From: an uncultured Candidatus Saccharibacteria bacterium | GTDB taxonomy: Bacteria; Patescibacteriota; Minisyncoccia; UBA6257; 2-01-FULL-56-20 | Length of the DNA: 64,000 nucleotides | Direction: 5' to 3' | NCBI GenBank assembly: GCA_965231155.1 | Contig: OZ246418.1 | Location: forward strand, 238,850-302,849 | Shown here: piece by piece, positions 1-64,000 of the stretch | Layout: every line of letters starts with the position of its first letter | How positions within the stretch are numbered: position 1 is the stretch's first letter | Notes under the pieces: generated by a model | Told to the model about the DNA's origin: nothing | The model's input: the letters and a program-made list of their open reading frames with translations, nothing else | Database searches by the model: none | Program-made: the position numbers and the translations under genes

Positions 1-22
1 TATTTAGTTTTTTCTTACTCTC

Positions 23-469
23 TTAGAAATGCATTCCTCGGCCCATTCCCTTACCGAGTCGTGCCTTGCCATTCTCCATCACCTTCTGCATGACCGAAAG
101 TCGCTGATCAGCCTGAGCCTGAGTAATCACTCCTTTAGTAACGAGTGTTTGAAGATGCGTTTTCATCATAGTCAGATGCGCCTCCTTCATCTTTGCTTTT
201 AACTGCTCAGGAGTAATATTTTTATCAGTAGCAATCTGTTGTAACGTCTTTCCCTCAGCCCAGCCTTTTTTCACCTCATCAACGGTAATGCCTAAAAGCT
301 GTGCCTGGTTCTGAAACATTGCCGTCTGCCGAGTAGCGATTTCATCGGCCGAAAGGTTATTCATCATTCCAAATCCACCGCCCAAACCATGTGCCGAAGC
401 CACCCCCGCACCAAGTAAGCTAAACCCTAACACTGCCGGAACGAAGTAGACAAAAATCTTCTGTTTCAT
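23..469 (-). CDS. Secreted LTXXQ-motif periplasmic protein (Spy/CpxP-like), last gene of ECF sigma operon
   Basis: N-terminal signal peptide (MKQKIFVYFVPAVLGFSLLGAGVASA); 'ITPEQLKAK' LTXXQ-type motif; co-directional with upstream sigma/anti-sigma pair. Confidence 0.5.
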   Translation of the reverse strand: MKQKIFVYFVPAVLGFSLLGAGVASAHGLGGGFGMMNNLSADEIATRQTAMFQNQAQLLGITVDEVKKGWAEGKTLQQIATDKNITPEQLKAKMKEAHLTMMKTHLQTLVTKGVITQAQADQRLSVMQKVMENGKARLGKGMGRGMHF

Positions 470-648
470 AATTTTTAATTTCTATTTTATTTATTCTTTT
501 ATTAATCTTCGCTTCTCTATTCCTAGGCACAGAGATCGAAGATGAGGGATGGGCCGCGACGGAAAGCTTCCTCTCGTTCGACCCTTTCGTCCCGCCCATC
601 CCTCGCCCTATTTACTACAACGAAGGCTTTCTTATGTTGCACTGCCCT

Positions 649-1353
649 CTAACGCGAGGGGAGTCGTCGCACACCAACAGCTTGCACGGTGCCACTACTC
701 TCCGGACCAAAGATGATGACTGCATCCTTAGCCATAAACACTCGCCCTGAGGGCATCCGCGTACTGGAGGTGATAAACACTGTCGATGTTTCTCCTCTTC
801 TTGTTGTTATCAAGAAACCACCAGGGAGGACTTCTTCAATTACTCCTTTGCGCACCTCTTGCATACGAGGCGCTCCGAAATCACGATAAAAACGACCAAC
901 ACCACGGATATGATGCTCCTGTGCGAAATTACGAAATTGATTGTGGAAGTCTGCTCGAGAAATGAGGAAGCCTCCAGCGATAGCGAATGCCACAATACTA
1001 AGTATGGAATAGAGCAGGGGTCGTCGATAGGCGAATGAGTACTTCCTCACCATCACTTCCAAAATAAACATGAATACAAGCACGAAAAGAATGAGTAACC
1101 AGGGCAACGAGCGGAAAAAAAGAATCCAACCACCGAGCCCATAGACTGGCGCAAACCACACTCCCGCCTCGAAGACTTCAAAGATTACAAAGCTGGCGAG
1201 ATAAAGAACGGCGAGGAAAAGAACGCCAACGCCAGTTGCCAAAAGCGCTGCCTGCAAAACAAAATATTTCTTAGAGTGCATGGCGATCCGGCGTTCCTTG
1301 ATTGCTTTTAAGACCTCCTCCTCTACTGTTTTTTTCTTTTCCTCCTCAGACAT
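649..1353 (-). CDS. Membrane protein, putative anti-sigma factor
   Basis: Charged N-terminus followed by several TM helices; start 14 nt downstream of ECF sigma stop; position typical of anti-sigma. Confidence 0.45.
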   Translation of the reverse strand: MSEEEKKKTVEEEVLKAIKERRIAMHSKKYFVLQAALLATGVGVLFLAVLYLASFVIFEVFEAGVWFAPVYGLGGWILFFRSLPWLLILFVLVFMFILEVMVRKYSFAYRRPLLYSILSIVAFAIAGGFLISRADFHNQFRNFAQEHHIRGVGRFYRDFGAPRMQEVRKGVIEEVLPGGFLITTRRGETSTVFITSSTRMPSGRVFMAKDAVIIFGPESSGTVQAVGVRRLPSR

Positions 1354-1366
1354 GTTTTTTAAATAA

Positions 1367-1930
1367 TTATACTGGCTCGACTATTTTCTGGAGTAACAAC
1401 CGCCCTCGACGAAGACGTGAACTGACGGTTGGCACAGGAAGATGAAGAATCTCGGAAATTTCGTTATAGTTTTTATCTTCGTAATAGTAGAGCACCAGCG
1501 GTTCTCGATAGATTGCACCAATTTTATCGAGCGCTTTATCCAACATCCGCCTTACCTCTTCACGTTTCGCTTCGCCATCGGCAGTGTCAGGAGCCACTGG
1601 CTGAGGAAACAAGACATCGAGATCGAAGAAGAAAAGTGGTCCTCGCTCTCTTTTTTTAATGGCGTTGATGAACTCATTATGAGCAATGCGATATATCCAG
1701 GGAGAAAAACGTTGAGAGAGATCGAAACTCTGGATATTCACGTATGACTTTATAAAAACTTCCTGCACGATATCTTTCACCTCTTCGCCACGAAGCAGAA
1801 ACTTCCGCGCGTAACGAGTAATCTTCTCTTCATATCGCGCCACTAATACACCAAACGCTTCGGTGTCTCCACCTTGCACACGTTTAGCAATCTCTTCATC
1901 TGATTCGAGCTCTAGAGAGGAAGAAGCCAT
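1367..1930 (-). CDS. RNA polymerase ECF-type sigma-70 factor
   Basis: Sigma-70 region 2 ('FSPWIYRIAHNEFINAIKKR') and region 4 HTH ('NYNEISEILHLPVPTVSSRLRRGR'). Confidence 0.8.
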   Translation of the reverse strand: MASSSLELESDEEIAKRVQGGDTEAFGVLVARYEEKITRYARKFLLRGEEVKDIVQEVFIKSYVNIQSFDLSQRFSPWIYRIAHNEFINAIKKRERGPLFFFDLDVLFPQPVAPDTADGEAKREEVRRMLDKALDKIGAIYREPLVLYYYEDKNYNEISEILHLPVPTVSSRLRRGRLLLQKIVEPV

Positions 1931-2196
1931 ATAGAGGAAGCTTGCCTATCTTACTACAAAAAAGCAAACCTAATGTTGCTCACTAAGAGAAAAACCCTCT
2001 CTTCAGAGTAGTTTTTGCAACACTAAAGAGGGGGTACGAGAGCTGGGGGTCCGAAGACGCACCCAGCCCTCGCACGAGGATCGCGAGGAGCTCGCCCTAG
2101 GGGGTTAGCTCGACTCGCAGGAGGAATGGAAGATAGCGGGCCGCGCAGCTGAGGAGCTACGCGGATGATACTGCTGCTGAAGATCGAGCAACTTCG

Positions 2197-2649
2197 TCAG
2201 GCTCGCAACGCCTGCGCCTTGAAGATGGTCGAGGCGAAGACGCCGGTATCGCTCGTCTGCTGACCGCCATGTGCCGTCGTCGGAGTTCCGCCCGTCAGGT
2301 GCGCAACCGCGCCAGCCAAGAAGGGGTTCATCGCCACGCTCGGATCGCTCTTCGTCAGACCGCCGCTTTGGGTTTTCGCCACCGATCCGGTGTCGAAGTC
2401 ACTGCGGTCAGTCGCCGCCGGAGAACCACTCACCATCTGGTCGCTCTTCGTCGCGACGTCGAACTGCACTGCCTGGGCTTTGTCCTTGGCATCGGCCACC
2501 AGATCGGGCGGGACGACGCCATGCTCCACCGAAACGCTCGGCGGCGCCTTGGTTGCCGCGGCAGCAGCGGGGTGAGAGGTAATGAGGCCGATGGCCCCAA
2601 CCAAAGCCAGAGTCGAAACTCCGGCCAACCACTGTGAGATACGTCGCAT
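2197..2649 (-). CDS. Hypothetical secreted Ala/Thr/Gly-rich protein inside a GC-rich island (start taken at MRRISQ, inside the longer track ORF 2197..2769)
   Basis: Signal-peptide-like 'MRRISQWLAGVSTLALVGAIGLITSHPAAAA'; local GC about 60% versus about 43% in flanks. Confidence 0.35.
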   Translation of the reverse strand: MRRISQWLAGVSTLALVGAIGLITSHPAAAAATKAPPSVSVEHGVVPPDLVADAKDKAQAVQFDVATKSDQMVSGSPAATDRSDFDTGSVAKTQSGGLTKSDPSVAMNPFLAGAVAHLTGGTPTTAHGGQQTSDTGVFASTIFKAQALRA

Positions 2650-2997
2650 GAGCGACCTCCTTTTGCGAGACAATCTAGTGTCCCGCGGGCTAGGGATGGG
2701 TTGCGCGGAGATTAAGGCCCTCCGCATGGCCCCTCGGCTCCAACAACCTCTTCTTCCACAATGGACCACAGATCCACCACACCACCACGGTCCTCAGCAG
2801 CCACAACAGCCACTCATCTTGCAATCACCAGGACTGCAACCGTTTCCTTTCCATTCCAGTGAGGCGAGGATTTTGGCTCCGTAAGCAGAGCGGGGACAAA
2901 ACTCTCGCCTCACATATTCATTTAAAGTTCTGAGAATAATTCTACCCCTCAGGATAATTTTTGCAATATCTAAGCCCAGGAATGTGGATAACCAGTC

Positions 2998-4086
2998 CTA
3001 GAGAGTAATTAAGCTTTTTCGAGCCTTCGTCAGTTCCTTCAGCTTCCCTTTTTCTATAGCATAAAGGTCTTCGATCCGCACTCCGCCAAACCCTGGAATA
3101 TAAATCCCCGGCTCAATCGAAAAAACCATCCCCTCCTGAAGGAGGTTATTGGTCCGCGGAGAAAGATGAGGTAGTTCATGCACCTGGAGTCCAATGCCAT
3201 GACCAAGGGAATGCGAAAAATCCGGGAAGCCCTGTTTTCTAATATACTCACGAGCCACTAGGTCAACTTCGGACGCCTTCACCCTGCTTGTTATATGTTT
3301 CTTTATATACTCCCCAGCTTCCTTCTGTGCTCCAAGGACCGCCTGATGCATTTTCTTCTGTTTCTCTGAAGGCGTTCCATAAAAAATAGTTCGCGTCATA
3401 TCCGAGCAGTACCCATTTATCTTCGTACCAAAATCGAGAAGAATAAACTCGCCCTTAGATCCCTTGAGTTTTGTCTGACCAGTGTGATGATGCGGTACTG
3501 AGGAGTTTTTTCCGAAGGCCACAATTGTTTCAAATGAGAGTTTTCCTCCCTTACTTTTTATAAATTTCTCCATCTCCCAGGCCACCTCCACTTCTTTTAT
3601 TCCTGGTGTAATAATCTTCAGAATATGCTCAAACGTCTGATCGCCAAGCCAACAGGCCTTCTCAATATTCCTTATCTCCCAGCTTTCTTTAATCACCCGG
3701 AGAGATTCGATATCAACTCCTTTTACTTTAGAAATCGCGCGAGTAAACAACTTATGTTCTGAGACCTTGAGGTCGCTTTCCTCGATTCCCACCGTGCGAA
3801 TCTTCTGCTCTTTCGTAATGCCCTTCAGTAACTCCAAAAAAGAAACTCCGCGTCCTAATTCAACCAGTTCAAAATCCTTCACCTGTTTTTTAACCGCCTC
3901 GCTATATCGTCCATCGGTAAAGATATAGTTTTTCTTTTTAGTAATGAGCAGATAGGCTTCCCGCTCCTCAGTAGAAAAGTTGGAGTAGTCCGTCAGATAA
4001 CTGATGTGGGCTACCGAAGAAATCAGCACTGCATCAACCTTATTCTTTTTCAGTACCTGTCGAATAACAATAATGTGTTTACTCAT
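2998..4086 (-). CDS. pepP: Xaa-Pro aminopeptidase (M24 family)
   Basis: M24 metal-binding motifs 'DFGTKINGYCSDMTRT', 'HSLGHGIGLQVHE', 'EPGIY'. Confidence 0.8.
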   Translation of the reverse strand: MSKHIIVIRQVLKKNKVDAVLISSVAHISYLTDYSNFSTEEREAYLLITKKKNYIFTDGRYSEAVKKQVKDFELVELGRGVSFLELLKGITKEQKIRTVGIEESDLKVSEHKLFTRAISKVKGVDIESLRVIKESWEIRNIEKACWLGDQTFEHILKIITPGIKEVEVAWEMEKFIKSKGGKLSFETIVAFGKNSSVPHHHTGQTKLKGSKGEFILLDFGTKINGYCSDMTRTIFYGTPSEKQKKMHQAVLGAQKEAGEYIKKHITSRVKASEVDLVAREYIRKQGFPDFSHSLGHGIGLQVHELPHLSPRTNNLLQEGMVFSIEPGIYIPGFGGVRIEDLYAIEKGKLKELTKARKSLITL

Positions 4087-4163
4087 TTTTCCATTATAAC
4101 TTCTTACGAAATATCCTGCTTATACGAACACCTTTGAATATTTTTGAGTTCCTGCGAGTTGGT

Positions 4164-4199
4164 AAGTAAAAAAATGCCTCAGCTATAAAGCGCTGAGGC
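4164..4199 (-). terminator. Rho-independent terminator overlapping the 3' end of 4179..4718
   Basis: Perfect 8-bp stem gcctcagc/gctgaggc followed by a T-run on the minus strand. Confidence 0.6.
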
Positions 4200-4718
4200 T
4201 GGGTCACGATTTGTTCTTCGGAGTAATCCTGGACGCCTCTCCCTTTCGGCCGAGCTACTCCACTCCTTCACCCCACGACGGAGATACTCGGGACTGATTT
4301 CGAGCATCTCGCAGATATTTTCAAAGGAGAAGGGCCAGCGACGATCATTGTCCATGATCCACTGTTCAGCATCTCTGAAGAGATCCTTCCCGCGAAATCC
4401 TCTCGCCCCCCAATACTTCTGATAACAATCGAGGGCATCCTGCAGTACTGCGAGCATGAGCCTCTTCTCTCCGCGGACATTACTTCCCCCGCGAAAAGCA
4501 ACGTAGAACTGAGCCGGCAGTATTGTATCCGGCTCAAATAAAATACTACTCTGAACCCCTGCATTGAATGCCATCTGCACTCCTCCTTGATGACCTGGCG
4601 CCATCATACTGAATACTTTTCCCTGAAACAAGCCCCTCACTTCTTCGTGTTTATTATCAAAAAAATCGCCAGACTCAGATGAGGTGGCGAAAGAATCTCC
4701 TATTCGATGGTTCGGCAA
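4179..4718 (-). CDS. Hypothetical protein
   Basis: 179-aa ORF with its own terminator; no recognisable domain. Confidence 0.4.
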   Translation of the reverse strand: MPNHRIGDSFATSSESGDFFDNKHEEVRGLFQGKVFSMMAPGHQGGVQMAFNAGVQSSILFEPDTILPAQFYVAFRGGSNVRGEKRLMLAVLQDALDCYQKYWGARGFRGKDLFRDAEQWIMDNDRRWPFSFENICEMLEISPEYLRRGVKEWSSSAERERRPGLLRRTNRDPASALYS

Positions 4719-4894
4719 GAAAAGCGAAGTAGGAGAAGGAGGGCGATAAAAGAAACTGCAATGACTCCTACTCCCGCCAGGATCCCCCAGACGAAAACGA
4801 TCCCGCTAAGGAGGGCTACCGAAACGAGGAAAACAAGCGGTAGGGATATTTCCGGTGAAAAGGCTCCCTCTTCCTCTTCTTTATATTCAGTCAT
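4700..4894 (-). CDS. Small membrane protein (hypothetical)
   Basis: 64 aa, acidic N-terminus plus two hydrophobic helices; lies between the Cys-rich gene and 4179..4718. Confidence 0.3.
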   Translation of the reverse strand: MTEYKEEEEGAFSPEISLPLVFLVSVALLSGIVFVWGILAGVGVIAVSFIALLLLLRFSCRTIE

Positions 4895-4995
4895 GCGCGC
4901 TCCTCTCTATGGCTAAGAATACCTCTCTCAACAAAGATGTAAAGATCTTTTGTGTTATTGCAATTTATTCTCCCCGCTCCACGAAAAAAACAAGC

Positions 4996-6699
4996 CTATA
5001 CCACCTCGGCCTGATAACACTGCTCACAGTAAACAATCTCCGGACGGTCTGGTGCGTAGGAGGTTTCTATTTCTTTGGCACACTTACTGCAGGTGCGGTG
5101 ATATAGGCGGGGTAGATTTGTCCGGACAAGACGTGCTTTTTGGCGACAACCCTGGCACCTGGTCGGCAGTGGAAGTGTAAATCTCCTCATTAAACTTATC
5201 TCTCCGGGCACAACTCGAAAGGCTTTACCGCACTCTTCGCACCCAATCGTCTCGTTCAATACTGAGTCATTAGTCTTTTCTATCCTGTCTGGAAGATGAG
5301 ATCCTTTAATAGTAATCGAGGGCTGATTTGTCTCTCCCTCATACCAACCAAACCCCTCCCGAGCTGCCTCTTCTTTCGTCTTTGGGAAAAATAACTGGGC
5401 GAGCGTTTCGTTGTAGGCAAATGAAGAAAGACTGCAAGGTAAAAACTCGCCATAAGACCAGATTCTTCCCTGAGAATCAATATAAGGGTTCTTTTTCATA
5501 TCCTCCTCGATCTGTGCCACTAACTTCTCATACACTTCTTTCGGATACTGCTTGTTCAAAATACAGTAGTCTTTACGCTTAAGATTAATACACCCAAATA
5601 CATGCTTCGCAGAAATAGCATAGACTGAGTATTGGTTATCCAGCGCGTCAGGCCAACACTCAAAAGAAAACTTCACATCGCTCGCCCCTTCGCCAATAAC
5701 CGCTCCTTCATATATTCTTTCTGCACCATTCCCCCAACCGGAGTAATCGTAGACATCACGTGCGGCTGGGAAACTCACAAACTGCACAAAACGACCATCC
5801 TCAACACTCGTTATCATGTAGGCATCCTTCACATTCTTCGATTCGTAGACATAATCACCAGTTACGCCCACATTCAGACTATTCCCAACATATACTCTTC
5901 GTGGATGTTTATTCCAAAACTCATAGGCTTTTTTCTGCATGGCTTCCAGAGAAGCACGAGACTGGAGATTCATCTCCTCAAGCTTTTTAAAATACCCTTC
6001 TTTTGTGTATTGCTCATTCCAGATACAGTAGCTCTTACTCCGCAAGTTCACGCATCCAAAACAGTTCGTACAGCCTGTGCAGCTTCGAGAGAACCACAGA
6101 TCGCTACAAGAGTCACACTCCTCAGAGAAAAATGTCTGATAGCACTTACTGCATCCCACATCCTCATAACACAGCTCACTCTCTTTCATTCGATAGCAAT
6201 CGAGTGAGTCTTTAAGTGCATTCAAAAAAGTAGAATAGTAGGCATTTTCACAATAGTCGGCCCAAAAAATAAGATAACTATCTTTGCAGTGACCAAGCGC
6301 GTTTGAGTAATCACAGTTTTTGTTTGTGAGGTAGGCAGCTTCAAGAGCTTGCCAAGGAGTTTTCTCGGCGAGCTCCTTTAGCTGAAGCAAAAACGGTCGA
6401 GAGGGATCATAGTCCATTCCGTACTCAAGACCATCCCAATCATCTGACCACCAACAGGGCATACAGTAGACAGTCTTCTTCTTATCTGGGGAGTAGATAG
6501 TGAGCATGCTCTTTTCACACTTGGCACAGTTACGCTTATAAAGACTCCAGATGTTCGTAAAGGCGAAGCGCCGCATCATTCGACACTCCGGACACCAGGT
6601 CGGCGGAGGAACTGACATTTTTTTATAGAAATCAAAATCCTGGGGTTCGACGGTAAAACTCGCTTTGCAGTTTTGACAACCCTTGGTCTCTGAATTCAT
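4996..6699 (-). CDS. Cysteine-rich multi-zinc-ribbon protein, paralog A (unknown family)
   Basis: 567 aa with >40 Cys. N-terminal CxxC...CPxC ribbon, internally repeated 'FGC(V/I)NL+xKxYCIxNxQYxKExY' units, C-terminal 'RCQGCR...CSKC...CEQC' ribbons. N- and C-termini shared with 6710..8467. Confidence 0.6.
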   Translation of the reverse strand: MNSETKGCQNCKASFTVEPQDFDFYKKMSVPPPTWCPECRMMRRFAFTNIWSLYKRNCAKCEKSMLTIYSPDKKKTVYCMPCWWSDDWDGLEYGMDYDPSRPFLLQLKELAEKTPWQALEAAYLTNKNCDYSNALGHCKDSYLIFWADYCENAYYSTFLNALKDSLDCYRMKESELCYEDVGCSKCYQTFFSEECDSCSDLWFSRSCTGCTNCFGCVNLRSKSYCIWNEQYTKEGYFKKLEEMNLQSRASLEAMQKKAYEFWNKHPRRVYVGNSLNVGVTGDYVYESKNVKDAYMITSVEDGRFVQFVSFPAARDVYDYSGWGNGAERIYEGAVIGEGASDVKFSFECWPDALDNQYSVYAISAKHVFGCINLKRKDYCILNKQYPKEVYEKLVAQIEEDMKKNPYIDSQGRIWSYGEFLPCSLSSFAYNETLAQLFFPKTKEEAAREGFGWYEGETNQPSITIKGSHLPDRIEKTNDSVLNETIGCEECGKAFRVVPGEISLMRRFTLPLPTRCQGCRQKARLVRTNLPRLYHRTCSKCAKEIETSYAPDRPEIVYCEQCYQAEVV

Positions 6700-6709
6700 A
6701 TTCCGCTTA

Positions 6710-8467
6710 TTATACTACTTCCGCTTGGTAGCATGACTCACAGTAAACAATCTCCGGGCGGTCTGGTGCGTAGGAGGTTTCAAAATGTTCGGAGCAAGGA
6801 GTAGCTCCGTGGACGTGAGAGGCATTGTTTTTATAACCATTTTTTCTTGCTTCTTCACCACCACACTCACACTGACGCTCAAAGTAGCGAGGCGGATTAA
6901 CCAATGACGCCCGACGAGCAGCACGACACGGCACGCAGGTTCTTGGTAACGGCAGATTCATCTGTCGTAAAAACTGTAATTCAGAAGCAATGATCCTATA
7001 GGCTCGCTTGCATGAACTGCACTGAATCAATTCCTTTAAAATCTCCTCGCTTACCTCCGCAATGGTCGCTGGCAAACTATCAGCCGTACGTGTTGTCTCG
7101 TACTCTCGGACATCTGGATCTCGCCAAAAAACATTCTTTGCCGTAGCTTCTTCTTTAGTTAAAGGGAAGATTTCTTGGCGGGCGGTTTCATTATAGGCAA
7201 ACGGAGAAAACTCATCAGGACAAAATTCGCCATACTTATATATATTTCCCTTTGCATCCTTATAAGGCAATGCATTCATCTGCTCGATAATCTTCGGCAC
7301 TAAACGTTCGTACTCTTCTTTCGTGTACTGTTTATTCAAGATACAGTACTGCTTTTTCTTCAGAGAAACGCACCCAAAACAATCGGAAGATGAGCGACAG
7401 AAGAATGCGTACTCCATCGCCCGACATGAGGGCCAGGACTCAAAGCAAAACTTTTCCTGATTACATTGATCACCACAGGTCAGACACTCATACATCTGCG
7501 TGGCATTATTCCCCCAAGGACCATAGTCGTAACAGTCTTTTGTGCCAAGGTAAATATTATAAAGATACTTACTGTCCTGGGCGTCGTCTACAAAATAACT
7601 CGACTTCACATTCTTTACATTGTGTAGGTAATCCCCACTCGAATCAATAATCCGAAATCCCCGATAATATTTATTTGGAAAGGCCAGAGAAAACTCCCGA
7701 GTCTTTTTGAGCGCTGTCTGAAGACCACTCCAGGAATCTAGTTTCAGTTCGGCTATCTTTTTTTCATACTCCTCTTTACTGTACTGCTCATTAAAGAAGC
7801 AAAATGACTTCCCTCGTTGATTTACGCACCCGAAACAGTTCGTGCAGTTGGTACAGTTTTTAGAAAACCAGACATCAACACAGGCTTCGCAGTCCTCGGA
7901 AAATACTGTGCGATAGGAGTTATTCACCGACACGCACTCATACGAAGACTGGTTATCATTAGAAAGGGCGCAGTCAAAACAGGCGGTACACGCCGTACAC
8001 TGAGTTGTATAGGCCGAATCTTCCATGCGGTCACCATTAAAACAGAGATAGCAATTTTTAAAATAACCAGCCTGGTCACAGTAGTCAGAATTAACCATCC
8101 CCTGCACACTCTTCGATGGCCAGGGTACGGAGTAGAGCAGCTCTCTGAACTGTTCAAAGAAAGGACGAGAGAAATCATACTCGCGACCGTACTGGAGCGG
8201 GTCCCAGGCGTCTGATTTCCAGTACTCGTGATCGTAGACCGTGCTTTGAATGTTCGGTGGAAAGCCAGAAAATATCTCTTTCCCAGAAGCATCATCTTTC
8301 CGTCGAAAAAGTAGCCGGCCGTTCCGCCAGGCCAGACGCCGTTTTAACCGACACTCTGGACAGAAGGTCGGTGGAGGCACAGCCATCTTTTCATAGAATC
8401 CAAAATCTTGCGGTTCAATACTGAAATTCGCTTTGCAGTTTTGGCAGGTGCGGTTTTCTGATTCCAT
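6710..8467 (-). CDS. Cysteine-rich multi-zinc-ribbon protein, paralog B
   Basis: 585 aa, same architecture and motif order as 4996..6699; identical C-terminal 'ETSYAPDRPEIVYCE(Q/S)CYQAEVV'. Confidence 0.6.
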   Translation of the reverse strand: MESENRTCQNCKANFSIEPQDFGFYEKMAVPPPTFCPECRLKRRLAWRNGRLLFRRKDDASGKEIFSGFPPNIQSTVYDHEYWKSDAWDPLQYGREYDFSRPFFEQFRELLYSVPWPSKSVQGMVNSDYCDQAGYFKNCYLCFNGDRMEDSAYTTQCTACTACFDCALSNDNQSSYECVSVNNSYRTVFSEDCEACVDVWFSKNCTNCTNCFGCVNQRGKSFCFFNEQYSKEEYEKKIAELKLDSWSGLQTALKKTREFSLAFPNKYYRGFRIIDSSGDYLHNVKNVKSSYFVDDAQDSKYLYNIYLGTKDCYDYGPWGNNATQMYECLTCGDQCNQEKFCFESWPSCRAMEYAFFCRSSSDCFGCVSLKKKQYCILNKQYTKEEYERLVPKIIEQMNALPYKDAKGNIYKYGEFCPDEFSPFAYNETARQEIFPLTKEEATAKNVFWRDPDVREYETTRTADSLPATIAEVSEEILKELIQCSSCKRAYRIIASELQFLRQMNLPLPRTCVPCRAARRASLVNPPRYFERQCECGGEEARKNGYKNNASHVHGATPCSEHFETSYAPDRPEIVYCESCYQAEVV

Positions 8468-8494
8468 TATATTTATTAAAAGAATACCATCTTC

Positions 8495-9094
8495 TTAACT
8501 GCGAATCATGCCCGCCTTCTGCAGTATCTCGTACTGATTAGGATTAAAACGTTTGATATACTCGATAATTTTTCCGGTTTTTCTGACCTCGGTGGAAATA
8601 CCTTTCTCCTCTAGGAAAGCGAGAATCTTTTTCTCGGCTTCTTCGGCTTTTAAGGCATCCTCGACCATGAGCTCAACCTCTCCTAGCTCAAAGCCAAAGT
8701 CTGCCTTATCAAGATCAACTGCAAACTCCTGATTCCTATATTTTCGACGCGTGGAGACAACTCGGCAAAAGACTGTATACCCACAAGCCTGCAGTTCTGT
8801 CTCGAGGGAAGATTCTTTAGGTAAATCGAGAGCAGTTTTTATTGCTTCGTCATCCTCAAGCTCTTCATATTGATTAGCTTTTCGCTTATCAAACTCCCAT
8901 TCATTATTAACTGGTTTTTTCAGTTCGAACCTCCCGTTTCTTTTTCTTAACCAAAAGTCCCGAGTGGTCAGTCCGTAATCTGCGGTATCATAATAAGCAT
9001 CATCAATCGTCTTTTCAGAGAGGAGCTGGGCTCCTTCGATTAATTTTTTCTCAGCTTCTCCCTCTAAGCTCACTTTTATTTCTACTTCAATCAT
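8495..9094 (-). CDS. CYTH-domain protein (thiamine-triphosphatase-like triphosphate tunnel metalloenzyme)
   Basis: N-terminal 'IEVEIKV' ExExK motif; 'DAYYDTADYGLTTRDFWLRKRNGRFELK' resembles ThTPase/CYTH core. Confidence 0.7.
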   Translation of the reverse strand: MIEVEIKVSLEGEAEKKLIEGAQLLSEKTIDDAYYDTADYGLTTRDFWLRKRNGRFELKKPVNNEWEFDKRKANQYEELEDDEAIKTALDLPKESSLETELQACGYTVFCRVVSTRRKYRNQEFAVDLDKADFGFELGEVELMVEDALKAEEAEKKILAFLEEKGISTEVRKTGKIIEYIKRFNPNQYEILQKAGMIRS

Positions 9095-9103
9095 ACTTAG
9101 TAA

Positions 9104-9667
9104 CTATTTCTGACGGAGCTGATAGATTTGAGTATCGTAGCCTCTTTTCTCTTCGTCACCACGAGATAATCCTAGAGATTCTAAGGCTAGGAAAAGATCT
9201 TCTTGCACTTGTCCCGGATCAATGTCGTCAGTGGTTAGCTTCTCAAGCTCCACAAACGAACCAAGCTCCGCAACCTCATCAAGACAGATCTCATATTCTC
9301 CAAACCTTCCTTTGCGACGAACTTTTTTTACTTCAACTTGCGGTCGATAGCCCATAATTAATAATATCTGATGAATCGCCTCCGGGTCTTTGACCTCTGA
9401 TTCATACTCAATGTTGTCTAACTCGCTCGAACGTTGTTGCTTGAGATTAAATTCTGCTTTGCCATCTTCACGACGAATTCGAACTACGACATGACCAGTT
9501 TTTGACTCATCCCACTCATGGGTACTTCCTCCGAAAGAGTAGATAACATCGTGCTGATGGATGGGCGCCGAGAGAAAGCAACCTCTTTTTTCAAGCTGAG
9601 TCTTCAACTCCTCGAGACTGGAGACCCTCAGTTTAATTTCGATCTCACGCATATTTTTTGAAAACAC
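9104..9667 (-). CDS. CYTH-domain protein (CyaB-like class IV adenylate cyclase / triphosphatase)
   Basis: 'REIEIKLRV' ExExK motif; 'ILLIMGYRPQVEVKKVRRKGRFGEYEICLDEVAELGSFVELE' matches the CyaB fold pattern. Confidence 0.75.
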   Translation of the reverse strand: MFSKNMREIEIKLRVSSLEELKTQLEKRGCFLSAPIHQHDVIYSFGGSTHEWDESKTGHVVVRIRREDGKAEFNLKQQRSSELDNIEYESEVKDPEAIHQILLIMGYRPQVEVKKVRRKGRFGEYEICLDEVAELGSFVELEKLTTDDIDPGQVQEDLFLALESLGLSRGDEEKRGYDTQIYQLRQK

Positions 9668-9937
9668 TTACTTGTTCTCAGTTTTCGATTCCAAGAGAGA
9701 ACTCACCCACTTCTTCAATTTGAGATAGAGAGCCTTCTCTTCATTAGACAAGAGGATGAGACCAAGTATCAACACTACGGCTGGCCAGGAGGTGAGGATG
9801 AGTTTTAGGTAGGTATCGATAAGACTTAATATATTTGTCAGAAAAACAAACGGATCGTACGACTGCACTAAGATGATAACGAGGATAATCGCCGTGACCG
9901 AAATTCCTGGGTTTTCTTTAATATAGTCTTTAATCAT
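9668..9937 (-). CDS. Small 2-TM membrane protein, first gene of the CYTH/Cys-rich operon
   Basis: 89 aa, two hydrophobic helices; stop abuts the CYTH start. Confidence 0.4.
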   Translation of the reverse strand: MIKDYIKENPGISVTAIILVIILVQSYDPFVFLTNILSLIDTYLKLILTSWPAVVLILGLILLSNEEKALYLKLKKWVSSLLESKTENK

Positions 9938-10053
9938 TACGAATTATTGTAAGGCCTTATTCCTGTTTTTAACATAGAATTGACAGAAACACCTTCTGTG
10001 TCGTCGTGTGAAGCAATATTCCTATTCCTACTCTCATTATATAGAATGAACTG

Positions 10054-11088
10054 ATGCAACGAATTGTGGTCAAAGTTGGCACGAAAGCCATCTCGACTGA
10101 AAACGGAGGCCTCGATGAAACAATCCTCGAGAATCTCGCGGATCAGATTACCGCCCTCAGAAGGAAAGGGGTGGAGGTTGTCCTTGTCACTTCTGGAGCG
10201 GTGGGGGCCGGACGGGGCCTAATCAAAACCAAAGAAAAACAAGTTTTGGCAGCGGTAGGCCAGGTGAAACTGATGTCTCTCTATGCCGAGCTCTTTAGGA
10301 AGCGCGGTCATCTTTGTGCGCAAGTTCTCGTCACTAAAGAAGATTTCCGAGATCGTATTCACTACTTCAACATGCAAAGCTGTTTAGAAAACTTACTGCA
10401 AGAAAAAGTACTCCCGATTGTAAATGAGAATGACGTGATTGCAACCACCGAACTCTTCTTCACCGACAATGATGAACTGGCTGGGCTCCTCGCCTCCCAA
10501 CTCAACGCCGATACGGTTATCATCCTTACCAGCGTCGATGGAGTTCTGGCAGATGGCAAAATCATTCCAGAGATAAATTTTTCTACTATCCAAGAAATCC
10601 AGAAACATATCACTCCAGAGAAATCGACTTTTGGCCGAGGAGGAATGCTTACGAAGTTTGCAATCGCAAAGAAGCTGGCCCTCCAAGGCATTACCACCTA
10701 TATCGCCAATGGAAAGAAATCGAATGTTCTCATTGAACTTCTCAGAGGAGAAGTAGCAGGTACAAAATTTATTCCGCAAAAGAAACTGTCGGCATTGAAA
10801 AGACGGTTGGCCTATTCCGAAGGACTCACTCGAGGAACAGTTGCCGTGAACGACTGTACTGAAGAAATGCTTCTCTCTCAAAAAAAGATTATGAGCCTTC
10901 TACCCGTTGGTATTACAGCTGTTTCTGGAAATTTTAAGAAAGGAGATATTGTAGAGATAGTCACTCCACATAAAAAACGAATTGGTTTCGGAGTAGCTCA
11001 GTACGACTCAGAAAAGGCAAGGTTGGTGATTGGAAAAAAGAATATGAAACCATTCCTCCACTACAACTATCTATTTATTGACGGCTAA
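10054..11088 (+). CDS. proB: Glutamate 5-kinase with C-terminal PUA domain
   Basis: 'KVGTKAIS...VVLVTSGAVGAGRG' amino-acid-kinase N-terminus and C-terminal PUA-like segment. Confidence 0.85.
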   Translation: MQRIVVKVGTKAISTENGGLDETILENLADQITALRRKGVEVVLVTSGAVGAGRGLIKTKEKQVLAAVGQVKLMSLYAELFRKRGHLCAQVLVTKEDFRDRIHYFNMQSCLENLLQEKVLPIVNENDVIATTELFFTDNDELAGLLASQLNADTVIILTSVDGVLADGKIIPEINFSTIQEIQKHITPEKSTFGRGGMLTKFAIAKKLALQGITTYIANGKKSNVLIELLRGEVAGTKFIPQKKLSALKRRLAYSEGLTRGTVAVNDCTEEMLLSQKKIMSLLPVGITAVSGNFKKGDIVEIVTPHKKRIGFGVAQYDSEKARLVIGKKNMKPFLHYNYLFIDG

Positions 11089-11095
11089 GAATTAA

Positions 11096-11449
11096 CTAGA
11101 GATTGAATTCGAGTTGTTGTGGAGTCCTCGAAGTTTTTTTATGTTCTGCGATATCTTCAGTCGATGAAGTAGGTGAGATCTCCTGGGGAGTAGTCTTCTC
11201 CAAAATTTTTTCTACCTCGCGCTTCATACTTTCCAGAATATGCCTGGGAATAAAAATGGGTTCTCTTTGCACGTACAACCGACTCCCAGTCTCTACCACC
11301 CGGCCGTTACGATCGCGAGTAAATTGCAAAGTTGTACCACCATGGATTATTTCAATTGCATTCCCAACCTTCACCCAACAAAATTTCCAGTCGGGAGGAC
11401 AACCTCGTGTCTCTAAAGAGAGATCTCGCTCTATCGGCATCTTTTCCAT
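11096..11449 (-). CDS. Hypothetical protein
   Basis: 117-aa ORF with protein-like composition; the opposite-strand overlap looks non-coding. Confidence 0.35.
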   Translation of the reverse strand: MEKMPIERDLSLETRGCPPDWKFCWVKVGNAIEIIHGGTTLQFTRDRNGRVVETGSRLYVQREPIFIPRHILESMKREVEKILEKTTPQEISPTSSTEDIAEHKKTSRTPQQLEFNL

Positions 11450-11540
11450 ATGCCTTTATTGTACCAAATGGGAGAATGCTCCCTTGTTTGACTTAAACGA
11501 AGAGCGCGTGATAAAAGAACAGGAGAAAGGAGTCTTGCGG

Positions 11541-11771
11541 ATGGAGAAAGCTGTGTGGCAAAAAGAACTCATCCGAGATCTGGTTGGCGACGAACCAAAG
11601 GCGTTCGCTTATGATATCGGAGTGAGCCTTACGACTCTCTACAATTACATGAACGGAAGGCTCCCATCGACAGAGATTCTCTTCCGGATTGCTCGGTACA
11701 CTGGGCGTCCGATGGAGGATTTTCTGCGATCGCCTCAAGTCCAAACAGCAGAACTTCGACGAGTCGGCTAA
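11541..11771 (+). CDS. XRE-family helix-turn-helix transcriptional regulator
   Basis: 'AFAYDIGVSLTTLYNYMNGRLPSTEILFRIARYTG' Cro/C1-type HTH; start chosen at ATG 11541 inside the longer track ORF. Confidence 0.6.
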   Translation: MEKAVWQKELIRDLVGDEPKAFAYDIGVSLTTLYNYMNGRLPSTEILFRIARYTGRPMEDFLRSPQVQTAELRRVG

Positions 11772-11819
11772 AAGCACTAGAACATTTCTAGCGCTTTTTT
11801 ATTTATTAAAAAAAGAAAA

Positions 11820-12290
11820 AGCCCCAGGCACGTTGCAACGTGTGGAGCCTAGTGAGTAACGGTGGGCCGATGAGATCCCCTCGACTTACGCCGAGGAAGA
11901 CTCTGCTGAAGAGCAGTCGTATCGTCGGCGACAAGCCACTCCCTAACCTTCCCTACGACTCCCCGAGCACCCTTCTGCCTCAGAGCCTCCGCTCCGAGAT
12001 TCTGTACCGCCTCCCGCTCGGAAGAACCCGAAGCGCTTAGTCGAATGTCTGGTCCAAGTCCATGACCAGAACGCACAGGAGCCTCCCCTGGCCCCTTGGT
12101 AAGAATCTTGAGACCCATGCAGTCTATGACCGCGTGGGCTGTCCAAACAGTACTTTTCATAATCACCTCGCTGAGCAGAAAATAACACAAAATGATAAAT
12201 CTGTACAGAGCCTGAAAGATCAATCAGGCTCAAGGGAAGTGATCCAAACTTTCGCCACAAAACTCGAATATGCTGGTTTTTTATTCTCCA
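11820..12290 (-). ncRNA. Candidate structured noncoding RNA (identity unresolved) in a GC-rich island
   Basis: ~470 nt with no convincing ORF in any frame; GC well above flanks; terminator-like hairpin plus T-run at its 11.82-kb end on the minus strand; bounded upstream by the 12262-12296 terminator. Confidence 0.2.
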
Positions 12291-12296
12291 TAAAAA
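12262..12296 (-). terminator. Rho-independent terminator of the hydrolase gene
   Basis: 7-bp stem gagctcg/cgagctc followed by TTTTTTAT on the minus strand. Confidence 0.6.
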
Positions 12297-12306
12297 AGAG
12301 CTCGGC

Positions 12307-13068
12307 TTACGCAGCACGAGCTCGCACTTCATCAAGACCAAGGTGATGGCGAATCACTACCGGGAAACTATCATGGGTGAGGCAGTCGGTGTGCACAGTT
12401 TTCCGATGAAGAACCGGATAGATACTGCGCATAGCCTTCGTGCCAAGCACATGATTTGTTACCCCGGGAATGAAACAGCTTTCAGGAGGAGCAATTGGAT
12501 CGTGAGGCGTGGAAATCGTTACGATCCGTTCTCCTTCTTCAGAGAGTCGCTCGCGCATCTCCCTGAAATGAGCCGGCGGATCGCTCGGATCAAAACCGAG
12601 ACGATATCCAGCAAACCGTTGCAATGGCTCGAATGGCGTCCCCCAAATTGGAGAGCCCACTGCCACCACTAAAGGAATGAGTGGCCAGCTTCTTGCCACT
12701 GCTACCGCCTGAATCCCTCCAAGACTGTGACCGGCAAGGGCCATAATCTTTCTTCCTTGAGCGTAGATTGCATGAATCCCTTCTTGCAACAGCTCGAGAG
12801 AATCGTTGAGGGATAGGAGGTTGAGTCCGAGGTACCGATCACCGACCTGCGGAAAAATGACAGAAAACCCTGTTCGGCTCTCAATCGACTCTGCCCAATT
12901 TTGGTAGAGCACTGGATGAGAGCCAATACCTCCCACGAAGACGATGACTTCGTCAGCGGGTCGACGAGCGGCTGGACGACATTCTTTTTCTTCGCCCCCG
13001 CAGTAGAGCTTCCAAGCTCCATGCAACTCCCGAAGGAGTTGCGCCCGAGACATACCATTTTTTGCCAT
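12307..13068 (-). CDS. Alpha/beta-fold hydrolase (lipase/esterase-like GxSxG)
   Basis: 'LAGHSLGG' nucleophile elbow; start chosen at MAKNGMSRAQ (GGAGGAGG Shine-Dalgarno upstream) inside track ORF 12307..13176. Confidence 0.65.
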   Translation of the reverse strand: MAKNGMSRAQLLRELHGAWKLYCGGEEKECRPAARRPADEVIVFVGGIGSHPVLYQNWAESIESRTGFSVIFPQVGDRYLGLNLLSLNDSLELLQEGIHAIYAQGRKIMALAGHSLGGIQAVAVARSWPLIPLVVAVGSPIWGTPFEPLQRFAGYRLGFDPSDPPAHFREMRERLSEEGERIVTISTPHDPIAPPESCFIPGVTNHVLGTKAMRSIYPVLHRKTVHTDCLTHDSFPVVIRHHLGLDEVRARAA

Positions 13069-13172
13069 GACCTCCTCCTTCGAGTTTTTGCTACCCTTAC
13101 TAATTTCATTATACACCACTCGGGAACTTCTTGAATGAAACAAAAAGCCGCATACCTTAGACAAGCAGCGGC

Positions 13173-13421
13173 TCACAGAAGAAGGTCGCCATGCACAATA
13201 TTAGTCATGGCATCCAGCATCCAGTGATGGTGATGCGCACACCAGTACTTTACCTTCCCAAACTCAGAGTGGAGATCTTGACCAACTCTCTTCCAACCAC
13301 AAGTAGGACAAAGAATGATGCTTCGAGAGGAGTCCTCCTCTTCATATCTTTCACCGTCTCGATAGGCCCTGACACCAAATCTTTTTGGTGGAGGGACATC
13401 TCCTTCATCAAGGAAACCCAT
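13173..13421 (-). CDS. Small zinc-binding protein (hypothetical)
   Basis: 82 aa, 'CPTCGWKRV...CAHHHH' Cys/His cluster. Confidence 0.35.
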   Translation of the reverse strand: MGFLDEGDVPPPKRFGVRAYRDGERYEEEDSSRSIILCPTCGWKRVGQDLHSEFGKVKYWCAHHHHWMLDAMTNIVHGDLLL

Positions 13422-13699
13422 AATGACCCTCCTTCCTCTTGTTTTCTCCTGACTCGGTCTATTCGTAGTATATCAAAATTAGATGAAAAACCTCTCCTCA
13501 GGTTTTTCATCTAATTCCCAAGAATAGGGGGATAAAAAAACAACTAGTGCTTCTTTGGTCCTTTCTTCTTTTTGTCGTCGTCGTGATCAGAATGCCCACT
13601 CCCGTGAAGTCGACTAAAAAATACAAGAACACCGAAGAGTATAACGATTTGCCAGAAAACCATATGGGTAAAGTATACCGTTTTTTCTGTATTAATACG

Positions 13700-13740
13700 A
13701 GAAATAAAAACCCCGCGTAGAGTATATCTACAACGGGGAA
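13700..13740 (-). terminator. Rho-independent terminator
   Basis: ccccgttgtagatatactctacgcgggg hairpin followed by TTTTTAT on the minus strand. Confidence 0.55.
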
Positions 13741-13759
13741 ACTGAAAGAGCTAACGGCC

Positions 13760-14044
13760 CTAGGGCTTCTTGGTTGCCCGGGCCGCCTTTGTCCTGGCTT
13801 GGCTGCGTTGCTGTTCAGCTTTATTGGCGACTTTCGCCTGGAGTCCGGGAGGACATCCCAACTCGAGAAGCTTAGAAAGCACCTCCGGGTCAATGCTCGT
13901 TTTCACCGCACAACGAAAGGCCGAGAGCCACCGACTGGTGGCACGCTCCTTGGCTCGGTACAGTTCAGCGAGCGTACGATAGAGCGCCTCAGGATCGTCT
14001 CGAGCCAGGTCGGCAATCGACTGTTTCTTTGTCCGCTGATACAT
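13760..14044 (-). CDS. Hypothetical basic protein in a GC-rich patch
   Basis: 94-aa ORF followed by a clean terminator; local GC elevated. Confidence 0.4.
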   Translation of the reverse strand: MYQRTKKQSIADLARDDPEALYRTLAELYRAKERATSRWLSAFRCAVKTSIDPEVLSKLLELGCPPGLQAKVANKAEQQRSQARTKAARATKKP

Positions 14045-14121
14045 TCTTCCTCCTCGCCATTAGAGATGGGGCTTCAAGTGTTATAAACAATTCTATCCCC
14101 TCTGACAATAGAAAAAGGAGT

Positions 14122-15324
14122 TTAGTTCAAATAACTTTTTATGTCCCTCAAAATTACATCACTCGCAACGGAGTAGGAGTTCGTGCGATCCCTACTATCA
14201 AGTGCCGTGACAAGACCAATTACGTACCCTCGCCAGAAGAGCGGTGAACCAGATCGTCCATGATAAATCTCCATTTTAGTAACAATACTCAGTGGCGTTC
14301 CTTTATAATACTGATCACCTTCTTCAATCTGCACAATTCTTCCAACACTTCCTGTGAAATAGAGTGTTTCAAAATCACTCTGTTTTCCTTCTGTAACATC
14401 TCCGGGGAATCCGTAGGTAAACACTTCTTTATTCGGGATATCTAAGTCCTTGAGTGGCAAAAGTCTGGCATACTCAAACGAAGCAGGGAGCGAGGAGATA
14501 CCAAATGTCGGCGCTTCGTCGGTCAGTCCAACAATTTTCAATAATGCAAAATCAGCCATAAAACTCTCTCCCTCACTCATTCCTAATCGGTCCCGCACAT
14601 AGATCTTTTGCAGTTTATATCCAAGAACTGGTACCTGGGCACTTGGGTTATAGGTAAGAATTTCTTGTTTTGTAGGTAGTACCAACCCCCGAGCAACTCT
14701 TCCCGCACGGCAACTCCGTAAACTAAAATGTAGTGTCACTGAATAGCTATTTCCATTTATCTCCAAATTTGCCTCTTGCTCCTCACGCTCCAAAACGTGA
14801 CGATTGGTAATCACATACCCTCGTGGATCAATAATTACTCCCGAACCTTTCTGTTCAGTCTTCCCGTCCACTCGCGCCCCAGTCAGCGGATTCAAGAAAA
14901 AATAATCATAATCACAAACAATACCAAGAATACTTTGTGGATTGATAGATTGCTCTGAGGGAGGTTCTTTTACGGGAGTTATAGTAGTCGGTGAAGTAGT
15001 TGCTGATGAAGTCTGAGTTGGTAAAATATTTTTCAGAGTGGCCACTGGTTTCAGCGGAGGGACGGATGAATCTACTGAAGGAATTTTGATGTTCAGTTCG
15101 CTCGATGAAGCATTGTCGAAGGTGGGAATATTTTTAGAAGATGAATGGAACTGGAGAGACGAACTGCCCTTCTGAGTCGAAGTCACAACCACTTCCGACG
15201 ATTGTACTTCGAAACCACCTTGATCGTTTTCCACAATATCAATGGATACCTGAGAAGTTCTCAGCAAAAATAAAACAGCAACAAAAAGCACTAGTAGTCC
15301 TCCTAATAAGAACTTTTCTTTCAT
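14122..15324 (-). CDS. Membrane-anchored trypsin-like (S1/HtrA-type) serine protease
   Basis: N-terminal TM, Ser/Thr-rich linker, 'GSGVIIDPRGYVITNRHV' His region and 'HGRSGSPLF' catalytic Ser motif. Confidence 0.7.
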   Translation of the reverse strand: MKEKFLLGGLLVLFVAVLFLLRTSQVSIDIVENDQGGFEVQSSEVVVTSTQKGSSSLQFHSSSKNIPTFDNASSSELNIKIPSVDSSVPPLKPVATLKNILPTQTSSATTSPTTITPVKEPPSEQSINPQSILGIVCDYDYFFLNPLTGARVDGKTEQKGSGVIIDPRGYVITNRHVLEREEQEANLEINGNSYSVTLHFSLRSCRAGRVARGLVLPTKQEILTYNPSAQVPVLGYKLQKIYVRDRLGMSEGESFMADFALLKIVGLTDEAPTFGISSLPASFEYARLLPLKDLDIPNKEVFTYGFPGDVTEGKQSDFETLYFTGSVGRIVQIEEGDQYYKGTPLSIVTKMEIYHGRSGSPLFWRGYVIGLVTALDSRDRTNSYSVASDVILRDIKSYLN

Positions 15325-15528
15325 AACTTTATACTACTACTTCTCGAACCAGAAACAATTCGTGCTGTCTCTCGAGCAGTAAACAAAAAAAATCCCGGTG
15401 CGTATGCCACGGGAAATAAGAATCATCACTCTTTCTTCGAGAACGCTCGACGGAAACGTAGCAATTGACGAGAAGAAATCTTCCGCATATAAAGATTCCA
15501 GCACACATTCTCTATTCCGGAGGAGCTC

Positions 15529-16002
15529 ATGCCACGACAATCGGCTTTTGTGAAAGTTTCCGGAGATGTTTGCACCTCTCCGGTGTTTCTGGAATTTGTC
15601 CGCTCTATCAGCCACAACTACGAAGTAGTTGTCTGTGTCGGCGGGGGAACTCAGATCAACCAAGCCTTCCTTGAAGCTGGCTTGCTAGTCGAAAAATATG
15701 GACCACTGGGCCGAGAAACCAAATCGCTCAGAGAACGCCAGCTGGCTCGAGATGTTCTCGAAGAAAATAAGATTGCCGTGCAAGACGCACTGGAATCACT
15801 GAAAATCTCGGCAACCGTCGTTATCCCCGTATTAGACATTGGCTCCGTTCTCTGTCATGTGAACGGCGATCAGATGATCCGCACGGTCTACTTGGGATTC
15901 GATAAACTCTATGTCGTCACCACAGGCGACAGAGTATCCCAAAAGAGGAAAGAATTTGCCAGCCTCCCTAAAGTCGAAGTTGTTTCCCTCTCACCATCCT
16001 GA
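15529..16002 (+). CDS. Truncated UMP-kinase-like amino-acid-kinase-family protein (157 aa)
   Basis: 'VKVSGDV', 'VVVCVGGGTQINQAF', 'AVQDALESLKISATVV' align to the PyrH N-terminal half; the C-terminal half is absent. Confidence 0.4.
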   Translation: MPRQSAFVKVSGDVCTSPVFLEFVRSISHNYEVVVCVGGGTQINQAFLEAGLLVEKYGPLGRETKSLRERQLARDVLEENKIAVQDALESLKISATVVIPVLDIGSVLCHVNGDQMIRTVYLGFDKLYVVTTGDRVSQKRKEFASLPKVEVVSLSPS

Positions 16003-16090
16003 CCCACGGATGGTTTTTATTTTTCTCAAACTCAATTTGACAATGACCTCACAAAAATCTAATAATTCCTCTTAGAGGAGGATTTTTGAG

Positions 16091-16456
16091 ATGAGGAAAT
16101 TTTTAGGAGTAATGGTTCTCCTGTTCTTTGTGACTCCAGTGACTCTGTCCGCAACAAAAGCGGATGAAAACCTGGAGATCGCCCGAAGAGTCAAGGATGC
16201 GCTTCGGGAAAAATACCTCGCGACGAGGGTGATGGCCGAGTGTCTTAACTCACCAGACTGCGAGAAGGAGTTGGGAATTAAAGTTCCTGCAAGCACTGAT
16301 GTGATGGTCGTCGTTCGCGTGAACTCCCAAGAACTTCATCAGTGGGAGATCTACGTCACTCAACCAGGGACAGACAACCCCCCGGTGCTGGTCCGATTCA
16401 ACTTCTTCACGCAGGAAACCCCTCCCTGTTTGGAAGAGCGCAAGATACCAATATAA
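16091..16456 (+). CDS. Small secreted protein (hypothetical)
   Basis: GAGGAGG Shine-Dalgarno, signal peptide 'MRKFLGVMVLLFFVTPVTLSA', terminator downstream. Confidence 0.5.
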   Translation: MRKFLGVMVLLFFVTPVTLSATKADENLEIARRVKDALREKYLATRVMAECLNSPDCEKELGIKVPASTDVMVVVRVNSQELHQWEIYVTQPGTDNPPVLVRFNFFTQETPPCLEERKIPI

Positions 16457-16574
16457 ACCTGACAGAGACGCTATCTCTTCGGGTTTTTTTATTTTTTAAA
16501 AAGAAAAAACTATCTCTTACTTATACTCCTACTCTCCTGATGGTATAGTAATAAGACTACCTCCTCTTTTCTTC

Positions 16575-18083
16575 ATGCGTAACTTTCTCGTCTCCATCCT
16601 TCGATCAATTGAAAAAGGGCTTTCGGAAAATCCCTACATTATTCGCTGGTGGACACGCTACCCTCGATTATCAAGTTTCCTCCAGAAAAGACTTACCGTG
16701 AGAAGTCGCTATGGCTTCTTTTTTTCCCTAGGAGTTCTCATTAGTCTTTTTATTTTTTCCTACTTTCTGAAAACAGCAAATATACTATTCCGTAATCCAC
16801 TCGAAACTCCTGATATTCGAATTGCCAATCTCTTCCTCGTCTATCGCCATCCAGCAGTTGAGCAAATACTCCTTTTCTTCACCCATCTCGCACACTGGCA
16901 AACGATCTGTAGCCTTGGTGCAATCGTCCTCCTTCTCCTCTTGCTCCAAAAAAGAAAGAGGGAGGCCTGGTTTTTCTTCGGAGGAGTAGCGATGAGTGGT
17001 CTTATTCTTCTCTTATTTAAAAGTTTCTTTCAAAGAAGCCGCCCGGATGAAATCTACGCGCTACTCGTCGAACACAGCCACTCCTTTCCCAGTGGACATG
17101 CAACTCTCTCGGTGGTCTTCTACGGTCTCATCGCCTATGGCCTCATACGACAGACAAATAAACGCGCCCGGAAAGAACTCATCGGACTAGGAGCAATTCT
17201 TTTGATTTTTACTATCGGCCTGTCGCGAGTCTATCTTGGCGTGCACTGGACCTCGGATGTCATTGGCGGTTGGTATCTCGGATCGGCATTACTTGTTTTT
17301 ATCATCACCCTCTTCAAAGAGCGTGAACGGAGTGTACCGCTCATACGAGAAACCTCACCCACAAATAAAAAAATAAAAAGCTTGGCACTCGTCCTACTCC
17401 TTCTCGAGTTTGAATTTGTTTTTCTCCTCTTCCAGAATCAGCCCCTCCTCGAACTCCCCCAACAACAAACAATTTCTTTTAATCTCTCGACCACCACTTC
17501 TTCTAGCCTGGAAACAACAATCCTGAATAATAACTTTCCAAAATTTAGTGAAACATTAACTGGGGAAAAGATGTCGCCAGTTAGTTTCGTAGTCGTTGGT
17601 TCCGAGGAAAAAATAATCACTGCCTTCAAGACAGCCGGATGGTTCTTGGCCGAGAAGCCGAACTTAGGGAATCTCCTCTACCTAGCCTACGCGGCCATCA
17701 CGAATAAACCCTATCCAACTGCACCGGTCACTCCAACCTTTCTCGACGCCCAGCCAGAAGATATGGCTTTCCAAAAAGCGACCGAAGCAAACTCGGTCAA
17801 AGAACGACACCACACTCGTTTCTGGAAAACCAACTTCTCTTTCGAGAATCAACCGTTATGGATCGCCACCGCCAGCTTTGATGCAGGTCTTCGCTACTTT
17901 ATTACTCACCGTATCGCTCCTGATATCGACACCGAGCGCGATTATATAAAAAATGATCTCATGCAAACTGGCATGATCCACGAGATCAAAGAGGTACAAC
18001 TTGTCCGACCAGTCCTAGGGAAAAATCAAATTGGTGATCAGTTTTTCACCAACGGCCGAGCATACCTCATTATTCTTAAATAA
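16575..18083 (+). CDS. PAP2-superfamily membrane phosphatase fused to an LssY-like C-terminal domain
   Basis: PAP2 motifs 'KSFFQRSRPDE', 'SFPSGHA', 'SRVYLGVHWTSDV'; C-terminal ~170 aa resemble the LssY_C domain. Confidence 0.75.
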   Translation: MRNFLVSILRSIEKGLSENPYIIRWWTRYPRLSSFLQKRLTVRSRYGFFFSLGVLISLFIFSYFLKTANILFRNPLETPDIRIANLFLVYRHPAVEQILLFFTHLAHWQTICSLGAIVLLLLLLQKRKREAWFFFGGVAMSGLILLLFKSFFQRSRPDEIYALLVEHSHSFPSGHATLSVVFYGLIAYGLIRQTNKRARKELIGLGAILLIFTIGLSRVYLGVHWTSDVIGGWYLGSALLVFIITLFKERERSVPLIRETSPTNKKIKSLALVLLLLEFEFVFLLFQNQPLLELPQQQTISFNLSTTTSSSLETTILNNNFPKFSETLTGEKMSPVSFVVVGSEEKIITAFKTAGWFLAEKPNLGNLLYLAYAAITNKPYPTAPVTPTFLDAQPEDMAFQKATEANSVKERHHTRFWKTNFSFENQPLWIATASFDAGLRYFITHRIAPDIDTERDYIKNDLMQTGMIHEIKEVQLVRPVLGKNQIGDQFFTNGRAYLIILK

Positions 18084-18084
18084 A

Positions 18085-18112
18085 AAACCGCAGGCTCTAA
18101 AGAGAGTGCGGT
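18085..18112. terminator. Bidirectional terminator hairpin between convergent genes
   Basis: ccgcaggctctaaagagagtgcgg hairpin with A-run upstream and T-run downstream. Confidence 0.5.
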
Positions 18113-18113
18113 A

Positions 18114-18428
18114 CTATTTCTTGTCGTATGTGATCGGCTCGCCGGAAAGCTCGAGCTCGAGATCGGAGTAGATACTCCCCCCGCCATACTCATGGACGGA
18201 GAGAATACGCACGGGAAAGCTCGTTGGCCTTCCCCGGAAAGAACATCCAAGCCTGATCTCTTCCCCAGGCTTGATCTCGCTACTGAGCGAACCGATACAA
18301 ACTCTCTGGAGAACGCACCTCCGAGTCACGATGAGAGTTGCAATCAGTTCTTCCTTTGCCTCGAAACTGATCTCCGCCATAGGGGGCACCTCTGCGGCCA
18401 GTATATGCAACCAGTAGAAGGGAGTCAA
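18114..18428 (-). CDS. Hypothetical protein
   Basis: 104-aa ORF convergent with the PAP2 gene. Confidence 0.35.
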   Translation of the reverse strand: MTPFYWLHILAAEVPPMAEISFEAKEELIATLIVTRRCVLQRVCIGSLSSEIKPGEEIRLGCSFRGRPTSFPVRILSVHEYGGGSIYSDLELELSGEPITYDKK

Positions 18429-18470
18429 ATAAAAAAGGCCTGAAATAGTGAGACTATCCAGACCTAGTAA

Positions 18471-18695
18471 TCACCGGCGAGAATTCTGAGAAGTACGAGA
18501 AGTGGGCCAACTGTTCTCTTGGTAGAGATCCCAAGCAACCCACGGAGAAAAGACGAAGATGCAGACATTGATGAGCAGGCACTCCTGCCAATCCATCGGA
18601 GTCAGAACGGTACCGTTCTTTCGTCGTTCGTGAGCTGCTTTCAGCGTCACGAAGACATAGCAAGTGAGCCACATGGTTCCAAGAATCCAACCCAT
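18471..18695 (-). CDS. Small membrane protein (hypothetical)
   Basis: 74 aa, two hydrophobic segments. Confidence 0.3.
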   Translation of the reverse strand: MGWILGTMWLTCYVFVTLKAAHERRKNGTVLTPMDWQECLLINVCIFVFSPWVAWDLYQENSWPTSRTSQNSRR

Positions 18696-18862
18696 CTTCT
18701 GCTCCTCCTTTGGTTTCTCCCAAACTGAAAAAAGTATCCTCGATATTCATCTTCCAGTCAATGAATCTGAGGACAATAATCGATTAGATCTTTTGGTATA
18801 TTTTTACTCAAAAATAAAAAGGGTAGGAGATCCTAAGATTTCCTACCCAAGAATTAAAACGA

Positions 18863-19132
18863 CTATTCCACCAGAGTCGATCTGGCCTCGACGCAAACGA
18901 CGTCGAGCAGATCGTCGATGCTCTCGAAGGGAGCCTCCCCGAAGTGAGAGGTGATCCTCTCTTCCGGGAGAACAATCTCCACCTCGACCACCCTCTCAAC
19001 TACAATCAGTCCGAGACGGAGCGTCTCCGTCCGGATGAATCGGATCGTCGGTAGCAGAACTGCCTCGCCATCAGGCGAGACAAAAACTACCATCTCGACC
19101 TGTGCCCTTCTTCTCTGAGCTACAACCTTCAT
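18863..19132 (-). CDS. Hypothetical protein downstream of the SPFH gene (possible NfeD-like OB-fold partner)
   Basis: 89 aa, beta-rich composition, GC-rich like the neighbouring SPFH gene. Confidence 0.3.
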   Translation of the reverse strand: MKVVAQRRRAQVEMVVFVSPDGEAVLLPTIRFIRTETLRLGLIVVERVVEVEIVLPEERITSHFGEAPFESIDDLLDVVCVEARSTLVE

Positions 19133-19204
19133 GTCCTTTTCCTTTCTAGCTCCCCCGTTAAACTAGGAAAATTTATACAATTTAAAAAAATATTTGTCAA
19201 TAAT

Positions 19205-19245
19205 GATAAAAAACCGCACGCCTCGAAAGTGAGGGGGGCGGATTA
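19205..19245 (-). terminator. Terminator (member of a repeated AAAAAACCGCAC(R)CCTCGAAAGTGAGGGGGCGG family)
   Basis: Hairpin plus T-run on the minus strand after the SPFH stop; near-identical copy at 20400-20433. Confidence 0.55.
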
Positions 19246-19324
19246 GTTCAGAGGAAAAATATAAAAGAAAAAGCCCAGAACAGCGATTGCTGTTCTGGGC
19301 TTTAAAAAGGATGTGTCTCTGTCC

Positions 19325-20284
19325 TTAGGCCTGGGCAGAGACTCCAGCCGAAGAAGCGTCGTGGTCCCTCCCGTTGGCCTTAGCGTTTGCCATCGCATGT
19401 TGCATGGCAGAGATCTTCCCGATGTCGAACTCGCCGCCCATCCCCATGGGAATGACGACAACATTGCCCGGACCGTTGGCGGCGTCGCGGATGGTATCAC
19501 GCATGTCCATCCGTTCGAGAAGACCCATGATCTCAGCGTGATTGAAGTCATCGCCGAGTGCTGCCTTCATCCCATCGACGACCGTTCTCCGTTGTTCGAT
19601 GTAGGACTTGGCACGAATCTCCTGTCCCTCGGCATGAGCCCTCGCCTCGCCGAGGATCTTCGCCCTCTTGGCGTTGGCTTCGTTTTCTGCCGCCTCGAGT
19701 TCACGTTTCGAAGAAATGACGCGATCAAACGCGGCGCGAACTTCATCGCTGGGCTGGGGTTGGTCGACGAGCACACTCACGACCTCCTGGCCATACTGTT
19801 CGAACCGCTCCTTCAATGCATGGAGAACAGCGTGCTGGAACTCCTCGCGAGAAGAAAAGACTTCCTCCATCGTCATGGTGTTGGTGTGAGCTCGGACGAA
19901 GTTCTCGATGTAGGACATGATCTGCTCTTCGGAATCCTGAAGCTCGTAGACAGCTTCATAGACCTTCTCGAGTAAGATCTTCAGTTGCGCCTTGATCGGA
20001 ATGATCAAGAATGCATTGTCCTTCGTCTTCACGCCGATCTCCTTCGCAAGCTCGTAGGTTCTGAGGTCAGCCTCATCTGCAACTCGACCGAAGGGGAAGG
20101 GCATCTTGAACGATAGTCCCGCCTCCCGATAGCCGACGTACCTGCCGAGGACCTCGATCATCTTCACCGTCTTCTGTTGTGTGATGACGATGCAAGTACT
20201 GAGCCATCCCATGATGACCGACAGGATGATCGGTCCGAAAACCCACCACAGGTTGAACACCTCTTCCTCGTACCCGTTTCGCAT
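19325..20284 (-). CDS. SPFH/band-7 (stomatin/prohibitin/HflC-like) membrane protein
   Basis: N-terminal TM, SPFH core, C-terminal coiled coil 'ELEAAENEANAKRAKILGEARAHAEGQEIRAK'; GC-rich. Confidence 0.8.
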   Translation of the reverse strand: MRNGYEEEVFNLWWVFGPIILSVIMGWLSTCIVITQQKTVKMIEVLGRYVGYREAGLSFKMPFPFGRVADEADLRTYELAKEIGVKTKDNAFLIIPIKAQLKILLEKVYEAVYELQDSEEQIMSYIENFVRAHTNTMTMEEVFSSREEFQHAVLHALKERFEQYGQEVVSVLVDQPQPSDEVRAAFDRVISSKRELEAAENEANAKRAKILGEARAHAEGQEIRAKSYIEQRRTVVDGMKAALGDDFNHAEIMGLLERMDMRDTIRDAANGPGNVVVIPMGMGGEFDIGKISAMQHAMANAKANGRDHDASSAGVSAQA

Positions 20285-20399
20285 GTTATTACCTTTCTGT
20301 TATGTTCTCGGCCCGCCGAATGGTCAGGACTTACAAGAAATTGCTATTGCATATTATAAATTATAAAATTAATTATGTCAAATAAGTTGGTAACTAAAT

Positions 20400-20433
20400 A
20401 AAAAAACCGCACACCTCGAAAGTGAGGGGGCGG
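20400..20433 (-). terminator. Terminator, second copy of the repeated hairpin
   Basis: aaaaaaccgcacacctcgaaagtgagggggcgg, about 90% identical to 19205-19245. Confidence 0.55.
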
Positions 20434-20676
20434 TTAACAAATAAACTTATTTAAAGGCTGAACAGTGGCAAGATCGACTTCTGCCTCCCTTGAATCGGTT
20501 TCCGGACAAGCAGCCCTAATGAGCTTGGTAACCGTGAAGCTGAAATTGATGTCTGCACCGCAGCCACTACAGGTACCAATACCAATCATCTCTCCGCTAG
20601 AAGACAGAAACAACTGAATCCGAGAGACCTCTCCACACCCCTCATGAGTAAATGATACTGGGTAAAACGTGACCAT
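20434..20676 (-). CDS. Hypothetical Cys-containing small protein
   Basis: 80 aa, 'GTCSGCG' motif. Confidence 0.3.
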   Translation of the reverse strand: MVTFYPVSFTHEGCGEVSRIQLFLSSSGEMIGIGTCSGCGADINFSFTVTKLIRAACPETDSREAEVDLATVQPLNKFIC

Positions 20677-20759
20677 ACACTCCTCCCTGTATCGTTAGAC
20701 TACTTACAGTATAAACAGCTTCTTCTTTTTTAACTAACTTAAATAGAAACCTCATTAGA

Positions 20760-20800
20760 AAAGGGGCTTTTGCTTTTCCACAACGGGTTTAAGAAAAAAT
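20760..20800 (-). repeat. Partial copy of the repeated terminator module (core TTTTCCACAACGGGT)
   Basis: gcttttccacaacgggtt just downstream of the gpmA stop. Confidence 0.4.
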
Positions 20801-20819
20801 AATCGATCCAACAAAAAGA

Positions 20820-21446
20820 CTAGACCCGCTCCTCGTTCAGTCCCCGAACTTCTTTAGCCAAAACTTTTCCTTCCTGATCAAGTTCGTAGATATGTACTTC
20901 GCCGGTACCGATCTCTAACTCAGCCACCGCCTCGTCACTCACTCCTTCTAAATATTTCATTAGTGACCGCAAACTATTCCCGTGAGCAACAACAAGCGTG
21001 TTTAAATTATTTTTTATCTTAGAAAAAACCTCGGATGTGTAGTATGGCAGCACTCGAGCATACACCATCTCTAAACTTTCTCCGTTGGGAATTGGTTCAT
21101 CCCAGCTCCGACGAATCCTCTGAAAGACTTCATCGCCAACCAGTTCTTTAATCTCCCATTTATTTTTTCCCGTATAATCGCCATAATCTCGCTCGTTCAG
21201 CGCATGGTGCGATTCTACAGGAATATCCTTATCATCTCGCACAGAGAAAATACCTTGTAGTGTTTCCTTGGCTCGTTGCAACTCGGAAACGTATGCGTGG
21301 TGGATGGGAATATCTTGCAAAACATTCCCGGCTCGTTTTGCTTCTTCGATGCCCTCTTCTGTTAACGCAACATCAGTTTGTCCAGTCCACAAACCAAGCT
21401 TGTTCCATTTTGATTTTCCGTGTCGAACTAAAATAAGGTAAGCCAT
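20820..21446 (-). CDS. gpmA: 2,3-bisphosphoglycerate-dependent phosphoglycerate mutase
   Basis: 'LILVRHGKSKWN' catalytic His motif; start chosen at MAYLILV, 5 nt after the eno stop. Confidence 0.85.
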   Translation of the reverse strand: MAYLILVRHGKSKWNKLGLWTGQTDVALTEEGIEEAKRAGNVLQDIPIHHAYVSELQRAKETLQGIFSVRDDKDIPVESHHALNERDYGDYTGKNKWEIKELVGDEVFQRIRRSWDEPIPNGESLEMVYARVLPYYTSEVFSKIKNNLNTLVVAHGNSLRSLMKYLEGVSDEAVAELEIGTGEVHIYELDQEGKVLAKEVRGLNEERV

Positions 21447-21450
21447 AGCG

Positions 21451-22728
21451 TTACAACAAAAACCGCGAGAAGACCCCTTTCTCGCCAAGCGCTTCTTCGA
21501 TACGAAGCAACTCATTATATTTCGCCGTGCGATCACTGCGACTGACTGATCCAGTTTTTATCTGACCAACACCTAAGCCCACTGCCAAATGGGCAATCGT
21601 CGCATCCTCCGTCTCTCCCGAACGATGCGATAATACCGCCCGCCAGCCAGCCTGATGTGCCATCTCCACCGCCGCAATTGTTTCTGTTAATGTGCCAATC
21701 TGATTTACTTTAATCAAAATTGCATTGGCTGATTTTTCTCGAATACCACGCTCTAAAAATTTTGTATTCGTCACAAAAAGATCATCGCCAACAAGCTGAA
21801 TCTTCTTTCCCAATCGTTCAGTCATTTTCTTCCAACCATCCCAATCGTCTTCGGCCAAGCCATCTTCAATCGAAATAATTGGATACTGATCAATGAGCGA
21901 TGTATACCAATCAATCATCTCCTCCGAAGAAAACACTTTGTTTTCTCGATTAAGATGATATGCCCCGTCTTTGTAAAGCTCCGACGAAGCAACGTCGAGC
22001 GCCAGCGCAATATCCTTGCCCAACGTGTATCCTGCAATCTCTACAGCTTCGGCAATGAGATCTAACGCTTCTTGATTTCCTTGTTTCACATGTGGCGCAT
22101 ATCCTCCTTCGTCACCAACGGTCGTTCCATATCCTTTTTTCGTTAATACCTTTTTCAAAGCATGAAATACATTCACCATCGCCTCAAGCGCCTGATGCGA
22201 CTTCCCAAAACCAATCGGCACAATCATAAACTCCTGAATGTCTGTTGATCCTGCCGCATGTTTTCCGCCGTTAATAATATTGCAGAGTGGCATCGGCATA
22301 AGCGGTGGTCGTTTCTCCTCCATCAGATCCTCAATATACTGGAACAGCGCTCGGTTTTGCGATTTCGCAGTGGCGTGCGCATTCGCTAAAGAAACCGCTA
22401 AAATCGCATTCGCCCCTAATCGTTTTTTATTTTCTGTACCATCAGCCTTAATCATAAGGCGATCGATTCCGGCCTGATCTTCAGAATCCTTCCTGACTAA
22501 AAGATTATTAATTTCTTCCTTAATATTTTTGACTGCCTGCAACACACCCTTTCCTCCATACCGCGTTCCCCCATCACGCAACTCATGCGCCTCGTAGGTT
22601 CCCGTTGAGGCACCAGACGGCACCGCCGCCCGACCGATAGTTCCGTTTTCTAAAATAACATCCGCCTCCACCGTTGGATTTCCTCGTGAATCTAAAATCT
22701 CCCGAGCAATAATTTTTTGTATCTTCAT
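21451..22728 (-). CDS. eno: Enolase
   Basis: Full-length enolase signature including 'SHRSGETED' and 'IKVNQIGT'. Confidence 0.95.
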
Positions 22729-22849
22729 ATATAAAAAGAAAAATAAAAAAAGCGTCCGACACGCAATATGGAATTACTATAATGTTCGTTGTCTTAGAAA
22801 TCAACAACGCCCGTAGAATGAGATGGACTTCATCTATCTATCAAGTTAT

Positions 22850-22920
22850 TTCAGTCATTTCTGAGTAGGCGAGCAATAAAAAAACTCTCAATAATAGAGG
22901 GTCTTTTAATTTCCCACTCC
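22850..22920 (-). repeat. Repeated intergenic terminator module, copy A
   Basis: TCATTTCTGAGTAGGCGAGCAATAAAAAA-hairpin-TCTTTTAATTTCCCAC; overlaps the stop of 22906..23925. Confidence 0.6.
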
Positions 22921-23925
22921 CTCATTCGGTACCTCGTCTTTGGTTATCCTGAATGTGGATAGGATTGCTTGAAGATCGTAACTGCGTGTGGTCAACACAT
23001 ACATCGAAGCTTTACTCATCATGTATGCCGCCTTATAAGACCCTATCAGTGAATTTTCTTCATACACCGTATTCGGACGATCCCCAATTCCTTCCCTTAC
23101 AATTGATTCGGAGTTATCAAGGATCCCGTAGCGAGAGATATCTATGCCATCGAACTCCCTTACTACTTCCCCATTCTCCGTTACGCCTCGTCCGATACTC
23201 GGTTCCCTGGCTGGATCGTAGACCAGTAATCCAAAGTGAGTAGATCCTTCTAGCTTAAAAATGCCTTGCTTTTTTAGATCCACCACAAAGTTCGAGGGGT
23301 ATTTAAACTCAAATCCAAAATCATTATTTCTATAGGTTTTCCAAGTTGAAGTTTCGGGAGATAAATCAAGAGAGTAGTGCTTCTCCGGTATGCTTTTCAC
23401 TAGGAGATCAAAAACCTTAAGAATATCTGGGCGGATGCTTTGAGTTAATAAGTAATCTGTTCCAGGATCGGTGCCTAGGACCAAATCCCCTACAATCTCA
23501 CACCTTGTCTGCGGATTCTTTTTCCTAAAATATGCGCAGTTATTATTCATCCCTCCTCCATATACTACAATCTGATCTTCGTCATACTCACTCGCTTCTC
23601 TCTTTAGGATGTCTGGAGGGGTAAGAATGACTGCTTGTAATGGACTATCTTTTCCTGCAGTAAGACCACCCTCTATTAACATGAGTGGATGACGAATCTC
23701 TTTTACATTCCAACTACTCGGATACTGAAAAACGAAGTTCGTATACTCACTCTTGAACTTATCGAATGTTTTCCATCCTAATCTTGAACCCTCAATACCA
23801 CCCACCGCTACCGGCTCCTCTCCCCAACTATTCCAGACATTAATCCCAAGAAAGCATGCTACGGGGATGCCAATAACAATTATTAAGACGATGAGAATAC
23901 GCTTGATCGAAATCCCTTTATTCAT
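22906..23925 (-). CDS. Membrane-anchored hypothetical protein
   Basis: TM helix 'ILIVLIIVIGIPVACFLGI' then a ~300-aa extracytoplasmic domain; start taken at MNKGISIK because the track GTG start lies inside repeat copy B. Confidence 0.5.
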   Translation of the reverse strand: MNKGISIKRILIVLIIVIGIPVACFLGINVWNSWGEEPVAVGGIEGSRLGWKTFDKFKSEYTNFVFQYPSSWNVKEIRHPLMLIEGGLTAGKDSPLQAVILTPPDILKREASEYDEDQIVVYGGGMNNNCAYFRKKNPQTRCEIVGDLVLGTDPGTDYLLTQSIRPDILKVFDLLVKSIPEKHYSLDLSPETSTWKTYRNNDFGFEFKYPSNFVVDLKKQGIFKLEGSTHFGLLVYDPAREPSIGRGVTENGEVVREFDGIDISRYGILDNSESIVREGIGDRPNTVYEENSLIGSYKAAYMMSKASMYVLTTRSYDLQAILSTFRITKDEVPNEGVGN

Positions 23926-23940
23926 GAAGCTAAGTATACC

Positions 23941-23992
23941 AAAAGACCCTCTATTTATGAGGGTCTTTTGTTTTTCCACAACGGGTACCCAG
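23941..23992 (-). repeat. Repeated terminator module, copy B
   Basis: Perfect 8-bp hairpin agaccctc-tatttat-gagggtct + TCTTTTGTTTTTCCACAACGGGTA. Confidence 0.6.
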
Positions 23993-24068
23993 AAAAAATA
24001 AAAGAAACTTCGTTTCTCTTCGCTATCATCAAAATGAGTGGAACTAAAATTTCGCCAGTTCTCACTCT

Positions 24069-24512
24069 TTACTTTGGGGAAGCAGCCCTCTTCCTTAAAT
24101 TATCCAAAGCCACTCCAACTAACGCCAGTATAAATAACTCTGCCGAACTAACGGCAATAAATTTCTCATGTTTATTCTGATAAAATTCTTCCCTGTCCGA
24201 CTGCTCGTCAGAAATACGAGTTCCTAATATTCTATCCATTCTTTCTGCCGCTACTCCTCTGATTCGATCCGAAGTAGTCATAAGAGCTTCACGAGTAGGA
24301 AACAGGCGCTGCATCTTCCCTAAGATTTCTTCCTCTCTATCGCTGGGCACCTGATGACTTTTGAAATCATAGCCTTCTTCTCTAAACATTAACGTGATCG
24401 CTGTCAGTAGACTGTCTCCATCTTCTGCATCCTCTAGCATTGAAACCCAAGAATTCTCATCTAGACGATCCCCTTCTTCTGGACTGCCTACCTCTGAAAT
24501 TTTTTCTTTCAT
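24069..24512 (-). CDS. Hypothetical acidic protein
   Basis: Start at MKEKISEVG preceded by TTGAAT-18-TAATAA; no known domain. Confidence 0.4.
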   Translation of the reverse strand: MKEKISEVGSPEEGDRLDENSWVSMLEDAEDGDSLLTAITLMFREEGYDFKSHQVPSDREEEILGKMQRLFPTREALMTTSDRIRGVAAERMDRILGTRISDEQSDREEFYQNKHEKFIAVSSAELFILALVGVALDNLRKRAASPK

Positions 24513-24597
24513 TTTTTTTATTATGCCACACCTCCCATAGAATTCAAGTTGGCGAAAATAGAAATGGTTCACAGAATATTAAAACAGCCCTCAAATT

Positions 24598-24682
24598 GGC
24601 CGTTTCGTTCATTTCTGAGTAGACGCGCAATAAAAGACCATCATTAATAGAGGGTCTTTTACTTTTCCACAACGGGTATTTG
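24598..24682 (-). repeat. Repeated terminator module, copy C
   Basis: CCGTTTCGTTCATTTCTGAGTAGACGCGCAATAAAAG-hairpin-TCTTTTACTTTTCCACAACGGGTATTTG. Confidence 0.65.
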
Positions 24683-24694
24683 CAAAGTAATTGG

Positions 24695-25126
24695 CTATTT
24701 TGGTACCGTTCTGAACTTTGGAAGCTTGTCGTGGATTTGATAGTAGTCTCCTTTGTTTTTAGTGAAGATGTGAATACCTTTTTTGATCTTTATTTTTCCG
24801 TCAATGAGTCCTGCTAGAATATATATCTTTGAGCTGCCCTGGTAATCCCAAGTAATTGGAGATCCACAGTTATTACAAAAGGTTCTGGCTACCTTTGGAG
24901 ATGATTTATATTTCTTGATAGTTTTACCTGTTACAGAAATTGACTCTCGTGGAGCAGCCAAAAATGCTCCGTGCATACCATAGTTTTTACGACACTGTGT
25001 ACAGTGACAAAACCAGATGTTATCAAAGGGGTTTTTGAGTTTGAAACGAACCTTACCACAAAGACACGATCCGCTCAGCATTTCCTTCTTTTGTCTCATT
25101 GGCTGCATATGAAAATCATAACACAA
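24695..25126 (-). CDS. GFA/CENP-V family zinc-binding protein (glutathione-dependent formaldehyde-activating-like)
   Basis: 'CLCGKVRF...CHCTQCRK...CNNCGSP' Cys pattern typical of the GFA domain. Confidence 0.65.
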   Translation of the reverse strand: MCYDFHMQPMRQKKEMLSGSCLCGKVRFKLKNPFDNIWFCHCTQCRKNYGMHGAFLAAPRESISVTGKTIKKYKSSPKVARTFCNNCGSPITWDYQGSSKIYILAGLIDGKIKIKKGIHIFTKNKGDYYQIHDKLPKFRTVPK

Positions 25127-25199
25127 CCCTTTTCCTCAAGAGTTTGCATAGGGTACAGAGGTGAAACTGAAAGAACCGTTTGAGAGGGTGTGTGGAAAT

Positions 25200-26474
25200 C
25201 TATTGATCTAGGATTGGTTTAGAATTTAATACCTCCGGAGGGAACTTTCTCCACTTACCTTTTCTTCCGGAAACCATATGCCTTAAAACCATGTGTTCTG
25301 CCTCATCCGAATGGGTTCGAGAGCTCGTTGGCCTAGCTTCTTTCATAAACTTTTCTATATTTTCTTTTAATGTCTTCTCAGTTTCAGGATTTATTTTATC
25401 CGTGCCATCGAACTTTCGTGTATAACTTTTCATCTCTCTCCATGTTTGTGACATGTATTTATCCCATAGTCTCGTTGTTAGAAATGCTGTGTCATCAGGA
25501 GGACAAGGAGCAAAACTTACAACGCCTCTACTTTTAATTTCCTCGGGTAGGTGATCGTAATGATCATTCAATCTTGAAAAGTCATTTTTCAGATCTTCGC
25601 CACGCACAAATGTCTGATCCTCGCGCATAAAAAGAGGGGCTATATTGATGTGTAGTTTATCACTCGAGGTGAAAATGTTACAAAACGGTAAGTAGTACAA
25701 ATAGGATATATCAATTTTGTGAGTTTGTGGGTGAGCAAATGATTCAAATAAATTAGCAGCTGTTCCCATAGAGAAAAAAAGATCCACTGAAAAAATATAA
25801 GAGAAGTATGGAGCAAACTCACTTATAGGTTTTGAGCCAGAAAGTTTCCATCGCTCCAGTACCTTCATCCGAGCTTCTCTAATTACTCCCAAAGAACCCA
25901 TCGCAGAATCTATGGCACTTTCATCAGCCATTTCTTTAGCAATATAATCAACATGGCCTTTTAATTCTTGAAATGATCTTGGTCTACCAATTACCGTGAA
26001 TATTTTTTCAAAGCCCGAATAATCCTCTATTTTTGAGGCAGCGATTTCTTTCCTCCAATTTTTTGCAATATTTCTTTCTATATCTAAAAATTGCCTATTT
26101 CCCCATCTTTTTGAAGCCTCCATCTCTGGAGAATCCTGAAATATTACTCCGGTCTTGCCCTCAAGCTCTACGGTCTTCCCGCCAGAAATAATAGGCCTTC
26201 CGGACATCTCTACTTTTTCATATCCCAAAAGCTCACCAGCAATCAAAGATTGGTGATGGACCGCAACGCAACTCATGTCTGGTGTTTTGCGAGCGATACT
26301 TCCAACTACATCTTCGGGTAGCCTCCCTTTACGAACTTCTTTTTCTAAGTCGGCTAGAGTTTCTACAAAAAATAGAGGAGTTATGTTGTTTAGATAGAAA
26401 TTTTCTAACCACATAGACTCATCATCACTCAGCCCCTGTAAGGCAGATTTATCAAATATAAGAGACGGACCCAT
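25200..26474 (-). CDS. Hypothetical protein (424 aa)
   Basis: Long ORF, no recognisable motif; followed 8 nt later by a small secreted-protein gene. Confidence 0.5.
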   Translation of the reverse strand: MGPSLIFDKSALQGLSDDESMWLENFYLNNITPLFFVETLADLEKEVRKGRLPEDVVGSIARKTPDMSCVAVHHQSLIAGELLGYEKVEMSGRPIISGGKTVELEGKTGVIFQDSPEMEASKRWGNRQFLDIERNIAKNWRKEIAASKIEDYSGFEKIFTVIGRPRSFQELKGHVDYIAKEMADESAIDSAMGSLGVIREARMKVLERWKLSGSKPISEFAPYFSYIFSVDLFFSMGTAANLFESFAHPQTHKIDISYLYYLPFCNIFTSSDKLHINIAPLFMREDQTFVRGEDLKNDFSRLNDHYDHLPEEIKSRGVVSFAPCPPDDTAFLTTRLWDKYMSQTWREMKSYTRKFDGTDKINPETEKTLKENIEKFMKEARPTSSRTHSDEAEHMVLRHMVSGRKGKWRKFPPEVLNSKPILDQ

Positions 26475-26482
26475 CTTTTCTG

Positions 26483-26821
26483 TTATGTATTTCTCTTAGG
26501 ATCAACAACAATAATTCTTCCTTTTGGATCAATTCTTGCCACAAGTTTGGTTCCAATGTGATCGTTTATATAATCAGCTCTGACCAAAACAGCCCAGCTA
26601 CTTCCTGTCATAGCAAGAGCATACTGAAGCATTTCCGCTCCGTCTTCCACGCTCACAGACTCTTCTTGTTTTTCCGGCCGCTTCTGAGGTTCTAGGCCAA
26701 AAGAAATTACGGTTTTATTGGGCTGGCCATTCTGGGGGATTGAGCTGGTTATTTGACCACCCCAACCCATCACGGCAAGAACAGAAAGGAAAGAGGCTAA
26801 TTTGGCTTTAACATTTTTCAT
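26483..26821 (-). CDS. Small secreted protein
   Basis: Signal peptide 'MKNVKAKLASFLSVLAVMGWG'. Confidence 0.45.
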   Translation of the reverse strand: MKNVKAKLASFLSVLAVMGWGGQITSSIPQNGQPNKTVISFGLEPQKRPEKQEESVSVEDGAEMLQYALAMTGSSWAVLVRADYINDHIGTKLVARIDPKGRIIVVDPKRNT

Positions 26822-26926
26822 GACGACTTGATTCTATACCCTGCTCCCAGAATCACAAATCGTCTGACTGGATAAACTGTTTATTCGTTCGGGGAATAAA
26901 AAAGCCGCACTCTGAGAGAACGGCTA

Positions 26927-27283
26927 TTACTTGCTGGCCATGTAGAGAGGGACGCTATCGGCCAAATCTTGAGCGCTAATGCCCAGCTCCTCTGCAAGCT
27001 TCACGGCATTGATGAACATCTTTACCGTAGCTTCTTTGAGGATGGCGTTGTCCATGTGCTCGCTGCCAGCATGATCCCAGCGCTCACATTCGGCTGCCAG
27101 TTTTCCTATGGATTTGCACATATGGAAAACGCTATGACCGACGACGAATACCTTCTTCTGGCTAGGAGAGGCTACCCCTAGCGTTGGGTAGTGCTCCGGC
27201 GTGAAGGTATACCGTGCACCGATATATTCCATGATCTTAGTTAGATCAGTTGATTGAGACATCATTACCCCTTTCGCTGTCAT
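26927..27283 (-). CDS. DinB/YfiT-like (DinB_2 superfamily) protein
   Basis: His-rich four-helix pattern 'GHSVFHM...WDHAGSEHMDNAIL'; conserved promoter/leader module upstream; true start probably the internal MMSQS after the AAAGGGG Shine-Dalgarno. Confidence 0.5.
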   Translation of the reverse strand: MTAKGVMMSQSTDLTKIMEYIGARYTFTPEHYPTLGVASPSQKKVFVVGHSVFHMCKSIGKLAAECERWDHAGSEHMDNAILKEATVKMFINAVKLAEELGISAQDLADSVPLYMASK

Positions 27284-27412
27284 CCTTATACATCAACCAG
27301 AAGCTTGGTTCAACTCCGGTCATCTCTCAGACCATTTCGTTCATTTCTGATTAGGCACGGAATAAAAAACCCTCATAAATAGAGGGTCTTTCATTTTTCC
27401 ACAACTGATACT
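27284..27412 (-). repeat. Repeated terminator + promoter/leader module, copy D (extended form)
   Basis: About 90% identical to 28887-29015 over ~125 nt; contains the ccctc/gaggg hairpin + T-run, then TTGAAC-17-TATAAG and a Shine-Dalgarno. Confidence 0.7.
27285..27313 (-). promoter_or_regulatory. Sigma70-like promoter TTGAAC-17nt-TATAAG inside module D
   Basis: Identical -35/-10 hexamers and spacing conserved in module E. Confidence 0.5.
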
Positions 27413-27415
27413 TAG

Positions 27416-27440
27416 GTGGAGATGGACGGACGGTAGTGGA
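27416..27440 (-). repeat. Direct-repeat copy of the tmRNA 3' end (att-like remnant), copy 3
   Basis: GTGGAGATGGACGGA matches the ssrA 3' end 14/15; the following CGGTAGTGG is shared with copy 2. Confidence 0.55.
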
Positions 27441-27454
27441 AATAGATTCTGTTC

Positions 27455-28273
27455 CTATTCCTTAGGAAGCAGAAACTTGGTTTTGTCCGGTGACAGCAAT
27501 TCTAGCGAAGGGACAACAAATAGCTTGTCTTGCATCTTTGAGTAGTCGTAACTGGTGTTTGTAATCTCATCAATATCAAACGGCCTCCTCAAAACTTCAG
27601 AAGAGAAGGCGTGCTCTATTTCTCCCAATGATGACAGAAGTCCCGCTCCAAATGCTTTTATTCCTTCTTGCTCCTGAACTAAACCGAATTCAACCACAAA
27701 CCAATAGAGACGTTCGAGTTTTGTTATCTCCTCATCATTAGCTGTCCAGGCCAATTTCCCCAGACGTTCAGAAAAATCGGAAAACTCTTTATTCATAAAC
27801 ATTGGAACATGTCCGATTAGTTCGTGAATAATATCTGGCTCGGGAGTGTACTCGGGTTGTGAGCCGTGCCTAATGTACTGAGTACAAAGCATGGTTCGCT
27901 CTCCAAGATAGCTCAAAAAACTTCTGGCATCCACCAGACCTTCTACAGGAGCTAGTCGAAAATTTGCTTTTCGCTCTAACTCTTCCGAGATGTCTTTGAG
28001 CTGAGGAATTCTATCAGGTGATATACCAAGTTCTTTTTTCGCTTCTAAATACACTGATGACGCGTGAACTCTGTGTAGTTTCTCCAGCTTACTAACAACA
28101 AACTCCCAAACCTCGTTTTCTTCTTTGGTGTAAGAAACTGCTGGAATAGTTTTTGCCTTGGCATGTTGCTTGGATAACAAAGCAATCTCATTTCTCCGAG
28201 CTCGGTATTGTTTGTCATTTACCCCAGGATGATCCAGTGGAAGGATAGCTATGTTTTTGTGTTGTATATTCAT
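27455..28273 (-). CDS. phhA: Phenylalanine-4-hydroxylase (biopterin-dependent aromatic amino acid hydroxylase)
   Basis: 'CTQYIRHGSQPEYTPEPDIIHELIGHVPMF' iron-binding HExxGH region and overall PAH catalytic-domain colinearity. Confidence 0.8.
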   Translation of the reverse strand: MNIQHKNIAILPLDHPGVNDKQYRARRNEIALLSKQHAKAKTIPAVSYTKEENEVWEFVVSKLEKLHRVHASSVYLEAKKELGISPDRIPQLKDISEELERKANFRLAPVEGLVDARSFLSYLGERTMLCTQYIRHGSQPEYTPEPDIIHELIGHVPMFMNKEFSDFSERLGKLAWTANDEEITKLERLYWFVVEFGLVQEQEGIKAFGAGLLSSLGEIEHAFSSEVLRRPFDIDEITNTSYDYSKMQDKLFVVPSLELLSPDKTKFLLPKE

Positions 28274-28291
28274 AAATAAAAATTAGTAAAA

Positions 28292-28320
28292 AAACCGCCC
28301 CTGGATTAAAGAGGCGGTTG
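28292..28320 (-). terminator. Terminator
   Basis: ccgcctctttaatccaggggcgg hairpin plus T-run on the minus strand. Confidence 0.5.
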
Positions 28321-28476
28321 TATATTCGTAAGAAAGTGTTCGTTTAACAATACGAAGGAACCCCGCCGTAGGTGGTGTAGTAATAAGAAAAAATGAACAA
28401 TCTCATTGTCATTAGTTTTATCCTACATAATATAAAACACACAAGCAAGTCTTTGCTAGTCTATCGACTAACAGAG

Positions 28477-28500
28477 TGTGGAGATGGGCGGACGGTAGTA
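28477..28500 (-). repeat. Direct-repeat copy of the tmRNA 3' end (att-like), copy 2
   Basis: TGTGGAGATGGGCGGA is 16/16 identical to 29858-29873 at the ssrA 3' end. Confidence 0.6.
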
Positions 28501-28505
28501 GGAAT

Positions 28506-28535
28506 AAAAAAACCGCGCCTAGAAAGGGACGGCTA
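28506..28535 (-). terminator. Terminator after the zinc-ribbon gene
   Basis: ccgtccctttctaggcgcgg hairpin plus T-run on the minus strand. Confidence 0.5.
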
Positions 28536-28886
28536 TTTCTCTTCTACATCCTCCGGGAAAGGGAGACGTTGGCCATGAAGCCTCGCCAAATCGTTGAATG
28601 CTTTTCGATCCGCAGCGGTCATCGGACTGTTGAGTCTGTAGATCGGAGCAATCTGGTTGATTTGGTCTTCCGTCATGCCCGTGGTGTCCACCTGAGGCAG
28701 TGGCCGAACTGGTGGCTCCATCCCAGTTACCACATCAAGCCCACGACCACAAACACAAGTGAATCGACCATGATCATCTTCTGGGAACATCTCTGCTCCG
28801 CAACCAGGACACCTTGGGTTTCCATTCTGTCTGACATATCTATCAGTTTCATCCCAATACGACATGACAACCTCCCTCGCTGTCAT
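28533..28886 (-). CDS. Small zinc-ribbon protein (hypothetical)
   Basis: 'CPGCGAEMFPEDDHGRFTCVCG' ribbon; the conserved leader favours start at MTAREV or the internal MSYWDE after the AGGGAGG Shine-Dalgarno. Confidence 0.45.
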   Translation of the reverse strand: MTAREVVMSYWDETDRYVRQNGNPRCPGCGAEMFPEDDHGRFTCVCGRGLDVVTGMEPPVRPLPQVDTTGMTEDQINQIAPIYRLNSPMTAADRKAFNDLARLHGQRLPFPEDVEEK

Positions 28887-29015
28887 CCTTATACACCAAC
28901 TAGAAACTCGGTTCAACTCCGGTCATCTCTCAGGCCGTTTCCTTCATTTCTGGGTAGGCGCGCAATAAAAAACCCTCACTAACAGAGGGTCTTTTACTTT
29001 TCCACAACGGGTATT
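28887..29015 (-). repeat. Repeated terminator + promoter/leader module, copy E
   Basis: See copy D; hairpin ccctc-actaaca-gaggg, core TTTTCCACAACGGGTATTTG. Confidence 0.7.
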
Positions 29016-29022
29016 TGGGTGA

Positions 29023-29265
29023 TTAATGCTCCTCTCGCCACTTTCGGCGTAAATCCATTAGGGATAATTCCTGGCTATCTATTTCTTTTTGCTGAATAAA
29101 CACTGGGGACCAATCATCATGACTAATACGATTTCCCTCTCCATCATAGGTAGTACTCCCCATTCTTTTTGTTTCTAAGCCCATAGCCCCAAAGCCCTTA
29201 GCATTACTGTTCATAAAAAAAACTTCTCCTTGCTGAGTTTCAGGATGCACAAATTCTTTTTCCAT
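29023..29265 (-). CDS. Hypothetical small protein
   Basis: 80-aa ORF between the 29315 terminator and module E. Confidence 0.35.
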   Translation of the reverse strand: MEKEFVHPETQQGEVFFMNSNAKGFGAMGLETKRMGSTTYDGEGNRISHDDWSPVFIQQKEIDSQELSLMDLRRKWREEH

Positions 29266-29314
29266 TCTTGTATTATATCATCGGTTCGACCTCTGGATAT
29301 CTCTTAAATAAAAA

Positions 29315-29345
29315 GGCCCCTAGTAAAATACTAGAGGCCCTACCT
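29315..29345 (-). terminator. Terminator
   Basis: gggcctctagtattttactaggggcc hairpin plus T-run on the minus strand. Confidence 0.5.
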
Positions 29346-29358
29346 AATCCCAGCCAGT

Positions 29359-29682
29359 TTACGAAAGAACCTTCACACCGGCTTGAGAAAATGCCTTGAT
29401 CTCCTCGAGGACGATCCGGCGTATCGTCTCGTCGTGAATAGTAATGTCTATCCACGGCTGACAAAGTCGTCCGCAAACGCCAGTCGTAGTGAGGAGTGGT
29501 TGTTTGCGCCAGAACCGTTTCCTCCTGGAAACGTGATGAAAGGTACTCGACATCACGCCGATACCGTCATCATTGTTCGTTTGGTGAATCACAAGGGGCT
29601 CACCGAACAAAGCTTGACTCCGGCTGCAAATCCTCGCCAACACTCCAGCAGTCAACGCATCAAAATCTTCGTTTTTAGACAT
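29359..29682 (-). CDS. Hypothetical protein (first gene downstream of ssrA)
   Basis: Start MSKNEDFD with an AAGGAG Shine-Dalgarno and TTGACT-17-TATAAA promoter; terminator after the stop. Confidence 0.45.
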   Translation of the reverse strand: MSKNEDFDALTAGVLARICSRSQALFGEPLVIHQTNNDDGIGVMSSTFHHVSRRKRFWRKQPLLTTTGVCGRLCQPWIDITIHDETIRRIVLEEIKAFSQAGVKVLS

Positions 29683-29858
29683 CCACATCTCCTTACTGAC
29701 TGTTTTATACACTTTTTAAAACATTTAGTCAATATAGCCTCTCCTTTTTAGATTTTCACAACTTCCTCCCACACTAAGTACCCGTTTATCCATCACCCTT
29801 TCCCGTCATCCTCCGCCCTGCAATAAAAAATAACCCAACACGTGGGTTATTTTTTATT

Positions 29859-30191
29859 GTGGAGATGGGCGGAGTCGAACCGCCGTCTAAAGATGAAGGT
29901 CGCGGACCTTCTACGAGTGTAGTCTAGTGAACTAGGCAAATCGATCCATATTTTTTAGTCCCGGAAGCATGAATCAAACTTTTCGGGACGAGCTTCCTTA
30001 TATAAGACCAGGACTAACCTAAGAAGCCCAGGCTAGCTGATCCTCCACCGAGCTAGGCTCGGCTTAGCTTACGCAAAAGCGAAAGCTGGAGCTGCAACGC
30101 GTTGGTTGGCAGTATTGTTTTTTGCCGGTTTAATGAGTCAGCGCTCAACTCGCCAGTTCGGACATCATCTCTATCGAAGCCGGTCATCCCC
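29859..30191 (-). ncRNA. ssrA: tmRNA (SsrA), standard one-piece
   Basis: 5' GGGGAUGACCGGCUUCGA...; 3' tRNA-Ala-like end GGCGGUUCGACUCCGCC-CAUCUCC-A with a G3:U70 pair; tag frame GCC AAC CAA CGC GUU GCA GCU CCA GCU UUC GCU UUU GCG UAA (ANQRVAAPAFAFA*). Confidence 0.85.
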
Positions 30192-30215
30192 ATATGCAAT
30201 TCTCAAAGGACTTTT

Positions 30216-30244
30216 ATAATACATTAATTATGGAGATGAGTCAA
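30216..30244 (-). promoter_or_regulatory. ssrA promoter TTGACT-17-TATTAT
   Basis: Consensus-like hexamers about 25 nt upstream of the mature tmRNA 5' end. Confidence 0.5.
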
Positions 30245-30355
30245 TTTCTTGGATAAATTAAGAAACTCACCTTTGGCAGATTACATAAAAATGTTTATCA
30301 TGAGGACAAAGCTCGACAAACAAAAATGTTTATAAATGTTTCACGATAAACACAC

Positions 30356-31087
30356 ATGACTACACCAGAATTAATTATCTATTTAGAAAGGTGCCAGGAG
30401 TTGGGCATAAGAAAAGAACAGACAATCAGTGCACTGCTCGCTGCTGGTTGGAAACTGCCTCATATTCAAGAGGGGTTCAAAATTATTGAAGCACGTGCCT
30501 TGCCCATGAAGAAGCCGAAAATTGTCTTCCCGACTATGCAGTTATCTCTGTCTTTACTCGGTCTCCTCGTTTTAGGGACAAGTAGCGTGGCACTCTTTTC
30601 AAATTATACGGGGCAAAACGCTAATCACGCAGAGAACCTTCAGGCAAATATTCTCGACGTCCAGACTCCCGAGGAGAAAGAAGCGACCACCATCCAGGAA
30701 CAGATCAACCGAGTTAGTCGTATTACCGATGGGCTTCAGGCCTACAAGGAACTCACCGGAAGCTACCCCTTCAAACTTGATGTCCTTCGAAAAACCGGAC
30801 AAGAAATTCTCGCCTCCTCGACTCAGACTAGCACTAGTACCACAACCCATGATCAGGCCTATCTTCTTGGACTTTATGGCACGAAACCTCTCTATGAAGG
30901 GGACTTCAACGATCTCTTCACAAACTCTCCGTTTGTCTACAGCGCAACGAGTGACGACTACGCCCTTTCTTACGTACTCCAGTGGAATACCCCTCAAGCA
31001 CCTACCATAGAAACTCAGTTCTCTAACGGCTGGAACATCGCCAACAAAGATTCTCTGTCAGTTCCAGAACAGCATGTCGCAGAGTAA
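30356..31087 (+). CDS. Hypothetical membrane-anchored protein
   Basis: Cytoplasmic helical N-domain, one TM, Thr/Ser-rich extracellular region. Confidence 0.45.
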   Translation: MTTPELIIYLERCQELGIRKEQTISALLAAGWKLPHIQEGFKIIEARALPMKKPKIVFPTMQLSLSLLGLLVLGTSSVALFSNYTGQNANHAENLQANILDVQTPEEKEATTIQEQINRVSRITDGLQAYKELTGSYPFKLDVLRKTGQEILASSTQTSTSTTTHDQAYLLGLYGTKPLYEGDFNDLFTNSPFVYSATSDDYALSYVLQWNTPQAPTIETQFSNGWNIANKDSLSVPEQHVAE

Positions 31088-31667
31088 GGAAGTTCTCCTT
31101 AAGGCCCTCGAAGAAGACCTGCGCGCTAACTCTCTCCTGCCACTTCGCGAAGCAAATCTAGTGTTTGGCGAAGGCAGTGTTCACTGTGAGGTTATGTTTA
31201 TTGGCGAAGCACCGGGCGCCAACGAAGATCGCGAAGGTCGCCCCTTTATCGGTCGAGGCGGACAACTACTCCGCAAAAACATTCGCGCCATCGGTTGGAA
31301 GGAGGAAGATGTCTACATTACGAATATCGTGAAGCGTCGGCCACCGGATAATCGTGACCCACTACCCGAAGAAATTGCCGCCTATAAACCGTATCTGACT
31401 AAACAGATTGAAATTATCAATCCTCCGATTATTGTCACCCTCGGCCGATTTTCTATGAATTATTTTCTACCAGAAGCCAAGATCACACGCGATCAAGGAA
31501 AAGCGTTTCGCATTAGTAATCGTGTCATCGTCCCCTTTTTCCATCCAGCCGCGGCCCTTCGTGGCACCACCGTGATGAAACAGTTCGAAACAGGCTTCGT
31601 GCTTCTCCCCGCCCTTCTCAAAAAACTGAAAACGCTTTCTCCAAAGCCGGGCACATCCTCGAGCTAG
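31074..31667 (+). CDS. Uracil-DNA glycosylase, family 4
   Basis: 'GEAPGANEDREGRPFIGRGGQLL' and 'HPAAAL' family-4 UDG motifs. Confidence 0.8.
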   Translation: MSQSKEVLLKALEEDLRANSLLPLREANLVFGEGSVHCEVMFIGEAPGANEDREGRPFIGRGGQLLRKNIRAIGWKEEDVYITNIVKRRPPDNRDPLPEEIAAYKPYLTKQIEIINPPIIVTLGRFSMNYFLPEAKITRDQGKAFRISNRVIVPFFHPAAALRGTTVMKQFETGFVLLPALLKKLKTLSPKPGTSSS

Positions 31668-31703
31668 TTTCAATAAAAGAAGTGATATAATAGAAGGACA
31701 GAA

Positions 31704-32087
31704 ATGGAACCACTACAGCTTCCTCCTTCATCCTCCTTCTCTTATCTGAGCCACCGACTGTGGTATCGGATCAGAATCTTTTTCCATCATTGGTATGTCG
31801 ATGGTTCTTATTTTTTTGGTCATCTATGGATGACGATTTTTCTCGGCCTCGAACGGACTTTTGCACTGCGCATCACCCTCACCCATTTTTTTGAACCGCT
31901 CTACCAAGACTACTCTATTGTTGGTCAGATTATTGGACCAATCTTCCGACTCGGCAGAGTGATCACCGCCGGATTGTTATATCTGATACTCGCCATACTA
32001 TTCCTCGCCCTCTACCTCGCCTGGTTAGCTATTCCCGTCGTACTCCTTCTTCAGGCATTTATCGCTTTCCTTTCTCGACCTTCATAA
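31704..32087 (+). CDS. Small polytopic membrane protein
   Basis: 127 aa, three or four hydrophobic helices; stop abuts the clp-like gene. Confidence 0.4.
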   Translation: MEPLQLPPSSSFSYLSHRLWYRIRIFFHHWYVDGSYFFGHLWMTIFLGLERTFALRITLTHFFEPLYQDYSIVGQIIGPIFRLGRVITAGLLYLILAILFLALYLAWLAIPVVLLLQAFIAFLSRPS

Positions 32088-32089
32088 CG

Positions 32090-34576
32090 ATGACAAAGAC
32101 CACCGACTACACACTTTACTTCGACGATCCCCGACTGCGCATGAGCGCCGCGGGACGATTTCTGACTCGTGTTATCTCCGGAACTGGTTATCTCTTCTTC
32201 GCTGCCTTAACCGCCCTCCTTCTTATTAGCGATATCCTTGGTCTCCAGTTTGCGGGACTCTTTCTTCTTCTCTTCTGGGCTGATCTGCTTATTCACTACC
32301 GAGAAGCCGATGAGAACTTGTCTGAAATTAAAGATGAGAATGGATTAAATATTGGCTCCTTTCTTTCTCCCGCTGCGTTTCACGCGCTGGAACGGGCGGT
32401 GATGATTGGTGGTATGACACACCAGCATTTCACGATTGCCTTCCTTAAGGAACTTCTCCAGGACTCACAGGTTCGAGATATTCTCGCTCGCCTCGACATC
32501 GACCAAAACGCATTACGCGAAAAAATAGAGTCCTGGCTAGCTCAAAAAGTTGAACCAAATGATAATCCTTTCGAAATCACTGTCACTTCGCCAATGCTCT
32601 CTGATGCCTTTCACCGTGCACAGAGCAATTTCCATCGATCTATCCAGCCAGGCGATCTGGTGGCAGCGCTTTTTTCAGTAAAAGATCCCTTCATCGAGCG
32701 TCTTGCTCGTGCCTTTGCAATTACTCCAGAAGGATTAACGGAAGCAATCCTTCTCAGTCGCGCCACCGCGAAGACACACCCAACCCAAGAGAAAAGGTAT
32801 CAAGCAAAGCGTGGCATTATGAATCGTTCCTGGACGAGCCGACCGACTCCGACGCTCGACAAGTTTTCTCGAGACATCACTGAACTGGCCAGCGAAGGTT
32901 TATTAGGGGAACTCATTGGCCACCAACCAGAATACGAAGCAATGGTAAGAGCCCTGACTCGGGCTATTAATCCGAACGCTCTTTTGGTCGGCGAGGCAAG
33001 TATTGGTAAGGACACAATGGTAGAACATCTGGCTGCTGATATCATAAACGACCGCGTGCCAGAACCTTTAGCTGATCGTCGCGTCATCGAACTTCACCTC
33101 TCGGCTATCGTCTCTGATGTCTCGGCCGAGGAGCTTCAGGGACGCCTCCAGAAAATTGTTGAAGAAGCTTTAACCGCTGGCAATATTATTCTTTATATTC
33201 CCCGCCTTCACGATCTCCTCCACACCTCAGGCACGAGTCATCTCTCGGCGATCGATGCACTGGCACCAGTGTTTGAAAAAGAAGCGTTGCCAGTGATTGG
33301 TTCAACCCGCCCTCAGGAGTTCAAACAGTTCCTCGAACCCCGCGCCGATATTCTGGCCTATTTCGAAAAAGTCCAGGTAAACGAAGTCTCTCTCGAAGAG
33401 GCCTATCTTCTCCTCACTCGAGAAGCAAAATCACTCGAAGCCATAAGTGGGGTGACTATTAGCGTGGCCGCACTTAAAAAATCAGTGGTCGTGGCAAAGC
33501 AGTATTTGCATCACCGCCCACTACCTGGAAGCGCCTTAGAACTTCTCAAAGAGAGTGTGGAAAACGCTCACCGTGACCACAAGAGAATTCTTGATCCTGA
33601 GGATGTGGCAAAAACTGCCGAGAGCAAAGTGCACGTGCCAATTCATCGTCCGGAAAAAGAAGAGGCTGACGCCCTGCTTCACTTCGAAGACATTATTCAT
33701 CAGAAGTTTATTGATCAAGAAGAGGCGGTAAAATCAATTGCTGATGCGCTCCGGGAGTATCGCAGTGGCCTGACGCGCAAGAACGGACCAATTGCGTCAT
33801 TCCTTTTCGTCGGACCAACGGGCGTGGGAAAAACTGCACTTTCTAAATTAATCGCGGAGCTGCAGTTTGGTTCCAAAGATCTTCTCGTTCGATTCGATAT
33901 GAGTGAGTATCAGGATAAGAAAAGTTTTGAACGATTCATCGGTTCGGCTGATGGCACGATTCTCGGGGCCCTGACCGAAGCAATCCGCGAAAAACCACGC
34001 AGCGTGGTTCTGCTCGACGAATTTGAAAAAGCTTTTCCTGATATTCTCCATCTCTTCCTTCAAGTATTTGACGAAGGACACCTGACCGACGGACTCGGTC
34101 GGATGGTAAGTTTTGAGAATGCAGTCATTATCGCCACTTCCAATGCGCACTCTCGCGATATCGAGGAAGCCTTGAACGCCGGGCAGCCAATCACGCAAAT
34201 TGCCGAACACTTCAAACAAAAGTTGGTTGATGTTTTCGCGCCTGAACTTCTCAATCGCTTCTCAAAGATTATCGTCTTCAAGAGCTTATCAACTGACGAC
34301 ATCGTGAAAGTCACCAAACTTGAACTCGAAGATTTTGCGTCGATGCTGAAAGAAAAAGAATACACACTCGTGCTCGATGAAGCGGTAATCAAAAAAATTG
34401 CCACCCTTGGCTACGACTCGGCCTTCGGCGCGCGCCCACTCCGCCAGGTCATCGAAGAACATCTCCGGGCACCACTGGCCAAGGCCATGCTTCAGAAAAC
34501 ATTCGAACCAGGAGATACCATCGAAGCCTCCCTCCAAGGAGAGGAGGTGGTGTTCATCAAAAAAGCTCCGAAATAA
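32090..34576 (+). CDS. Membrane-anchored ClpA/ClpB/ClpC-family AAA+ ATPase (D1 Walker A degenerate, D2 intact)
   Basis: N-terminal TM helices, Clp_N-like repeats, D1 'GEASIGKD' (non-canonical P-loop), D2 'FVGPTGVGKT...LLDEFEKA', C-terminal ClpB_D2-small region. Confidence 0.75.
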   Translation: MTKTTDYTLYFDDPRLRMSAAGRFLTRVISGTGYLFFAALTALLLISDILGLQFAGLFLLLFWADLLIHYREADENLSEIKDENGLNIGSFLSPAAFHALERAVMIGGMTHQHFTIAFLKELLQDSQVRDILARLDIDQNALREKIESWLAQKVEPNDNPFEITVTSPMLSDAFHRAQSNFHRSIQPGDLVAALFSVKDPFIERLARAFAITPEGLTEAILLSRATAKTHPTQEKRYQAKRGIMNRSWTSRPTPTLDKFSRDITELASEGLLGELIGHQPEYEAMVRALTRAINPNALLVGEASIGKDTMVEHLAADIINDRVPEPLADRRVIELHLSAIVSDVSAEELQGRLQKIVEEALTAGNIILYIPRLHDLLHTSGTSHLSAIDALAPVFEKEALPVIGSTRPQEFKQFLEPRADILAYFEKVQVNEVSLEEAYLLLTREAKSLEAISGVTISVAALKKSVVVAKQYLHHRPLPGSALELLKESVENAHRDHKRILDPEDVAKTAESKVHVPIHRPEKEEADALLHFEDIIHQKFIDQEEAVKSIADALREYRSGLTRKNGPIASFLFVGPTGVGKTALSKLIAELQFGSKDLLVRFDMSEYQDKKSFERFIGSADGTILGALTEAIREKPRSVVLLDEFEKAFPDILHLFLQVFDEGHLTDGLGRMVSFENAVIIATSNAHSRDIEEALNAGQPITQIAEHFKQKLVDVFAPELLNRFSKIIVFKSLSTDDIVKVTKLELEDFASMLKEKEYTLVLDEAVIKKIATLGYDSAFGARPLRQVIEEHLRAPLAKAMLQKTFEPGDTIEASLQGEEVVFIKKAPK

Positions 34577-34673
34577 TTCGGAGCTTTTTTTTGACAAATA
34601 GAGGCTACTCTTTTATAAATCCCTTAGCCTTCTCTGTCATCGACAGAGAAAAACCGCAACGAAAGGGGTTCTC

Positions 34674-35021
34674 ATGAAACGGATTTTCTCGATTGGAGTT
34701 CTTCTCGGGTTGAGCATGTTCACTGGCCAGGCAGTCGCAGGAAGCGTTCTGGGCCCGCGAATTCTGGAGGAGAAATTCAATCCTCCGCGAACCGCACAGG
34801 TAGGCGTGCCCTACTCCTACGTCCTACCAGCCGAAGACCCGGAAGGAGAGGAGCTCACCTTCACTATCCTGTTCGATCCTCCCGACATGGGAATCGATCC
34901 CGCCACGGGAGAAATTTCGTGGTTGCCGAAACAGAGAGACAAGAGTTGCACGGTCACCGTCGAGGTGTCTGACAGGTTCAAACATCGCGCTGTTCGAACC
35001 TGGGGAATTATTCTCGAATGA
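34674..35021 (+). CDS. Small secreted protein with a putative Ig-like (cadherin/dystroglycan-type) domain
   Basis: Signal peptide; 'GVPYSYVLPAEDPEGEELTFTIL...PPDMGIDPATGEISWLP' fits the He_PIG pattern. Confidence 0.5.
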   Translation: MKRIFSIGVLLGLSMFTGQAVAGSVLGPRILEEKFNPPRTAQVGVPYSYVLPAEDPEGEELTFTILFDPPDMGIDPATGEISWLPKQRDKSCTVTVEVSDRFKHRAVRTWGIILE

Positions 35022-35098
35022 AGACCCCAGACCCCTCCTTAAGCCCTTAACCCAGGGCTTTTTTCTTTGGTTTTATCTTATCGGGCACATAGGGTACA

Positions 35099-35941
35099 AT
35101 GGGGGCATACCTTATTATGCTTCGCAATAATAACTCTCATACTAAGGGGGAGATTACCGTCAAAAAACAGGTGGTAGCCGGCTTTGTCATCTTCCGCCGA
35201 ACCGAAGACGGGATAAAATATCTCCTTCTTTATAAGCGTGGTGAGTACTGGAACTTCCCCAAGGGGCACTTCGAAGAGGGGGAGAAGAGTTTAGATACTG
35301 CTTTTCGTGAAGTCGAAGAAGAAACCGGTCTTAAGAAAGGTGATCTCCGTGTTCTCCCTGATTTTCGTGCCTATGAAAAATTCCACTTCTTCAGTGGAAC
35401 AGAAAAAATCTATGACACGGTTATTCTTTATCTCGCCGAAACCGAACAACCAAAGATTACCATTTCGCCACGAGAACACAGTGGTTATGCCTGGTTCCTT
35501 TATTCTGATGCTACAAAGATTCTCCGACGATATGCGGAAACGAGAAAGGTTTTAAAACAGGCACATGATTTCATCCGTGGAAAAAACAATCCGAAAACTG
35601 GACCACGTACCTCAGGGGAAAATCGTTCTCCCAGAACTTCTCAGAATGCACGACCAAATGTACACTATACACAAAGACCAGGACCACGATATGGCCAACA
35701 ACAAAAACAGTTTTTCCGAGAAGGTAATTCGAGTAGTCAGGGAAATACCCCGCGGCCACACACTCAGCTACCAAGAAGTGGCCAGACGAGCCGGTTCCCC
35801 ACGAGCCAGCCGAGCCGTCGGCAACATCCTCAATTCGTACGACGCCCACAGAATAACCATCCCTTGCCACCGAGTGGTACGCAAAGACGGGAGCCCGGGG
35901 GGTTACCGTTGGGGAGCAAACCAAAAACAAATCCTGCTTAA
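35099..35941 (+). CDS. NUDIX hydrolase (catalytic domain about 35099-35600; the low-complexity C-terminal tail of the ORF is doubtful)
   Basis: Nudix box 'GHFEEGEKSLDTAFREVEEETGL'; the tail overlaps the MGMT-like gene in another frame. Confidence 0.65.
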   Translation: MGAYLIMLRNNNSHTKGEITVKKQVVAGFVIFRRTEDGIKYLLLYKRGEYWNFPKGHFEEGEKSLDTAFREVEEETGLKKGDLRVLPDFRAYEKFHFFSGTEKIYDTVILYLAETEQPKITISPREHSGYAWFLYSDATKILRRYAETRKVLKQAHDFIRGKNNPKTGPRTSGENRSPRTSQNARPNVHYTQRPGPRYGQQQKQFFREGNSSSQGNTPRPHTQLPRSGQTSRFPTSQPSRRQHPQFVRRPQNNHPLPPSGTQRREPGGLPLGSKPKTNPA

Positions 35942-35972
35942 GAAAGAAGGTGTTCAGCTAGGCAAAAAATAA
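35691..35972 (+). CDS. MGMT/Ogt-family methylated-DNA-protein-cysteine methyltransferase DNA-binding domain protein
   Basis: 'PCHRVV' active-site motif and 'LSYQEVARRAGSPRASRAVGN' HTH region. Confidence 0.55.
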   Translation: MANNKNSFSEKVIRVVREIPRGHTLSYQEVARRAGSPRASRAVGNILNSYDAHRITIPCHRVVRKDGSPGGYRWGANQKQILLKKEGVQLGKK

Positions 35973-36029
35973 ATAATAAAAAAGACATTCTTTCCAGAAT
36001 GTCTTTTTTATTTTTGTTTTCTTAAGAAA

Positions 36030-36386
36030 CTACTTAGCCAGTAATCCAGACTTCTCGAGCACAATTTTGAAAACTTCTGGATGATCTTTGGCGAGCATGG
36101 CCAACGTCTTTCGGTCGAGCTTGATATCTTTCTTCTTCAAGCCTCCAATCAATTTACTGTAAGAGACACCGGCAGCCTTGGCAAACGCGCTGATGCGGAC
36201 ATTCCAAAGGGCACGGAAGTTACGCTTCTTCTCCTTGCGACCGCGGAACATACGCGACTCGGCGTGGAGTAAGGCTTCTTTGGCGGCTCGCTCCTTAGAC
36301 TTGCGACCCCACTTAAAACCTTTAGTCTTCTTTAAGACTTTGGCTCTTTTTCTATTGGCGGTAGTACCTCGTTTAACTCGTGGCAT
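36030..36386 (-). CDS. rplT: 50S ribosomal protein L20
   Basis: Full-length L20 signature. Confidence 0.95.
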   Translation of the reverse strand: MPRVKRGTTANRKRAKVLKKTKGFKWGRKSKERAAKEALLHAESRMFRGRKEKKRNFRALWNVRISAFAKAAGVSYSKLIGGLKKKDIKLDRKTLAMLAKDHPEVFKIVLEKSGLLAK

Positions 36387-36394
36387 AGTAGTTT

Positions 36395-36568
36395 CTAGTA
36401 GTTAAGTATTCGCTTCTTTGGATAGTTCAGCCCCTTACCCTTGGCCTTACTCTTGATCAACTTGGTTGATTTGCGAGTGCGATTGTGGCCAGCCGCCATC
36501 GGCCGACGAACAACCTTGCCATTCTTGGTAATTCTGATTCGCTTGCTTGAGCTTTTAGTTCTCGTCAT
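36395..36568 (-). CDS. rpmI: 50S ribosomal protein L35
   Basis: Hand translation MTRTKSSSKRIRITKNGKVVRRPMAAGHNRTRKSTKLIKSKAKGKGLNYPKKRILNY; below the ORF-track length cutoff. Confidence 0.8.
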   Translation of the reverse strand: MTRTKSSSKRIRITKNGKVVRRPMAAGHNRTRKSTKLIKSKAKGKGLNYPKKRILNY

Positions 36569-37078
36569 TTTTTAGTAGTTGCTACGATTGTCGTTCCAAA
36601 CCCATTGCCGTTGGCTTTGATATCACTAATAAACTTATACGGCAGTTCGATGAGCGCGAGATAGGCCTGCAATTTTTCTTTAGCCCAATCTCGATTTCCC
36701 TTTTCTCGTCCGCGAAGGCGCATACGAATTTCTACAGGATGACCTTCTTCCAAGAACTCAATCGTTCTCTTCAGCTTCACCTGCAGATCGTTCTGAGCCA
36801 TACGGACGCTAATCTGCACCTGCTTCAGACCTCCTCCTTTCTGACTCTGGCGCTCTTTCTTAGCTGCCTTCTCTCGCTCATAGCGATACTTATCAAAGCT
36901 AATGAGCTTGGCAACTGGTGGTACAGCGCTTGCAGATACCTCGATCAGGTCTAATCCCTGTTCCCGAGCCAGAGTTAAAGCCGCTTCTCGGCTCATTACC
37001 CCTAGGCTCTCCCCCTGACTACCAATAATGCGTAGTTCTGGGGCGGTTATTTGGTTGTTGATCCTGTTTGTATCGATG
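36565..37078 (-). CDS. infC: Translation initiation factor IF-3 (non-AUG start; exact 5' end uncertain)
   Basis: IF-3 N- and C-domains; the conserved N-terminus 'NRINNQITAPELRIIGSQGESLGV' continues upstream of the first ATG, implying an AUU/AUC/AUA start as in other bacteria. Confidence 0.85.
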
Positions 37079-37226
37079 GTAGGAAGGATGGCTATATCAA
37101 AAAGCGTATTGCTTTAGGATGCCATCTATTCTACAGAAAACGGGGAAAGAGTCAAATTTTAAGGAGAGGCCTCTCTGCTCAAAATTTCTGTTTGACACGC
37201 TCTTCACCATCCCCAATAATTCAAGC

Positions 37227-37910
37227 ATGTCCACACAATCATACGAAGTAGAAATTAAGAGTCTTCTGGGTAGCAAGGAAAATGCCGATGCTCTTAAAAA
37301 GCGGTTGTTCGAACTCGACCCACACACTACCCTTGTCTCGACCAACAAACAACTTAATCACTATTTTGTAGGTGGTGATCTAAAGAAGGTCTTCGAGAAT
37401 GTTGGCCCCCTACTGAAACCAGAAGAGAGGACGCGCTTAGAAAGTCTTCTTCAGAATATCAAAGACTTTTCTTTACGCACTCGAAACAAGGATGGCGAAG
37501 TGATCTTTGTTCTCAAGATTTCCATGAATGACGAAACGAGCGCCAATGGCGTGAAGCGATTAGAGTTTGAAGCAACCATTCCAGATCTCAGTCTCGAAGA
37601 ACTCGATAAAAAAATTCTAGATGCCGGCTTTTCCTATGAGGCCAAGTGGTCTCGAGAGCGGGAGGAGTATAAGTACAAAGACACAACCGTCACGATTGAT
37701 AAGAATGCTGGCTATGGCTATCTCTCCGAGTTTGAACTTATGGAAAGTGACGAAAATAAAATTCATGAAGCGAAAGATCGTTTACTGGCCTTAATGAAAG
37801 AACTCGGTGTCGAGGAGCTTGATCAGGCTCGCTTGGCGAGAATGTTCGACTACTACAATACACACTGGGCTGAGTATTATGGCACGGACAAAGTATTCGA
37901 AGTATTGTAA
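37227..37910 (+). CDS. CYTH-domain protein (third triphosphate-tunnel enzyme in the window)
   Basis: 'YEVEIKSLL' ExExK, 'RLEFEATIP', 'YKYKDTTVTID' CYTH beta-strand motifs. Confidence 0.7.
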   Translation: MSTQSYEVEIKSLLGSKENADALKKRLFELDPHTTLVSTNKQLNHYFVGGDLKKVFENVGPLLKPEERTRLESLLQNIKDFSLRTRNKDGEVIFVLKISMNDETSANGVKRLEFEATIPDLSLEELDKKILDAGFSYEAKWSREREEYKYKDTTVTIDKNAGYGYLSEFELMESDENKIHEAKDRLLALMKELGVEELDQARLARMFDYYNTHWAEYYGTDKVFEVL

Positions 37911-37922
37911 CCATGTAAATTT

Positions 37923-38900
37923 ATGGCTGAAAAAAATCATCCAGAATATCAGTATCTCAATCTCCTCCAAGACATTCTCGACCATGGCGCCGAGAAAAAA
38001 GATCACAACACAGGGACACCGCTACGAAGTGTCTTTGGGCGACAGATTCGTTTTGATCTCAGTCAGGGATTTCCCCTTTTGACTACTAAGCGCGTCTACT
38101 GGAATGGTGTTCTTCATGAACTAATCTGGTTTTTAACTGGCCAGTCGAATATTAAATACTTGGTTGATAATAAAGTTCATATTTGGGACGACTATCCCTA
38201 CAAAATTTATAATAAGGCAGCGACTGAAGGAAAAGTTCCTGCGTTAGAGCAAAAAGATTTTGTTGATAAGATTGCAAACGACACAGAGTTCGCAACACAA
38301 TGGGGAGAATTACCAATGATCTATGGAGAACAGTGGCGACGATGGCCTGGAAAAAATGGCCGGAAAATTGACCAGATGGCCTGGATTGTCGACACCTTAA
38401 AAAGATTCCCCGACCGGAAACATACAGTGCTCTCGGTCTGGAACCCAGAGTATCTTTATTCCATGGCTCTCCCCGGAGAAGCGCTCAGCTTTCCTCTCTG
38501 TCATATTATGATTCATTTCAATGTAGCCAATAATAAACTCTCCTGCCAGCTCTATCAGCGCAGTGCGGATATGTTCCTGGGGGTACCATTCAATATTGGT
38601 AGTTACGCGCTCTTAACTCAAATCATCGCCCATATTACTGGCTATGAACCGGGTGAGTTCGTGCATACGTTTGGCGATGCCCATATTTACGGCAATCACT
38701 TCGAACAAGTTAAAGAACAACTCTCGCGAGAACCAAAACCATTTCCAAAAGTGATTATCGATCCATCCTTGAAAAGTATCGACGACGTTCGCGCCGAGCT
38801 TATATCCCTTACTGAGTATGATCCGTGGCCAACACTCAAAGGAGAGTTGACGGTCGCTGGTGGTTTTGATGAGAAAGATCGACTGCCCTCTTCTTCATAA
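37923..38900 (+). CDS. thyA: Thymidylate synthase
   Basis: Active-site region 'PLCHIMIHFNV...LYQRSADMFLGVPFNIGSYALL'. Confidence 0.95.
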   Translation: MAEKNHPEYQYLNLLQDILDHGAEKKDHNTGTPLRSVFGRQIRFDLSQGFPLLTTKRVYWNGVLHELIWFLTGQSNIKYLVDNKVHIWDDYPYKIYNKAATEGKVPALEQKDFVDKIANDTEFATQWGELPMIYGEQWRRWPGKNGRKIDQMAWIVDTLKRFPDRKHTVLSVWNPEYLYSMALPGEALSFPLCHIMIHFNVANNKLSCQLYQRSADMFLGVPFNIGSYALLTQIIAHITGYEPGEFVHTFGDAHIYGNHFEQVKEQLSREPKPFPKVIIDPSLKSIDDVRAELISLTEYDPWPTLKGELTVAGGFDEKDRLPSSS

Positions 38901-38902
38901 AT

Positions 38903-39391
38903 ATGGAAAATCAACCAACTGTTTCTATTATTGCAGCAGTGAGTCAGAATGGAGTTATTGGCAAAGATGGTGGACTGCCCTGGAAGATTTCAGCGGACTT
39001 AAAAAGGTTTAAGGAGATCACTACCGGACACCCAGTGATTATGGGTCGCAAAACATTTGAGTCTATTGGTCGTCCCCTGCCAGGAAGAACCAATATTATT
39101 GTTACCCGAGATGGAAGCTATCAGGCCGAAGGATGTCTTGTTGTGACCTCTCTAGAAAAAGCTCTTCAAGAAGCAAAGCAAGCTGAATCCGAAGAGATTT
39201 TTATTATCGGTGGGGGAGAAATCTACACTCAGGCCTTGCCTCTTGCAGATACTTTATATCTGACGCTCATTAATGCTGAAGTGAAAGGAGATGCATTCTT
39301 CCCAGATTACTCGGAATTCAAAAATGTCGCCTTCTCTGAAGAGGGCGCTGAAGGTGAGTGGTCTTACGTTTTTCTTAAGCTCACAAGATAA
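38903..39391 (+). CDS. folA: Dihydrofolate reductase
   Basis: 'IIAAVSQNGVIGKDGGLPWK...VIMGRKTFESIG' DHFR signature. Confidence 0.9.
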   Translation: MENQPTVSIIAAVSQNGVIGKDGGLPWKISADLKRFKEITTGHPVIMGRKTFESIGRPLPGRTNIIVTRDGSYQAEGCLVVTSLEKALQEAKQAESEEIFIIGGGEIYTQALPLADTLYLTLINAEVKGDAFFPDYSEFKNVAFSEEGAEGEWSYVFLKLTR

Positions 39392-39398
39392 CCTTTTC

Positions 39399-39983
39399 CT
39401 AGCTTTTCTTTTTGCGAACCTCTTCGGTCAATTTTGACGCAAGTGGACTCATCTGTCCCGCATACTTGTTCCCCTTCTTGCTACGATACGGCACATCAAC
39501 TGGTGAAGACATTTCTTCAAAGGTAAAGGCGCAGATGCGCATGCCTGGATATAAGGCGACTGGCAGGGTTCCTAAGTTTCCCAATTCCATCGTTGGCCTC
39601 CCAGTCCAGCCAGGATCAAAAATTGAAGCGGTGCCGTGTACGATAATGCCTAGCCGACCCAAGGAGCTTCGTCCTTCAATCCGGCCCAAGATATCATCAG
39701 CTAAGTCCAAATTTTCAATAGTGGTAGCCAACGCAAAATCACCAGGCTGCATAATGAACGACTCTCCTTTCTTCACTACGATCTCTCTCATAATCTTCTC
39801 GGTGTCAATTGGACCATTCAGGTCAATAAAGGGATAGGTGGAGTGTTTAAACACTCGAAAGGAATGACCAAGGTGCAGATCAATAGAACATGAGCCTAAC
39901 TGTTTATTTAAATCAGGCTTTGGCTGGATGGCGATACGACCACTCTTGAGGGCTTTTTTAATATCTCGATCGGATAAAATCAT
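39399..39983 (-). CDS. dcd: dCTP deaminase
   Basis: Full-length Dcd similarity (MILSDRDI...). Confidence 0.9.
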   Translation of the reverse strand: MILSDRDIKKALKSGRIAIQPKPDLNKQLGSCSIDLHLGHSFRVFKHSTYPFIDLNGPIDTEKIMREIVVKKGESFIMQPGDFALATTIENLDLADDILGRIEGRSSLGRLGIIVHGTASIFDPGWTGRPTMELGNLGTLPVALYPGMRICAFTFEEMSSPVDVPYRSKKGNKYAGQMSPLASKLTEEVRKKKS

Positions 39984-39990
39984 GGGGAAA

Positions 39991-40809
39991 TTATATCACG
40001 TTATTTAGGACGTAAAAATTCTCATACAGCTTGGCCACGAGAATAGGCCCCGTGCCACCTGGGGTGGGCGTGTAGCTTACCTCTGATTCCCCAACTTCCT
40101 CTGCGTTGAAATCCCCGACCATCCTACCCTCGTAGTCACCATAGCCAAAGTCGACAACCACCGCCTTAGAACTCAAGTCTTTTGCCGAGAAAAGTCTGGC
40201 CGAACCTGTACCACTGATGATTAAATCAAAATCTTTGAGCTGAGTTTTCACATCGCCACTTGAGCGATGAAATGTCTCCAACTGCAGAACTTTATTTTCT
40301 AAAAAAAGACTAATTGGTTTTCCAACAAGAAGTCCAAGGCCGATCACCGCGACTCTGCTTTCAGCTAGATTTATTTTTAACTGACTGACAATTTCTTCGA
40401 CCACCGCCACGGCTGGTGGATGGATCTTATTCTCGCCATTCTGAAAAGCCTGAGAAGCTTCCTCTCCCAAGACATCAACATCTTTTTCAGGCGATACTAC
40501 ATTCAGAATATTCTGACGGTCAATATGCGCAGGCAGTGGCAACTGAATCAGAAGCCCGCCGCATTTTTCATCTGCAACAATTTTTTCAATCTCTGACTGT
40601 AATTCGCTTTCAGAAACTGTCTCTGGGAATTTGTGCAACTGGAAATCAACTCCCAACTCCTGACCAACCTTTTCTTTCTGCCGGATAAAACTGGCCGAGG
40701 AAGGATCATCACCAACCAAAATGGCCGCCAAAAACTTTTTGGGAACTGACTGTTTTTTTAACCGCTCAAGAATCTCCTTGGCGATTGCTCGGCCATCAAT
40801 AATCGACAT
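39991..40809 (-). CDS. folD: Bifunctional methylenetetrahydrofolate dehydrogenase/cyclohydrolase
   Basis: FolD N-terminus 'IIDGRAIAKEI' and C-terminal NAD(P)-binding 'PTPGGTGPILVA'. Confidence 0.9.
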   Translation of the reverse strand: MSIIDGRAIAKEILERLKKQSVPKKFLAAILVGDDPSSASFIRQKEKVGQELGVDFQLHKFPETVSESELQSEIEKIVADEKCGGLLIQLPLPAHIDRQNILNVVSPEKDVDVLGEEASQAFQNGENKIHPPAVAVVEEIVSQLKINLAESRVAVIGLGLLVGKPISLFLENKVLQLETFHRSSGDVKTQLKDFDLIISGTGSARLFSAKDLSSKAVVVDFGYGDYEGRMVGDFNAEEVGESEVSYTPTPGGTGPILVAKLYENFYVLNNVI

Positions 40810-42072
40810 CTAAATATATTTTGCAGTCTTATACTTCAATGGAAACTTCTTACACAACCGAAGAACTTCCTTCTTCACATTCTTATTTTCTAAAAGCACT
40901 TCGGAAATAAGGGTGGCTACTATTTTCATCTCTTTTTCTTTCATCCCGCGAGAAGTGAGGGATGGAGAGCCGAGGCGGATGCCTGAAGGATCAACCGGCG
41001 AACGAGCGTCATACGGAATCGTATTTTTATTCACAATAATGCCATTCTTTTCTAAACGTTCACTGGCTTCTTTCCCGCTAATCCCCTTACTCATGACATC
41101 AACCAATAGAAGATGGGAGTCGGTTCCGTCTGAAACAATCCGCCAGCCACCCTTCTGCAATGCAGAGGCTAGCTCTTTAGCATTCTTAACCACCTGCTTC
41201 GCATACACCTTAAACGCTGGTTGCGATGCCTCGAACAAGGTTGTTGCCACTGCGGCAATCTGGTTGGCATGAGGACCACCCTGTAGTCCTGGAAACACTG
41301 CTTTATCAATAGCTTTCGCGATATCTACTCCAAGTTCTTCAGCAATTACAGATTTTCTCGAAGAGAAAATGAGTGCAGAACGAGGACCGCGCAAGGTTTT
41401 ATGAGTAGTCGTCGTCACCACATCGGCATAGGGGAAAGGACTTGGGTAGGCACCGCCAGCGATTAGTCCAGCGATATGCGACATATCAACCATCAGATAC
41501 GCTTTGACCTCATCAGCAATTTTTTTAAATTCTGCCCAGTCGATTTTCCGAGGATAGGCAGTGAACCCAGCGACAATAATCTTTGGCTTCTCAATTCTCG
41601 CCTGATCTAAAATGGCCTCGTAATCGAGTGCCTCACTCACCTTGTCTAGGGTGTACGGCACCGACTGCCAGGCCTTGGCGGTGATACTCACCTTATGTCC
41701 ATGTGTCAGATGTCCTCCCATATCCAGCTGTAAGCCCATAATCTTTTCTCCCAGTGGCACTAAGCCAAGATAAACCGCCAAGTTGGCCGGAGATCCAGAA
41801 TAAGCTTGGACATTCACCGCCCAGTTCTCGGGCGCGAGCTTAAACGCCTTCAGAGCACGTGCCTTCGTTAAATCTTCGATCTGATCGATATACTCATTGC
41901 CTCCGTAGTACCGATGGGCTGAGTAGCCTTCCGCGTATTTATTAGTCAGTGGTGAGCCGAGCGCCTTCAGCACATCCTCAGAAACAAAGTTTTCCGAAGG
42001 AATAAGGTTGATACTCTCATTCTGTCGCTGAATTTCTTTTTTCACGAGCGCAAACAGTTTTGTGTCTTTCAT
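40810..42072 (-). CDS. glyA: Serine hydroxymethyltransferase
   Basis: PLP site 'VTTTTHKTLRGPRSA' and overall SHMT colinearity. Confidence 0.95.
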   Translation of the reverse strand: MKDTKLFALVKKEIQRQNESINLIPSENFVSEDVLKALGSPLTNKYAEGYSAHRYYGGNEYIDQIEDLTKARALKAFKLAPENWAVNVQAYSGSPANLAVYLGLVPLGEKIMGLQLDMGGHLTHGHKVSITAKAWQSVPYTLDKVSEALDYEAILDQARIEKPKIIVAGFTAYPRKIDWAEFKKIADEVKAYLMVDMSHIAGLIAGGAYPSPFPYADVVTTTTHKTLRGPRSALIFSSRKSVIAEELGVDIAKAIDKAVFPGLQGGPHANQIAAVATTLFEASQPAFKVYAKQVVKNAKELASALQKGGWRIVSDGTDSHLLLVDVMSKGISGKEASERLEKNGIIVNKNTIPYDARSPVDPSGIRLGSPSLTSRGMKEKEMKIVATLISEVLLENKNVKKEVLRLCKKFPLKYKTAKYI

Positions 42073-42209
42073 TGGCGTAAATATGAATTAAAGATAGTGA
42101 TTGCTAACAGATTATTACCAATAAAAGTTTCCTAGATCATGGGATTGTTCTGCTTTCCACTATTATTAACCGCTTTTACCAAATCGGCAAATCAAGTCGA
42201 TATTCTCTA

Positions 42210-42815
42210 TCAACCAAGCAACAACTTCATCTTCCTCTCAAAATCATCAAATCCGGTATATCTTTCTGCAAATAAACCGAACGCTTCAGCGCCCGCGACA
42301 TTTCCCTCGTCGTCATCCCAAAACATAGTATCTTCTATTTTTTGATCGATGGCATCGAATATACTCTGAAAAAATTCAGATTCTGGTTTCTTAGCACCAA
42401 CAAATGCCGAAGAAAACACCCCGTCGAACCATTGGCCAAGCCCTCTTCTATTAATTAAATCTCCGGTGCGATACTTCTCGTTGTTAGTCGCGAGATATAC
42501 TTTTATATCAGCCTCTCTTATTTTTTCTATAAGAATTTTAAAACGTTGATCAATACGGTTGTGTTTCTCTTGAAACCAGAACTCAAGCAACTCGTCCGAA
42601 CTCCCCTCCCATCCCCAGATGGGAATTACTTTTTTGAGTTCGTCTTTGAGGTCGGCTTGGCCGATCACACACAGCGGAAATCTTGTCTTAAAAAATGGGG
42701 TAATCCGATCGAGGGGAATATGGAGCTTCTCGGCCAGTCGTTCGCTAAATCGCTCGCTCTCTACAATCATTCCATCAGCATCTAAAATGATAGCTTTCAG
42801 TTGTATATCTTTCAT
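42210..42815 (-). CDS. HAD-superfamily hydrolase
   Basis: Motif I 'ILDADGMIVESE' and downstream HAD motifs. Confidence 0.65.
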   Translation of the reverse strand: MKDIQLKAIILDADGMIVESERFSERLAEKLHIPLDRITPFFKTRFPLCVIGQADLKDELKKVIPIWGWEGSSDELLEFWFQEKHNRIDQRFKILIEKIREADIKVYLATNNEKYRTGDLINRRGLGQWFDGVFSSAFVGAKKPESEFFQSIFDAIDQKIEDTMFWDDDEGNVAGAEAFGLFAERYTGFDDFERKMKLLLG

Positions 42816-42911
42816 GAAATCTTTATAGGGGAAATTATACCATCAACGACTATTTTTTTGAGTGATGAGAATCAGTAAGGCGAATAAAAAATCCCCGATT
42901 GGTTCGAGGAA

Positions 42912-43502
42912 TTACTGTTTCTCTAAATGAGGGAGGTGATGTCGGATGGCCAGAATCACCTGGGAACGCTCGTCTGGACTAAGAAATATATCCTCTGAAT
43001 CTTCAGAGCGCCGACCGAAATATTTATCGACAAAGACCTTCCCAAGGAATTTCACGGGATAACGATACCGTGGTCTCAGATGACAGTGAGCGTAGGCTAT
43101 CGGAGGAGTTACCTCCAACCCATTATTCATCTGACACGAGAAGTTGATGACTTCGGAACCGAAGGCTTGTTTGGTGGCTTCGTCGAAAAGCCTCAGGGCC
43201 TTGAAGAAATCAAGTTGCTCTTCCGCGGTTAAATCCGAGGTGAGACTAGGACTCAACCGCTTCAACCTGAGAGTCGATCGACCAAGGAAATACTGCTTTG
43301 AACTCAAAAACACTCGCCAGTACTCTGTCTCGAAGATGAGATCATCACTTTTCAGAAGCTCGGTGGTGTTCTTCACCACATACGACAAAGCCACCGAAGG
43401 GAGGCTGGCCGTACTATGCTTCTCGAAAAAAAGAGGACCCCTCTCGACGAGAAGAAAGCCCAAAAACACGAAGGGTATCGCCTTAATAACACGACTCCTC
43501 AT
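42912..43502 (-). CDS. Signal-anchored protein with a HIT-like 'HCHLRP' motif
   Basis: N-terminal hydrophobic segment; 'AYAHCHLRPRY' resembles a histidine-triad motif; weak. Confidence 0.35.
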   Translation of the reverse strand: MRSRVIKAIPFVFLGFLLVERGPLFFEKHSTASLPSVALSYVVKNTTELLKSDDLIFETEYWRVFLSSKQYFLGRSTLRLKRLSPSLTSDLTAEEQLDFFKALRLFDEATKQAFGSEVINFSCQMNNGLEVTPPIAYAHCHLRPRYRYPVKFLGKVFVDKYFGRRSEDSEDIFLSPDERSQVILAIRHHLPHLEKQ

Positions 43503-43576
43503 CTTGTCCTCCCAATTTGAACAGCTTTTTTTCTTATATCACAAAAGCTCCTGCCTTACCACGAGAGAAAATTGTC

Positions 43577-43651
43577 TGGGGTGCCTATCGGGATTCGAAC
43601 CCGAGATAACAGGACCACAACCTGTCGTGTTGCCACTACACCATAGGCACC
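43577..43651 (-). tRNA. tRNA-His (GUG) with encoded G-1 and CCA
   Basis: Hand-folded cloverleaf: acceptor GTGCCTA/TAGGCAC with G-1:C73, anticodon loop TTGTGGT, T-loop TTCGAAT. Confidence 0.85.
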
Positions 43652-43709
43652 ATCTATAAGTACTTCCCCATTCTACTTACTTATTGAAAACTTTCAAATA
43701 TTCTAGCTT

Positions 43710-45581
43710 TTGACGGGAGGGTTGCTTTTCCGTAGAATGGCTACTATGTCTAATCTCTTCAAGAACATCCTTGGTGCCATCGTCACCCTGATCCTCATCT
43801 CGGTGATCTTTTCAATGTTCCTCAGCCCAACGACGACCACTAAAAAGATCAGTCTCAATGAACTAGCTAAGGCGGTTTCGAGCGGTGAAGTGGTGAAAGT
43901 CTTGGTCAGTGGTGAAACCATGACCGCCACTTTCAAAGATGGCCACACGGCGACTGCCAAAAAAGAACTGGAATCAGGCGTCACAGAAACTTTAAAAAAC
44001 CTAGGAGTCGCCGACTCAGCACTCCAAGCAGTCAATATTAGCATCGAGGAAGAATCCGGCTGGCAGTTCTGGGCCAGCATCCTTATCCCAACACTCCTCC
44101 CTCTTATCGTTATTGGCATCATATTCTGGATTATGCTCCGACAGGCCAAAGGTGGCATGAATCAAGCATTCACTTTCGGCCGAGCTGGCATAAAACTCTC
44201 GATGCCCAAAGAGCGAGTGGTTTTCAACGATGTGGCTGGCCTCAAAGAAGCCAAAGAGGAGTTAGTAGAAATTGTTGATTTCTTAAAAAATCCAAAAAAG
44301 TTTTTAGATCTTGGCGCCCGCATCCCTCGAGGTGTTCTCTTGGTCGGTATGCCAGGAACCGGAAAAACCTTGCTGGCCCGCGCCGTTGCCGGAGAATCTA
44401 ATGTCCCCTTCTTTCATATCTCCGCTTCTGAATTTGTAGAAATGTTCGTCGGTGTTGGAGCAGCCAGAACTCGCGACGCTTTTGCCACTGCCAAAAAAGC
44501 CTCTCCTTCGATTCTTTTTATCGATGAAATCGACGCCGTCGGACGACAGCGTGGGGCCGGACTTGGTGGAGGCAATGACGAGCGCGAACAGACTCTGAAC
44601 CAAATCTTAGTGGAGATGGATGGTTTTGATCGCGAGACTCAGGTGATTGTTCTTGCAGCCACGAACCGCCCCGACGTACTCGACCCGGCGCTGATGCGTC
44701 CAGGACGTTTTGACCGGCGCGTGATTCTTGATATGCCCGATCGCAAAGACCGCGAAGCAATCCTCAAGATTCATGGACGCGACAAAGCGCTCGATCCAAA
44801 TATCAATTTAGAAAAAGTAGCCGCCCGCACTCCAGGCTTTGCCGGTGCAGATCTCGCGAACATTATGAACGAAGGCGCACTCCTGGCTGGCCGAAAAAAT
44901 CAAAAAACAATTCTCCAACAAGATCTCTTTGAAGCAATTGAAAAAGTTATTCTTGGACCAGAAAGAAAAAGCCGCGTGGTCTCAGATAAAGAAAAAGAAA
45001 TTACTGCCTACCACGAAGGAGGTCATGCCTTGGTGGCTGCCTCCCTGAAAGACGCCGACCCGGTACATAAAGTTTCTATTGTCAGTCGTGGTTTTGCCGG
45101 AGGCTACACCATGAAACTCCCCACCGAAGATCGCCATCTCAAAACTAAGCATCAGTTTTTGGCTGATATCGCCGTGGCGCTCGGTGGTTTTATTGCTGAG
45201 AAACAAACATTCGGCGACACCACCACTGGTCCTTCGAACGACCTGAAGCATGCTTCGGAGATGGCCCGCCAGTTAGTGACCAAATACGGCATGAGCAACC
45301 TTGGACCAATCACCTTTGGGAACTCTCAGGAGATGATCTTCTTAGGACGCGAACTGACTGCGGAGAAAAACTACTCTGAGAAAACAGCGGTTGATATTGA
45401 TGGAGAGATCCACAAGATCATCCAGCAGGCCTACGATGCAGCGCAGGATATCTTGAAAAAACACAAGAAAGCTCTCCAGGCGATTGCCGAAACTTTAATA
45501 GAAAAAGAAACTCTTGAGCAGGAAGAGTTCGACGAAGTACTGAAACCATTCAATATAAAACCGAGCGGCTTTTCGGCTTAA
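43710..45581 (+). CDS. ftsH: ATP-dependent zinc metalloprotease FtsH
   Basis: TM pair, AAA module '[17 protein letters not shown]', zinc motif 'HEGGHA'. Confidence 0.95.
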
Positions 45582-45904
45582 TAAATATCGTCCTTTGTTG
45601 CGTCACAGGTGATCATCTCTCCTTTTTTAATATCGCGAGCTGCAACATCTCGTTGCTTTTTAAGATCCTGAAATGTGTTGGGGTTCTTTGAGTGATTTAC
45701 ATACCGTTCTGGCTCTCCGTATAAATAAATTCGCCCCCAATGTTCGTGAGTAAATTTTTTTTCACTTTCCAATAAAGCCTCATATTCTAAGGATGTTAAT
45801 GCTTTTAAATGATACTGAATAACGACTTCGCCCTTCTTAAAATCACACCCGGCATACACTCCTTTTCCTTGAATACTCCCAGTGCCGATAAATAAACTTT
45901 TCAT
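45578..45904 (-). CDS. SET-domain protein (putative lysine methyltransferase)
   Basis: 'GKGVYA', 'VNHSKNPNT' (NHSCxPN-like) and C-terminal 'CDATKDD'; start moved to ATG 45904 because the track GTG start overlaps the tRNA. Confidence 0.6.
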   Translation of the reverse strand: MKSLFIGTGSIQGKGVYAGCDFKKGEVVIQYHLKALTSLEYEALLESEKKFTHEHWGRIYLYGEPERYVNHSKNPNTFQDLKKQRDVAARDIKKGEMITCDATKDDIY

Positions 45905-45911
45905 AATAGGG

Positions 45912-45983
45912 TGCGCCCGCTTGGAATCGAACCAAGGACCCACGTCTTATAAGGGCGTTGCTCTACCACTGAGCTACGGGCGC
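45912..45983 (-). tRNA. tRNA with anticodon UAU (Ile, AUA-decoding) by hand fold
   Basis: Acceptor GCGCCCG/CGGGCGC, D-arm GCTC/GAGC, anticodon stem ACGCC/GACGT (one mismatch) with loop CTTATAA, T-arm CTTGG-TTCGATT-CCAAG. Confidence 0.7.
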
Positions 45984-46017
45984 AATATTCTTAGTGTACT
46001 ACGCAAAAATCAGAAAG

Positions 46018-46623
46018 CTACTTTCGCTGGCCGATGATAGCGTCAAAATTATTCATCGCTTTCTGTGCTTCCTGATCGAAATTATTAATAGCCACCACTT
46101 CACTATTTATCTGAGTAATCAACTTATTGATGGCCTGCGTCTGTCCATAAGAGACTCCCGAAAAACGAAGCTTTAAAGTCTCTAGAAGTTGCGCTAGAGA
46201 ATCACTATAACTGACCAAACGAGTGATCATGGCAAGGCGACTACTAATTGCCTGCAGCGCTTCGGTACGTGCCGAGTCGGAGGAAATAGAATCGAGAGAC
46301 TTTGTCATCGTTTCTAACTCACGCGAAAGGGCCAAAGCCTTCTCCTTGATTTCCTTGTTCTGAAGAATCAATTGGTCGGTCATCTCCAGGGCTTTTCCAT
46401 AACTTCCTGTCCGATCAAGCTTGTTTATCTCCTCTAACGAACTTGCTGATTTCTTTGAAAGATCGACAATCGACTGAGAGATCAACGCCCCTTGCATTCG
46501 TGCTTCTATAAAAGAAGAAGAAACCCCTCCAGAAACCGAAGCAAGATAGGTGAGTATACTTCCCCCCACCACCATCACGAAGAAAGCGATAATAATCTTT
46601 GTTCGATGCGATAGTTCGTTCAT
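46018..46623 (-). CDS. Membrane-anchored coiled-coil protein (hypothetical)
   Basis: N-terminal TM 'IIIAFFVMVVGGSILTYLA', remainder predicted helical. Confidence 0.4.
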   Translation of the reverse strand: MNELSHRTKIIIAFFVMVVGGSILTYLASVSGGVSSSFIEARMQGALISQSIVDLSKKSASSLEEINKLDRTGSYGKALEMTDQLILQNKEIKEKALALSRELETMTKSLDSISSDSARTEALQAISSRLAMITRLVSYSDSLAQLLETLKLRFSGVSYGQTQAINKLITQINSEVVAINNFDQEAQKAMNNFDAIIGQRK

Positions 46624-46889
46624 TTGAATATCATTAGTTCTACCTAATTCACATTAAATAATCAAGGACTCAGAGTTTACCATGCTGGCCCTATCCCAAA
46701 GGCATAGCGGCCAGCATGGTAAACTCCTAGTTAAGGGCATACAGAGCAGACACACAATATCTTAAACCTCGACTGGCGGGCACCTAAGAAGGTATTGAAG
46801 CCGGAGGAAAAGTAGGCTACATTAAGTCTGTTCTCAGTAGAATGAACTTTATTAAGTAAGTCTCTAAAAGTTCGTTTCAGTGAGTAAAG

Positions 46890-46963
46890 GCGGGTATCGT
46901 ATAATGGTCATTACTTCAGTTTTCCAAACTGAAAACAGGGGTTCGATTCCCCTTACCCGCTCC
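46890..46963 (+). tRNA. tRNA-Gly (UCC)
   Basis: GCGGGTATCGTATAATGGTCATTAC...anticodon loop TTTTCCAAA...GGGGTTCGATTCCCC...TACCCGCT. Confidence 0.85.
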
Positions 46964-46999
46964 TATACGCATTCTATTTATTAACCCTTTTTTATTGCA

Positions 47000-47263
47000 A
47001 TGCCTAAAAAACAAAACCAGGAAGAACGGACTGAAGAATTCAAAGTCACCGGAGAAGAGGTTCTTATTAAAGTCAAAGAACTTATTAAAGAAGGGAAGTC
47101 GCGCCGAATCATTATCAAGAATGAGAAAGGTAAAACGATTATTGAGATTCCCTTAATAGTTGGTGCAGTTGGCACTTTCATCGCTCCGGTCTTGGCGGCA
47201 GTTGGTGCGATAGCTGCCGTACTCACCAAATGCACGATTGTGGTGGTTCGGAAAAACCCCTAA
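47000..47263 (+). CDS. Small membrane protein (hypothetical)
   Basis: 87 aa, charged N-terminus, hydrophobic C-terminal helix hairpin. Confidence 0.4.
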   Translation: MPKKQNQEERTEEFKVTGEEVLIKVKELIKEGKSRRIIIKNEKGKTIIEIPLIVGAVGTFIAPVLAAVGAIAAVLTKCTIVVVRKNP

Positions 47264-47266
47264 AAA

Positions 47267-48466
47267 CTACCCGAGCCTGTAAAGCTTGTGTTTGCCAATT
47301 TTGAGAGTGTCTCCTTTTTGAACTTTATATTTCAGATCTTTGACTATCTGATCGTTAATTTTTACTTGTCCTTGTTTTATTAGTTGTCCCGCTTCGCTGT
47401 TGCTTTTCGCTACTCCAATCTGAACTAATATCGGCACCGTACCACGAGATAGCACGTCTGGAGATATTACTACTGTTTCGTAATCAACGAGCATTGTCTC
47501 TCCCCTAGATTTTCTCCTGAAACTTTCCTCGGCTACTTTAGCCTTCTTTTCACCGCATACTTTTTTCACAATTTCGAAAGCCACTCGCGCCTTTGCCTCC
47601 TTAGGATTAAGACTAAGAATTTCTTTTTTTTGGACGAGGGGAATTCTTGTGCAGTTTATAAACAAAACCTCAGTCATCTCATCGGGTTGGTTCATGATCC
47701 CTTCGTATATTTTCTCTGGTGACGAAGAAAGAAATACTCCCGTTCCCCGACTCTTCGACATCAATTCGCCGGTCTTTGGATTCTCCATGAGATTCACGAC
47801 CAAGACAAACTTGTCTTTTCCTTTTAGTCGTTTGACGAGCGTTCTGCCTGCTAAGGCATTAAATGTTTGATCAGTGCCACACAATTCAACATCAACGTTT
47901 AAAGCAACACTGTCGTAACCTTGCATGACTGGATACAAGAATTCATGGAGGTAGATAGGAGTATTATTCTCCCAACGCTTGGTAAACATATCGCGCTCGA
48001 TCATCTGTTGCACAGTAAAGTTGCTCGCCAGGGAAAGTACATCAGAGAAAGAAAGCTTACTCAGCCACTTACTATTATAGACAATTCGTGGAGGATTTTT
48101 CTTGTCTTTGAAATTAAGAAGGGGCTTGATCTGAGCAATCCATCCTTTTACGTTCCCCTTAATTTGGGTTGCAGTCAGCTGTACTCGAGTAGCCTGACGA
48201 TCGGTGGGATCGCCAATCTGGGCAGTAAAATCACCAACTAGGATTATCACCTCGTGTCCAAGCTGTCGTAACTCTTCAAGGAGCATATAGTTCTTAGCAT
48301 GACTTAAATGCAAAGAATCTGATGTGGGATCAGCACCAATATATATCTTTAATCTCTTTCCCGAAGTCAAAACGGCGATAAACTCCTCTCTTCCAGGAAG
48401 GATATTTGTGACGACACCACGATCTAGTACTTCTTCAATTTTTTTTCTATCAGTAATGACTTTCAT
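47267..48466 (-). CDS. tyrS: Tyrosyl-tRNA synthetase
   Basis: Class I 'LHLSHAK' (HIGH-like) and 'LMSKSRG' (KMSKS) motifs, C-terminal S4 domain. Confidence 0.9.
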   Translation of the reverse strand: MKVITDRKKIEEVLDRGVVTNILPGREEFIAVLTSGKRLKIYIGADPTSDSLHLSHAKNYMLLEELRQLGHEVIILVGDFTAQIGDPTDRQATRVQLTATQIKGNVKGWIAQIKPLLNFKDKKNPPRIVYNSKWLSKLSFSDVLSLASNFTVQQMIERDMFTKRWENNTPIYLHEFLYPVMQGYDSVALNVDVELCGTDQTFNALAGRTLVKRLKGKDKFVLVVNLMENPKTGELMSKSRGTGVFLSSSPEKIYEGIMNQPDEMTEVLFINCTRIPLVQKKEILSLNPKEAKARVAFEIVKKVCGEKKAKVAEESFRRKSRGETMLVDYETVVISPDVLSRGTVPILVQIGVAKSNSEAGQLIKQGQVKINDQIVKDLKYKVQKGDTLKIGKHKLYRLG

Positions 48467-48519
48467 GGGCTTATTCTAACTAAAAACGCCGCTCAGAGAA
48501 AGCGGCGTCTTCTATATTC

Positions 48520-49104
48520 CTACTTTCTTGGCTTCACAATCTCATCAATCAAGCCATACTCCTTAGCCTCCTCTGGGGTCATCCAGAAATCACGATCGGT
48601 GTCTTTCTCAATCTTTTCGAGTTTCTTGCCAGTATGTTTGGAGATAATCTCGTTCAGGCGATGCTTCACCCGCAAGATCTGCTTGGCGGCAATTTCAATT
48701 TCCACAGCCTGCCCCTCAGCACCACCCATAACTTGGTGAAGTAAAATTTCTGAGTTGGGTAAGGCGAGACGCTTCCCTTTTGCCCCAGCACCAAGAAGTA
48801 CTGCGCCCATCGAAGCGGCCATACCAACACAGATGGTAGATACATCTGGCTTGATGTGCTGAATGGTGTCGTAGATTGCCAAGCCAGCAGTCACCGATCC
48901 ACCTGGCGTATTCAGATACAACTGAATATCCTTCTTAGGATCTTCGTGCTGGAGGAACAAAAGCTGGGCGATGATAACGTTCGCAACCTGGTCGTTGACT
49001 GGTCCGCCTAGAAAAATAATTCTCTCTTTAAGAAGTCTGGAGTAGATATCATAGGCCCTCTCTCCAAACTGTACTTTTTCAATAACCGTTGGGATTAAGT
49101 TCAT
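48520..49104 (-). CDS. clpP: ATP-dependent Clp protease proteolytic subunit
   Basis: '[15 protein letters not shown]', catalytic 'MAASMGA'; start at MNLIPT abutting the ppa stop. Confidence 0.9.
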
Positions 49105-49105
49105 A

Positions 49106-49645
49106 TTAGTCGTGTGTTGGTTTTTCTTGATACATTTTCTGAGCTCGTAGAATTTCTTCACGAGCCTTTTCAGCATTCTCCCAGTCCCCTAGCTCAACCT
49201 TCTTTCCTTGCAAATCTTTATACACCTTAAAGAAGTGTGCAATCTCCTTCAAAAGGTGTGGGTTGGATGACTCGATATCCTTAATGTCTTTGACTGCATC
49301 CAATCGTGGATTGTCTTTCTGAACTGCCAGAATTTTGAAATCCTCCTCTCCCCCATCAATCATTTTGAGTAGTCCGATTGGTCGAGCCGCCACCACGCAG
49401 CCAACAAAAACTGGTTCGCCACCAATAATCATAATGTCTAAGTGATCACCATCCTCGGATCGGGTTTCTGGAATAAATCCATAATCAAGCGGATAAAACA
49501 CTGGTGAGTACAAAACTCGATCAAGCTTAATGATTCCCAACTCTTCATCAAATTCATATTTATTGTGACTGCCCTTGGGAATCTCAACAACCGCGTTCAC
49601 TACTTCTGGATATTTTTTGCCAATCGGTACGTTGTGTAATGACAT
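49106..49645 (-). CDS. ppa: Inorganic pyrophosphatase
   Basis: '[11 protein letters not shown]' and family-I PPase colinearity. Confidence 0.9.
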
Positions 49646-49682
49646 ATTTTTTATTAAAAAAATAATTATTTTTTTCTACAGA

Positions 49683-50906
49683 CTACTCGTCCTCTTCATC
49701 TGGAGGAGCCACCACAACTGGTGCATCCTCAACTACGCCGGCCACTCCCCCTTCCTGAGCTTCATCTGGATGAGCTTGTGAACGCACATCAATCTTCCAG
49801 CCGGTGAGACGCGCGGCTAAACGAACGTTCTGTCCACCACGACCAATAGCGAGACTCAACTGATCCTCGCCGACATACACACGAGCTTCTCGGCGTGGCA
49901 AGATCTCCACGCTCTTTGCTTTGGCTGGAGAAAGTGAGGCGCCCACAAACTTCTCGGGATCTTCTGACCACTCAATAATATCAATCTTCTCCTGACCAAG
50001 TTCGTTGTTCACTGCCATCACACGAGTTCCTCTCTGACCGACACAGGCGCCCACTGGATCAACTCCCTCAACGTGCGAAGCAACCGCAATCTTTGTGCGA
50101 TTTCCTGGTTCACGTGCAATCGACTTTATTTCGCAGGTACCATCAGCAATTTCTGGCACTTCAAGTTCAAACATCTTGCTCACAAAATTTGGATGAGAAC
50201 GAGAAAGAATAATTCCTGGTAAACGAGTGTCCTCCTGAACTGCCAAAACCAAAAATCGTAATCGTTCCCCCGGTCGGTAGTGTTCGCCAGGAATTGATTC
50301 GTTAGCAAACATCACACCAACTGCCCGACCCAAATCAATATAGACATGTCCACGTTCAAAACGTTGCACCACACCACTTACCACCTGACCTTCTTTTGTT
50401 CTCCATTCATTTAAAATGGAATCTCTTTCTGATTCACGCAAGCGCTGTAAAATAACTTGCTTTGCAGCCTGCGCGGCGATACGTCCAAAATCCTCATGAG
50501 ACTCTAGTGGAAAAGTAACCTCGTCACCCAAAGCCAATTCTTTTTCTGGAAAAAGTTTCTTGGCTTCATCGATCATAATGTGACGCTCAGAATTATATCG
50601 AGGAAGTTTTTCTTCGTCTGAAAGAAATTCAGATTCATCCCTCCTTCTTGGTTCAAATACTTCTGGCTCTTCTCCTTCTTCGGCGATGCGTACGGAATTC
50701 TCATCAACAACTGTTTTCACCTGCCAGAAAGACATCGTGCCAGTTTTCGCATCAAGCTTTGTTTTAATAACCTCTCCCCTTTTTCCATATTCTTTTTTGT
50801 ACGCAGAAGCAATTGCCGCTTCGACTGCCTCTAAAACTTTCTCCGCAGACAATCCTTTTTCGTCGGCCACCTGCTGAACTGCTTTTCCGAGATCTTTAAG
50901 ATTCAT
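49683..50906 (-). CDS. nusA: Transcription termination/antitermination factor NusA
   Basis: N-terminal domain, S1 and tandem KH domains. Confidence 0.9.
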   Translation of the reverse strand: MNLKDLGKAVQQVADEKGLSAEKVLEAVEAAIASAYKKEYGKRGEVIKTKLDAKTGTMSFWQVKTVVDENSVRIAEEGEEPEVFEPRRRDESEFLSDEEKLPRYNSERHIMIDEAKKLFPEKELALGDEVTFPLESHEDFGRIAAQAAKQVILQRLRESERDSILNEWRTKEGQVVSGVVQRFERGHVYIDLGRAVGVMFANESIPGEHYRPGERLRFLVLAVQEDTRLPGIILSRSHPNFVSKMFELEVPEIADGTCEIKSIAREPGNRTKIAVASHVEGVDPVGACVGQRGTRVMAVNNELGQEKIDIIEWSEDPEKFVGASLSPAKAKSVEILPRREARVYVGEDQLSLAIGRGGQNVRLAARLTGWKIDVRSQAHPDEAQEGGVAGVVEDAPVVVAPPDEEDE

Positions 50907-51211
50907 TAAAATTAATTATATAAGGTTTAAAAAATCCGCTTAAACGCGGATATAATATCGACCTTATCCACAATATCATAGAAAAACTCTCTGTCAACTA
51001 CTCGAGTTTACTTTCCTGCCCCTATCCAAAAGGCATAACGGCCAGAAAAATAAGCTCTTCGTTTATGGCAGGCAGGCCCAATGATCTGAAAGGTAACAGT
51101 CTCGAATAAGTGGTAGACAGGTCCGTAAGGTTCTAAAGAAACGAAAGTTTCGAACTACGGTAAACGTAATCCTGTCTCTCTATATAATGAACAAAAGCTC
51201 TCATTAGGCTC

Positions 51212-51607
51212 TCAAGCAATATTTTCATAGTGGTTATAGGTATAGGTCTTTGCCCCTGGATCAAGAGAGATGGCAATCAGGTCTATCCGCCATCCCTTCT
51301 CCGACTCAATCAGCTCCTGGTGTTGGTTGGCAAACCAGGAACAAACCTTTTTAAGCCTCATAAGCTTTCCTTTTGTGAGGTTATCCTCTGGTTTTAGCTG
51401 ATAAACATTTTTGTTTATCAAAGTTTTTACTTCGAAGAATACCAGCTCTCTGTCCCTAGATATTCCTACTATATCTATTTCTCCGAAATTCTTCCTATAG
51501 TTTCTCTCAATAACCGAGAATCCTACTGATTCTACTATATAACAGGCAATATTTTCACCTATTCTTCCTATATTATCCTTGTTGCCAGATTCTTTTGCCA
51601 TAAGCAA
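51212..51607 (-). CDS. YraN-family (UPF0102) endonuclease-like protein
   Basis: 'GENIACYIVESVGFSVIERNYRKNFGEIDIVG...FFEVK' family motif. Confidence 0.75.
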   Translation of the reverse strand: MLMAKESGNKDNIGRIGENIACYIVESVGFSVIERNYRKNFGEIDIVGISRDRELVFFEVKTLINKNVYQLKPEDNLTKGKLMRLKKVCSWFANQHQELIESEKGWRIDLIAISLDPGAKTYTYNHYENIA

Positions 51608-52170
51608 TATGTTTAGCGCTAAACAATTTCTTCTATATTAGTGTTTATCATCCAGTACGGATGATATATAGATACTAAAGATATTCATAATATTCCATTA
51701 AAATGTTTGTCGACAAACAATACTGGCTATTTTATTGGCTCAATCGATCGATTGAGCCAATAAAATGTTTGTCGACAAACATTTTTCCACTATATCCTGG
51801 ATAATTACCATAATTTGTTTAGCGACAAACACTTCTATCCGCGTATATAATGTTTATCGCTAAACAACATATTTTTGATAAACATTTTTGTTTATCAAAT
51901 AGTCCCTATAGCAAAAAAGAGCCTAAATTGTTTGCCGGATAGGGAGCACCTATCAAACCTATCTTTCACATAAACCTTAATATAGTTGTTATATTTTGAC
52001 AACTATAAACACAATTGTTTATCATATTCTGGTATCTCCAAAAAGCTCTAGAAACAGAATTGTTGGTCGATATTCTGATTCTAGGAAAACAACGTAAAAA
52101 AACACCTCACAAAAAAATCCCTTCTCACTGCAGGAGTAATAAGTTGATTTTTCTCATCTTCATTTCTACA
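51608..52170. promoter_or_regulatory. AT-rich intergenic region dense in palindromic operator-like repeats (TGTTTA/TAAACA half-sites)
   Basis: TGTTTAGCGCTAAACA, ATGTTTGTCGACAAACAT (x2 flanking a 32-bp perfect palindrome ttattggctcaatcgatcgattgagccaataa), TGTTTAGCGACAAACA, TGTTTATCGCTAAACA, TGATAAACATTTTTGTTTATCA, TGTTTATCA x3. Confidence 0.4.
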
Positions 52171-52172
52171 AT

Positions 52173-52514
52173 ATGACAATGCTTACTGAACAAGAAATCG
52201 AAAAATATAGAATCATTTTAGAAGACGAGCGAAAGAAGTTGGCACAAGAAGTGAAGGGTGACGAATCTCCTATCGAGTTTGAAGATGAAGCGACAGAAGA
52301 CTTTGATGCAGAAGCTGATGAGGCAGAAGAATTGGGAAATGAATTGTCTGTTGGAGATACGGTGCGCGAACGACTGAATCAGGTTGATGAGGCTCTGGAG
52401 AAAATAGAAAACGGCACATATGGAATTTGCGAAGAGTGTGGCCGAGTGATCTCTGAGAAAGTTCTTCATGTAGCCCCTGAATCAATTTTGTGCGCCGAGT
52501 GTAAGCAACGATAG
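52173..52514 (+). CDS. DksA/TraR-family C4 zinc-finger protein
   Basis: Acidic coiled-coil N-terminus and 'CEECGRVISEKVLHVAPESILCAECK' zinc finger. Confidence 0.7.
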   Translation: MTMLTEQEIEKYRIILEDERKKLAQEVKGDESPIEFEDEATEDFDAEADEAEELGNELSVGDTVRERLNQVDEALEKIENGTYGICEECGRVISEKVLHVAPESILCAECKQR

Positions 52515-52544
52515 TTTCTCCGCTTTCCTTTTTTATAAAAAATT

Positions 52545-54071
52545 ATGAGCGTCCAGAATCTGGCGACGCTTTATTCCGCCGAGCTCGAAGGTGTTGATGC
52601 ACGGCTTATTGAAGTTGAGGTCGACCTGAATGTTGGCCTCCATTCGTTTACGATTGTTGGTCTGGCTGACAAAGCACTGAACGAGGCGAAGGAGCGAGTA
52701 AACTCAGCGCTCAAGAATTCTGGCGTAAAACCACCGAACCAAGAAAATCGGAGGATTACCATAAGCCTCGCACCAGCTGATGTAAAAAAATCTGGTTCGC
52801 AGTATGATCTGGCGTTAGCGCTTGGATATTTAGCGGCGACAAAACAGATTGCCCCATTCGATACAAAAAATAAAATATTCGTCGGCGAGTTGGCGCTTGA
52901 TGGACGCGTTCGTCCAGTGAGTGGTGCTTTGAGTATTGCTGAGATGGCCGGACGCCTGGGATTTTCTGAAATATATTTACCCACAGAAAATGCTCACGAA
53001 GCTTCCGTGATTAAAAATATTTCGGTTTTTGCCGTGTCTCGATTACAAGACGTTATTGTACACCTGGAAAATAAATCCCTTCTTCATCCGACGGTCTTTA
53101 CGCACGAAGCAGAGGAGAGAATTTCGACGATCGACTTTTCTGAAATTAAAGGGCAGGGGAATGCCAAGCGTGCACTACTAATTGCCGCAGCTGGCGGACA
53201 TAATGTCCTCCTAGTGGGTAGTCCGGGAGTAGGGAAGAGTCTTCTCGCTCAGGCGCTTTCCGGAATTCTTCCACCACTGAATCTCGAAGAAGCAATTGAG
53301 GTAACAAAAATTCAAAGCGCCTCAGGACTTCTACCTAAAGGGCTAATTACTGACCGCCCATTTCGCGCTCCTCATCACACGGCCTCATCCGTGGCGATCG
53401 TGGGCGGTGGACCACAACCAAAACCTGGAGAGATAAGTCTCGCCCACCGCGGTGTTCTTTTTCTGGACGAGGTTCCGGAGTTCCAGAGAAATGTATTAGA
53501 AGCGTTGCGCCAACCATTAGAAAGTGGGAGTGTGAACATCTCGAGAGCGAAAGGAACACTCACCTTTCCGGCGCGCTTTTCCTTGGTTGCCGCTATGAAT
53601 CCCTGTCCGTGTGGTTTCTTTGGCGATCAGGAAAAAGAATGTCGTTGTGGCGCATATGAAGTGATCCGTTATCAGAAAAAAATATCCGGCCCACTTTTAG
53701 ACCGTATCGACTTACAGGTCAGAGTTCCTCGAGCCAAAATTGAAGAATTACAAAAAAGGAATGAGGGTCTAAAAGAAAACGCAGATATTAGGGAGCAGGT
53801 AACGCGCGTACGTCAGATTCAAGAAAAACGATTTCGTTCTCTCCCGATTCAGGTCAATGCTGAAATGTCCTCAAAACACACTGAGGAGTTCGCGCCCCTC
53901 ACTCCGCAAGCTCACGACTTTATGTTCTCTCTCAAAAACCACCACCTCTCTCCCCGGGGTTATTATCGACTACTAAAAACCGCCAGAACTATTGCCGATC
54001 TGGAAGAAAAAGAAATTGTTGACCTTCCCCATGTGGCTGAAGCGTTTAGCTATCGATTGCGAGAAGAGTAA
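52545..54071 (+). CDS. comM: YifB/ComM-family Mg-chelatase-like AAA+ ATPase
   Basis: Lon-like N-domain, Walker A 'LVGSPGVGKSLLA', Mg-chelatase ChlI-like core. Confidence 0.85.
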   Translation: MSVQNLATLYSAELEGVDARLIEVEVDLNVGLHSFTIVGLADKALNEAKERVNSALKNSGVKPPNQENRRITISLAPADVKKSGSQYDLALALGYLAATKQIAPFDTKNKIFVGELALDGRVRPVSGALSIAEMAGRLGFSEIYLPTENAHEASVIKNISVFAVSRLQDVIVHLENKSLLHPTVFTHEAEERISTIDFSEIKGQGNAKRALLIAAAGGHNVLLVGSPGVGKSLLAQALSGILPPLNLEEAIEVTKIQSASGLLPKGLITDRPFRAPHHTASSVAIVGGGPQPKPGEISLAHRGVLFLDEVPEFQRNVLEALRQPLESGSVNISRAKGTLTFPARFSLVAAMNPCPCGFFGDQEKECRCGAYEVIRYQKKISGPLLDRIDLQVRVPRAKIEELQKRNEGLKENADIREQVTRVRQIQEKRFRSLPIQVNAEMSSKHTEEFAPLTPQAHDFMFSLKNHHLSPRGYYRLLKTARTIADLEEKEIVDLPHVAEAFSYRLREE

Positions 54072-54172
54072 CCTTGCTAATCTTCTTTGTGCTGAAATGT
54101 CTCTCTGAAGAAGGTTGCAATTGGGTCATAACTCTTGTAGAAAGAAGACAGAGTGCTTGAAAGGAGGAGGTT

Positions 54173-54646
54173 ATGCGCACCGCTATGTTGGTGACTACCT
54201 TTTTGTTTCTCTCTGGATGCTCCCTCGTTGCTTCCACGAGGGGACAGGAGCTGACGGTGAGCGAGCCTAGCTTGGTTGGCCCATCGCCAGTGGCCATCGA
54301 GGTCACTGAGTTCTACTACGGAGAGAGGACCAGGGAGGCAGTGGCATTTTATGCCAACTTTCTCAGCTTCCTCGAAGCAGAGTGGCGTCAAGCGTGTGCC
54401 ACCGGAAGATCGATTAGCACCGCCTGTCTCTACCAAAACAGACGGATATCGATAAGCCACAATGGCCACGTAGCGATGGTGGCGATCATTCCACCGATCG
54501 TCACCGAGGAAACCATACTTCCGCAAGTGGCAACGGCCGACGATGTCGAGAGGGAAACGCCAGTCTTTGCAGCCAAGAGGATGGCCCACGAGACGGCCCG
54601 AGCCCTTGGCCTCCTACGGCCCCTTCTTCGAAAATACCAACGCTAA
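54173..54646 (+). CDS. Lipoprotein (hypothetical) in a GC-rich patch
   Basis: AGGAGG Shine-Dalgarno; lipobox 'LFLSGCS'; terminator downstream; the antisense ORF 54077..54589 is rejected. Confidence 0.5.
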   Translation: MRTAMLVTTFLFLSGCSLVASTRGQELTVSEPSLVGPSPVAIEVTEFYYGERTREAVAFYANFLSFLEAEWRQACATGRSISTACLYQNRRISISHNGHVAMVAIIPPIVTEETILPQVATADDVERETPVFAAKRMAHETARALGLLRPLLRKYQR

Positions 54647-54659
54647 GTTGATCTAGAGA

Positions 54660-54697
54660 CCCACGCAAAATTTCTGCGCAGGGTCTTTTTTTATCTG
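54660..54697 (+). terminator. Rho-independent terminator
   Basis: gaccc...gggtc hairpin followed by TTTTTTTAT. Confidence 0.5.
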
Positions 54698-54752
54698 CCA
54701 TATCAGCACAATCTCTAGCTATTTTTTTGTCTCCGAGTTAAAAATAAACGTA

Positions 54753-56582
54753 ATGTCTTCTTTAAATCCTCAACAGAAAAAAGCAGCGGAATCACCAGCG
54801 GGACCACTCCTCATCGTCGCCGGAGCGGGAACCGGAAAAACACATACTCTGACGCATCGTTTTCTACATCTTATTGAAAGTGGTGTCTCGCCAGATAATA
54901 TCTGCGCCATCACCTTCACCAATAAGGCGGCCAAAGAAATGTCTGAACGTATTAGAAAAACGGTACCGCATCTTCCGGCAACACTTGGCGTTTTTCCTTA
55001 TGGCTATATTGGAACTTTCCATGCACTCGGCGCAAAAATTCTTCGTCGTGAGACGCCTGCGTTCGGACGAAAAAAGAATTTTGCTATTTTTGATGATGGT
55101 GACAGCTGGAGTGTTATTAAAAAGATCGCCAAAAAATATGCTGACGAAAAACCAAAGTTAATGCCGGGGGAGATTGGAGAAACAATTACTCATATTAAAA
55201 ACGGCATGCTACCAATCGAAGAACTCGAAAATGATCAAAGGATCGACCGACAACTTCTTCTGCAAGCCTACCACGAATACGAAGCCTCTCTTGAAAGACA
55301 GAATGCCTTTGATTTCGATGATCTTTTGGAAAAAGTAGTTCGGTTATTTTCTACCGCTCCGGAAGTTCTTCAGAAATATCGAAAACGATTCACTCATCTC
55401 TTGGTCGATGAGTATCAAGATATCAACAATATCCAGTATGAGCTGATTAAACTCTTAGCGGGGGAGTCGCGCAATATCAGCGTGGTCGGTGATCAGAATC
55501 AAACGATTTATAGTTTTCGCGGTTCGAACATTAATATCTTTCTGAACTTTCCTAAAGACTGGCCGGGAAGTCAGGTGATTGTCCTCGAGGATAACTATCG
55601 TTCGTCGGGAAATATTCTTGAAGCCGCCTCCACGCTGATTGCTCAAAACAGCATCCGTCTTGAAGAAGCGAGTGGGAAACTCCGCGCCGTGAATCCACCA
55701 GGTCCAATGATTCAACTTTACGAAGCTTCAAACGAAGAGGAAGAGGCTGAGTGGGTTGGAGGAAAAATACAAAGCGCGATTATCTCGGCAGAGATGGAGA
55801 ACAGCCCACAACAAACAATGGCGGTGCTCTATCGAACGAATGCTCAATCTCGGGCCATCGAACAAACACTTTTGGCCCGCGCCATTCCTTATCGAGTCTT
55901 TGGCGGACTGAAATTCTACGAACGACTAGAAGTTCGTGATGTGATTGCCTCGGTACGCTACCTCTCAAATCCTGAAGACGAGGTGAGCAAAACACGCCTC
56001 GAGAAAAATATTACCAAAACTAAGTTCAAACTATTTGCCGAAAAAGCAGGGGAGATAAGAGAGCTAAAACCAACCCAGGCGATCACGGCCTTTATGAGAA
56101 CTGTTAGTTATATTGAACACCTCGAAAAACATTATCTGAATGTTTCCGAACGACAGGAAAATATCATGGAGCTTCTTCGATTTGCTCAAAACTTTTCAAC
56201 CCTAGAAGATTTTTTAGAACAGGTCAGTCTTTTGCAATCAACCGATCAGATAAAAGGGGAGACTCCTTCAAACCTTCCGCCAGTTACCCTGTCGAGTATT
56301 CATCTCGCGAAAGGCTTAGAATTTGACGAGGTTTTTTTGATCGGCGTAAACGAATCGATCTTGCCTCATGCCCGCTCCTATGGCACACTGGCCGAGCTCG
56401 AAGAAGAACGACGACTCCTCTACGTGGCAATGACTCGCGCCAGAAAGAAGCTATCCATCAGTTTTCACGATCTTCCTTCTCGCTTCTTATCCGAACTCCC
56501 TCAGGAGCTTCTCTCAATCGAAAGCCGAAATGGTGAGATAAGAGACTTCGACGACGAGGAACGGTACATCACCTTAGATTAA
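54753..56582 (+). CDS. UvrD/PcrA/Rep-family ATP-dependent DNA helicase
   Basis: Walker A 'AGAGTGKTHTL', motifs 'LVDEYQDIN', 'VGDQNQTIYSFRG', 'HLAKGLEFDEVF'. Confidence 0.9.
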   Translation: MSSLNPQQKKAAESPAGPLLIVAGAGTGKTHTLTHRFLHLIESGVSPDNICAITFTNKAAKEMSERIRKTVPHLPATLGVFPYGYIGTFHALGAKILRRETPAFGRKKNFAIFDDGDSWSVIKKIAKKYADEKPKLMPGEIGETITHIKNGMLPIEELENDQRIDRQLLLQAYHEYEASLERQNAFDFDDLLEKVVRLFSTAPEVLQKYRKRFTHLLVDEYQDINNIQYELIKLLAGESRNISVVGDQNQTIYSFRGSNINIFLNFPKDWPGSQVIVLEDNYRSSGNILEAASTLIAQNSIRLEEASGKLRAVNPPGPMIQLYEASNEEEEAEWVGGKIQSAIISAEMENSPQQTMAVLYRTNAQSRAIEQTLLARAIPYRVFGGLKFYERLEVRDVIASVRYLSNPEDEVSKTRLEKNITKTKFKLFAEKAGEIRELKPTQAITAFMRTVSYIEHLEKHYLNVSERQENIMELLRFAQNFSTLEDFLEQVSLLQSTDQIKGETPSNLPPVTLSSIHLAKGLEFDEVFLIGVNESILPHARSYGTLAELEEERRLLYVAMTRARKKLSISFHDLPSRFLSELPQELLSIESRNGEIRDFDDEERYITLD

Positions 56583-56584
56583 TT

Positions 56585-57355
56585 ATGCAAAAACTTGGCC
56601 AACACTTCTTAAAAGATACGAAAGTTCTCGAGAAAATTGCGGGGCAGATTGACGCAGGAACAACTCATATTATAGAAATTGGTCCAGGACATGGAGAACT
56701 CACAAAACAGTTAAGAATTCAAAATAAAAAAGCTAAGATTATCTCTATCGAGAAGGACTCGCGTCTGGCTCAATCTCTCACAGAATACTTTTTTGATGAC
56801 CCTCTTACAGAGATTGTGGAGGGCGACGCCCTAAAGATACTCCCTTATATAATAGAAGCGCGCAAAAATGAACTTGAGAAGTACACACTTATAGGAAATA
56901 TTCCCTACTATATAACTGGTTATCTTCTAAGAACCGTCAGCGAACTAGACGCTTATCCCGAAGAGACCACCCTTCTGATACAAAAAGAGGTGGCTGAACG
57001 AATCACCTCGCACCCACCAGAGATGAATCGGCTCGCCGCCAGTGTTCAGTTCTGGGGAGATCCAAAAATTGTACTCACTGTGCCGCCCGGCGCTTTTAAT
57101 CCACCTCCGAAGGTTGATTCTGCCGTTATTAATATCCTCACCAAAAAAAATTTTCCAGTCGATAAGGCTCGATATTATGAAACAGTTCGTCTCCTTTTCG
57201 CTCAGCCAAGAAAAACTATCCTCAACAACCTGTCCGAGAAAATCTCTAAAAAAGAATCCTCTGAGCTTCTGGAGAAATTAGACATTCCACTCGGAGATCG
57301 CCCCCAAAACCTCTCCATAGAAAAGATTGTAGCAATTACCGAAAAACTTTATTGA
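56585..57355 (+). CDS. rsmA: 16S rRNA (adenine1518/1519-N6)-dimethyltransferase
   Basis: 'LGQHFLKD', SAM motif 'IIEIGPGHGELT', 'IGNIPYYIT'. Confidence 0.9.
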   Translation: MQKLGQHFLKDTKVLEKIAGQIDAGTTHIIEIGPGHGELTKQLRIQNKKAKIISIEKDSRLAQSLTEYFFDDPLTEIVEGDALKILPYIIEARKNELEKYTLIGNIPYYITGYLLRTVSELDAYPEETTLLIQKEVAERITSHPPEMNRLAASVQFWGDPKIVLTVPPGAFNPPPKVDSAVINILTKKNFPVDKARYYETVRLLFAQPRKTILNNLSEKISKKESSELLEKLDIPLGDRPQNLSIEKIVAITEKLY

Positions 57356-57435
57356 TAGAAGGTGGCGATGGGCTGTGTATATCCCAAACTAACTCACGGG
57401 AGTTTTTTTGACATACAATATAGAAGTAACATCAA

Positions 57436-59307
57436 TTGCTTTTTTCTATGCTCGACGACTCAAGAAAATGGACTCTTATCGTGCTTGGACTTGTGCTCAT
57501 AGTGAGCGTTTCTAGTTTTTTCTTCACCGGATTCTCACCAGAAAAAAGACCTGGCCAACTCGATATCACTGGGACAAAAAACCAAAACTCCTCACCCTTA
57601 AGGAGCGGCTATCAAACGGGGAACTCCTCGGGACAGGAAGCTGCGATAATGGAACCAGTGAGGCTCCCATCTTCAAACGCCACTGAAAATTTAGCCTATC
57701 TTCTTTCTAATAATACTGCCATCTCCTACCAGGCTGGAGTGGCTACGAAAGGCGCCTTCGCTCCGGTTTCTAAAGAGGCAGTGAGTGCGGCGGTTACCCT
57801 TGTCGCCACCAAGGCATTAGAAGAAACAAATGTCACTCCCTCCACTTTTGTAGTTATCGAAAAACCAACCATCAAGGAAGTAGAAACATATTTTGAACAA
57901 GTTACAAAGATTCTCAAAGAAGAGGCAACTAATCCAGCCGTTGATCAGGTAGCGAAGAATGGAATAACTCTGACGAAGATACGTGCGGCTCAGGCCGTTT
58001 TCGCAACACAGGAGAAAAAAATCCTTGCCCTCAAGGTTCCAAAGAATTTTTTAGAAGTTCATAAAAAACTTCTTTCACTCACAAGAAATTACCGTTTGTT
58101 CTTTGAAAGCGCAGCCCACTACAAAGATGATCCGCTAAAGGCAGTATTCGTAGTTCAAAATAAACAACCACTACTGGCTCGACAGGGGAATGATCTGGTT
58201 AATGAAATAAAGAAACTCACCACCAAGAAGGCAGCGCTTACACCAACTCCTCTTGAAGAACTTTTAGGAATCAAGAAGGTTGAAGCCCAACAAGCAGTTT
58301 TTGACGCCACTGTTTTCGGCCAGGCCATAGCGAACTTTGCCGAAGACGTAGCCTTCTACGCAGAAGACCTGGCTAACTGGGCAACAGAATACGCTCAAAA
58401 AATACTCGAGTGGACGAGAAAATTAGCTACTGAACAGATGAAAAACACTCTCATACAACTTTTTGTGAAACAGACCGTTGGGTGGGTAAATGGCGGGGGA
58501 GAGGCTCAGTTTGTAACCAACTGGAAGCTTTTCGCTCAAGATGCAACGGCTCGAGGAACACAAAAAGGATTTACCGAAATTTCTGACTCGGCATGCGCCA
58601 CATTTGGACCATCAATTATCAGACAGCTTGGTGATTCTTATAACACCTTTTATCGTCCAGAAAATTGCCGTAAAAGCCCCACCGGAGAAGCTCTCGGTCA
58701 GTTTAGAGATAATAACTTTTTTGATGGAGGGTGGGGAGCGTATGGCTTAGCAATTAGTCCGAAAGGAAACTACTTCCAGAGCTATGTCGAGAACTCAACA
58801 AAGATTGGAGAACTTGCGGCTGAAGAAAAAGAAGCGGCCCAAAATGATGCCTTGGCCAATAGTGGTTTCAAATCAACAAAAATCTGTATCGACACTCCAG
58901 GAACTCCTGCACCAGATCCAGATGGGAGCTGTCCAGATGGTTCCGAACCGATAAATACAACCCCCGGAGTGGCACTGAAGGCAACGCTCGACAAAGCGCT
59001 TCAGGCTCCTGTGGATCGCATCGCAAACGCCGATGACTTGGTTGATTTGGGTTTTATTCTCTCCAACTCAGCACTTTCTAATATAGTAAGCGCCAAAGAA
59101 AAGGGTCTTTCCGGTCTCCTGGGTGGTGGCAATATAGCTGGTAGTCCAACTGATCCAGCCAATCTAAACCTGGAAAGTACCTGCGCCTCCTATGAGGAAA
59201 ACTCCACTGAATACTCCAGTTGTATGCTGATCGCCGGTGCTTCTACCGGATCAGCTTCACAAATCATCACCAATTTAGATAATCAGATTACGACTGCTCA
59301 GCAGTAG
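57436..59307 (+). CDS. Large signal-anchored extracytoplasmic protein, paralog 1 of a tandem pair (unknown family)
   Basis: TM 'WTLIVLGLVLIVSVSSFFF'; ~250-aa block 'LEWTRKLATEQMKN...FGPSIIRQLGDSYNTFYRPENCRK...DGGWGAYG...DGSCPDGSEP' shared with 59408..61864. Confidence 0.55.
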   Translation: MLFSMLDDSRKWTLIVLGLVLIVSVSSFFFTGFSPEKRPGQLDITGTKNQNSSPLRSGYQTGNSSGQEAAIMEPVRLPSSNATENLAYLLSNNTAISYQAGVATKGAFAPVSKEAVSAAVTLVATKALEETNVTPSTFVVIEKPTIKEVETYFEQVTKILKEEATNPAVDQVAKNGITLTKIRAAQAVFATQEKKILALKVPKNFLEVHKKLLSLTRNYRLFFESAAHYKDDPLKAVFVVQNKQPLLARQGNDLVNEIKKLTTKKAALTPTPLEELLGIKKVEAQQAVFDATVFGQAIANFAEDVAFYAEDLANWATEYAQKILEWTRKLATEQMKNTLIQLFVKQTVGWVNGGGEAQFVTNWKLFAQDATARGTQKGFTEISDSACATFGPSIIRQLGDSYNTFYRPENCRKSPTGEALGQFRDNNFFDGGWGAYGLAISPKGNYFQSYVENSTKIGELAAEEKEAAQNDALANSGFKSTKICIDTPGTPAPDPDGSCPDGSEPINTTPGVALKATLDKALQAPVDRIANADDLVDLGFILSNSALSNIVSAKEKGLSGLLGGGNIAGSPTDPANLNLESTCASYEENSTEYSSCMLIAGASTGSASQIITNLDNQITTAQQ

Positions 59308-59407
59308 GGGAATTTCTGTTTTATTTTTGGTTGTGTATATCTGAAACGCTCACGAAAGAGTCGGTTTTGCCCTATAATATAGAAGGTGGAATACGTTTCG
59401 CCCTCTT

Positions 59408-61864
59408 ATGCAACCGGATCTTAAAAAACTGATTACGGCATTTTTGGGAGTAGCACTCTTAAGTAGTGCTTTTAGCCTTGCTTTTATGCACTCCGGCGCC
59501 TTCCAGAATGAAAACGGAACAAGTAATGCTAACGGAGGTCTAACCCAGGAACAACGAAATGCATTCGCAGACATTTCTCTGGTTACTCCTCCCTGGAGAA
59601 CCTCTCAGGCTTTCAGCACTTCCGAGCCTGATATATTTACTTCTTCGAATCTGACTGAAAACTTTTCTCAGGCTCTTTCAAATGGAGTTTTTGAGGCTGC
59701 CAACAAAGAAAAGGCCTTTGATCAAGATAGTCTTAGTCGTGCAGTGGAAAAAATACAGTCCCGTATTTTTGAAGAGCCTCAAGTTCCTCTCCGCGATATC
59801 CAGATGAACGACAAGGCCAGCTGGGAAGAAAAAGTTGGCTATGTGAAAAGTGTTCGGGACATTATCAAAGAAACTGCTGAAAATCCTCTCTATAAAAATC
59901 TTGGTACAACAAAACTGGACACCGAACAAACCGAGGCGCTAAAAACTCTTTTCGAAAAACAACGAGGGCAGATAGTAACACTGAAAGTTCCAAAGGTAAT
60001 GGTGCCACTACACAAGGCCCTTCTCTCTTATAATTCTGGAAATCAAAAATTCTTCGAAGGACTAGGGGCATATGAAAAAGACCCGGTAAAAACTCTTCTG
60101 ATGCTTCAGCACAGAGAAGAACTACTTGGCGGTTATGCCACCAAGCTGATTGCCGAGCTCGACAATGTTGGTCCAGCCCTCAAGGTAAGTTATCTGGAAG
60201 AAAATAAGCCCTCTTGGATTCAGGATAGCGTTCTCTCCCTCTTTGCACCAAAAGTGGCTTACGCGACTGCACCGGTTATCGATTACTCAAACCTGGCGAA
60301 CGCGATTGCCAGCTTTATTGGTGATGCTATCAAGTATGCAAAAGATGCAGCCCACTTTATTAAAACCGAACTTGATGCCGCTCTGAAATGGGTGCAGACA
60401 CAACTCGAATGGGCAGAAAAGTTAGCCACTGAACAGCTGAAGAATGTCCTTGTTCAGTTGATGGTCCGCGCCTCTGTGGCCTGGGTAAACGGCGACGGCT
60501 CACCTCAGTTTGTAACCAACTGGCGTGTCTACACTGATGATGCCTTTGGCCTGGGGGTTGGAAAGGGCCTCGATGAAATCTCTGACGAAACCTGCGGAAT
60601 GTTTGGGCCTTCTATGATCAGACAGCTTGGCGATTCTTATAATACTTTCTACCGCCCCTCGAACTGTCGACAAACAGAAACCGGTCGAGCGTTAAGCACT
60701 TTTAGGAACAATAATTTTCAGGATGGAGGATGGGGGGCTTATGGTGTAGCCGTTAGTCCAAGAGGGAATTATTTCCAGAGCTATGCGAGAAATGCCGAAA
60801 AGATAGATCAGAGCGCCGAAAAAGAAGCTGAAGCAGCAATCAGTGACGCAATGGCTAGCAATGGATACAAACCAACCAAGGACTGTCCCGAATATGCCAG
60901 ACAAGCTCTCTCTAGTGAAGATTCAGCAAGTAGTCCTGCTGAGGGAGGTGAATTTTCTACAGACCCTCTTCCGGACGGAAGTTGTCCAGATGGTTCGGAA
61001 CCTCAGAACACCACGCCAGGAGCGATTATTGGCGAGGTTGCGAACAAAGCCTTCACTATCCCTGGTGATCGCATCGTAACTTCACAAAACCTTATTAGTC
61101 TTGGCTTCACCCTGGCAAACGGCGCCCTGACAAAAGTTATGACGGCAAAGAACAAGGGGCTCACAAGCCTAAACGATGGCGCTGCCCTCGGAGCTGCCGG
61201 AGAAAATGCCTCTTACAACCTTGCAGATACATGTTCTCGTTTTGCCTCTGGCACTCCTGGAAGAACCGACTGTCTCAATAATGTTGGTGCGGCCGAAGAG
61301 GTACAGACAAATCTTGATCTCAGAAATGCCAGCACTTCTAGACAGGCAGCTGATGATCAAGCACTGAGCAACCTGAAGAGCGATGCTGATAGTATCGCCC
61401 AGAACATAAACTCAACGATTTCTATTAATACAGAAACTATGTCTGTTATTAATGAACTCACTGTTGATCCCGATCTTCTTGGTCGAGTGATCCATATCTG
61501 CGGAAATCTAGGATTAAGCGAGCCTGGGCAGGAACGAATTCCTGAGGCACGAAGTCTTCAGGCCGACCTAGCGCAGTTAGGTCAAAACATCCCAGGAACA
61601 AATGTTGATAGAGATCTGATGGCAGCTCACCTATCAATCCTGAATCAGTCTAGAGATGCGAATCTACTACCAAGTTTGTTTACTCAGTTCACTACGAATT
61701 ATGGGACTGTTGCATCAACAACTGATGCCCTTTCTTTTGCCCAGAATCGCCGTGTCGCTGTCCGCCAGATTAAAGTCCAAGCCGAAGCCACCATCGCCAA
61801 GGCTTGCGATCCTTCGACTCCGTTTTCGACTTCCACAATTCCTGCCCTCATCCAGAACCCATGA
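59408..61864 (+). CDS. Large signal-anchored extracytoplasmic protein, paralog 2
   Basis: Same conserved block as paralog 1 ('LEWAEKLATEQLKN...FGPSMIRQLGDSYNTFYRPSNCRQ...DGGWGAYG...DGSCPDGSEP'), plus a longer C-terminal region. Confidence 0.55.
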   Translation: MQPDLKKLITAFLGVALLSSAFSLAFMHSGAFQNENGTSNANGGLTQEQRNAFADISLVTPPWRTSQAFSTSEPDIFTSSNLTENFSQALSNGVFEAANKEKAFDQDSLSRAVEKIQSRIFEEPQVPLRDIQMNDKASWEEKVGYVKSVRDIIKETAENPLYKNLGTTKLDTEQTEALKTLFEKQRGQIVTLKVPKVMVPLHKALLSYNSGNQKFFEGLGAYEKDPVKTLLMLQHREELLGGYATKLIAELDNVGPALKVSYLEENKPSWIQDSVLSLFAPKVAYATAPVIDYSNLANAIASFIGDAIKYAKDAAHFIKTELDAALKWVQTQLEWAEKLATEQLKNVLVQLMVRASVAWVNGDGSPQFVTNWRVYTDDAFGLGVGKGLDEISDETCGMFGPSMIRQLGDSYNTFYRPSNCRQTETGRALSTFRNNNFQDGGWGAYGVAVSPRGNYFQSYARNAEKIDQSAEKEAEAAISDAMASNGYKPTKDCPEYARQALSSEDSASSPAEGGEFSTDPLPDGSCPDGSEPQNTTPGAIIGEVANKAFTIPGDRIVTSQNLISLGFTLANGALTKVMTAKNKGLTSLNDGAALGAAGENASYNLADTCSRFASGTPGRTDCLNNVGAAEEVQTNLDLRNASTSRQAADDQALSNLKSDADSIAQNINSTISINTETMSVINELTVDPDLLGRVIHICGNLGLSEPGQERIPEARSLQADLAQLGQNIPGTNVDRDLMAAHLSILNQSRDANLLPSLFTQFTTNYGTVASTTDALSFAQNRRVAVRQIKVQAEATIAKACDPSTPFSTSTIPALIQNP

Positions 61865-63810
61865 TCTCAACACTCTCTTCCTGGAAAAAGTTTTTCGTTA
61901 TAGGCCTTCTTTTTTTAGCCCTCTTCTCTCAGGCTCTCTCTCCTGTACACGCAGCCAGTAGCACAGTTAACTTCCAGGCAGTGGCCAAAGAAGGACCAAC
62001 GACAAATCCTTGTGCGTGGAGAAGTCCTTCAACTTGGCCGGCCTGTTTCCTGGTTGCCGCTGCGTATCCCATTGGACTACTCGTCAGCTTCGGAGCTTAT
62101 CTTGTTGAGTGGGGGCTTATCATCAACTCTGAACTCGCCTACACCGAGATGATCAAGGGGGGATTTGGTGTTACCTTGGGAATTACGAACCTTTGTTTCG
62201 TGCTGGCTATTATCGTCATCGCCATAGCCACCATTATTGGCTACGAGTCGTATGGGATGAAAAAGAATCTGTGGAAGCTCATTGTGGCAGCTTTGTTAGT
62301 GAACTTCAGTTTGGTTATTTGTTCGGTCATCATTAGCTTCTTCGATCAGTTCGCCTACTACTTTGCAAGTAAGATGGGAAATCAAGGGTCAGGGCATTCT
62401 GGAGTTTCTCTCCAGTTGGCCAATATGTTCCAGTTAAACAAACTCGCCGCTTGGAGTTTCGGTGGAACATTAAGTAGGGTAGGCGCCTTCGTGGCAGTAC
62501 TTATAGGAATTCTATTGGCCGAGATATTGATCTTCTTCACCCTGATGGCGGTGGCCTTGAGTCTCATCGTTCGTTACTTCTATCTCTCGATTCTCATGAT
62601 TCTCATGCCTATCGCCTGGCTCAGCTGGGTAGTTCCAGGAATGCAAAAACACTGGAGCTCGTGGTGGGAAAAATTCATTCAGTGGGCGATCAGTCCAGCA
62701 CTCCTTCTGGCCTTTCTCTACATCGGCCTCTCTATTATGTCGAGCACCTCGACCACCGATACGCTTCAGCGATGGAACATTGCAGGGCGAGGTGGGGCTG
62801 GAGATGTCATAGATAATGTAGCCCCGCCAGAAGGAGGTGGTCCAGGATTCCTCGAGACTATTATGAAGATGTCAGTTGGACTGGCGTTGACCTGGGGTGG
62901 TATTGTAGCCGCCAACTCCGCTGGCGCGAAAGGCGCAGCCACCATTGTTGGCTGGGGAAATAAAGCGGGTAAGGTGGCAAAAAATCGTGCCACAATATTT
63001 GGGAAAAGAGCAGCAACTTATCGTCTACGACGACCCCAAGGGAGGGCCACAACCGAACGCATGCAAACCCTAGGAAATAACAGCAACAGCGCCTTCCTTA
63101 GAACCATTGCTGCTCCGGTCAGAATGGCTGGCACTGCGCTCTCGAATGCCAGAATAGAAGGAGAAAAAACACTCCACGAGTCAGAGAAGGCATACAAAGA
63201 TATGCCATTAGTAGAACAGGCACGACGTTTTGGCTCGACTCGTTTCGAAGACGAGGGTGCTCGATTTGCCATTCTTCACAATATTTACAAACCAATAGAA
63301 GAAGCCGAGAAGAAACAACGCGACCTTATTGAGAAACGAGAAGAAATCGAAAAGAGGAGAACCAAGGTTGACACCGAAAGAAGACGAACCTTCATAGAAA
63401 AAGGCGAAGGCTCGGCTGAGTACAAGGCTGTCACCGAACGGGCAACGAAGATAGAGAACGAATACACAGAGGTGAATGGAAATATTACGAAAGCTCATGC
63501 AGAAGTTGTGAAAACCCAAAAACTTCTTGATTTACTACCGAAGAATGCTCGCGAAGATCTCGGAACATTTAGCAATCTAACCAGCCTGCCCGGTCGCGTA
63601 GGAGATGTGAAATATACAAACACCAAATATGGAAGAATGTTCGTCCTTTATGGCGAACATGAAAAGAAACATAAAAAATCGCTCGAAGACGAGCTCAAAG
63701 AACGTTTTTCGAAAAAAGAAGATGACCATGGGGATGGTCACGACGCAGCGGGAGGTCATCCGGCGCCACAAGCTCCCACCTCAGGAACAGCAGACGAAGC
63801 CCATCACTAA
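61861..63810 (+). CDS. Polytopic membrane protein with a long charged coiled-coil C-terminal tail (VirB6/TrbL-like topology)
   Basis: ATGA start/stop overlap with the upstream gene; signal peptide 'MISTLSSWKKFFVIGLLFLALFSQALSPVHA'; at least 6 TM helices; K/E/R-rich ~250-aa C-terminus. Confidence 0.5.
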   Translation: MISTLSSWKKFFVIGLLFLALFSQALSPVHAASSTVNFQAVAKEGPTTNPCAWRSPSTWPACFLVAAAYPIGLLVSFGAYLVEWGLIINSELAYTEMIKGGFGVTLGITNLCFVLAIIVIAIATIIGYESYGMKKNLWKLIVAALLVNFSLVICSVIISFFDQFAYYFASKMGNQGSGHSGVSLQLANMFQLNKLAAWSFGGTLSRVGAFVAVLIGILLAEILIFFTLMAVALSLIVRYFYLSILMILMPIAWLSWVVPGMQKHWSSWWEKFIQWAISPALLLAFLYIGLSIMSSTSTTDTLQRWNIAGRGGAGDVIDNVAPPEGGGPGFLETIMKMSVGLALTWGGIVAANSAGAKGAATIVGWGNKAGKVAKNRATIFGKRAATYRLRRPQGRATTERMQTLGNNSNSAFLRTIAAPVRMAGTALSNARIEGEKTLHESEKAYKDMPLVEQARRFGSTRFEDEGARFAILHNIYKPIEEAEKKQRDLIEKREEIEKRRTKVDTERRRTFIEKGEGSAEYKAVTERATKIENEYTEVNGNITKAHAEVVKTQKLLDLLPKNAREDLGTFSNLTSLPGRVGDVKYTNTKYGRMFVLYGEHEKKHKKSLEDELKERFSKKEDDHGDGHDAAGGHPAPQAPTSGTADEAHH

Positions 63811-64000
63811 CGATCTACTTTCTCCACTAAACTACACACACCTACATGCCAGAAGATACACAAATGACCAATGAAGAAATCCGCGAGATGCTTGTCACGG
63901 CACCAGTCTGGGACAGTATTGTGTGGGATGCTATTCAGGAAGGAGATTACGCGCTCGTAGAGTCTCGTTTTGCAGATCTTCTTAAGGGTGAGTTGGAAAG

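Follow-up and report, generated by a model that had tools for sequence, protein, structure and literature searches.

Tandem genomic islands at ssrA, the tmRNA gene, have been described in Dehalococcoides (PMC3146451). They insert at the T-loop and carry 20-bp repeats, each with a conserved motif upstream; their recombinase (DsiB, 540 aa) belongs to the CcrB family, and some units are integrase-less. In the Islander definition (PMC4383910), an island is recognized by an intact tDNA and a displaced 3' fragment. A second relevant system is the promoter-early stem-loop (PeSL) of T4-type phages, for which homologous recombination between motifs is the proposed mechanism (PMC2839356, PMC4122927).

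The locus described here belongs to a CPR/Patescibacteria genome of ~808 kb (~0.8 Mb). The DNA examined, ~82 kb or ~10% of the genome, consists of the window (the whole 64-kb stretch that was analysed) and 18 kb of flank (L021 and L024). The evidence supports the view that the stretch adjoining ssrA is a plasticity zone, a hypervariable gene-accretion site of monocistronic cassettes. Because it carries what appear to be two scars of past site-specific integration, it is regarded as a variant of known island-accretion sites and not as a new kind of system. The preferred explanation, at a probability of about 0.55, is an ssrA-anchored zone of single-gene units in which two repeat families, T1 and T2, would act as insulators and probably as homology tracts, and in which site-specific integration and recombination at the modules would both operate.

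The units are small, 1.0-1.4 kb with one to three small genes each. Most consist of a single gene (predicted promoter, ORF, terminator), and all are oriented like ssrA, whose 3' end at 29857 points toward the array (Table 1). ARAGORN did not call ssrA; the Rfam match confirms the gene. The conserved element downstream of its native terminator is common to relatives: it can be aligned both to the flank downstream of ssrA in L020 and to a displaced flank in L027.

Table 1. Features of the ssrA-adjacent zone, in window coordinates; promoters and terminators are predictions.
Feature	Position	Strand	Remarks
T2 module region	19208..20438	-	~30-38 nt terminator (CCGCCCCC..GAGGTGTGCGGTTTTTT) flanking Band_7 gene
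T1 copy F (partial)	20748-20799	-	5' motif intact, hairpin lost
eno-gpmA housekeeping pair	20820..22728	-	embedded in variable zone
T1 copy A	22836-22932	-	decayed hairpin, fold -8 kcal/mol
g4	22906..23925	-	339-aa membrane-anchored ORFan
T1 copy B	23907-23995	-	strong hairpin; diverged tail overlapping g4 start
g5	24069..24512	-	147-aa ORF, no family match
T1 copy C	24590-24686	-	g5 promoter behind it is a different one, TTGAAT-16-CATAAT
g8, g7, GFA-domain gene	24695..26821	-	g8 112 aa, signal-peptide-like; g7 424 aa
g9	26927..27262	-	111-aa ORF, no family match; 3' terminator homologous to that of g11
T1 copy D	27258-27418 (about)	-	terminator, promoter, 5'UTR, ATG of g9
Fossil r2	27415..27437	-	ssrA 3' end, 14/16; same ACTACCG element-side motif; adjoins T1 copy D
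Phenylalanine 4-hydroxylase	27455..28273	-	Pfam Biopterin_H 5e-83; NCBIfam NF008877 above cut-off
T2-like terminator, then fossil r1	28477..28532	-	r1 at 28477-28499; exact 16-nt ssrA 3' end (28477-28492) preceded by ACTACCG
g11	28533..28865	-	110-aa Cys-rich (zinc-ribbon-like) ORF, no family match
T1 copy E	28861-29021	-	5' motif, hairpin terminator, tail, TTGAAC-17-TATAAG promoter, SD, ATG of g11
g12	29023..29265	-	80-aa ORF, no family match
g13	29359..29682	-	predicted 107-aa ORF, no family match; gene uncertain
Native ssrA terminator, then conserved downstream element	29765..29856	-	AACCCACGTGTTGGGTT + T-run; GGCGGAGGATGACGGGAAAGGG...
ssrA (tmRNA)	29857..30191	-	Rfam RF00023, 111.5 bits, full length

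The strongest mechanistic clue at the locus, missed by the preliminary description, is a pair of displaced copies of the tmRNA 3' end, r1 and r2. From their sequence they are identified as att-type scars of ssrA-specific site-specific integration. A remnant homologous to r2, with the same motif and terminator, occurs in the relative L028 (5595-5651). Phenylalanine 4-hydroxylase, with a Tyr/Phe-rich leader ORF and a terminator ahead of it, is the sole gene between the two fossils. Since the native terminator and downstream element still abut ssrA, r1 and r2 cannot be explained simply as what the most recent integrations into the present gene left behind. It also counts against simple accretion that copy D alone of the T1 repeats abuts a fossil, and none of A, B, C, E and F does.

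A candidate enzyme is found in the relative L027, where a 536-aa ORF with Resolvase and Zn_ribbon_recom matches has its 3' end overlapping ssrA. Its best NCBIfam hit is CcrB, and a displaced ssrA end with native flank lies ~6 kb away. By sequence, this relative thus encodes a large serine recombinase of CcrB-like type right beside ssrA, the arrangement known from the Dehalococcoides islands. At the present locus, Pfam searches of ORFs of at least 150 aa in the 64-kb window and the gene tables of the 18-kb flanks gave no recombinase or integrase, in agreement with the initial impression that no integrase was visible, and tblastn with the relative's recombinase found no pseudogene. Small elements probably entered by ssrA-specific integration, leaving r1 and r2 with their conserved element-side motif. 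As the recombinase is gone from the locus, the units would be islands in decay or else cis-mobilisable units that have no integrase and depend on a recombinase acting in trans.

The repeated terminator module noticed in the preliminary description was recovered by repeat search and MAFFT alignment, which delimited six co-oriented T1 copies of 85-160 nt, five full and one partial, all on the minus strand between 20.7 and 29.0 kb. Each full module runs from a conserved 5' motif through a GACCCTC/GAGGGTC terminator hairpin and T-run to a conserved tail. Exact matches to the 5' motif CAAATACCCGTTGTGGAAAAG lie at 24662-24682 and 28997-29017, and one with 3 mismatches lies at 20773-20793; 0 matches are expected in shuffled sequence. 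Identity to copy C is 60-92%, and conservation reaches 30-100 nt past the hairpin, into non-terminator sequence. Folding energies are -18 to -20 kcal/mol for the hairpins of B, D and E (z-scores -4.6 to -5.8) and a weaker -14 kcal/mol for that of C, and the copies are more decayed the farther they lie from ssrA. The 5' part of copy A overlaps the upstream gene, coding for the last 8 codons of g4.

Copies D and E have 161 nt in common at 84% identity, including TTGAAC-17-TATAAG, a Shine-Dalgarno sequence and the start codon, which bears out the extension reported earlier. The "MTA(K/R)" codons then said to be common to the genes behind them are most likely 5'UTR, because the gene calls start at ATG-TC, where the D/E homology ends. 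T1 would be a composite transcriptional insulator: an intrinsic terminator of A-tract, GC-stem and T-tract would stop the upstream unit, and promoter sequence would restart transcription at the next gene. In D and E a complete promoter, followed by 5'UTR, SD and ATG, would drive that gene; the 5' motif GTTGTGGAAAA is itself a possible -35 box, in which case the hairpin loop would contain the -10. These activities are predicted from consensus matching and folding.

The second family, T2, forms a direct repeat of 97% identity on both sides of a GC-rich single-gene Band_7 unit (19325-20284), and a TTGACA promoter follows each of these copies. T2 also occurs four times in L028. Its presence in more than one genus indicates that terminators can be conserved in this clade.

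The last point bears on whether T1 is a genome-wide family, specific to the lineage, of intrinsic terminators or intergenic repeats, with the cluster a sampling effect and no role in mobility. In its core T1 has the usual make-up of an A-tract/hairpin/T-tract terminator. Housekeeping genes adjoin two copies, gpmA being followed by copy F and eno preceded by copy A, and the sample covers ~10% of the genome. However, an nhmmer profile found no further copy in the 64-kb window or the 18 kb of extra flank. T1 is thus confined to the ssrA locus within the 82 kb examined of the ~808-kb genome: the six copies lie in 8.3 kb, and the remaining ~74 kb, with dozens of gene ends, has zero. Were six copies placed uniformly over 82 kb, they would all fall within a span of 8.3 kb or less with a probability of ~6e-5. 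Conservation beyond the hairpin and synteny breakpoints that coincide with copies also speak against a generic family, which is judged the less likely reading and on balance improbable. A MITE-like, non-autonomous transposable element inserting in intergenic regions has even less in its favor. T1 is short (~85 nt), repeated, intergenic and contains a hairpin, as Correia or RUP-type elements do, but the aligned copies show neither terminal inverted repeats nor target-site duplications. All lie in one orientation in a single 8-kb neighbourhood, no transposase was found nearby, and such an origin is very unlikely.

The array genes are unrelated to each other and mostly lineage-specific. Family matches confirm the GFA-domain protein and phenylalanine hydroxylase recognized at the outset. 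The "DinB-like" assignment of g9 was not sustained by any Pfam, NCBIfam or PDB match; g11, first called a zinc-ribbon protein, is Cys-rich and zinc-ribbon-like and has no family match. g7 represents a widespread uncharacterised family (1826 cluster representatives at E<=1e-3) with no Pfam match. Among 5.8e9 proteins, g4 matches only itself, apart from weak partial hits covering 7-33% of its length. g13 is uncertain because it is absent from the Logan gene table; its predicted promoter, GTGAAA-17-TATATT, contains a degenerate T1-like GTTGTGAAAA motif, and it has its own terminator (29313-29341). GC3 of the cassettes is 0.33-0.71, against 0.45 +/- 0.06 for core genes. PHROGs searches gave no matches and viral-contig scans returned nothing that would indicate a prophage context.

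The repeats could be relics of a single ancestral unit (T1, small gene, terminator) that was duplicated locally, in segments or in tandem, and then diverged with turnover of its ORFs; mobility would not be ongoing, and ssrA integration would play no part. The D-g9-terminator and E-g11-terminator units are equal in length with homologous flanks, the copies at 60-92% identity are not recent, and the population shows no polymorphism. Yet g9 and g11 have no detectable protein similarity despite their homologous 5' and 3' flanks, so duplication alone does not explain the different ORFs. Moreover, cassette composition is heterogeneous, no gene other than g1 is held in common with relatives, and the ssrA fossils mark site-specific events at the locus. 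Duplication is accordingly a doubtful account of the array. The unrelated g9 and g11 proteins in homologous flanks, together with the mosaic copy E (5' motif identical to C, extension 96% identical to D), are signs of recombination. Under the preferred explanation, recombination within T1 or T2 would insert, delete or replace the intervening gene and duplicate the module, as proposed for PeSLs.

Comparison with relatives shows how variable the zone is. Over ~14.5 kb, from a conserved Trypsin_2 protease gene to ssrA/n243/UDG/ClpB, no genes are in common with the L020, L027 and L028 loci, except g1, which has a homologue in L028; the Trypsin_2 protein is 73% identical to its L020 counterpart. 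With the closest relative, L010 (enolase 93% identical), eno-gpmA is the only block in common, and synteny breaks within 10-30 nt of copies A and F. Synteny starts at the eno -35 box, ~30 nt downstream of copy A, and copy F begins ~10 nt beyond the point where synteny ends. It is at these two copies that gene content changes between the two most closely related genomes at hand. A search for a sister genome carrying T1 found none, and three samples of one population have a single arrangement of the locus. Counted against the preferred explanation are this search result, the housekeeping operon eno-gpmA between copies A and F, and the lack of a recombinase within 82 kb.

The segment order could also be a chimera of contigs joined at the repeats, and independent Logan assemblies of the three samples do break exactly at copies C, D and E. 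Nevertheless, the longest exact stretch common to copies is ~34 nt, less than one read, and the copies have unique flanks and diagnostic differences. Every inter-module segment is identical in the three samples, and the repeats exist regardless of segment order; an assembly artefact is scarcely credible.

Gene-cassette accretion, as first suggested for the array, is supported as far as a hypervariable site with unrelated genes and breaks at copies is concerned. An integron-like mechanism, with T1 as the recombination site, found no support: the stem measures only 7 bp and comes with no GTTRRRY core, and each cassette is supplied with a promoter of its own. On such a reading, T1 would be the attC analogue of a dedicated cassette system of a new integron-like type, its recombinase encoded elsewhere in the genome. 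The co-oriented array of unrelated genes and the conserved 5' motif CCCGTTGTGGAAAA would fit, as would the single same-orientation match to that motif in the ssrA-downstream array of the genus-level relative L028 (6412-6399) and the serine-type recombinases of relatives. Against it, the L028 motif is the -35 of an ordinary promoter, and divergence among T1 copies is unstructured, with no conserved core-site pattern. The 7-bp GC stem is not an attC-like extended imperfect palindrome, consistent with the early observation that no attC core sites were visible, and no recombinase gene was found in the 82 kb. This reading is quite unlikely.

Several known systems share parts of this organization. 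Integron arrays likewise contain co-oriented, unrelated small genes at a single accretion locus with a recurring hairpin-containing element between them, but here there is no IntI tyrosine recombinase, attI, Pc or attC architecture (R''/L''/L'/R' with GTTRRRY), and the cassettes have their own promoters and terminators. REP/BIME, Correia/NEMIS, RUP and ERIC elements are short intergenic repeats that contain a stable hairpin and can stop or start transcription; they are dispersed genome-wide in both orientations, often with TIRs and TSDs, whereas T1 is clustered in the sampled DNA, uni-directional and without TIRs. Phage "morons" and tDNA-linked islands resemble the locus in their autonomous promoter-gene-terminator blocks between resident genes, and in the intact gene with a displaced 3' fragment; they differ in that the present units have no prophage context and no integrase inside.

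PeSLs are closer. They too are composite terminator-promoter repeats flanking ORFans in a hyperplastic region, extend from the stop codon of the preceding gene as far as the SD and start codon of the next, and coincide with breakpoints between relatives (indel or replacement in PeSL). The present locus, however, is in a cellular genome, T1 is longer and far more conserved (85-160 nt, 60-92%), and the clear D/E promoter lies downstream of the terminator and is not interleaved with it. Mini-circles and activity assays are a further feature of the PeSL case.

The Dehalococcoides ssrA islands differ in phylum, and they have no described counterpart of the T1/T2 terminator-promoter repeats. The present units are 1.0-1.4 kb with one to three genes, the 82 kb sampled contain neither an integration module nor a recombinase, and the native ssrA terminator and downstream element are not displaced. 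In both systems, the target is the single-copy tmRNA gene with crossover in the T-loop region, and the ssrA 3' end recurs in tandem downstream as displaced direct repeats of 16-22 nt, each with a short element-side motif just upstream that does not align with ssrA. Both form the main hypervariable zone of a small genome and include units without an integration module, thought to be cis-mobilisable or fixed. The 536-aa serine recombinase of L027, CcrB-like and encoded right beside ssrA, is a further point of resemblance.

The repeated intergenic module claimed in the preliminary description is present as six co-oriented copies (A to F) of a predicted terminator-promoter element, T1. A 21-mer proposed for it has two exact occurrences and a third that carries three mismatches, where 0 would be expected. 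On the gene strand, T1 consists of a 5' motif, (C)AAATACCCGTTGTGGAAAAG, a hairpin made of AAAGACCCTC, a 7-nt AT-rich loop and GAGGGT, a T-run, and a tail, ATTGCGCGCCTACYCAGAAATGAA-GAAAYGG. As had been proposed, copies D and E continue for a further ~75 nt at 96% identity, spanning TTGAAC-17-TATAAG, a Shine-Dalgarno (SD) sequence and ATG-TC. The homology stops at ATG-TC, the start chosen by gene callers, and the supposed common MTA(K/R) N-terminus does not hold as coding similarity. Hairpin stability falls with distance from the tmRNA gene, ssrA (E -18.2, D -19.7, C -14.0, B -19.7 and A -8.0 kcal/mol; F has no hairpin).

Coordinates of the modules, ssrA-derived sequences and neighbouring features (L019, L020, L027 and L028 are contigs from relatives)
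Feature	Sequence	Positions	Strand	Basis
T1 copy A	window	22836-22932	(-)	repeat finding + alignment
T1 copy B	window	23907-23995	(-)	repeat finding + alignment
T1 copy C	window	24590-24686	(-)	repeat finding + alignment
T1 copy D	window	27258-27418	(-)	repeat finding + alignment
T1 copy E	window	28861-29021	(-)	repeat finding + alignment
T1 copy F, partial	window	20748-20799	(-)	repeat finding + alignment
T2 terminator	window	19208-19237, 20401-20430
T2 terminator	L028	1779-1815, 3654-3690, 5163-5199, 5615-5651
ssrA	window	29857-30191	(-)	Rfam RF00023
ssrA-end fossil r1	window	28477-28492	(-)	repeat comparison
ssrA-end fossil r2	window	27415-27430	(-)	repeat comparison
ssrA-downstream element	window	29765-29812	(-)
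ssrA-downstream element	L020	~9300-9345
ssrA-downstream element	L027	~3160-3215
ssrA island	L027	3091-9462
ssrA-end fragments	L027	~3285, 3091-3112
Phenylalanine 4-hydroxylase	window	27455-28273	(-)	Pfam, NCBIfam
Leader ORF	window	28343-28411	(-)
Terminator after leader	window	28293-28319	(-)	predicted
g7	window	25200-26474	(-)
Extra 110-aa gene	L019	330-662
Tandem large genes	window	4996-8467	(-)
Two CYTH-domain genes	window	8495-9667	(-)
tRNA-Ile, anticodon TAT (UAU)	window	45909-45984	(-)	ARAGORN + Rfam
Type IV secretion-like cluster	window	57436-64000 and beyond

T1 has the hairpin and T-run of a terminator and could belong to a generic terminator family recurring through the genome. A profile search of the window and 18 kb of extra flank from the same genome (~10% of a genome of ~0.8 Mb) found no further copies, and the probability of clustering this tight by chance is ~6e-5. 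Local duplication of genes with their flanks would fit the small array ORFs g9 and g11, whose 5' flanks (161 nt, 84%) and 3' terminators are homologous; their proteins are mutually dissimilar. A MITE- or REP-like repeat would be marked by terminal inverted repeats, target-site duplication and dispersal in both orientations, hallmarks that T1 lacks within 82 kb. An attC-like site would also be a repeated hairpin, and the observation that attC cores are missing is borne out: T1 has a single 7-bp GC stem plus A/T pairs with no second inverted core, and its GTTGTGG does not match the attC core GTTRRRY. As for mis-assembly of the repeats, independent short-read assemblies of three samples each end at copies C, D and E (24686, 27418 and 28988-29018) because ~34 nt are identical between copies, and automated binning could readily lose or mis-order the region; the same proteins occur in three samples of the population in a single arrangement.

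Two further candidates were rejected. Rfam at a permissive threshold returned spurious hairpin matches and no family for T1 as a structured-RNA gene, and the hairpin has no covariation. The T1 5' motif matches the inverted ssrA end, as a serine-recombinase half-site, at only 8/9 nt and lies beside an ssrA fossil in copy D alone. Exact-pattern scans gave six unrelated single matches among GTDB representative genomes, two in JGI metagenomes, where both fall in coding sequence of a soil organism with high GC, and zero in IMG/VR; none revealed the source genome or a sister genome bearing T1. Since these are chance matches alone, T1 is known only from its source lineage.

Copies A, B and C share the terminator and are followed by promoters that differ between copies. 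The pattern GTTGTG(G)AAAA-N-TAAAA with a TATAWW-like hexamer 17 nt on is also the promoter of g13, another array ORF, and L028, from a genus-level relative, has TTGTGG-17-TATAAC ahead of a gene, with an exact 14-mer match to the T1 5' motif. We infer that the T1 5' half is a candidate promoter with its -10-like hexamer inside the hairpin loop, an arrangement reported for the promoter-early stem-loop motifs (PeSLs) of T4-type phages (PMC2839356, PMC4122927). A transcript starting from this promoter would be missing the hairpin's 5' arm and so escape termination; read-through arriving from upstream would terminate. By consensus matching and folding, nearly all array units have their own promoter-like site and their own terminator, and the array is thus a string of monocistronic "moron-like" units.

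The window has a GC content of 45%, and the enolase it encodes shares 67-72% identity with enolases from Kaiserbacteria, Paceibacterota and further CPR MAGs. The tmRNA gene is full-length by Rfam and was missed by ARAGORN. All credible genes between 20.4 and 29.7 kb lie on the minus strand, in the orientation of ssrA, as first described. Two of the earlier gene assignments were confirmed, the GFA-domain protein (Pfam 1.7e-21) and phenylalanine 4-hydroxylase (PAH; Pfam 5e-83, and an NCBIfam equivalog exceeding its cut-off); the "DinB-like" label found no support, and the remaining eight array ORFs have no family in Pfam, NCBIfam, PHROG or PADLOC. One of these eight, g4, proved to be an ORFan when compared with 5.8 billion proteins. 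The 424-aa g7 has 1826 cluster representatives at E<=1e-3, a number that falls to 504 at E<=1e-30, and its family is widespread and uncharacterised, with no Pfam, NCBIfam, PHROG or PADLOC model. GC3 is 0.33-0.59 in the cassettes and 0.71 in the Band_7 gene, against 0.45 +/- 0.06 in core genes. The cassette proteins gave zero matches to PHROGs, PADLOC or viral-contig proteins, so a prophage or defence-island reading is without support; by BLASTN, the 7.1-kb array matched nothing in collections of plasmids and phages.

Upstream of PAH lies a 22-codon leader ORF, MTMRLFIFSYYYTTYGGVPSYC, with 5 Tyr and 2 Phe codons, followed by a strong predicted terminator directly before the PAH start codon. The arrangement looks like a Tyr/Phe-sensing transcription attenuator, PAH being the enzyme that makes Tyr from Phe; folding of the leader predicts the terminator and no clear antiterminator.

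Repeat comparison also revealed fossils of the ssrA 3' end, which the preliminary description did not mention. The final 16 nt of ssrA, TCCGCCCATCTCCACA, recur as an exact copy (16/16) and as a 14/16 copy, both in ssrA orientation. Each is preceded by ACTACCG, a motif that is not part of ssrA, and by more sequence that is similar between the two. The chance expectation for ssrA-end matches is 0.31 at <=3 mismatches, and none is expected in this configuration. L028 (52% identity in the ssrA-neighbour protein; 57% for L027) has the same arrangement at a distance of 3.6 kb downstream of its ssrA: a T2 terminator, ACTAACG and TCCGTCCATCTC. Scans of viral collections for T2 and the fossil motif found nothing.

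Directly after the ssrA terminator lies a conserved element of ~50 nt, GGCGGA..CGAACGGGAAAGGG..GGGAAACGGGAG, whose start resembles an inverted, degenerate ssrA T-arm/acceptor end; the element may belong to the attB region or represent a small RNA. The native terminator and this element still adjoin ssrA in the window; in L027 both are displaced, the element together with an ssrA fragment. The window fossils therefore cannot be what the two latest integrations simply left behind. Integrating elements may have brought their own copy of the flank, the flank may have been restored through recombination, or the fossils may have come in with imported DNA.

As first noted, no tyrosine or serine recombinase (Phage_integrase, Resolvase) was found by Pfam in window ORFs of at least 150 aa, nor do the gene tables of 10 kb of left and 8 kb of right flank contain one. 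L027 carries at its ssrA a 536-aa ORF that combines a Resolvase domain with a recombinase zinc ribbon, antisense and ending inside the ssrA 3' end, with CcrB as its best NCBIfam match; a tblastn search of the window with this protein matched only a stretch overlapping ssrA, with no pseudogene. The displaced final ssrA bases, native terminator and conserved element lie ~6 kb away. The cargo of this island comprises Fic, a small terminase subunit, a Cys-rich 406-aa secreted protein and a LOOT RNA (RF03000, 83.6 bits), and two different ssrA-end fragments are present. In Dehalococcoides, tandem islands at ssrA have 20-bp direct repeats from insertion in the T-loop, a conserved motif directly upstream of each repeat and a 540-aa CcrB-family recombinase beside attL; units without integration genes were read as cis-mobilisable or fixed (PMC3146451). 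The fossils, the L027 island and the match to Dehalococcoides together show that ssrA-specific recombination operated in this clade, and, as read from sequence, such site-specific recombination has left two scars in the window. Three large ORFs without family match precede a type IV secretion-like cluster (TrbL_3, PrgI, TraC-like and a VirB4-like ATPase) that lies at the far end of the window and continues into the extra flank (L024). The cluster may serve in conjugation or DNA uptake, a role that would bear on cassette movement.

A second terminator family, T2 (CCGCCCCC..GAGGTGTGCGGTTTTTT), forms a direct repeat of 97% identity flanking the GC-rich Band_7 gene. The Band_7 gene comes with a perfect TTGACA-17-TATAAT promoter and a terminator of its own, and the second T2 copy is likewise followed by a TTGACA promoter. 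The unit is the clearest case of an apparent insertion of one gene between two copies of a module, as would arise if a circular cassette with one module copy recombined with a resident copy. The L028 array downstream of ssrA has T2 four times, always after a small gene; T2 is common to genomes in which identity between the neighbouring proteins is no more than ~52%, and the unit of the small ORF g1 with T2 is kept in both. L028 was considered as the uninserted counterpart of the Band_7 unit and is not a clean empty site: its g1-T2 unit is kept, with rearranged neighbours.

Comparison with relatives shows how variable the interval is. L020, L027 and L028 all have the Trypsin_2 and alpha/beta-hydrolase genes on one side and, on the other, the ssrA-neighbour gene n243, UDG, o127 and ClpB. 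Between Trypsin_2 and ssrA the window shares no gene with these loci except g1, with a homologue in L028. The interval is 14.5 kb in the window and 7.9 kb in L020. The closest genome available (L010, 93% enolase identity) shares eno-gpmA alone: homology begins ~30 nt from where copy A ends, at the eno -35 box, and stops ~10 nt past the gpmA stop codon, ~10 nt short of copy F. The upstream gene of L010 differs and has an unrelated terminator, and no T1 occurs in the 5.5 kb available from L010. In L019, an 81%-identity relative, an extra gene lies between the ssrA 5' end and n243, so the other side of ssrA is also variable. Elsewhere in the window, two large genes that are paralogues (567 and 585 aa, one with a treble-clef zinc finger) stand in tandem, and a homologue of them adjoins the g1-T2 unit in L028. 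The window also has two tandem CYTH-domain genes and a tRNA-Ile(UAU), an uncommon bacterial means of reading AUA.

Copy E matches copy C at 100% in the 5' motif and 90% in the tail, then D at 96% in the extension, where C is unrelated. This mosaic, with the differing promoters behind A, B and C, would be a sign of recombination between T1 copies. In the best-supported reading, the locus is a plasticity zone anchored at ssrA, and T1 (and T2) would act as terminator-promoter insulators. Genes would have been gained partly by ssrA-specific integration, to which the fossils testify, and probably by recombination at T1/T2 modules, as proposed for PeSLs (PMC2839356, PMC4122927). Of the suggested cassette-accretion site, the hypervariable ssrA-side zone of unrelated genes stands, and the three integron features tested are absent. 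A bolder proposal, to which we give about one chance in five, is that T1 and T2 are parts of a CPR cassette-exchange system without a local integrase, or sites for a serine recombinase acting in trans, and so a cellular counterpart of PeSLs working across genera. The modules would insulate acquired genes and supply homology for circularised single-gene cassettes entering or leaving one ssrA-side locus, and the system would span genera by way of common modules such as T2.

CPR/Patescibacteria have very small genomes and are believed to depend on host-derived resources; to our knowledge, their sampling of accessory genes is poorly understood. The locus suggests that one insulated site by the essential tmRNA gene gathers single-gene units. 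It would pair ssrA-specific serine-recombinase integration, so far characterised in Dehalococcoides (PMC3146451), with phage-like modules able to drive homologous shuffling. If so, ssrA-island biology would reach a new phylum, PeSL-type modular exchange would have its first cellular example, and T1, T2 and the ssrA fossils would be a simple signature for spotting such zones in streamlined genomes.

Among known systems, integrons have an IntI-type tyrosine recombinase by the array, attC sites that are imperfect palindromes of 55-140 nt with R''/L''-L'/R' cores, and mostly promoterless cassettes under a common Pc. Here no such recombinase occurs among window ORFs of at least 150 aa or in the flanking gene tables (+/-10 kb), T1 lacks these cores, and each unit has a promoter-like site and a terminator; with these three defining features absent, the locus is not an integron. 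Like the Dehalococcoides ssrA islands and the Islander type, it has an intact tmRNA gene at one end as target, displaced direct repeats of the tDNA 3' end (16/16 and 14/16) with their motif, and synteny interrupted relative to related genomes; it differs in having neither an integrase gene beside attL nor a native flank displaced with the repeat, both of which L027 has. PeSLs combine a sigma70-like promoter and a stem-loop terminator between a stop codon and the next SD/ATG, and their recombination yields circular products (mini-circles). Copies D and E carry this whole composite, with predicted activity, whereas A, B and C share the terminator with a different promoter behind. Like PeSLs, T1 is concentrated in a hyperplastic region and flanks ORFans. 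PeSL indels or replacements between close relatives are bounded by the motifs; here both synteny breakpoints with L010 fall within 10-30 nt of copies A and F, and the 5.5 kb available from L010 is itself T1-free. PeSLs reside in T4-type phage genomes, whereas this is a cellular CPR chromosome (eno, gpmA, ClpB, tRNA, tmRNA) with no PHROG matches. To judge from its sequence, the locus would work most like the modular shuffling of PeSLs, in a cellular genome.

Follow-up and report, generated by a model that had tools for sequence, protein, structure and literature searches.

In the 64,000-nucleotide stretch of DNA analysed here (the window), the tmRNA gene ssrA is followed by two partial copies of its own 3′ end, which divide the DNA downstream into two small segments, islets A and B. 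We consider it likely, though well short of certain, that site-specific recombination at the 3′ end of ssrA left these distal copies as attachment-site junctions. The initial annotation had read them in the same way, as scars of successive integrations, and this reading is supported by the direct orientation of the repeats, their fixed starting point, the arm that they share, a site in another genome (L003), a break in synteny and a series of islands in relatives. The order of elements is ssrA, terminator and trailer, three small ORFs, arm and core, a phenylalanine-4-hydroxylase (PAH) gene, arm and core, and a presumed resident flank; core denotes the repeated ssrA end, and arm the sequence joined to it. 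The segments between the copies, previously put at about 1.37 and 1.05 kb, measure 1365 and 1046 nt, and are unrelated to each other.

The ssrA gene itself is intact. Rfam placed a full-length tmRNA on the minus strand, from 30191 to 29857 (RF00023, 111.5 bits, E = 9.8e-43), and ARAGORN made no call for this tmRNA. The tag reading frame (ANQRVAAPAFAFA*) is unbroken, the T-arm and acceptor are also intact, and a promoter scan detected a promoter-like sequence, TTGACT-17-TATTAT, ahead of the gene at 30244 to 30216. A group I intron in the tmRNA T-loop was considered and rejected, as the upstream copy is a complete gene with a terminator after it. The terminator hairpin (approximately 29822–29857) and a conserved trailer, GGCGGAGGATGACGGGAAAGGGTGATGGATAAACGGG, occupy 29741–29857 on the minus strand and were delimited by alignment, nhmmer and local alignment. 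This trailer is homologous to sequence 3′ of ssrA, or of its displaced 3′ end, in the related loci L128 and L132; local alignment with the L132 trailer gave z = 9.6, and none of 500 shuffles was as good. Judged from these alignments, the ~80 nt that follow the present ssrA form a trailer of the type native to the lineage and not obviously foreign. If so, the start of islet A is not evidently foreign DNA, and the islet looks like an expanded form of an element of ~150–200 nt, consisting of a trailer and a duplicate 3′ end, that occurs in several phyla.

The core at the end of ssrA (copy 0, 29858–29873, minus strand) is formed by the last 16 nt, TCCGCCCATCTCCACA. This stretch takes in the final T-loop base, the T-stem's 3′ half, the acceptor strand on the 3′ side and the discriminator A, followed by two more nucleotides. 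The corresponding plus-strand 16-mer, TGTGGAGATGGGCGGA, matches 28477–28492 exactly (16/16) and 27415–27430 with two mismatches (14/16), or with a single mismatch in 15 over 27416–27430. Three matches were thus found where 0.02 are expected, and none of 100 shuffles reached three, so that the exact and the near-exact copy originally reported both stand. All copies are direct, on the same strand as ssrA. Copy 1 (28477–28505, minus strand) consists of the exact core followed by an arm at 28493–28505, ATTCCTACTACCG on the minus strand, and forms the junction between the two islets, distal for A and proximal for B. Copy 2 (27415–27443, minus strand), the distal junction of islet B, has the core TCCGTCCATCTCCACC at 27415–27430 and the arm ATTTCCACTACCG at 27431–27443, both as read on the minus strand.

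The additional 11–13 nt carried by both distal copies, TTCC[A/T]CTACCG on the minus strand, are absent from ssrA. The 24-mer CCACTACCGTCCGYCCATCTCCAC matched the distal copies only (0 and 1 mismatch; 0.00 expected), which agrees with the annotation's account of a common tail missing from ssrA. In a three-way alignment with both distal copies, ssrA is fully divergent upstream of TCCGCC. The repeats begin at one fixed point of the gene, the boundary between T-loop and T-stem, and similarity ends abruptly at 16 nt, where the joined arm has none to ssrA. Nothing more than the short length of the core speaks for chance matches or an assembly artefact, an explanation whose probability we regard as practically nil: it is refuted by the shuffle counts, by the expectation for the 24-mer and by the assemblies. 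Two Logan assemblies made independently (SRR14271372 and SRR14271373) reproduced the region at 100% identity, and three contigs assembled separately from the two runs are in full agreement. A local duplication of the ssrA 3′ end that was not site-specific, by slippage, unequal crossing-over or gene conversion and followed by divergence, is in keeping with the co-orientation of all parts and with a 161-nt duplication, which shows that such local events do occur in this region (27258–27418 and 28861–29021, 84%). The sharp stop at 16 nt and the unrelated arm already disfavour it, as do the lack of relationship between the intervening segments and the presence of an identical arm and core in L003, and we consider it very improbable.

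The 161-nt duplication belongs to a generic module, made up of a terminator hairpin, AAAAGACCCTC..GAGGGTCTTTT, and TTTTCCACAACGGGT. The initial annotation had raised the possibility that the repeats are part of such a module and not derived from ssrA. This is ruled out by six module copies that lack the core, at 20743, 22836, 23907, 24590, 27322 and 28925; among the core copies, only that at 27415 abuts a generic module. The module in islet A (28861–29021, minus strand; repeat family D4, by alignment) includes terminator, promoter and 5′ UTR, and extends as far as the next ORF's start codon. The module directly after copy 2 (27258–27414, minus strand) lies in the presumed resident flank, leads into a 111-aa ORF at 26927–27262 and includes CCGGAGTTGAACC, an inverted T-arm-like motif. 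Similarity between this flank and the L128 trailer (z = 5.9) was dropped as evidence of an empty site, being mostly borne by the terminator; other generic modules gave z of ~2. Copy 1 directly follows a terminator-like hairpin and T-run (28505–28534) of a 110-aa ORF, recognised by reading the sequence; this stretch is a 67% member of repeat family D14 and was not flagged by the terminator scan.

Copy 2 ends in CCACC, as do the ssrA genes of L128 and L129, and this is predicted for an attR on the resident flank; the present ssrA and copy 1 end in CCACA. The T variant TCCGTCC is common to copy 2 and L003, and would fit an origin in the element arm. No inverted-repeat partner of arm and core was found among the 25 longest of 66 inverted-repeat pairs, or in the sequence read directly, and the 28-nt site does not form an imperfect palindrome of the attC type.

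The 28-nt arm and core of copy 2, TTTCCACTACCGTCCGTCCATCTCCACC, is identical (28/28) in a Hainich groundwater contig, L003. There a different gene lies before the site, and the DNA beyond it is unrelated (G+C 42% against 52%). L003 was the single metagenome match to the att 22-mer ACTACCGTCCGYCCATCTCCAC, which had no match in viral contigs or in species-representative genomes. A looser pattern, TAMCGKYCGYCCATCTCCAC, gave eight matches in viral contigs; all of them fall where the genes of one phage HNH endonuclease family encode their C-terminus (..HVEMGDR*), and they were rejected as irrelevant. For the window site, neither an empty-site allele nor an alternative junction was seen.

Comparison with related loci places a break exactly at ssrA. 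The gene order 245aa-UDG-127aa-ClpB is kept on one side of ssrA in L128, L129 and L132, and on the other side the window has no homology to any of the three. The closest relative, L128, has ssrA and the trailer and no extra core copy; its downstream flank is not homologous to that of the window, and the exact empty-site junction cannot be drawn from it. L129 contains two mini-islands of 1.26 and 0.52 kb without an integrase, whose boundaries are partial cores lying downstream of ssrA at 1.26 and 1.78 kb, and tblastn detected remnants of the C-terminus of a serine recombinase adjoining ssrA and the first copy. In L132, an intact large serine recombinase of 536 aa (5649–7259) lies directly against ssrA, on the opposite strand, and its reading frame runs through the ssrA 3′ end; it matched Resolvase (6e-24) and Zn_ribbon_recom, and its best NCBIfam match was CcrB at 2e-23, below the cut-off. 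A large serine recombinase of this kind is also carried by L105. The arm after the L129 copy at 4158 is the same as that after L132 ssrA (z = 12), and the arms of the window are unlike those of L132. In more distant loci with ClpB of ~49% identity (L146 and L147), ssrA was not linked to ClpB.

The annotation had judged the segments too small to encode an integrase, leaving decay or integration in trans, and our searches agree. No recombinase domain was found in the islet ORFs or in the other ORFs of the window that were examined, which comprised nearly all of at least ~180 aa. A tblastn search of the window with the L132 recombinase revealed no remnant, matching just the antisense of ssrA itself. 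By analogy with the close relatives, the enzyme responsible would most likely be a large serine recombinase of the CcrB/DsiB type.

Short units with a second ssrA 3′ end as their boundary were found in L007, L024, L040, L049, L057, L079, L105, L032, L009 and L132, and they suggest another explanation. The extra ends may belong to an old, vertically inherited structure of 150–200 nt that trails ssrA (terminator, anti-T-arm trailer and duplicate 3′ end); islet A would then be such a unit with genes inserted by other means, and the duplicates would have a function for ssrA itself, for example in termination or the processing of its 3′ end, or would be secondary attachment sites, and would not be scars of two integrations. 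T-loop and T-stem in reverse complement give the motif CGGA[AG]T[CT]GAA, which occurs ~60–110 nt after the ssrA 3′ end or core in L005, L024, L057, L079, L128 and, at copy 2, the window; in L132 it comes after the displaced 3′ end. Away from such sites there are ~10 matches in 2.07 Mb. The homology of the window trailer to those of L128 and L132 points the same way, as does the short unit of L132, which is older than the recombinase island there. However, an inherited structure leaves copy 2, the arm common to copies 1 and 2, and L003 unexplained, and in L128 the trailer occurs without a duplicate core. The copies keep no constant position relative to terminators, copy 1 lying after a terminator-like hairpin and T-run and copy 2 before a terminator, which speaks against a role at the transcript level. 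The short units are themselves most simply accounted for as minimal att-bounded remnants; they matched no Rfam family, and their origin as partial duplications of the tmRNA body was rejected for lack of similarity. We think this explanation unlikely.

A more speculative proposal, which we hold to be rather improbable, is that the extra 3′ ends of ssrA are more than scars and function as secondary attachment sites. They would be part of a conserved platform trailing ssrA, at which recombinases encoded elsewhere insert cargo of one to a few genes in trans; the platform would act as a dock for cassettes, much like an integron, and leave the essential tmRNA gene unharmed. The order of this platform (terminator, trailer with inverted T-arm motif, duplicate 3′ end) recurs as a 150–200 nt unit in Patescibacteria, Bacteroidota and Gammaproteobacteria. 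In L105 the serine-recombinase gene lies behind the second copy and not behind ssrA, and L032 has a weak remnant in that position; together with the proximal end of islet B, which has no terminator, this fits insertion at a duplicate copy.

Islet A encodes, all on the minus strand, two orphan ORFs from the ORF list, at 29359–29682 (107 aa from ATG, or 117 aa from an upstream GTG) and 29023–29265 (80 aa), and a zinc-ribbon-like ORF of 110 aa at 28533–28865. The terminator scan placed a terminator at 29341–29313, 3′ of the 107-aa ORF. The two orphans had no Pfam, PHROG, NCBIfam or PADLOC match. Homologues of the 110-aa gene in other Patescibacteria lie in ordinary chromosomal contexts, and no ssrA or att-like site was found near them (seven loci, four distinct contexts). 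Since it contains a copy of the genome's generic module and a gene with chromosomal homologues elsewhere, islet A is a mosaic and not a clean foreign block. Islet B (27455–28476, minus strand) consists of a 200-nt leader and the PAH gene (27455–28273; Biopterin_H, Pfam 5e-83). The closest homologue of PAH is 68% identical, and the next are from Acidobacteriota (55–61%). The gene recurs with ~120 nt of its leader in L124 (68% nucleotide identity over 900 nt), in a different context that showed no att-like site. From these comparisons, the PAH gene looks horizontally acquired. Searches of all islet and flank ORFs against PHROGs, NCBIfam and PADLOC gave no matches, the islet proteins had no credible match in viral contigs, and the exact islet proteins are carried by one genome only.

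Under the attachment-site reading, each distal copy would join an arm derived from the element (TTCC[A/T]CTACCG) to part of the 3′ end of ssrA. A recombinase would bring together the chromosomal copy and an attP that bears a copy of the final ~16 nt of ssrA, and crossover within TCCGCCCATCTCCAC would leave the tmRNA gene intact and a partial copy at the far end of the insert. The tandem array would result from a further event, either at this core or at a copy displaced earlier. As the islets contain no recombinase, they would be decayed remnants, or cis-mobilisable cargo units dependent on a recombinase encoded elsewhere. We infer that both islets arrived by integration, and likewise the order of the events and the type of recombinase. 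The model predicts the junctions to be expected on the minus strand. Excision would yield TATTCCTACTACCG-TCCGCCCATCTCCACA-ATAAAAAATAACCC in circle A and TTTCCACTACCG-TCCG[T/C]CCATCTCCAC[A/C]-CTCTGTTAGTCG in circle B. Loss of A from the chromosome would leave GGTTCGAC-TCCGCCCATCTCCACA-CTCTGTTAGTCG, and loss of both A and B would leave GGTTCGAC-TCCGCCCATCTCCAC[A/C]-TAAGTATCAGTTGTGG.

Patescibacteria have tiny, streamlined genomes, and there is little documentation of how they acquire accessory genes. This locus and its three relatives mark the region downstream of ssrA as a hot spot for small cargo behind repeated ssrA 3′ ends. The cargo here includes the apparently acquired PAH gene and orphan genes, and in relatives a CcrB-like serine recombinase occupies the same place. 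If the islets can still be mobilised in trans, few of the att-bounded cargo units described would be smaller; decayed islets would instead illustrate the erosion of islands to single genes in reduced genomes. Under either reading the finding is incremental and not surprising.

Several known systems share parts of this arrangement. Integron arrays likewise consist of tandem single-gene units that end in a short recombination-site-like sequence and have no recombinase inside; in the window, however, the ORFs examined include no IntI or other tyrosine recombinase, there is no attI or Pc, the head of the array is ssrA, and the 28-nt site is derived from ssrA and is not of the attC type. Tycheposon islands of Prochlorococcus lie beside tRNA and tmRNA genes, show scattered partial tRNA repeats and degenerate older elements, encode tyrosine recombinases and are several kb long (bioRxiv 10.1101/2020.12.28.424599). 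They resemble the present islets in their streamlined host genome and their position, but no tycheposon genes are present here. In cis-mobilisable elements (CIMEs) and the accretion-mobilisation model, att-flanked cargo without recombination or transfer genes is arranged in tandem at an integration site (PMC3146451). The islets are likewise att-bounded and in tandem, and profile searches of their ORFs found no recombination or transfer genes; the window shows no helper element.

Islands of the Islander/TIGER type, as defined by Williams and co-workers, regenerate the target gene on insertion, leave the displaced 3′ fragment at the far end and form arrays by repeated use of the site (PMC4383910). 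The intact ssrA and the displaced direct 3′ fragments correspond to this pattern, but the definition requires an integrase, usually a tyrosine integrase, inside the island (PMC4383910), and the islets contain none. The ssrA islands of Dehalococcoides have a 20-bp repeat with a 15-bp motif upstream of it that is absent from ssrA, and are in tandem; some have no integrase and are discussed as cis-mobilisable (PMC3146451). The present locus shares a direct repeat of the ssrA 3′ end (16 nt here) that starts in or next to the T-loop (at its last base here), a conserved motif upstream of the repeat (here TTCC[A/T]CTACCG, in both copies and L003), and tandem islands downstream of ssrA, some without integration genes. 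It differs in its host, which is a Paceibacteria-like member of the Patescibacteria, in the lack of any integration module or remnant in the islets, with no DsiB/CcrB-like large serine recombinase adjoining attL in the window, and in scale, the islets being ~1 kb with one to three genes compared with roughly 12 kbp for the vcr islands (PMC3146451). The parallel extends to the enzymes, as DsiB in Dehalococcoides and the ~540-aa CcrB-like recombinase of L132 both lie beside attL on the opposite strand. Set beside these systems, the locus is the usual footprint of mobile DNA at a tmRNA gene, real but fairly ordinary.

The host genome is of Patescibacteria (Paceibacteria-like), and its nearest ClpB homologues carry the names Patescibacteria or Paceibacterota. 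Its ssrA gene is full length and runs on the minus strand from 30191 to 29857 (Rfam RF00023, 111.5 bits); despite the Rfam score of 111 bits, the gene at 29857-30191 is absent from the ARAGORN output. The tag frame reads ANQRVAAPAFAFA*, and the 3′ end encodes ..CTCCACAA, not CCA. The final 16 nt, TCCGCCCATCTCCACA on the tmRNA strand, extend from the last T-loop base through the 3′ T-stem, 3′ acceptor strand and discriminator to two further nucleotides. A pattern search confirmed that this core, as the initial annotation had reported, is repeated exactly at 28477-28492 (copy 1) and with one mismatch at 27416-27430 (copy 2; two mismatches over 27415-27430). Three matches to the 16-mer occur in the window, where 0.02 are expected by chance, and three were reached in no shuffle. 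Independent Logan assemblies, made from two runs, agreed with the window at 100% identity throughout this region, with contig breaks falling in the generic module, a repeated intergenic unit, and not in the repeats. We regard chance or artefact as an exceedingly improbable source of the copies.

The distal copies also share the tail described as missing from ssrA: both carry TATT[C/T]C[T/C]ACTACCG 5′ of the core (tmRNA strand), where ssrA has its T-arm. The 24-nt pattern of this arm plus core, a putative att junction, matched the two distal copies only. The possibility that the repeats belong to the generic module was tested, and module copies never carry the core. There are six (at 20743, 22836, 23907, 24590, 27322 and 28925, one upstream of enolase), with extents 20743-20797, 22836-22917, 23907-23995, 24590-24686, 27258-27418 and 28861-29021; core copy 1 adjoins none of them. 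The module is intergenic and lies upstream of unrelated minus-strand genes. In it, GTTGTGGAAAAG flanks a bidirectional terminator hairpin, and TTATTGCGCGCCTACTCAGAAATGAA comes next. Two modules share 84% identity over the 161 nt that run up to the start codon, and both have TTGAAC-17-TATAAG, a putative promoter read directly from the sequence at which the promoter scan gave no call.

Read 5′ to 3′ on the minus strand, the array consists of ssrA, a terminator hairpin, a trailer of ~80 nt, an orphan ORF (107-117 aa) with a terminator behind it, a second orphan ORF (80 aa), a copy of the generic terminator/promoter/5′UTR module, a zinc-ribbon-like ORF of 110 aa and, behind it, a terminator-like hairpin (also a direct reading; the terminator scan gave no call there), and arm plus core copy 1. 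These are followed by a 200-nt leader, a phenylalanine-4-hydroxylase (PAH) gene (Biopterin_H, 5e-83), arm plus core copy 2, a second generic module, a 111-aa ORF and more orphan genes up to enolase at 21451-22728. Pfam detected no recombinase domain in any ORF of islet A (ssrA to copy 1) or islet B (copy 1 to copy 2), nor in the other window ORFs examined, which were nearly all of those of at least about 180 aa.

The nearest homologue of the PAH gene, 68% identical, lies on contig L124 with ~120 nt of its leader, in an unrelated context and without an att-like site. Further homologues are 55-61% identical, and the named ones are from Acidobacteriota. Given these contexts and identities, the PAH gene is plausibly acquired cargo. 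Its leader (28274-28400, minus strand) has a strong terminator hairpin at 28319-28293, ~20 nt ahead of the start codon, with an alternative pairing partner, ACGGCGGGG, upstream; about 120 nt are conserved with the L124 gene (2887-3008). The leader looks like an attenuator or riboswitch-type leader, and gave no Rfam match at the gathering threshold. Other Patescibacteria have homologues of the 110-aa gene of islet A in four distinct chromosomal contexts; in two of these the gene is downstream of L13-S9 ribosomal protein genes, and no att-like site was found near any of them.

Viral contigs and species-representative genomes gave no match to arm plus core; the one match in metagenomes was on a Hainich groundwater contig (L003). 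There, a stretch of 28 nt (TTTCCACTACCGTCCGTCCATCTCCACC) matches copy 2 at every position, the T variant and the terminal CC among them. It is preceded by the stop codon of a gene for a CxxC protein with window homologues 20 kb away (4996-8467), and the DNA beyond it is unrelated and of higher G+C. A shared attP arm would predict just such a junction in another genome, flanked by other neighbours on either side. With the same arm at both distal copies and in L003, duplication by a local, non-site-specific process seems very unlikely to have produced the copies. Window positions 4996-8467 and 57436-63810 hold two tandem paralogous proteins of ~570 aa, homologous to the L003 CxxC protein and ending in a treble-clef CxxC zinc finger, and three large adjacent ORFs (623, 818 and 668 aa) with no Pfam match, two of which have repeated segments in common (repeat families D2, D13 and D15).

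Three syntenic relatives (L128, L129 and L132) were reached via ClpB homologues. All keep the order 245aa-UDG-127aa-ClpB-NUDIX-...-SHMT on one side of ssrA, and have nothing in common with the window on the other. L128 (ClpB 76% identical) has ssrA and no further core copy. In L129 (67%), partial cores 1.26 and 1.78 kb downstream of ssrA bound two integrase-less mini-islands, and remnants of a recombinase C-terminus adjoin ssrA and the first copy (tblastn). The first mini-island opens with an array (5120-5420) in which a ~75-nt repeat contains the palindromic unit GCCACGTTTGACGTGGC; a run of Ns, an assembly gap, breaks the array. In L132 (69%), a 536-aa large serine recombinase abuts ssrA on the opposite strand, its last ~30 codons extending through the ssrA 3′ end (Resolvase, 6e-24; Zn_ribbon_recom; best NCBIfam profile CcrB, 2e-23, far under the equivalog cut-off; best PDB relative TP901-1 integrase). 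The antisense of the ssrA 3′ end supplies the coding sequence for the C-terminus of this recombinase (..VEMGGVEPPSKD..), so integration alters the tail of the enzyme. The L132 island (1063-7259, ~6.1 kb) has a true distal repeat of merely 8 nt (ATCTCCAC); it also holds Fic, a Terminase_2 small subunit and a LOOT RNA (RF03000, 83.6 bits), and so looks like a phage satellite. The arm after the first L129 copy is that after L132 ssrA (z 12), indicating use of the ssrA site by one element family in the two genomes. A recombinase with 47% identity also sits at ssrA in L105, a Nomurabacteria genome.

The ~80 nt after the window ssrA (29741-29821, minus strand) comprise the terminator and GGCGGAGGATGACGGGAAAGGGTGATGGATAAACGGG, and are homologous to sequences directly after ssrA in L128 (7530-7612) and after a degenerate displaced 3′ end (cacgATCTCCAC, 1063-1070), where the recombinase island truly ends, in L132 (930-1030). 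The alignments gave z 22 for L128 against L132 and z 9.6 for the window against L132, reached by 0/500 shuffles. In L132 a second exact core (888-902) follows 65 nt after the trailer; a ~190-nt unit of terminator, trailer and duplicate 3′ end thus predates the recombinase island. The trailer carries an inverted T-arm motif, CGGA[AG]T[CT]GAA, also present at window 27303-27315 and 28906-28918. In several Patescibacteria lineages a trailer with the motif lies about 60-110 nt past an ssrA 3′ end or core copy; away from such sites, roughly ten matches occur in the 2.07 Mb of loci searched. Such a trailer might base-pair with the tmRNA 3′ end when transcription reads through, or form part of an attachment site.

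Similar units of 150-320 nt follow ssrA in MAGs of Taylorbacteria, Saccharibacteria and Nomurabacteria and in one of Crocinitomicaceae, and a Pseudomonadales MAG has three of them in tandem. The loci lie in Patescibacteria, Bacteroidota and the Pseudomonadales MAG (L007 5678-5832; L024 734-908; L040 2551-2728; L049 2834-3009; L079 4938-5136; L105 1336-1502; L057 7273-7590; L032 66-253; L009, three tandem; L132 888-1070). They are non-coding, lie directly after ssrA and close with a second copy, in direct orientation, of the ssrA 3′ end of the same host. Their order is terminator, T-loop/T-stem complement (sometimes with the acceptor strand), hairpin (GGTCGCG..CGTGACC enclosing a variable inner stem, some changes being compensatory) and duplicate core. 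They matched no Rfam family and showed no similarity to the tmRNA body. Behind the second copy lie a serine-recombinase gene in L105 and a weak remnant in L032 (27% identity, E 0.004). This widespread unit, partly characterised, is the more unusual lead and stands outside the repeat finding.

Islet A has the layout of these units with three ORFs between trailer and arm plus core. Here the trailer may represent the proximal arm of an element that is old and lineage-wide, or it may be native, with copy 1 acting as a secondary site. At its proximal end islet B lacks a terminator, as would fit insertion at copy 1 and not at ssrA itself. Both readings of the trailer would keep the copies as recombination-site junctions, and differ in the order and age of events. 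An account that assigns the copies to a conserved ssrA-trailing structure having its own role could draw on the short units, but we consider it unlikely; the shared arm, the L003 junction and the islands at ssrA in relatives support the initial annotation, which took the repeated tmRNA 3′ ends as integration scars.

The copies probably arose by site-specific recombination at TCCGCCCATCTCCAC, leaving islets that are now without a recombinase. Recombination would take place at TCCGCCCATCTCCAC, and every event would restore ssrA, or an earlier copy, with arm plus core staying at the far end. The further proposal, of decayed islands or integration in trans, agrees with the lack of a recombinase in the islets and examined ORFs, and L129 offers a direct example of the decay route. 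As to the type of recombinase, we infer it from the relatives only. Since the window arms do not resemble those of L132, another enzyme, tyrosine integrase included, may have made the islets.

Nothing at the locus is at odds with current understanding. It points to a CcrB-like, ssrA-targeting recombinase family in Patescibacteria. The Dehalococcoides ssrA islands have a 20-bp repeat with a 15-bp conserved upstream motif missing from ssrA, and a ~540-aa CcrB-like recombinase adjoining attL on the reverse strand; they occur in tandem, and some, lacking integration genes, have been discussed as cis-mobilisable (PMC3146451). Degenerate elements with scattered partial tRNA repeats have likewise been described for Prochlorococcus islands. 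The arrangement in the relatives is that published for Dehalococcoides, and the present locus adds a Patescibacteria example with unusually small, integrase-less islets.

Follow-up and report, generated by a model that had tools for sequence, protein, structure and literature searches.

Locus and features

The yraN/dksA spacer occupies positions 51602–52172 of the window, by which we mean the whole 64-kb stretch of DNA that was analyzed. This DNA is part of the chromosome of a tiny, Paceibacteria-like member of the Patescibacteria (CPR). It is ~570 bp long and 31% GC; 2-kb bins of the window range from ~39 to 52% GC. To its left, on the minus strand, lie tyrS, clpP, ppa, nusA and yraN. To its right, on the plus strand, lie a dksA-like gene, comM, uvrD and ksgA, and beyond these lies a type IV secretion-like cluster. 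A preprint (bioRxiv 10.1101/2024.02.06.579203) pairs the nuclease YraN with the ComM helicase in resolving the natural-transformation D-loop. The features of the locus, and one related cluster elsewhere in the window, are:

30292–30352: secondary mini-cluster, between tmRNA and ORF 30356
51212–51601, minus strand: yraN (UPF0102), PD-(D/E)xK nuclease (Pfam PF02021, E = 1.3e-15), with its 5' end abutting the array
51399–51420: second 22-bp everted palindrome, identical to that at 51876, inside yraN on codons LINKNVYQ
51610–51625: parS-like site 1, TGTTTAGCGCTAAACA, 8 bp 5' of the yraN ATG (51601–51599)
51642–51650, plus strand: isolated arm TGTTTATCA, exact match
51704–51719: parS-like site 2, TGTTTGTCGACAAACA, overlapping the -35-like TTGTCG of a leftward promoter-like site
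51729–51766: 38-bp perfect palindrome, ATTTTATTGGCTCAATCGA joined to TCGATTGAGCCAATAAAAT, between sites 2 and 3, 100% complementary
51766–51781: parS-like site 3, TGTTTGTCGACAAACA, exact match
51816–51831: parS-like site 4, TGTTTAGCGACAAACA, exact match
51851–51866: parS-like site 5, TGTTTATCGCTAAACA, directly preceded by the TATAAT of a promoter-like GCGACA-18-TATAAT
51876–51897: 22-bp everted palindrome TGATAAACATTTTTGTTTATCA (TGATAAACA-TTTT-TGTTTATCA), 10 bp past the last site
51980–52026, plus strand: predicted dksA-comM promoter region, TTGACA (51996–52001)-18-TATCAT (52020–52025), 11/12 consensus matches
52173–52514, plus strand: DksA/TraR-type C4 zinc-finger gene, first of the rightward operon (Pfam PF01258)
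52545–54071, plus strand: comM (yifB), Mg-chelatase-like AAA+ helicase (Pfam PF01078, E = 2e-93)

Palindromes in the spacer

Five exact 16-bp palindromes of the form TGTTTRNCGNYAAACA lie within 51610–51866, starting at 51610, 51704, 51766, 51816 and 51851. Their spacing is irregular (94, 62, 50 and 35 bp). The initial annotation had described an AT-rich spacer packed with palindromes, and every palindrome that it listed is present. Three details change. The 18-mer ATGTTTGTCGACAAACAT is present, but is exact only in its second copy, the first ending in ...ACAA. The central perfect palindrome, given as 32 bp, measures 38 bp. Two isolated copies of TGTTTATCA, not three, lie within 51608–52170 (at 51642 and 52016), the other two copies being parts of the 22-mer.

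Folded as a DNA hairpin, the 38-bp palindrome has a computed energy of −16.3 kcal/mol (z −8), and a Logan assembly contig terminates within it. Site 3, taken with its AAAA/TTTT flanks, is an inverted duplicate of site 2 (20-nt arms, 100% complementary).

Over the whole window, TGTTT-N6-AAACA is observed 6 times against 0.07 expected, and TGTTTATCA 8 times against 0.72. The arm hexamers TGTTTR/YAAACA number 16 in the ~570-bp spacer (2.8 per 100 bp) and 10 in the 8,698 bp of the 36 other spacers of the window (0.11 per 100 bp), a density ~25 times higher. The initial annotation had named equal density in other AT-rich spacers as the observation that would count against it; the motif is no general property of such spacers. 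Four of the ten outside hexamers fall in the one other enriched spacer, 30192–30355. Its mini-cluster comprises TGTTTATCA (30292), CGACAAACA (30316) and a hybrid site TGTTTCACGATAAACA (30337–30352), and adjoins the 5' side of an operon with uracil-DNA glycosylase.

The strong promoter-like site of dksA-comM is enclosed in a conserved inverted repeat, ATAGTTGT...ACAACTAT, and a degenerate everted pair, CTATAAACACAATTGTTTATCA (52003–52024), overlaps it. This promoter block belongs to direct-repeat family D4. Weaker promoter-like sites overlap palindromes 2, 4 and 5. An Rfam scan at the gathering threshold found only tmRNA and tRNAs, all outside the spacer, and a permissive scan of 50800–52300 gave only sub-threshold matches to plant miRNA hairpins.

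Homologous arrays

A metagenome scan for two sites 19–49 bp apart yielded at least 120 loci with homologous arrays, at 27–65% GC and with 2–11 strict sites each. With arm position 6 left free, the maximum becomes 13 sites per array among the matches listed. The sites are restricted to one or few loci: of the TGTTTNNCGNNAAACA sites in the matches listed (453 kb), 401 are no more than 300 bp from an array and 2 are elsewhere, in keeping with the 25-fold denser arms in our spacer. The logo of 354 homologous sites among the matches listed is aAAW-TGTTT-R-(G44/C29/T22/A5)-CG-...-AAACA-WTTt. The TGTTTAGCGCTAAACA type is the most frequent site in homologous arrays among the matches listed, and TGTTTATC is a permitted arm (45 of 802 arms, same matches). 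Arms are invariant while flanks diverge, across contigs of 27–65% GC among the matches listed. Some relatives have periodic units, such as L152 (9 × 52 bp, perfect tandem) and L125 (36–37 bp).

The closest comparison is with locus L002, whose ComM is 80% identical. In the alignment, conserved islands stand out from diverged sequence at the palindromes and their AAW...WTT flanks, at the everted 22-mer and at the promoter block; the core of the 38-bp palindrome, GGCTCRATCGATCGAWTGAGCC, is also retained.

Among the matches listed, 80 of 121 loci have yraN adjoining or overlapping the array, and in every such case the 5' end of the gene faces it. Other neighbors in these 121 loci, again among the matches listed, are nusA (31 loci), comM (25) and dksA (24). 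When loci are anchored on ComM, arrays occur only where nusA-yraN lies upstream of dksA-comM (L002, with 6 sites; L004, L005, L013, L014). At least 15 related Patescibacteria loci that have dksA-comM with a different upstream neighbor have no palindromes. From the clustering of neighbors, the element tracks yraN and not dksA-comM. The initial annotation had suggested a multi-operator control region for dksA/comM. In its favor, arms overlap the promoter-like site, but the dksA-comM loci lacking palindromes leave this as a secondary role at most, and we rejected an obligatory dksA/comM operator on the same ground.

No array was found in the viral contigs searched, and a mobile-element or phage centromere was rejected for this reason. 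A literature search returned no paper with these exact site sequences and none linking parS to Patescibacteria.

Everted palindrome and the site inside yraN

Both 22-bp everted palindromes are conserved in L002, where the intragenic copy lies at 8877–8898. The element has the consensus TGAYAAACA-WWWW-TGTTTRTCA, with a spacer of exactly 4 bp. Among the matches listed, 45 copies lie near arrays (98 kb) and 2 elsewhere (426 kb); 33 of 78 arrays have it 4–11 bp past the last site, at the end distal to yraN; and it occurs mostly with dksA as the next gene (14 of 21 loci). It forms a separate, conserved and stereotyped terminus of the array.

A full palindrome lies inside the gene in 27 of 82 yraN among the matches listed, on codons M-F-(S/A/V)-(A/G/D)-K-H. 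At this position the Phe codon is TTT in 41 of 52 (background 58%), the Lys codon is AAA in 26 of 29 (65%) and the third codon ends in C in 42 of 72 (26%). Scored against the 12 fixed bases, the genes fall into two modes, with 20 complete matches and just 5 at 9–11. Codon choice in yraN is skewed toward keeping the intragenic site.

Similarity to parS

The chromosomal parS consensus TGTTTCACGTGAAACA was first found in Bacillus subtilis. TGTTTRNCGNYAAACA shares with it 12 of 16 bases, the 16-bp length and the CG at the center. At none of its 12 fixed positions does the motif depart from canonical parS, and variation is confined to arm positions 6–7. The centromeres of the ParB family are described as palindromes of 16 bp, T-rich at the 5' end and with CG in the middle, and a canonical parS site is the mark of chromosomal Par systems (PMC5450999). 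The five array sites have this architecture: each is an inverted repeat of 16 bp whose outer arm is T-rich and whose center is CG. Allowing at most 2 mismatches to TGTTTCACGTGAAACA, all five fail, with 4 mismatches each (positions 6, 7, 10 and 11), and because of this the array is classed as variant rather than canonical parS. The only site in the window that reaches 2 mismatches is the hybrid at 30337, in which a canonical parS arm is paired with a variant one.

In homologous arrays, canonical parS is interchangeable with the variant sites. Array L189 packs 13 sites into 540 bp, 3 of them perfect TGTTTCACGTGAAACA and several others hybrids, and the first site of arrays L115 and L170 is a perfect canonical parS. 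Arrays L085, L164, L166 and L188 contain many hybrid sites with the arm TGTTTCAC, which makes up 34 of 802 array arms among the matches listed. We estimate that ~0.0004 perfect 16-mers are expected by chance in 0.8 Mb. The interleaving of canonical parS in yraN-linked arrays is the decisive point for reading the array as a putative parS array. The initial annotation had offered a partition-type cis element among its explanations, and both the parS architecture and the canonical parS sites interleaved in homologous arrays support it.

Similar sites accompany par genes outside the Patescibacteria. High-GC contigs of other bacteria have the order yidC, rsmG, two sites 41 bp apart, parA, parB, and Clostridia contigs have 3–4 sites directly upstream of a ParB-family gene, then parA. 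The ParBs beside these sites have changes at canonical DNA-contact residues. The ParB found by the low-GC array L172 was considered as a CPR protein and rejected, as it is a Clostridia protein.

ParB in Patescibacteria

No parA or parB was found in the window plus ~16 kb of extensions (10 kb left, 6 kb right), and a ParB in this very genome is assumed. parA-parB is found in the Patescibacteria relatives L205, L206 and L015. No parS-like site was found within 10 kb of parB in L205, L206 and L208–L210; their parS must therefore be elsewhere. The longest contig of ParB P0340 and the contig with the 7-site yraN array L166 are both 660,562 nt, so one genome very probably holds both, the link being the equal size alone.

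Among 120 Patescibacteria ParB homologues, the recognition helix GKSR is kept in 93 of the 94 scorable sequences. In the same 93 of 94, SQ(A/G)R stands in place of the canonical GHAR (G201S, H202Q). R173, which reads the G in TG, is retained. Residue 201 is one of four mapped ParB specificity residues, and the base opposite it differs between parS, with A, and the Noc site, with C (PMC7383237). In the array sites the base facing residue 201 is a degenerate position. Since each of the five array sites departs from canonical parS at 4 positions and the canonical A is the rarest base at arm position 7 (5%), the binder could instead be a paralogue or another protein.

Proposed function

We think it likely, judging from sequence, that the spacer is a centromere-type array of degenerate parS sites onto which ParB loads, and that it encloses the yraN and dksA-comM promoters. 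ParB dimers of Patescibacteria would nucleate on each site through their helix-turn-helix domain, with R173 reading TG and G201S/H202Q presumably at the contact with the variable bases. ParB would then close as a CTP-dependent clamp and slide onto flanking DNA. The expected outcome is a high-density partition complex that would serve chromosome segregation and probably SMC loading too.

The tie to the yraN 5' end and the codon-kept intragenic site are not predicted by a pure segregation role. As the array takes in both promoters, ParB bound there probably modulates yraN and dksA-comM as well, damping or timing expression of the YraN nuclease and the ComM helicase.

If ParB binds, the array would be a Patescibacteria (CPR) centromere of unusual design, a plasmid-like dense array of degenerate parS sites, and its reader a ParB clade substituted at a mapped specificity residue. 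This would make it a natural test case for drift in ParB-parS specificity and a simple sequence marker of the segregation locus in thousands of uncultured genomes. With the YraN/ComM promoters inside the array and the yraN site kept by codon choice, it would also offer a testable link between segregation and natural transformation. The array would further account for the frequent assembly breaks at this locus in these genomes.

Alternative explanations

We consider it unlikely that the spacer is instead an operator array, bound by a non-ParB dimeric repressor (e.g. a competence or DNA-damage regulator) that controls the divergent yraN and dksA-comM. Such a repressor would suit the constant arrayward 5' end of yraN, the site maintained inside that gene, and the palindromes and arm copies that overlap promoter-like sites. 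Recombination and repair genes are nearby (yraN, comM, uvrD), the second mini-cluster precedes the uracil-DNA glycosylase operon, and the most frequent site shares its arms with the KorA operator TGTTTAGCTAAACA. However, the perfect canonical parS sites inside arrays would then be a coincidence, up to 13 sites are an excess for one small gene, and dksA-comM loci without upstream yraN carry no site. Neighbor clustering of the matches listed shows no candidate regulator gene travelling with the array, and the invariance of the motif across 27–62% GC implies a universally conserved binder. The motif marks one locus and no regulon. Operators of a LexA-, competence- or LacI-type regulon do not fit a motif that occurs in only two spacers of 64 kb, and a LexA or competence-regulon box was rejected because the distribution argues against a regulon.

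A composite module of the array, the site inside yraN and the 22-bp everted palindrome, built by analogy, seems to us still rather improbable. ParB-CTP clamps loaded from the degenerate sites would be stalled or latched at the everted palindrome by a partner, in the manner of KorA and KorB, silencing yraN and dksA-comM and coupling the transformation D-loop pair to the segregation cycle.

The initial annotation had also suggested a replication element, with a check of whether the GC skew switches at the spacer. An oriC or DnaA-titrating locus, with TGATAAACA/TGTTTATCA as divergent DnaA boxes beside an AT-rich unwinding region, is very unlikely. The spacer is AT-rich and its genes diverge, and a perfect DnaA box TTATCCACA lies at 50964, the nearest to the spacer. 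The 9-mer TGATAAACA is 7/9 identical to the Caulobacter G-box, TGATCCACA. Total GC skew levels off at 52 kb, where genes switch strand, and the flattening is a coding-strand effect. Skew at third positions (GC3) and four-fold sites, read on the plus strand, is as follows:

Left of the spacer, minus-strand genes: GC3 skew −0.149, four-fold-site skew −0.03
Left of the spacer, plus-strand genes: GC3 skew −0.189, four-fold-site skew −0.30
Right of the spacer, plus-strand genes: GC3 skew −0.107 (−0.094 with the 6-kb extension), four-fold-site skew −0.19

The replication-linked component is ~−0.17 on the left and ~−0.06 on the right, weaker but of the same sign. Third-position skew is negative on both sides, so no switch is seen and there is no replication-linked reversal across the spacer; on this evidence no origin lies in the window. 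No DnaA box (TTATCCACA, at most 1 mismatch) was found in 51602–52172, where an oriC would have a cluster, and no dnaA, dnaN, recF or gyrB in the window or its extensions. We rejected oriC on the unchanged sign of GC3 and four-fold skew and on the missing DnaA-box cluster.

It is barely credible that the array arose by local duplication and has no function, or that it is a short, selfish palindromic repeat, as the inverted duplication of sites 2 and 3 around the 38-bp palindrome and the perfect tandem units of some relatives (e.g. L152, 9 × 52 bp) might suggest: the arms are invariant while the flanks have diverged, the place beside yraN is fixed, the site inside yraN is kept up at the codon level, and the motif is absent from the other spacers of the window, save the enriched 30192–30355.

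Comparison with known systems

The preferred reading, a degenerate parS array, places the spacer closest to chromosomal ParABS systems. Like chromosomal parS, it is built of 16-bp palindromes that have TGTTT/AAACA as outer pentamers and CG at the center and that cluster in one chromosomal region. In contrast to chromosomal parS, arm positions 6–7 are degenerate (R, then G/C/T) rather than CA, the array lies beside yraN and not parAB, and the cognate ParB clade has S201/Q202 in place of G201/H202. Here 5–13 sites fall within 0.25–0.55 kb, whereas chromosomal parS has few sites over kilobases; at 35–95 bp spacing, they are far denser than described chromosomal parS clusters.

In density the array resembles plasmid centromeres. 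F sopC consists of 12 × 43 bp, each unit with a 16-bp inverted repeat. Like sopC and the parS clusters of Burkholderiales secondary replicons (PMC5450999), the array has many close 16-bp palindromes with a central CG. Unlike plasmid tandem centromeres, it is chromosomal, sits among housekeeping genes with no adjacent parAB, and is irregularly spaced. Constant head-to-tail units, parAB and a mobile replicon, as in sopC-like centromeres, were not seen in the window.

In the RK2 KorB/KorA system, with operators OB TTTAGCGGCTAAA and OA TGTTTAGCTAAACA, KorA holds a CTP-dependent sliding clamp latched at promoters (PMC11790492). The most frequent array site has the arms TGTTTAG/CTAAACA and TTTAGC/GCTAAA in common with OB and OA, and both systems combine loading sites with one distinct nearby palindrome of related arms, next to promoters. 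The array sites are 16 bp, unlike the IncP operators, which are 13 bp (TTTAGCSGCTAAA) or 14 bp (TGTTTAGCTAAACA) (sequences from PMC11790492). No KorA-like gene was found, and a latch role for the everted palindrome would be pure analogy with KorA.

Noc is a ParB paralogue with switched specificity that binds NBS sites, TATTTCCCGGGAAATA (PMC7383237). The Noc/NBS pair shows ParB-family specificity shifting via residue 201 and bases near the palindrome center (PMC7383237). Unlike in Noc/NBS, the G of TG and R173 are retained, and the array sites occupy one locus while NBS are dispersed over the chromosome.

Streptococcus pneumoniae offers a parallel on the side of gene content. Its parS adjoins comCDE, and ParB spreading modulates competence, as outlined in PMC4488948; there, as would be the case here, parS lies beside transformation genes and affects their expression. 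The S. pneumoniae site, in that outline, is single and canonical and lies at regulatory genes, whereas here a dense variant array lies at a recombination nuclease/helicase pair.

Palindromes in and around the array

About 40% of arrays have a stereotyped terminal element, an everted palindrome of 22 bp (TGAYAAACA-WWWW-TGTTTRTCA) whose 4-bp spacer is invariant; it is found mostly at loci where the next gene is dksA. The palindrome occurs twice in the window and twice in L002, a related locus. The window array also contains a longer palindrome.

Window 51876-51897 and 51399-51420: 22-bp everted palindrome
L002 9372-9393 and 8877-8898: 22-bp everted palindrome
Window 51729-51766: 38-bp perfect palindrome, between parS-like sites 2 and 3

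The array locus breaks assemblies: Logan contig SRR14271372_2904 stops within the 38-bp palindrome, at about window position 51737, and arrays are the end point of many metagenome contigs.

A conserved inverted repeat, ATAGTTGT...ACAACTAT, flanks the -35 element TTGACA of the predicted dksA-comM promoter (window 51982-52006; L002 about 9454-9480) and could be an operator in its own right. A second mini-cluster, consisting of one hybrid canonical/variant parS and three arms, lies in the spacer between tmRNA and ORF 30356, which encodes a membrane protein and is followed by a uracil-DNA glycosylase gene.

Window 30292-30352: second mini-cluster

Sites within yraN

The full TGTTTRNCGNYAAACA site lies within the coding sequence in 27 of the 82 array-linked yraN genes of the metagenome loci (e.g. 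L160, L157, L134 and L082). It spans the codons for M-F-(S/A/V)-(A/G/D)-K-H (ATG TTT AGC GCT AAA CAT), where codon choice is biased towards retaining the site and site scores are bimodal, either perfect or poor. The window YraN reads WFANQH at the equivalent position (51310-51330), which holds no site.

Neighbouring genes

Features near the array were located in the window and in related loci.

Window 50907-51211: gene-free gap of 305 bp between nusA and yraN
L014 5374-5808: 144-aa ORF inserted between yraN and the array
Window 57436-64000 and L207 11986-18194: type IV secretion-like cluster, right of ksgA

The nusA-yraN gap contains a perfect DnaA box, TTATCCACA, at 50964; Rfam gave no match in this gap, even at a permissive threshold. 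Judged by eye, the inserted ORF looks like a LAGLIDADG homing endonuclease. The secretion-like cluster runs from large unannotated proteins to TrbL_3, PrgI, a TraC-like protein and a VirB4-like ATPase, and homologues of its 818-aa protein hold the same position in many relatives. Elsewhere, the window encodes a tRNA-Ile with anticodon TAT (45909-45984) and three proteins with a CYTH domain (8495-9667 and 37119-37910); two of their genes form a tandem pair.

ParB and partition loci in other genomes

In L208 (10001-15667), parB is an orphan: parA does not lie beside it, and the neighbouring genes are relA/spoT, topA and dprA, the last being another transformation gene. This parB and the seven-site yraN array of L166 very probably belong to one organism.

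Among 120 Patescibacteria homologues (P0262-P0380; L205 10825-11985), the ParB clade signature NESQ(A/G)R replaces the canonical xxGHAR, corresponding to G201S and H202Q in Caulobacter numbering, with GKSR kept. High-GC (about 64%) contigs carry the order yidC-rsmG-parA-parB, with two TGTTTGTCGATAAACA sites 41 bp apart between rsmG and parA (L132 8294-8351; also L155, L161, L184, L193 and L200). ParB of these contigs has GLDRSS and GHALVLL motifs, so K171, S172 and R204, which are canonical contact residues, have been substituted.
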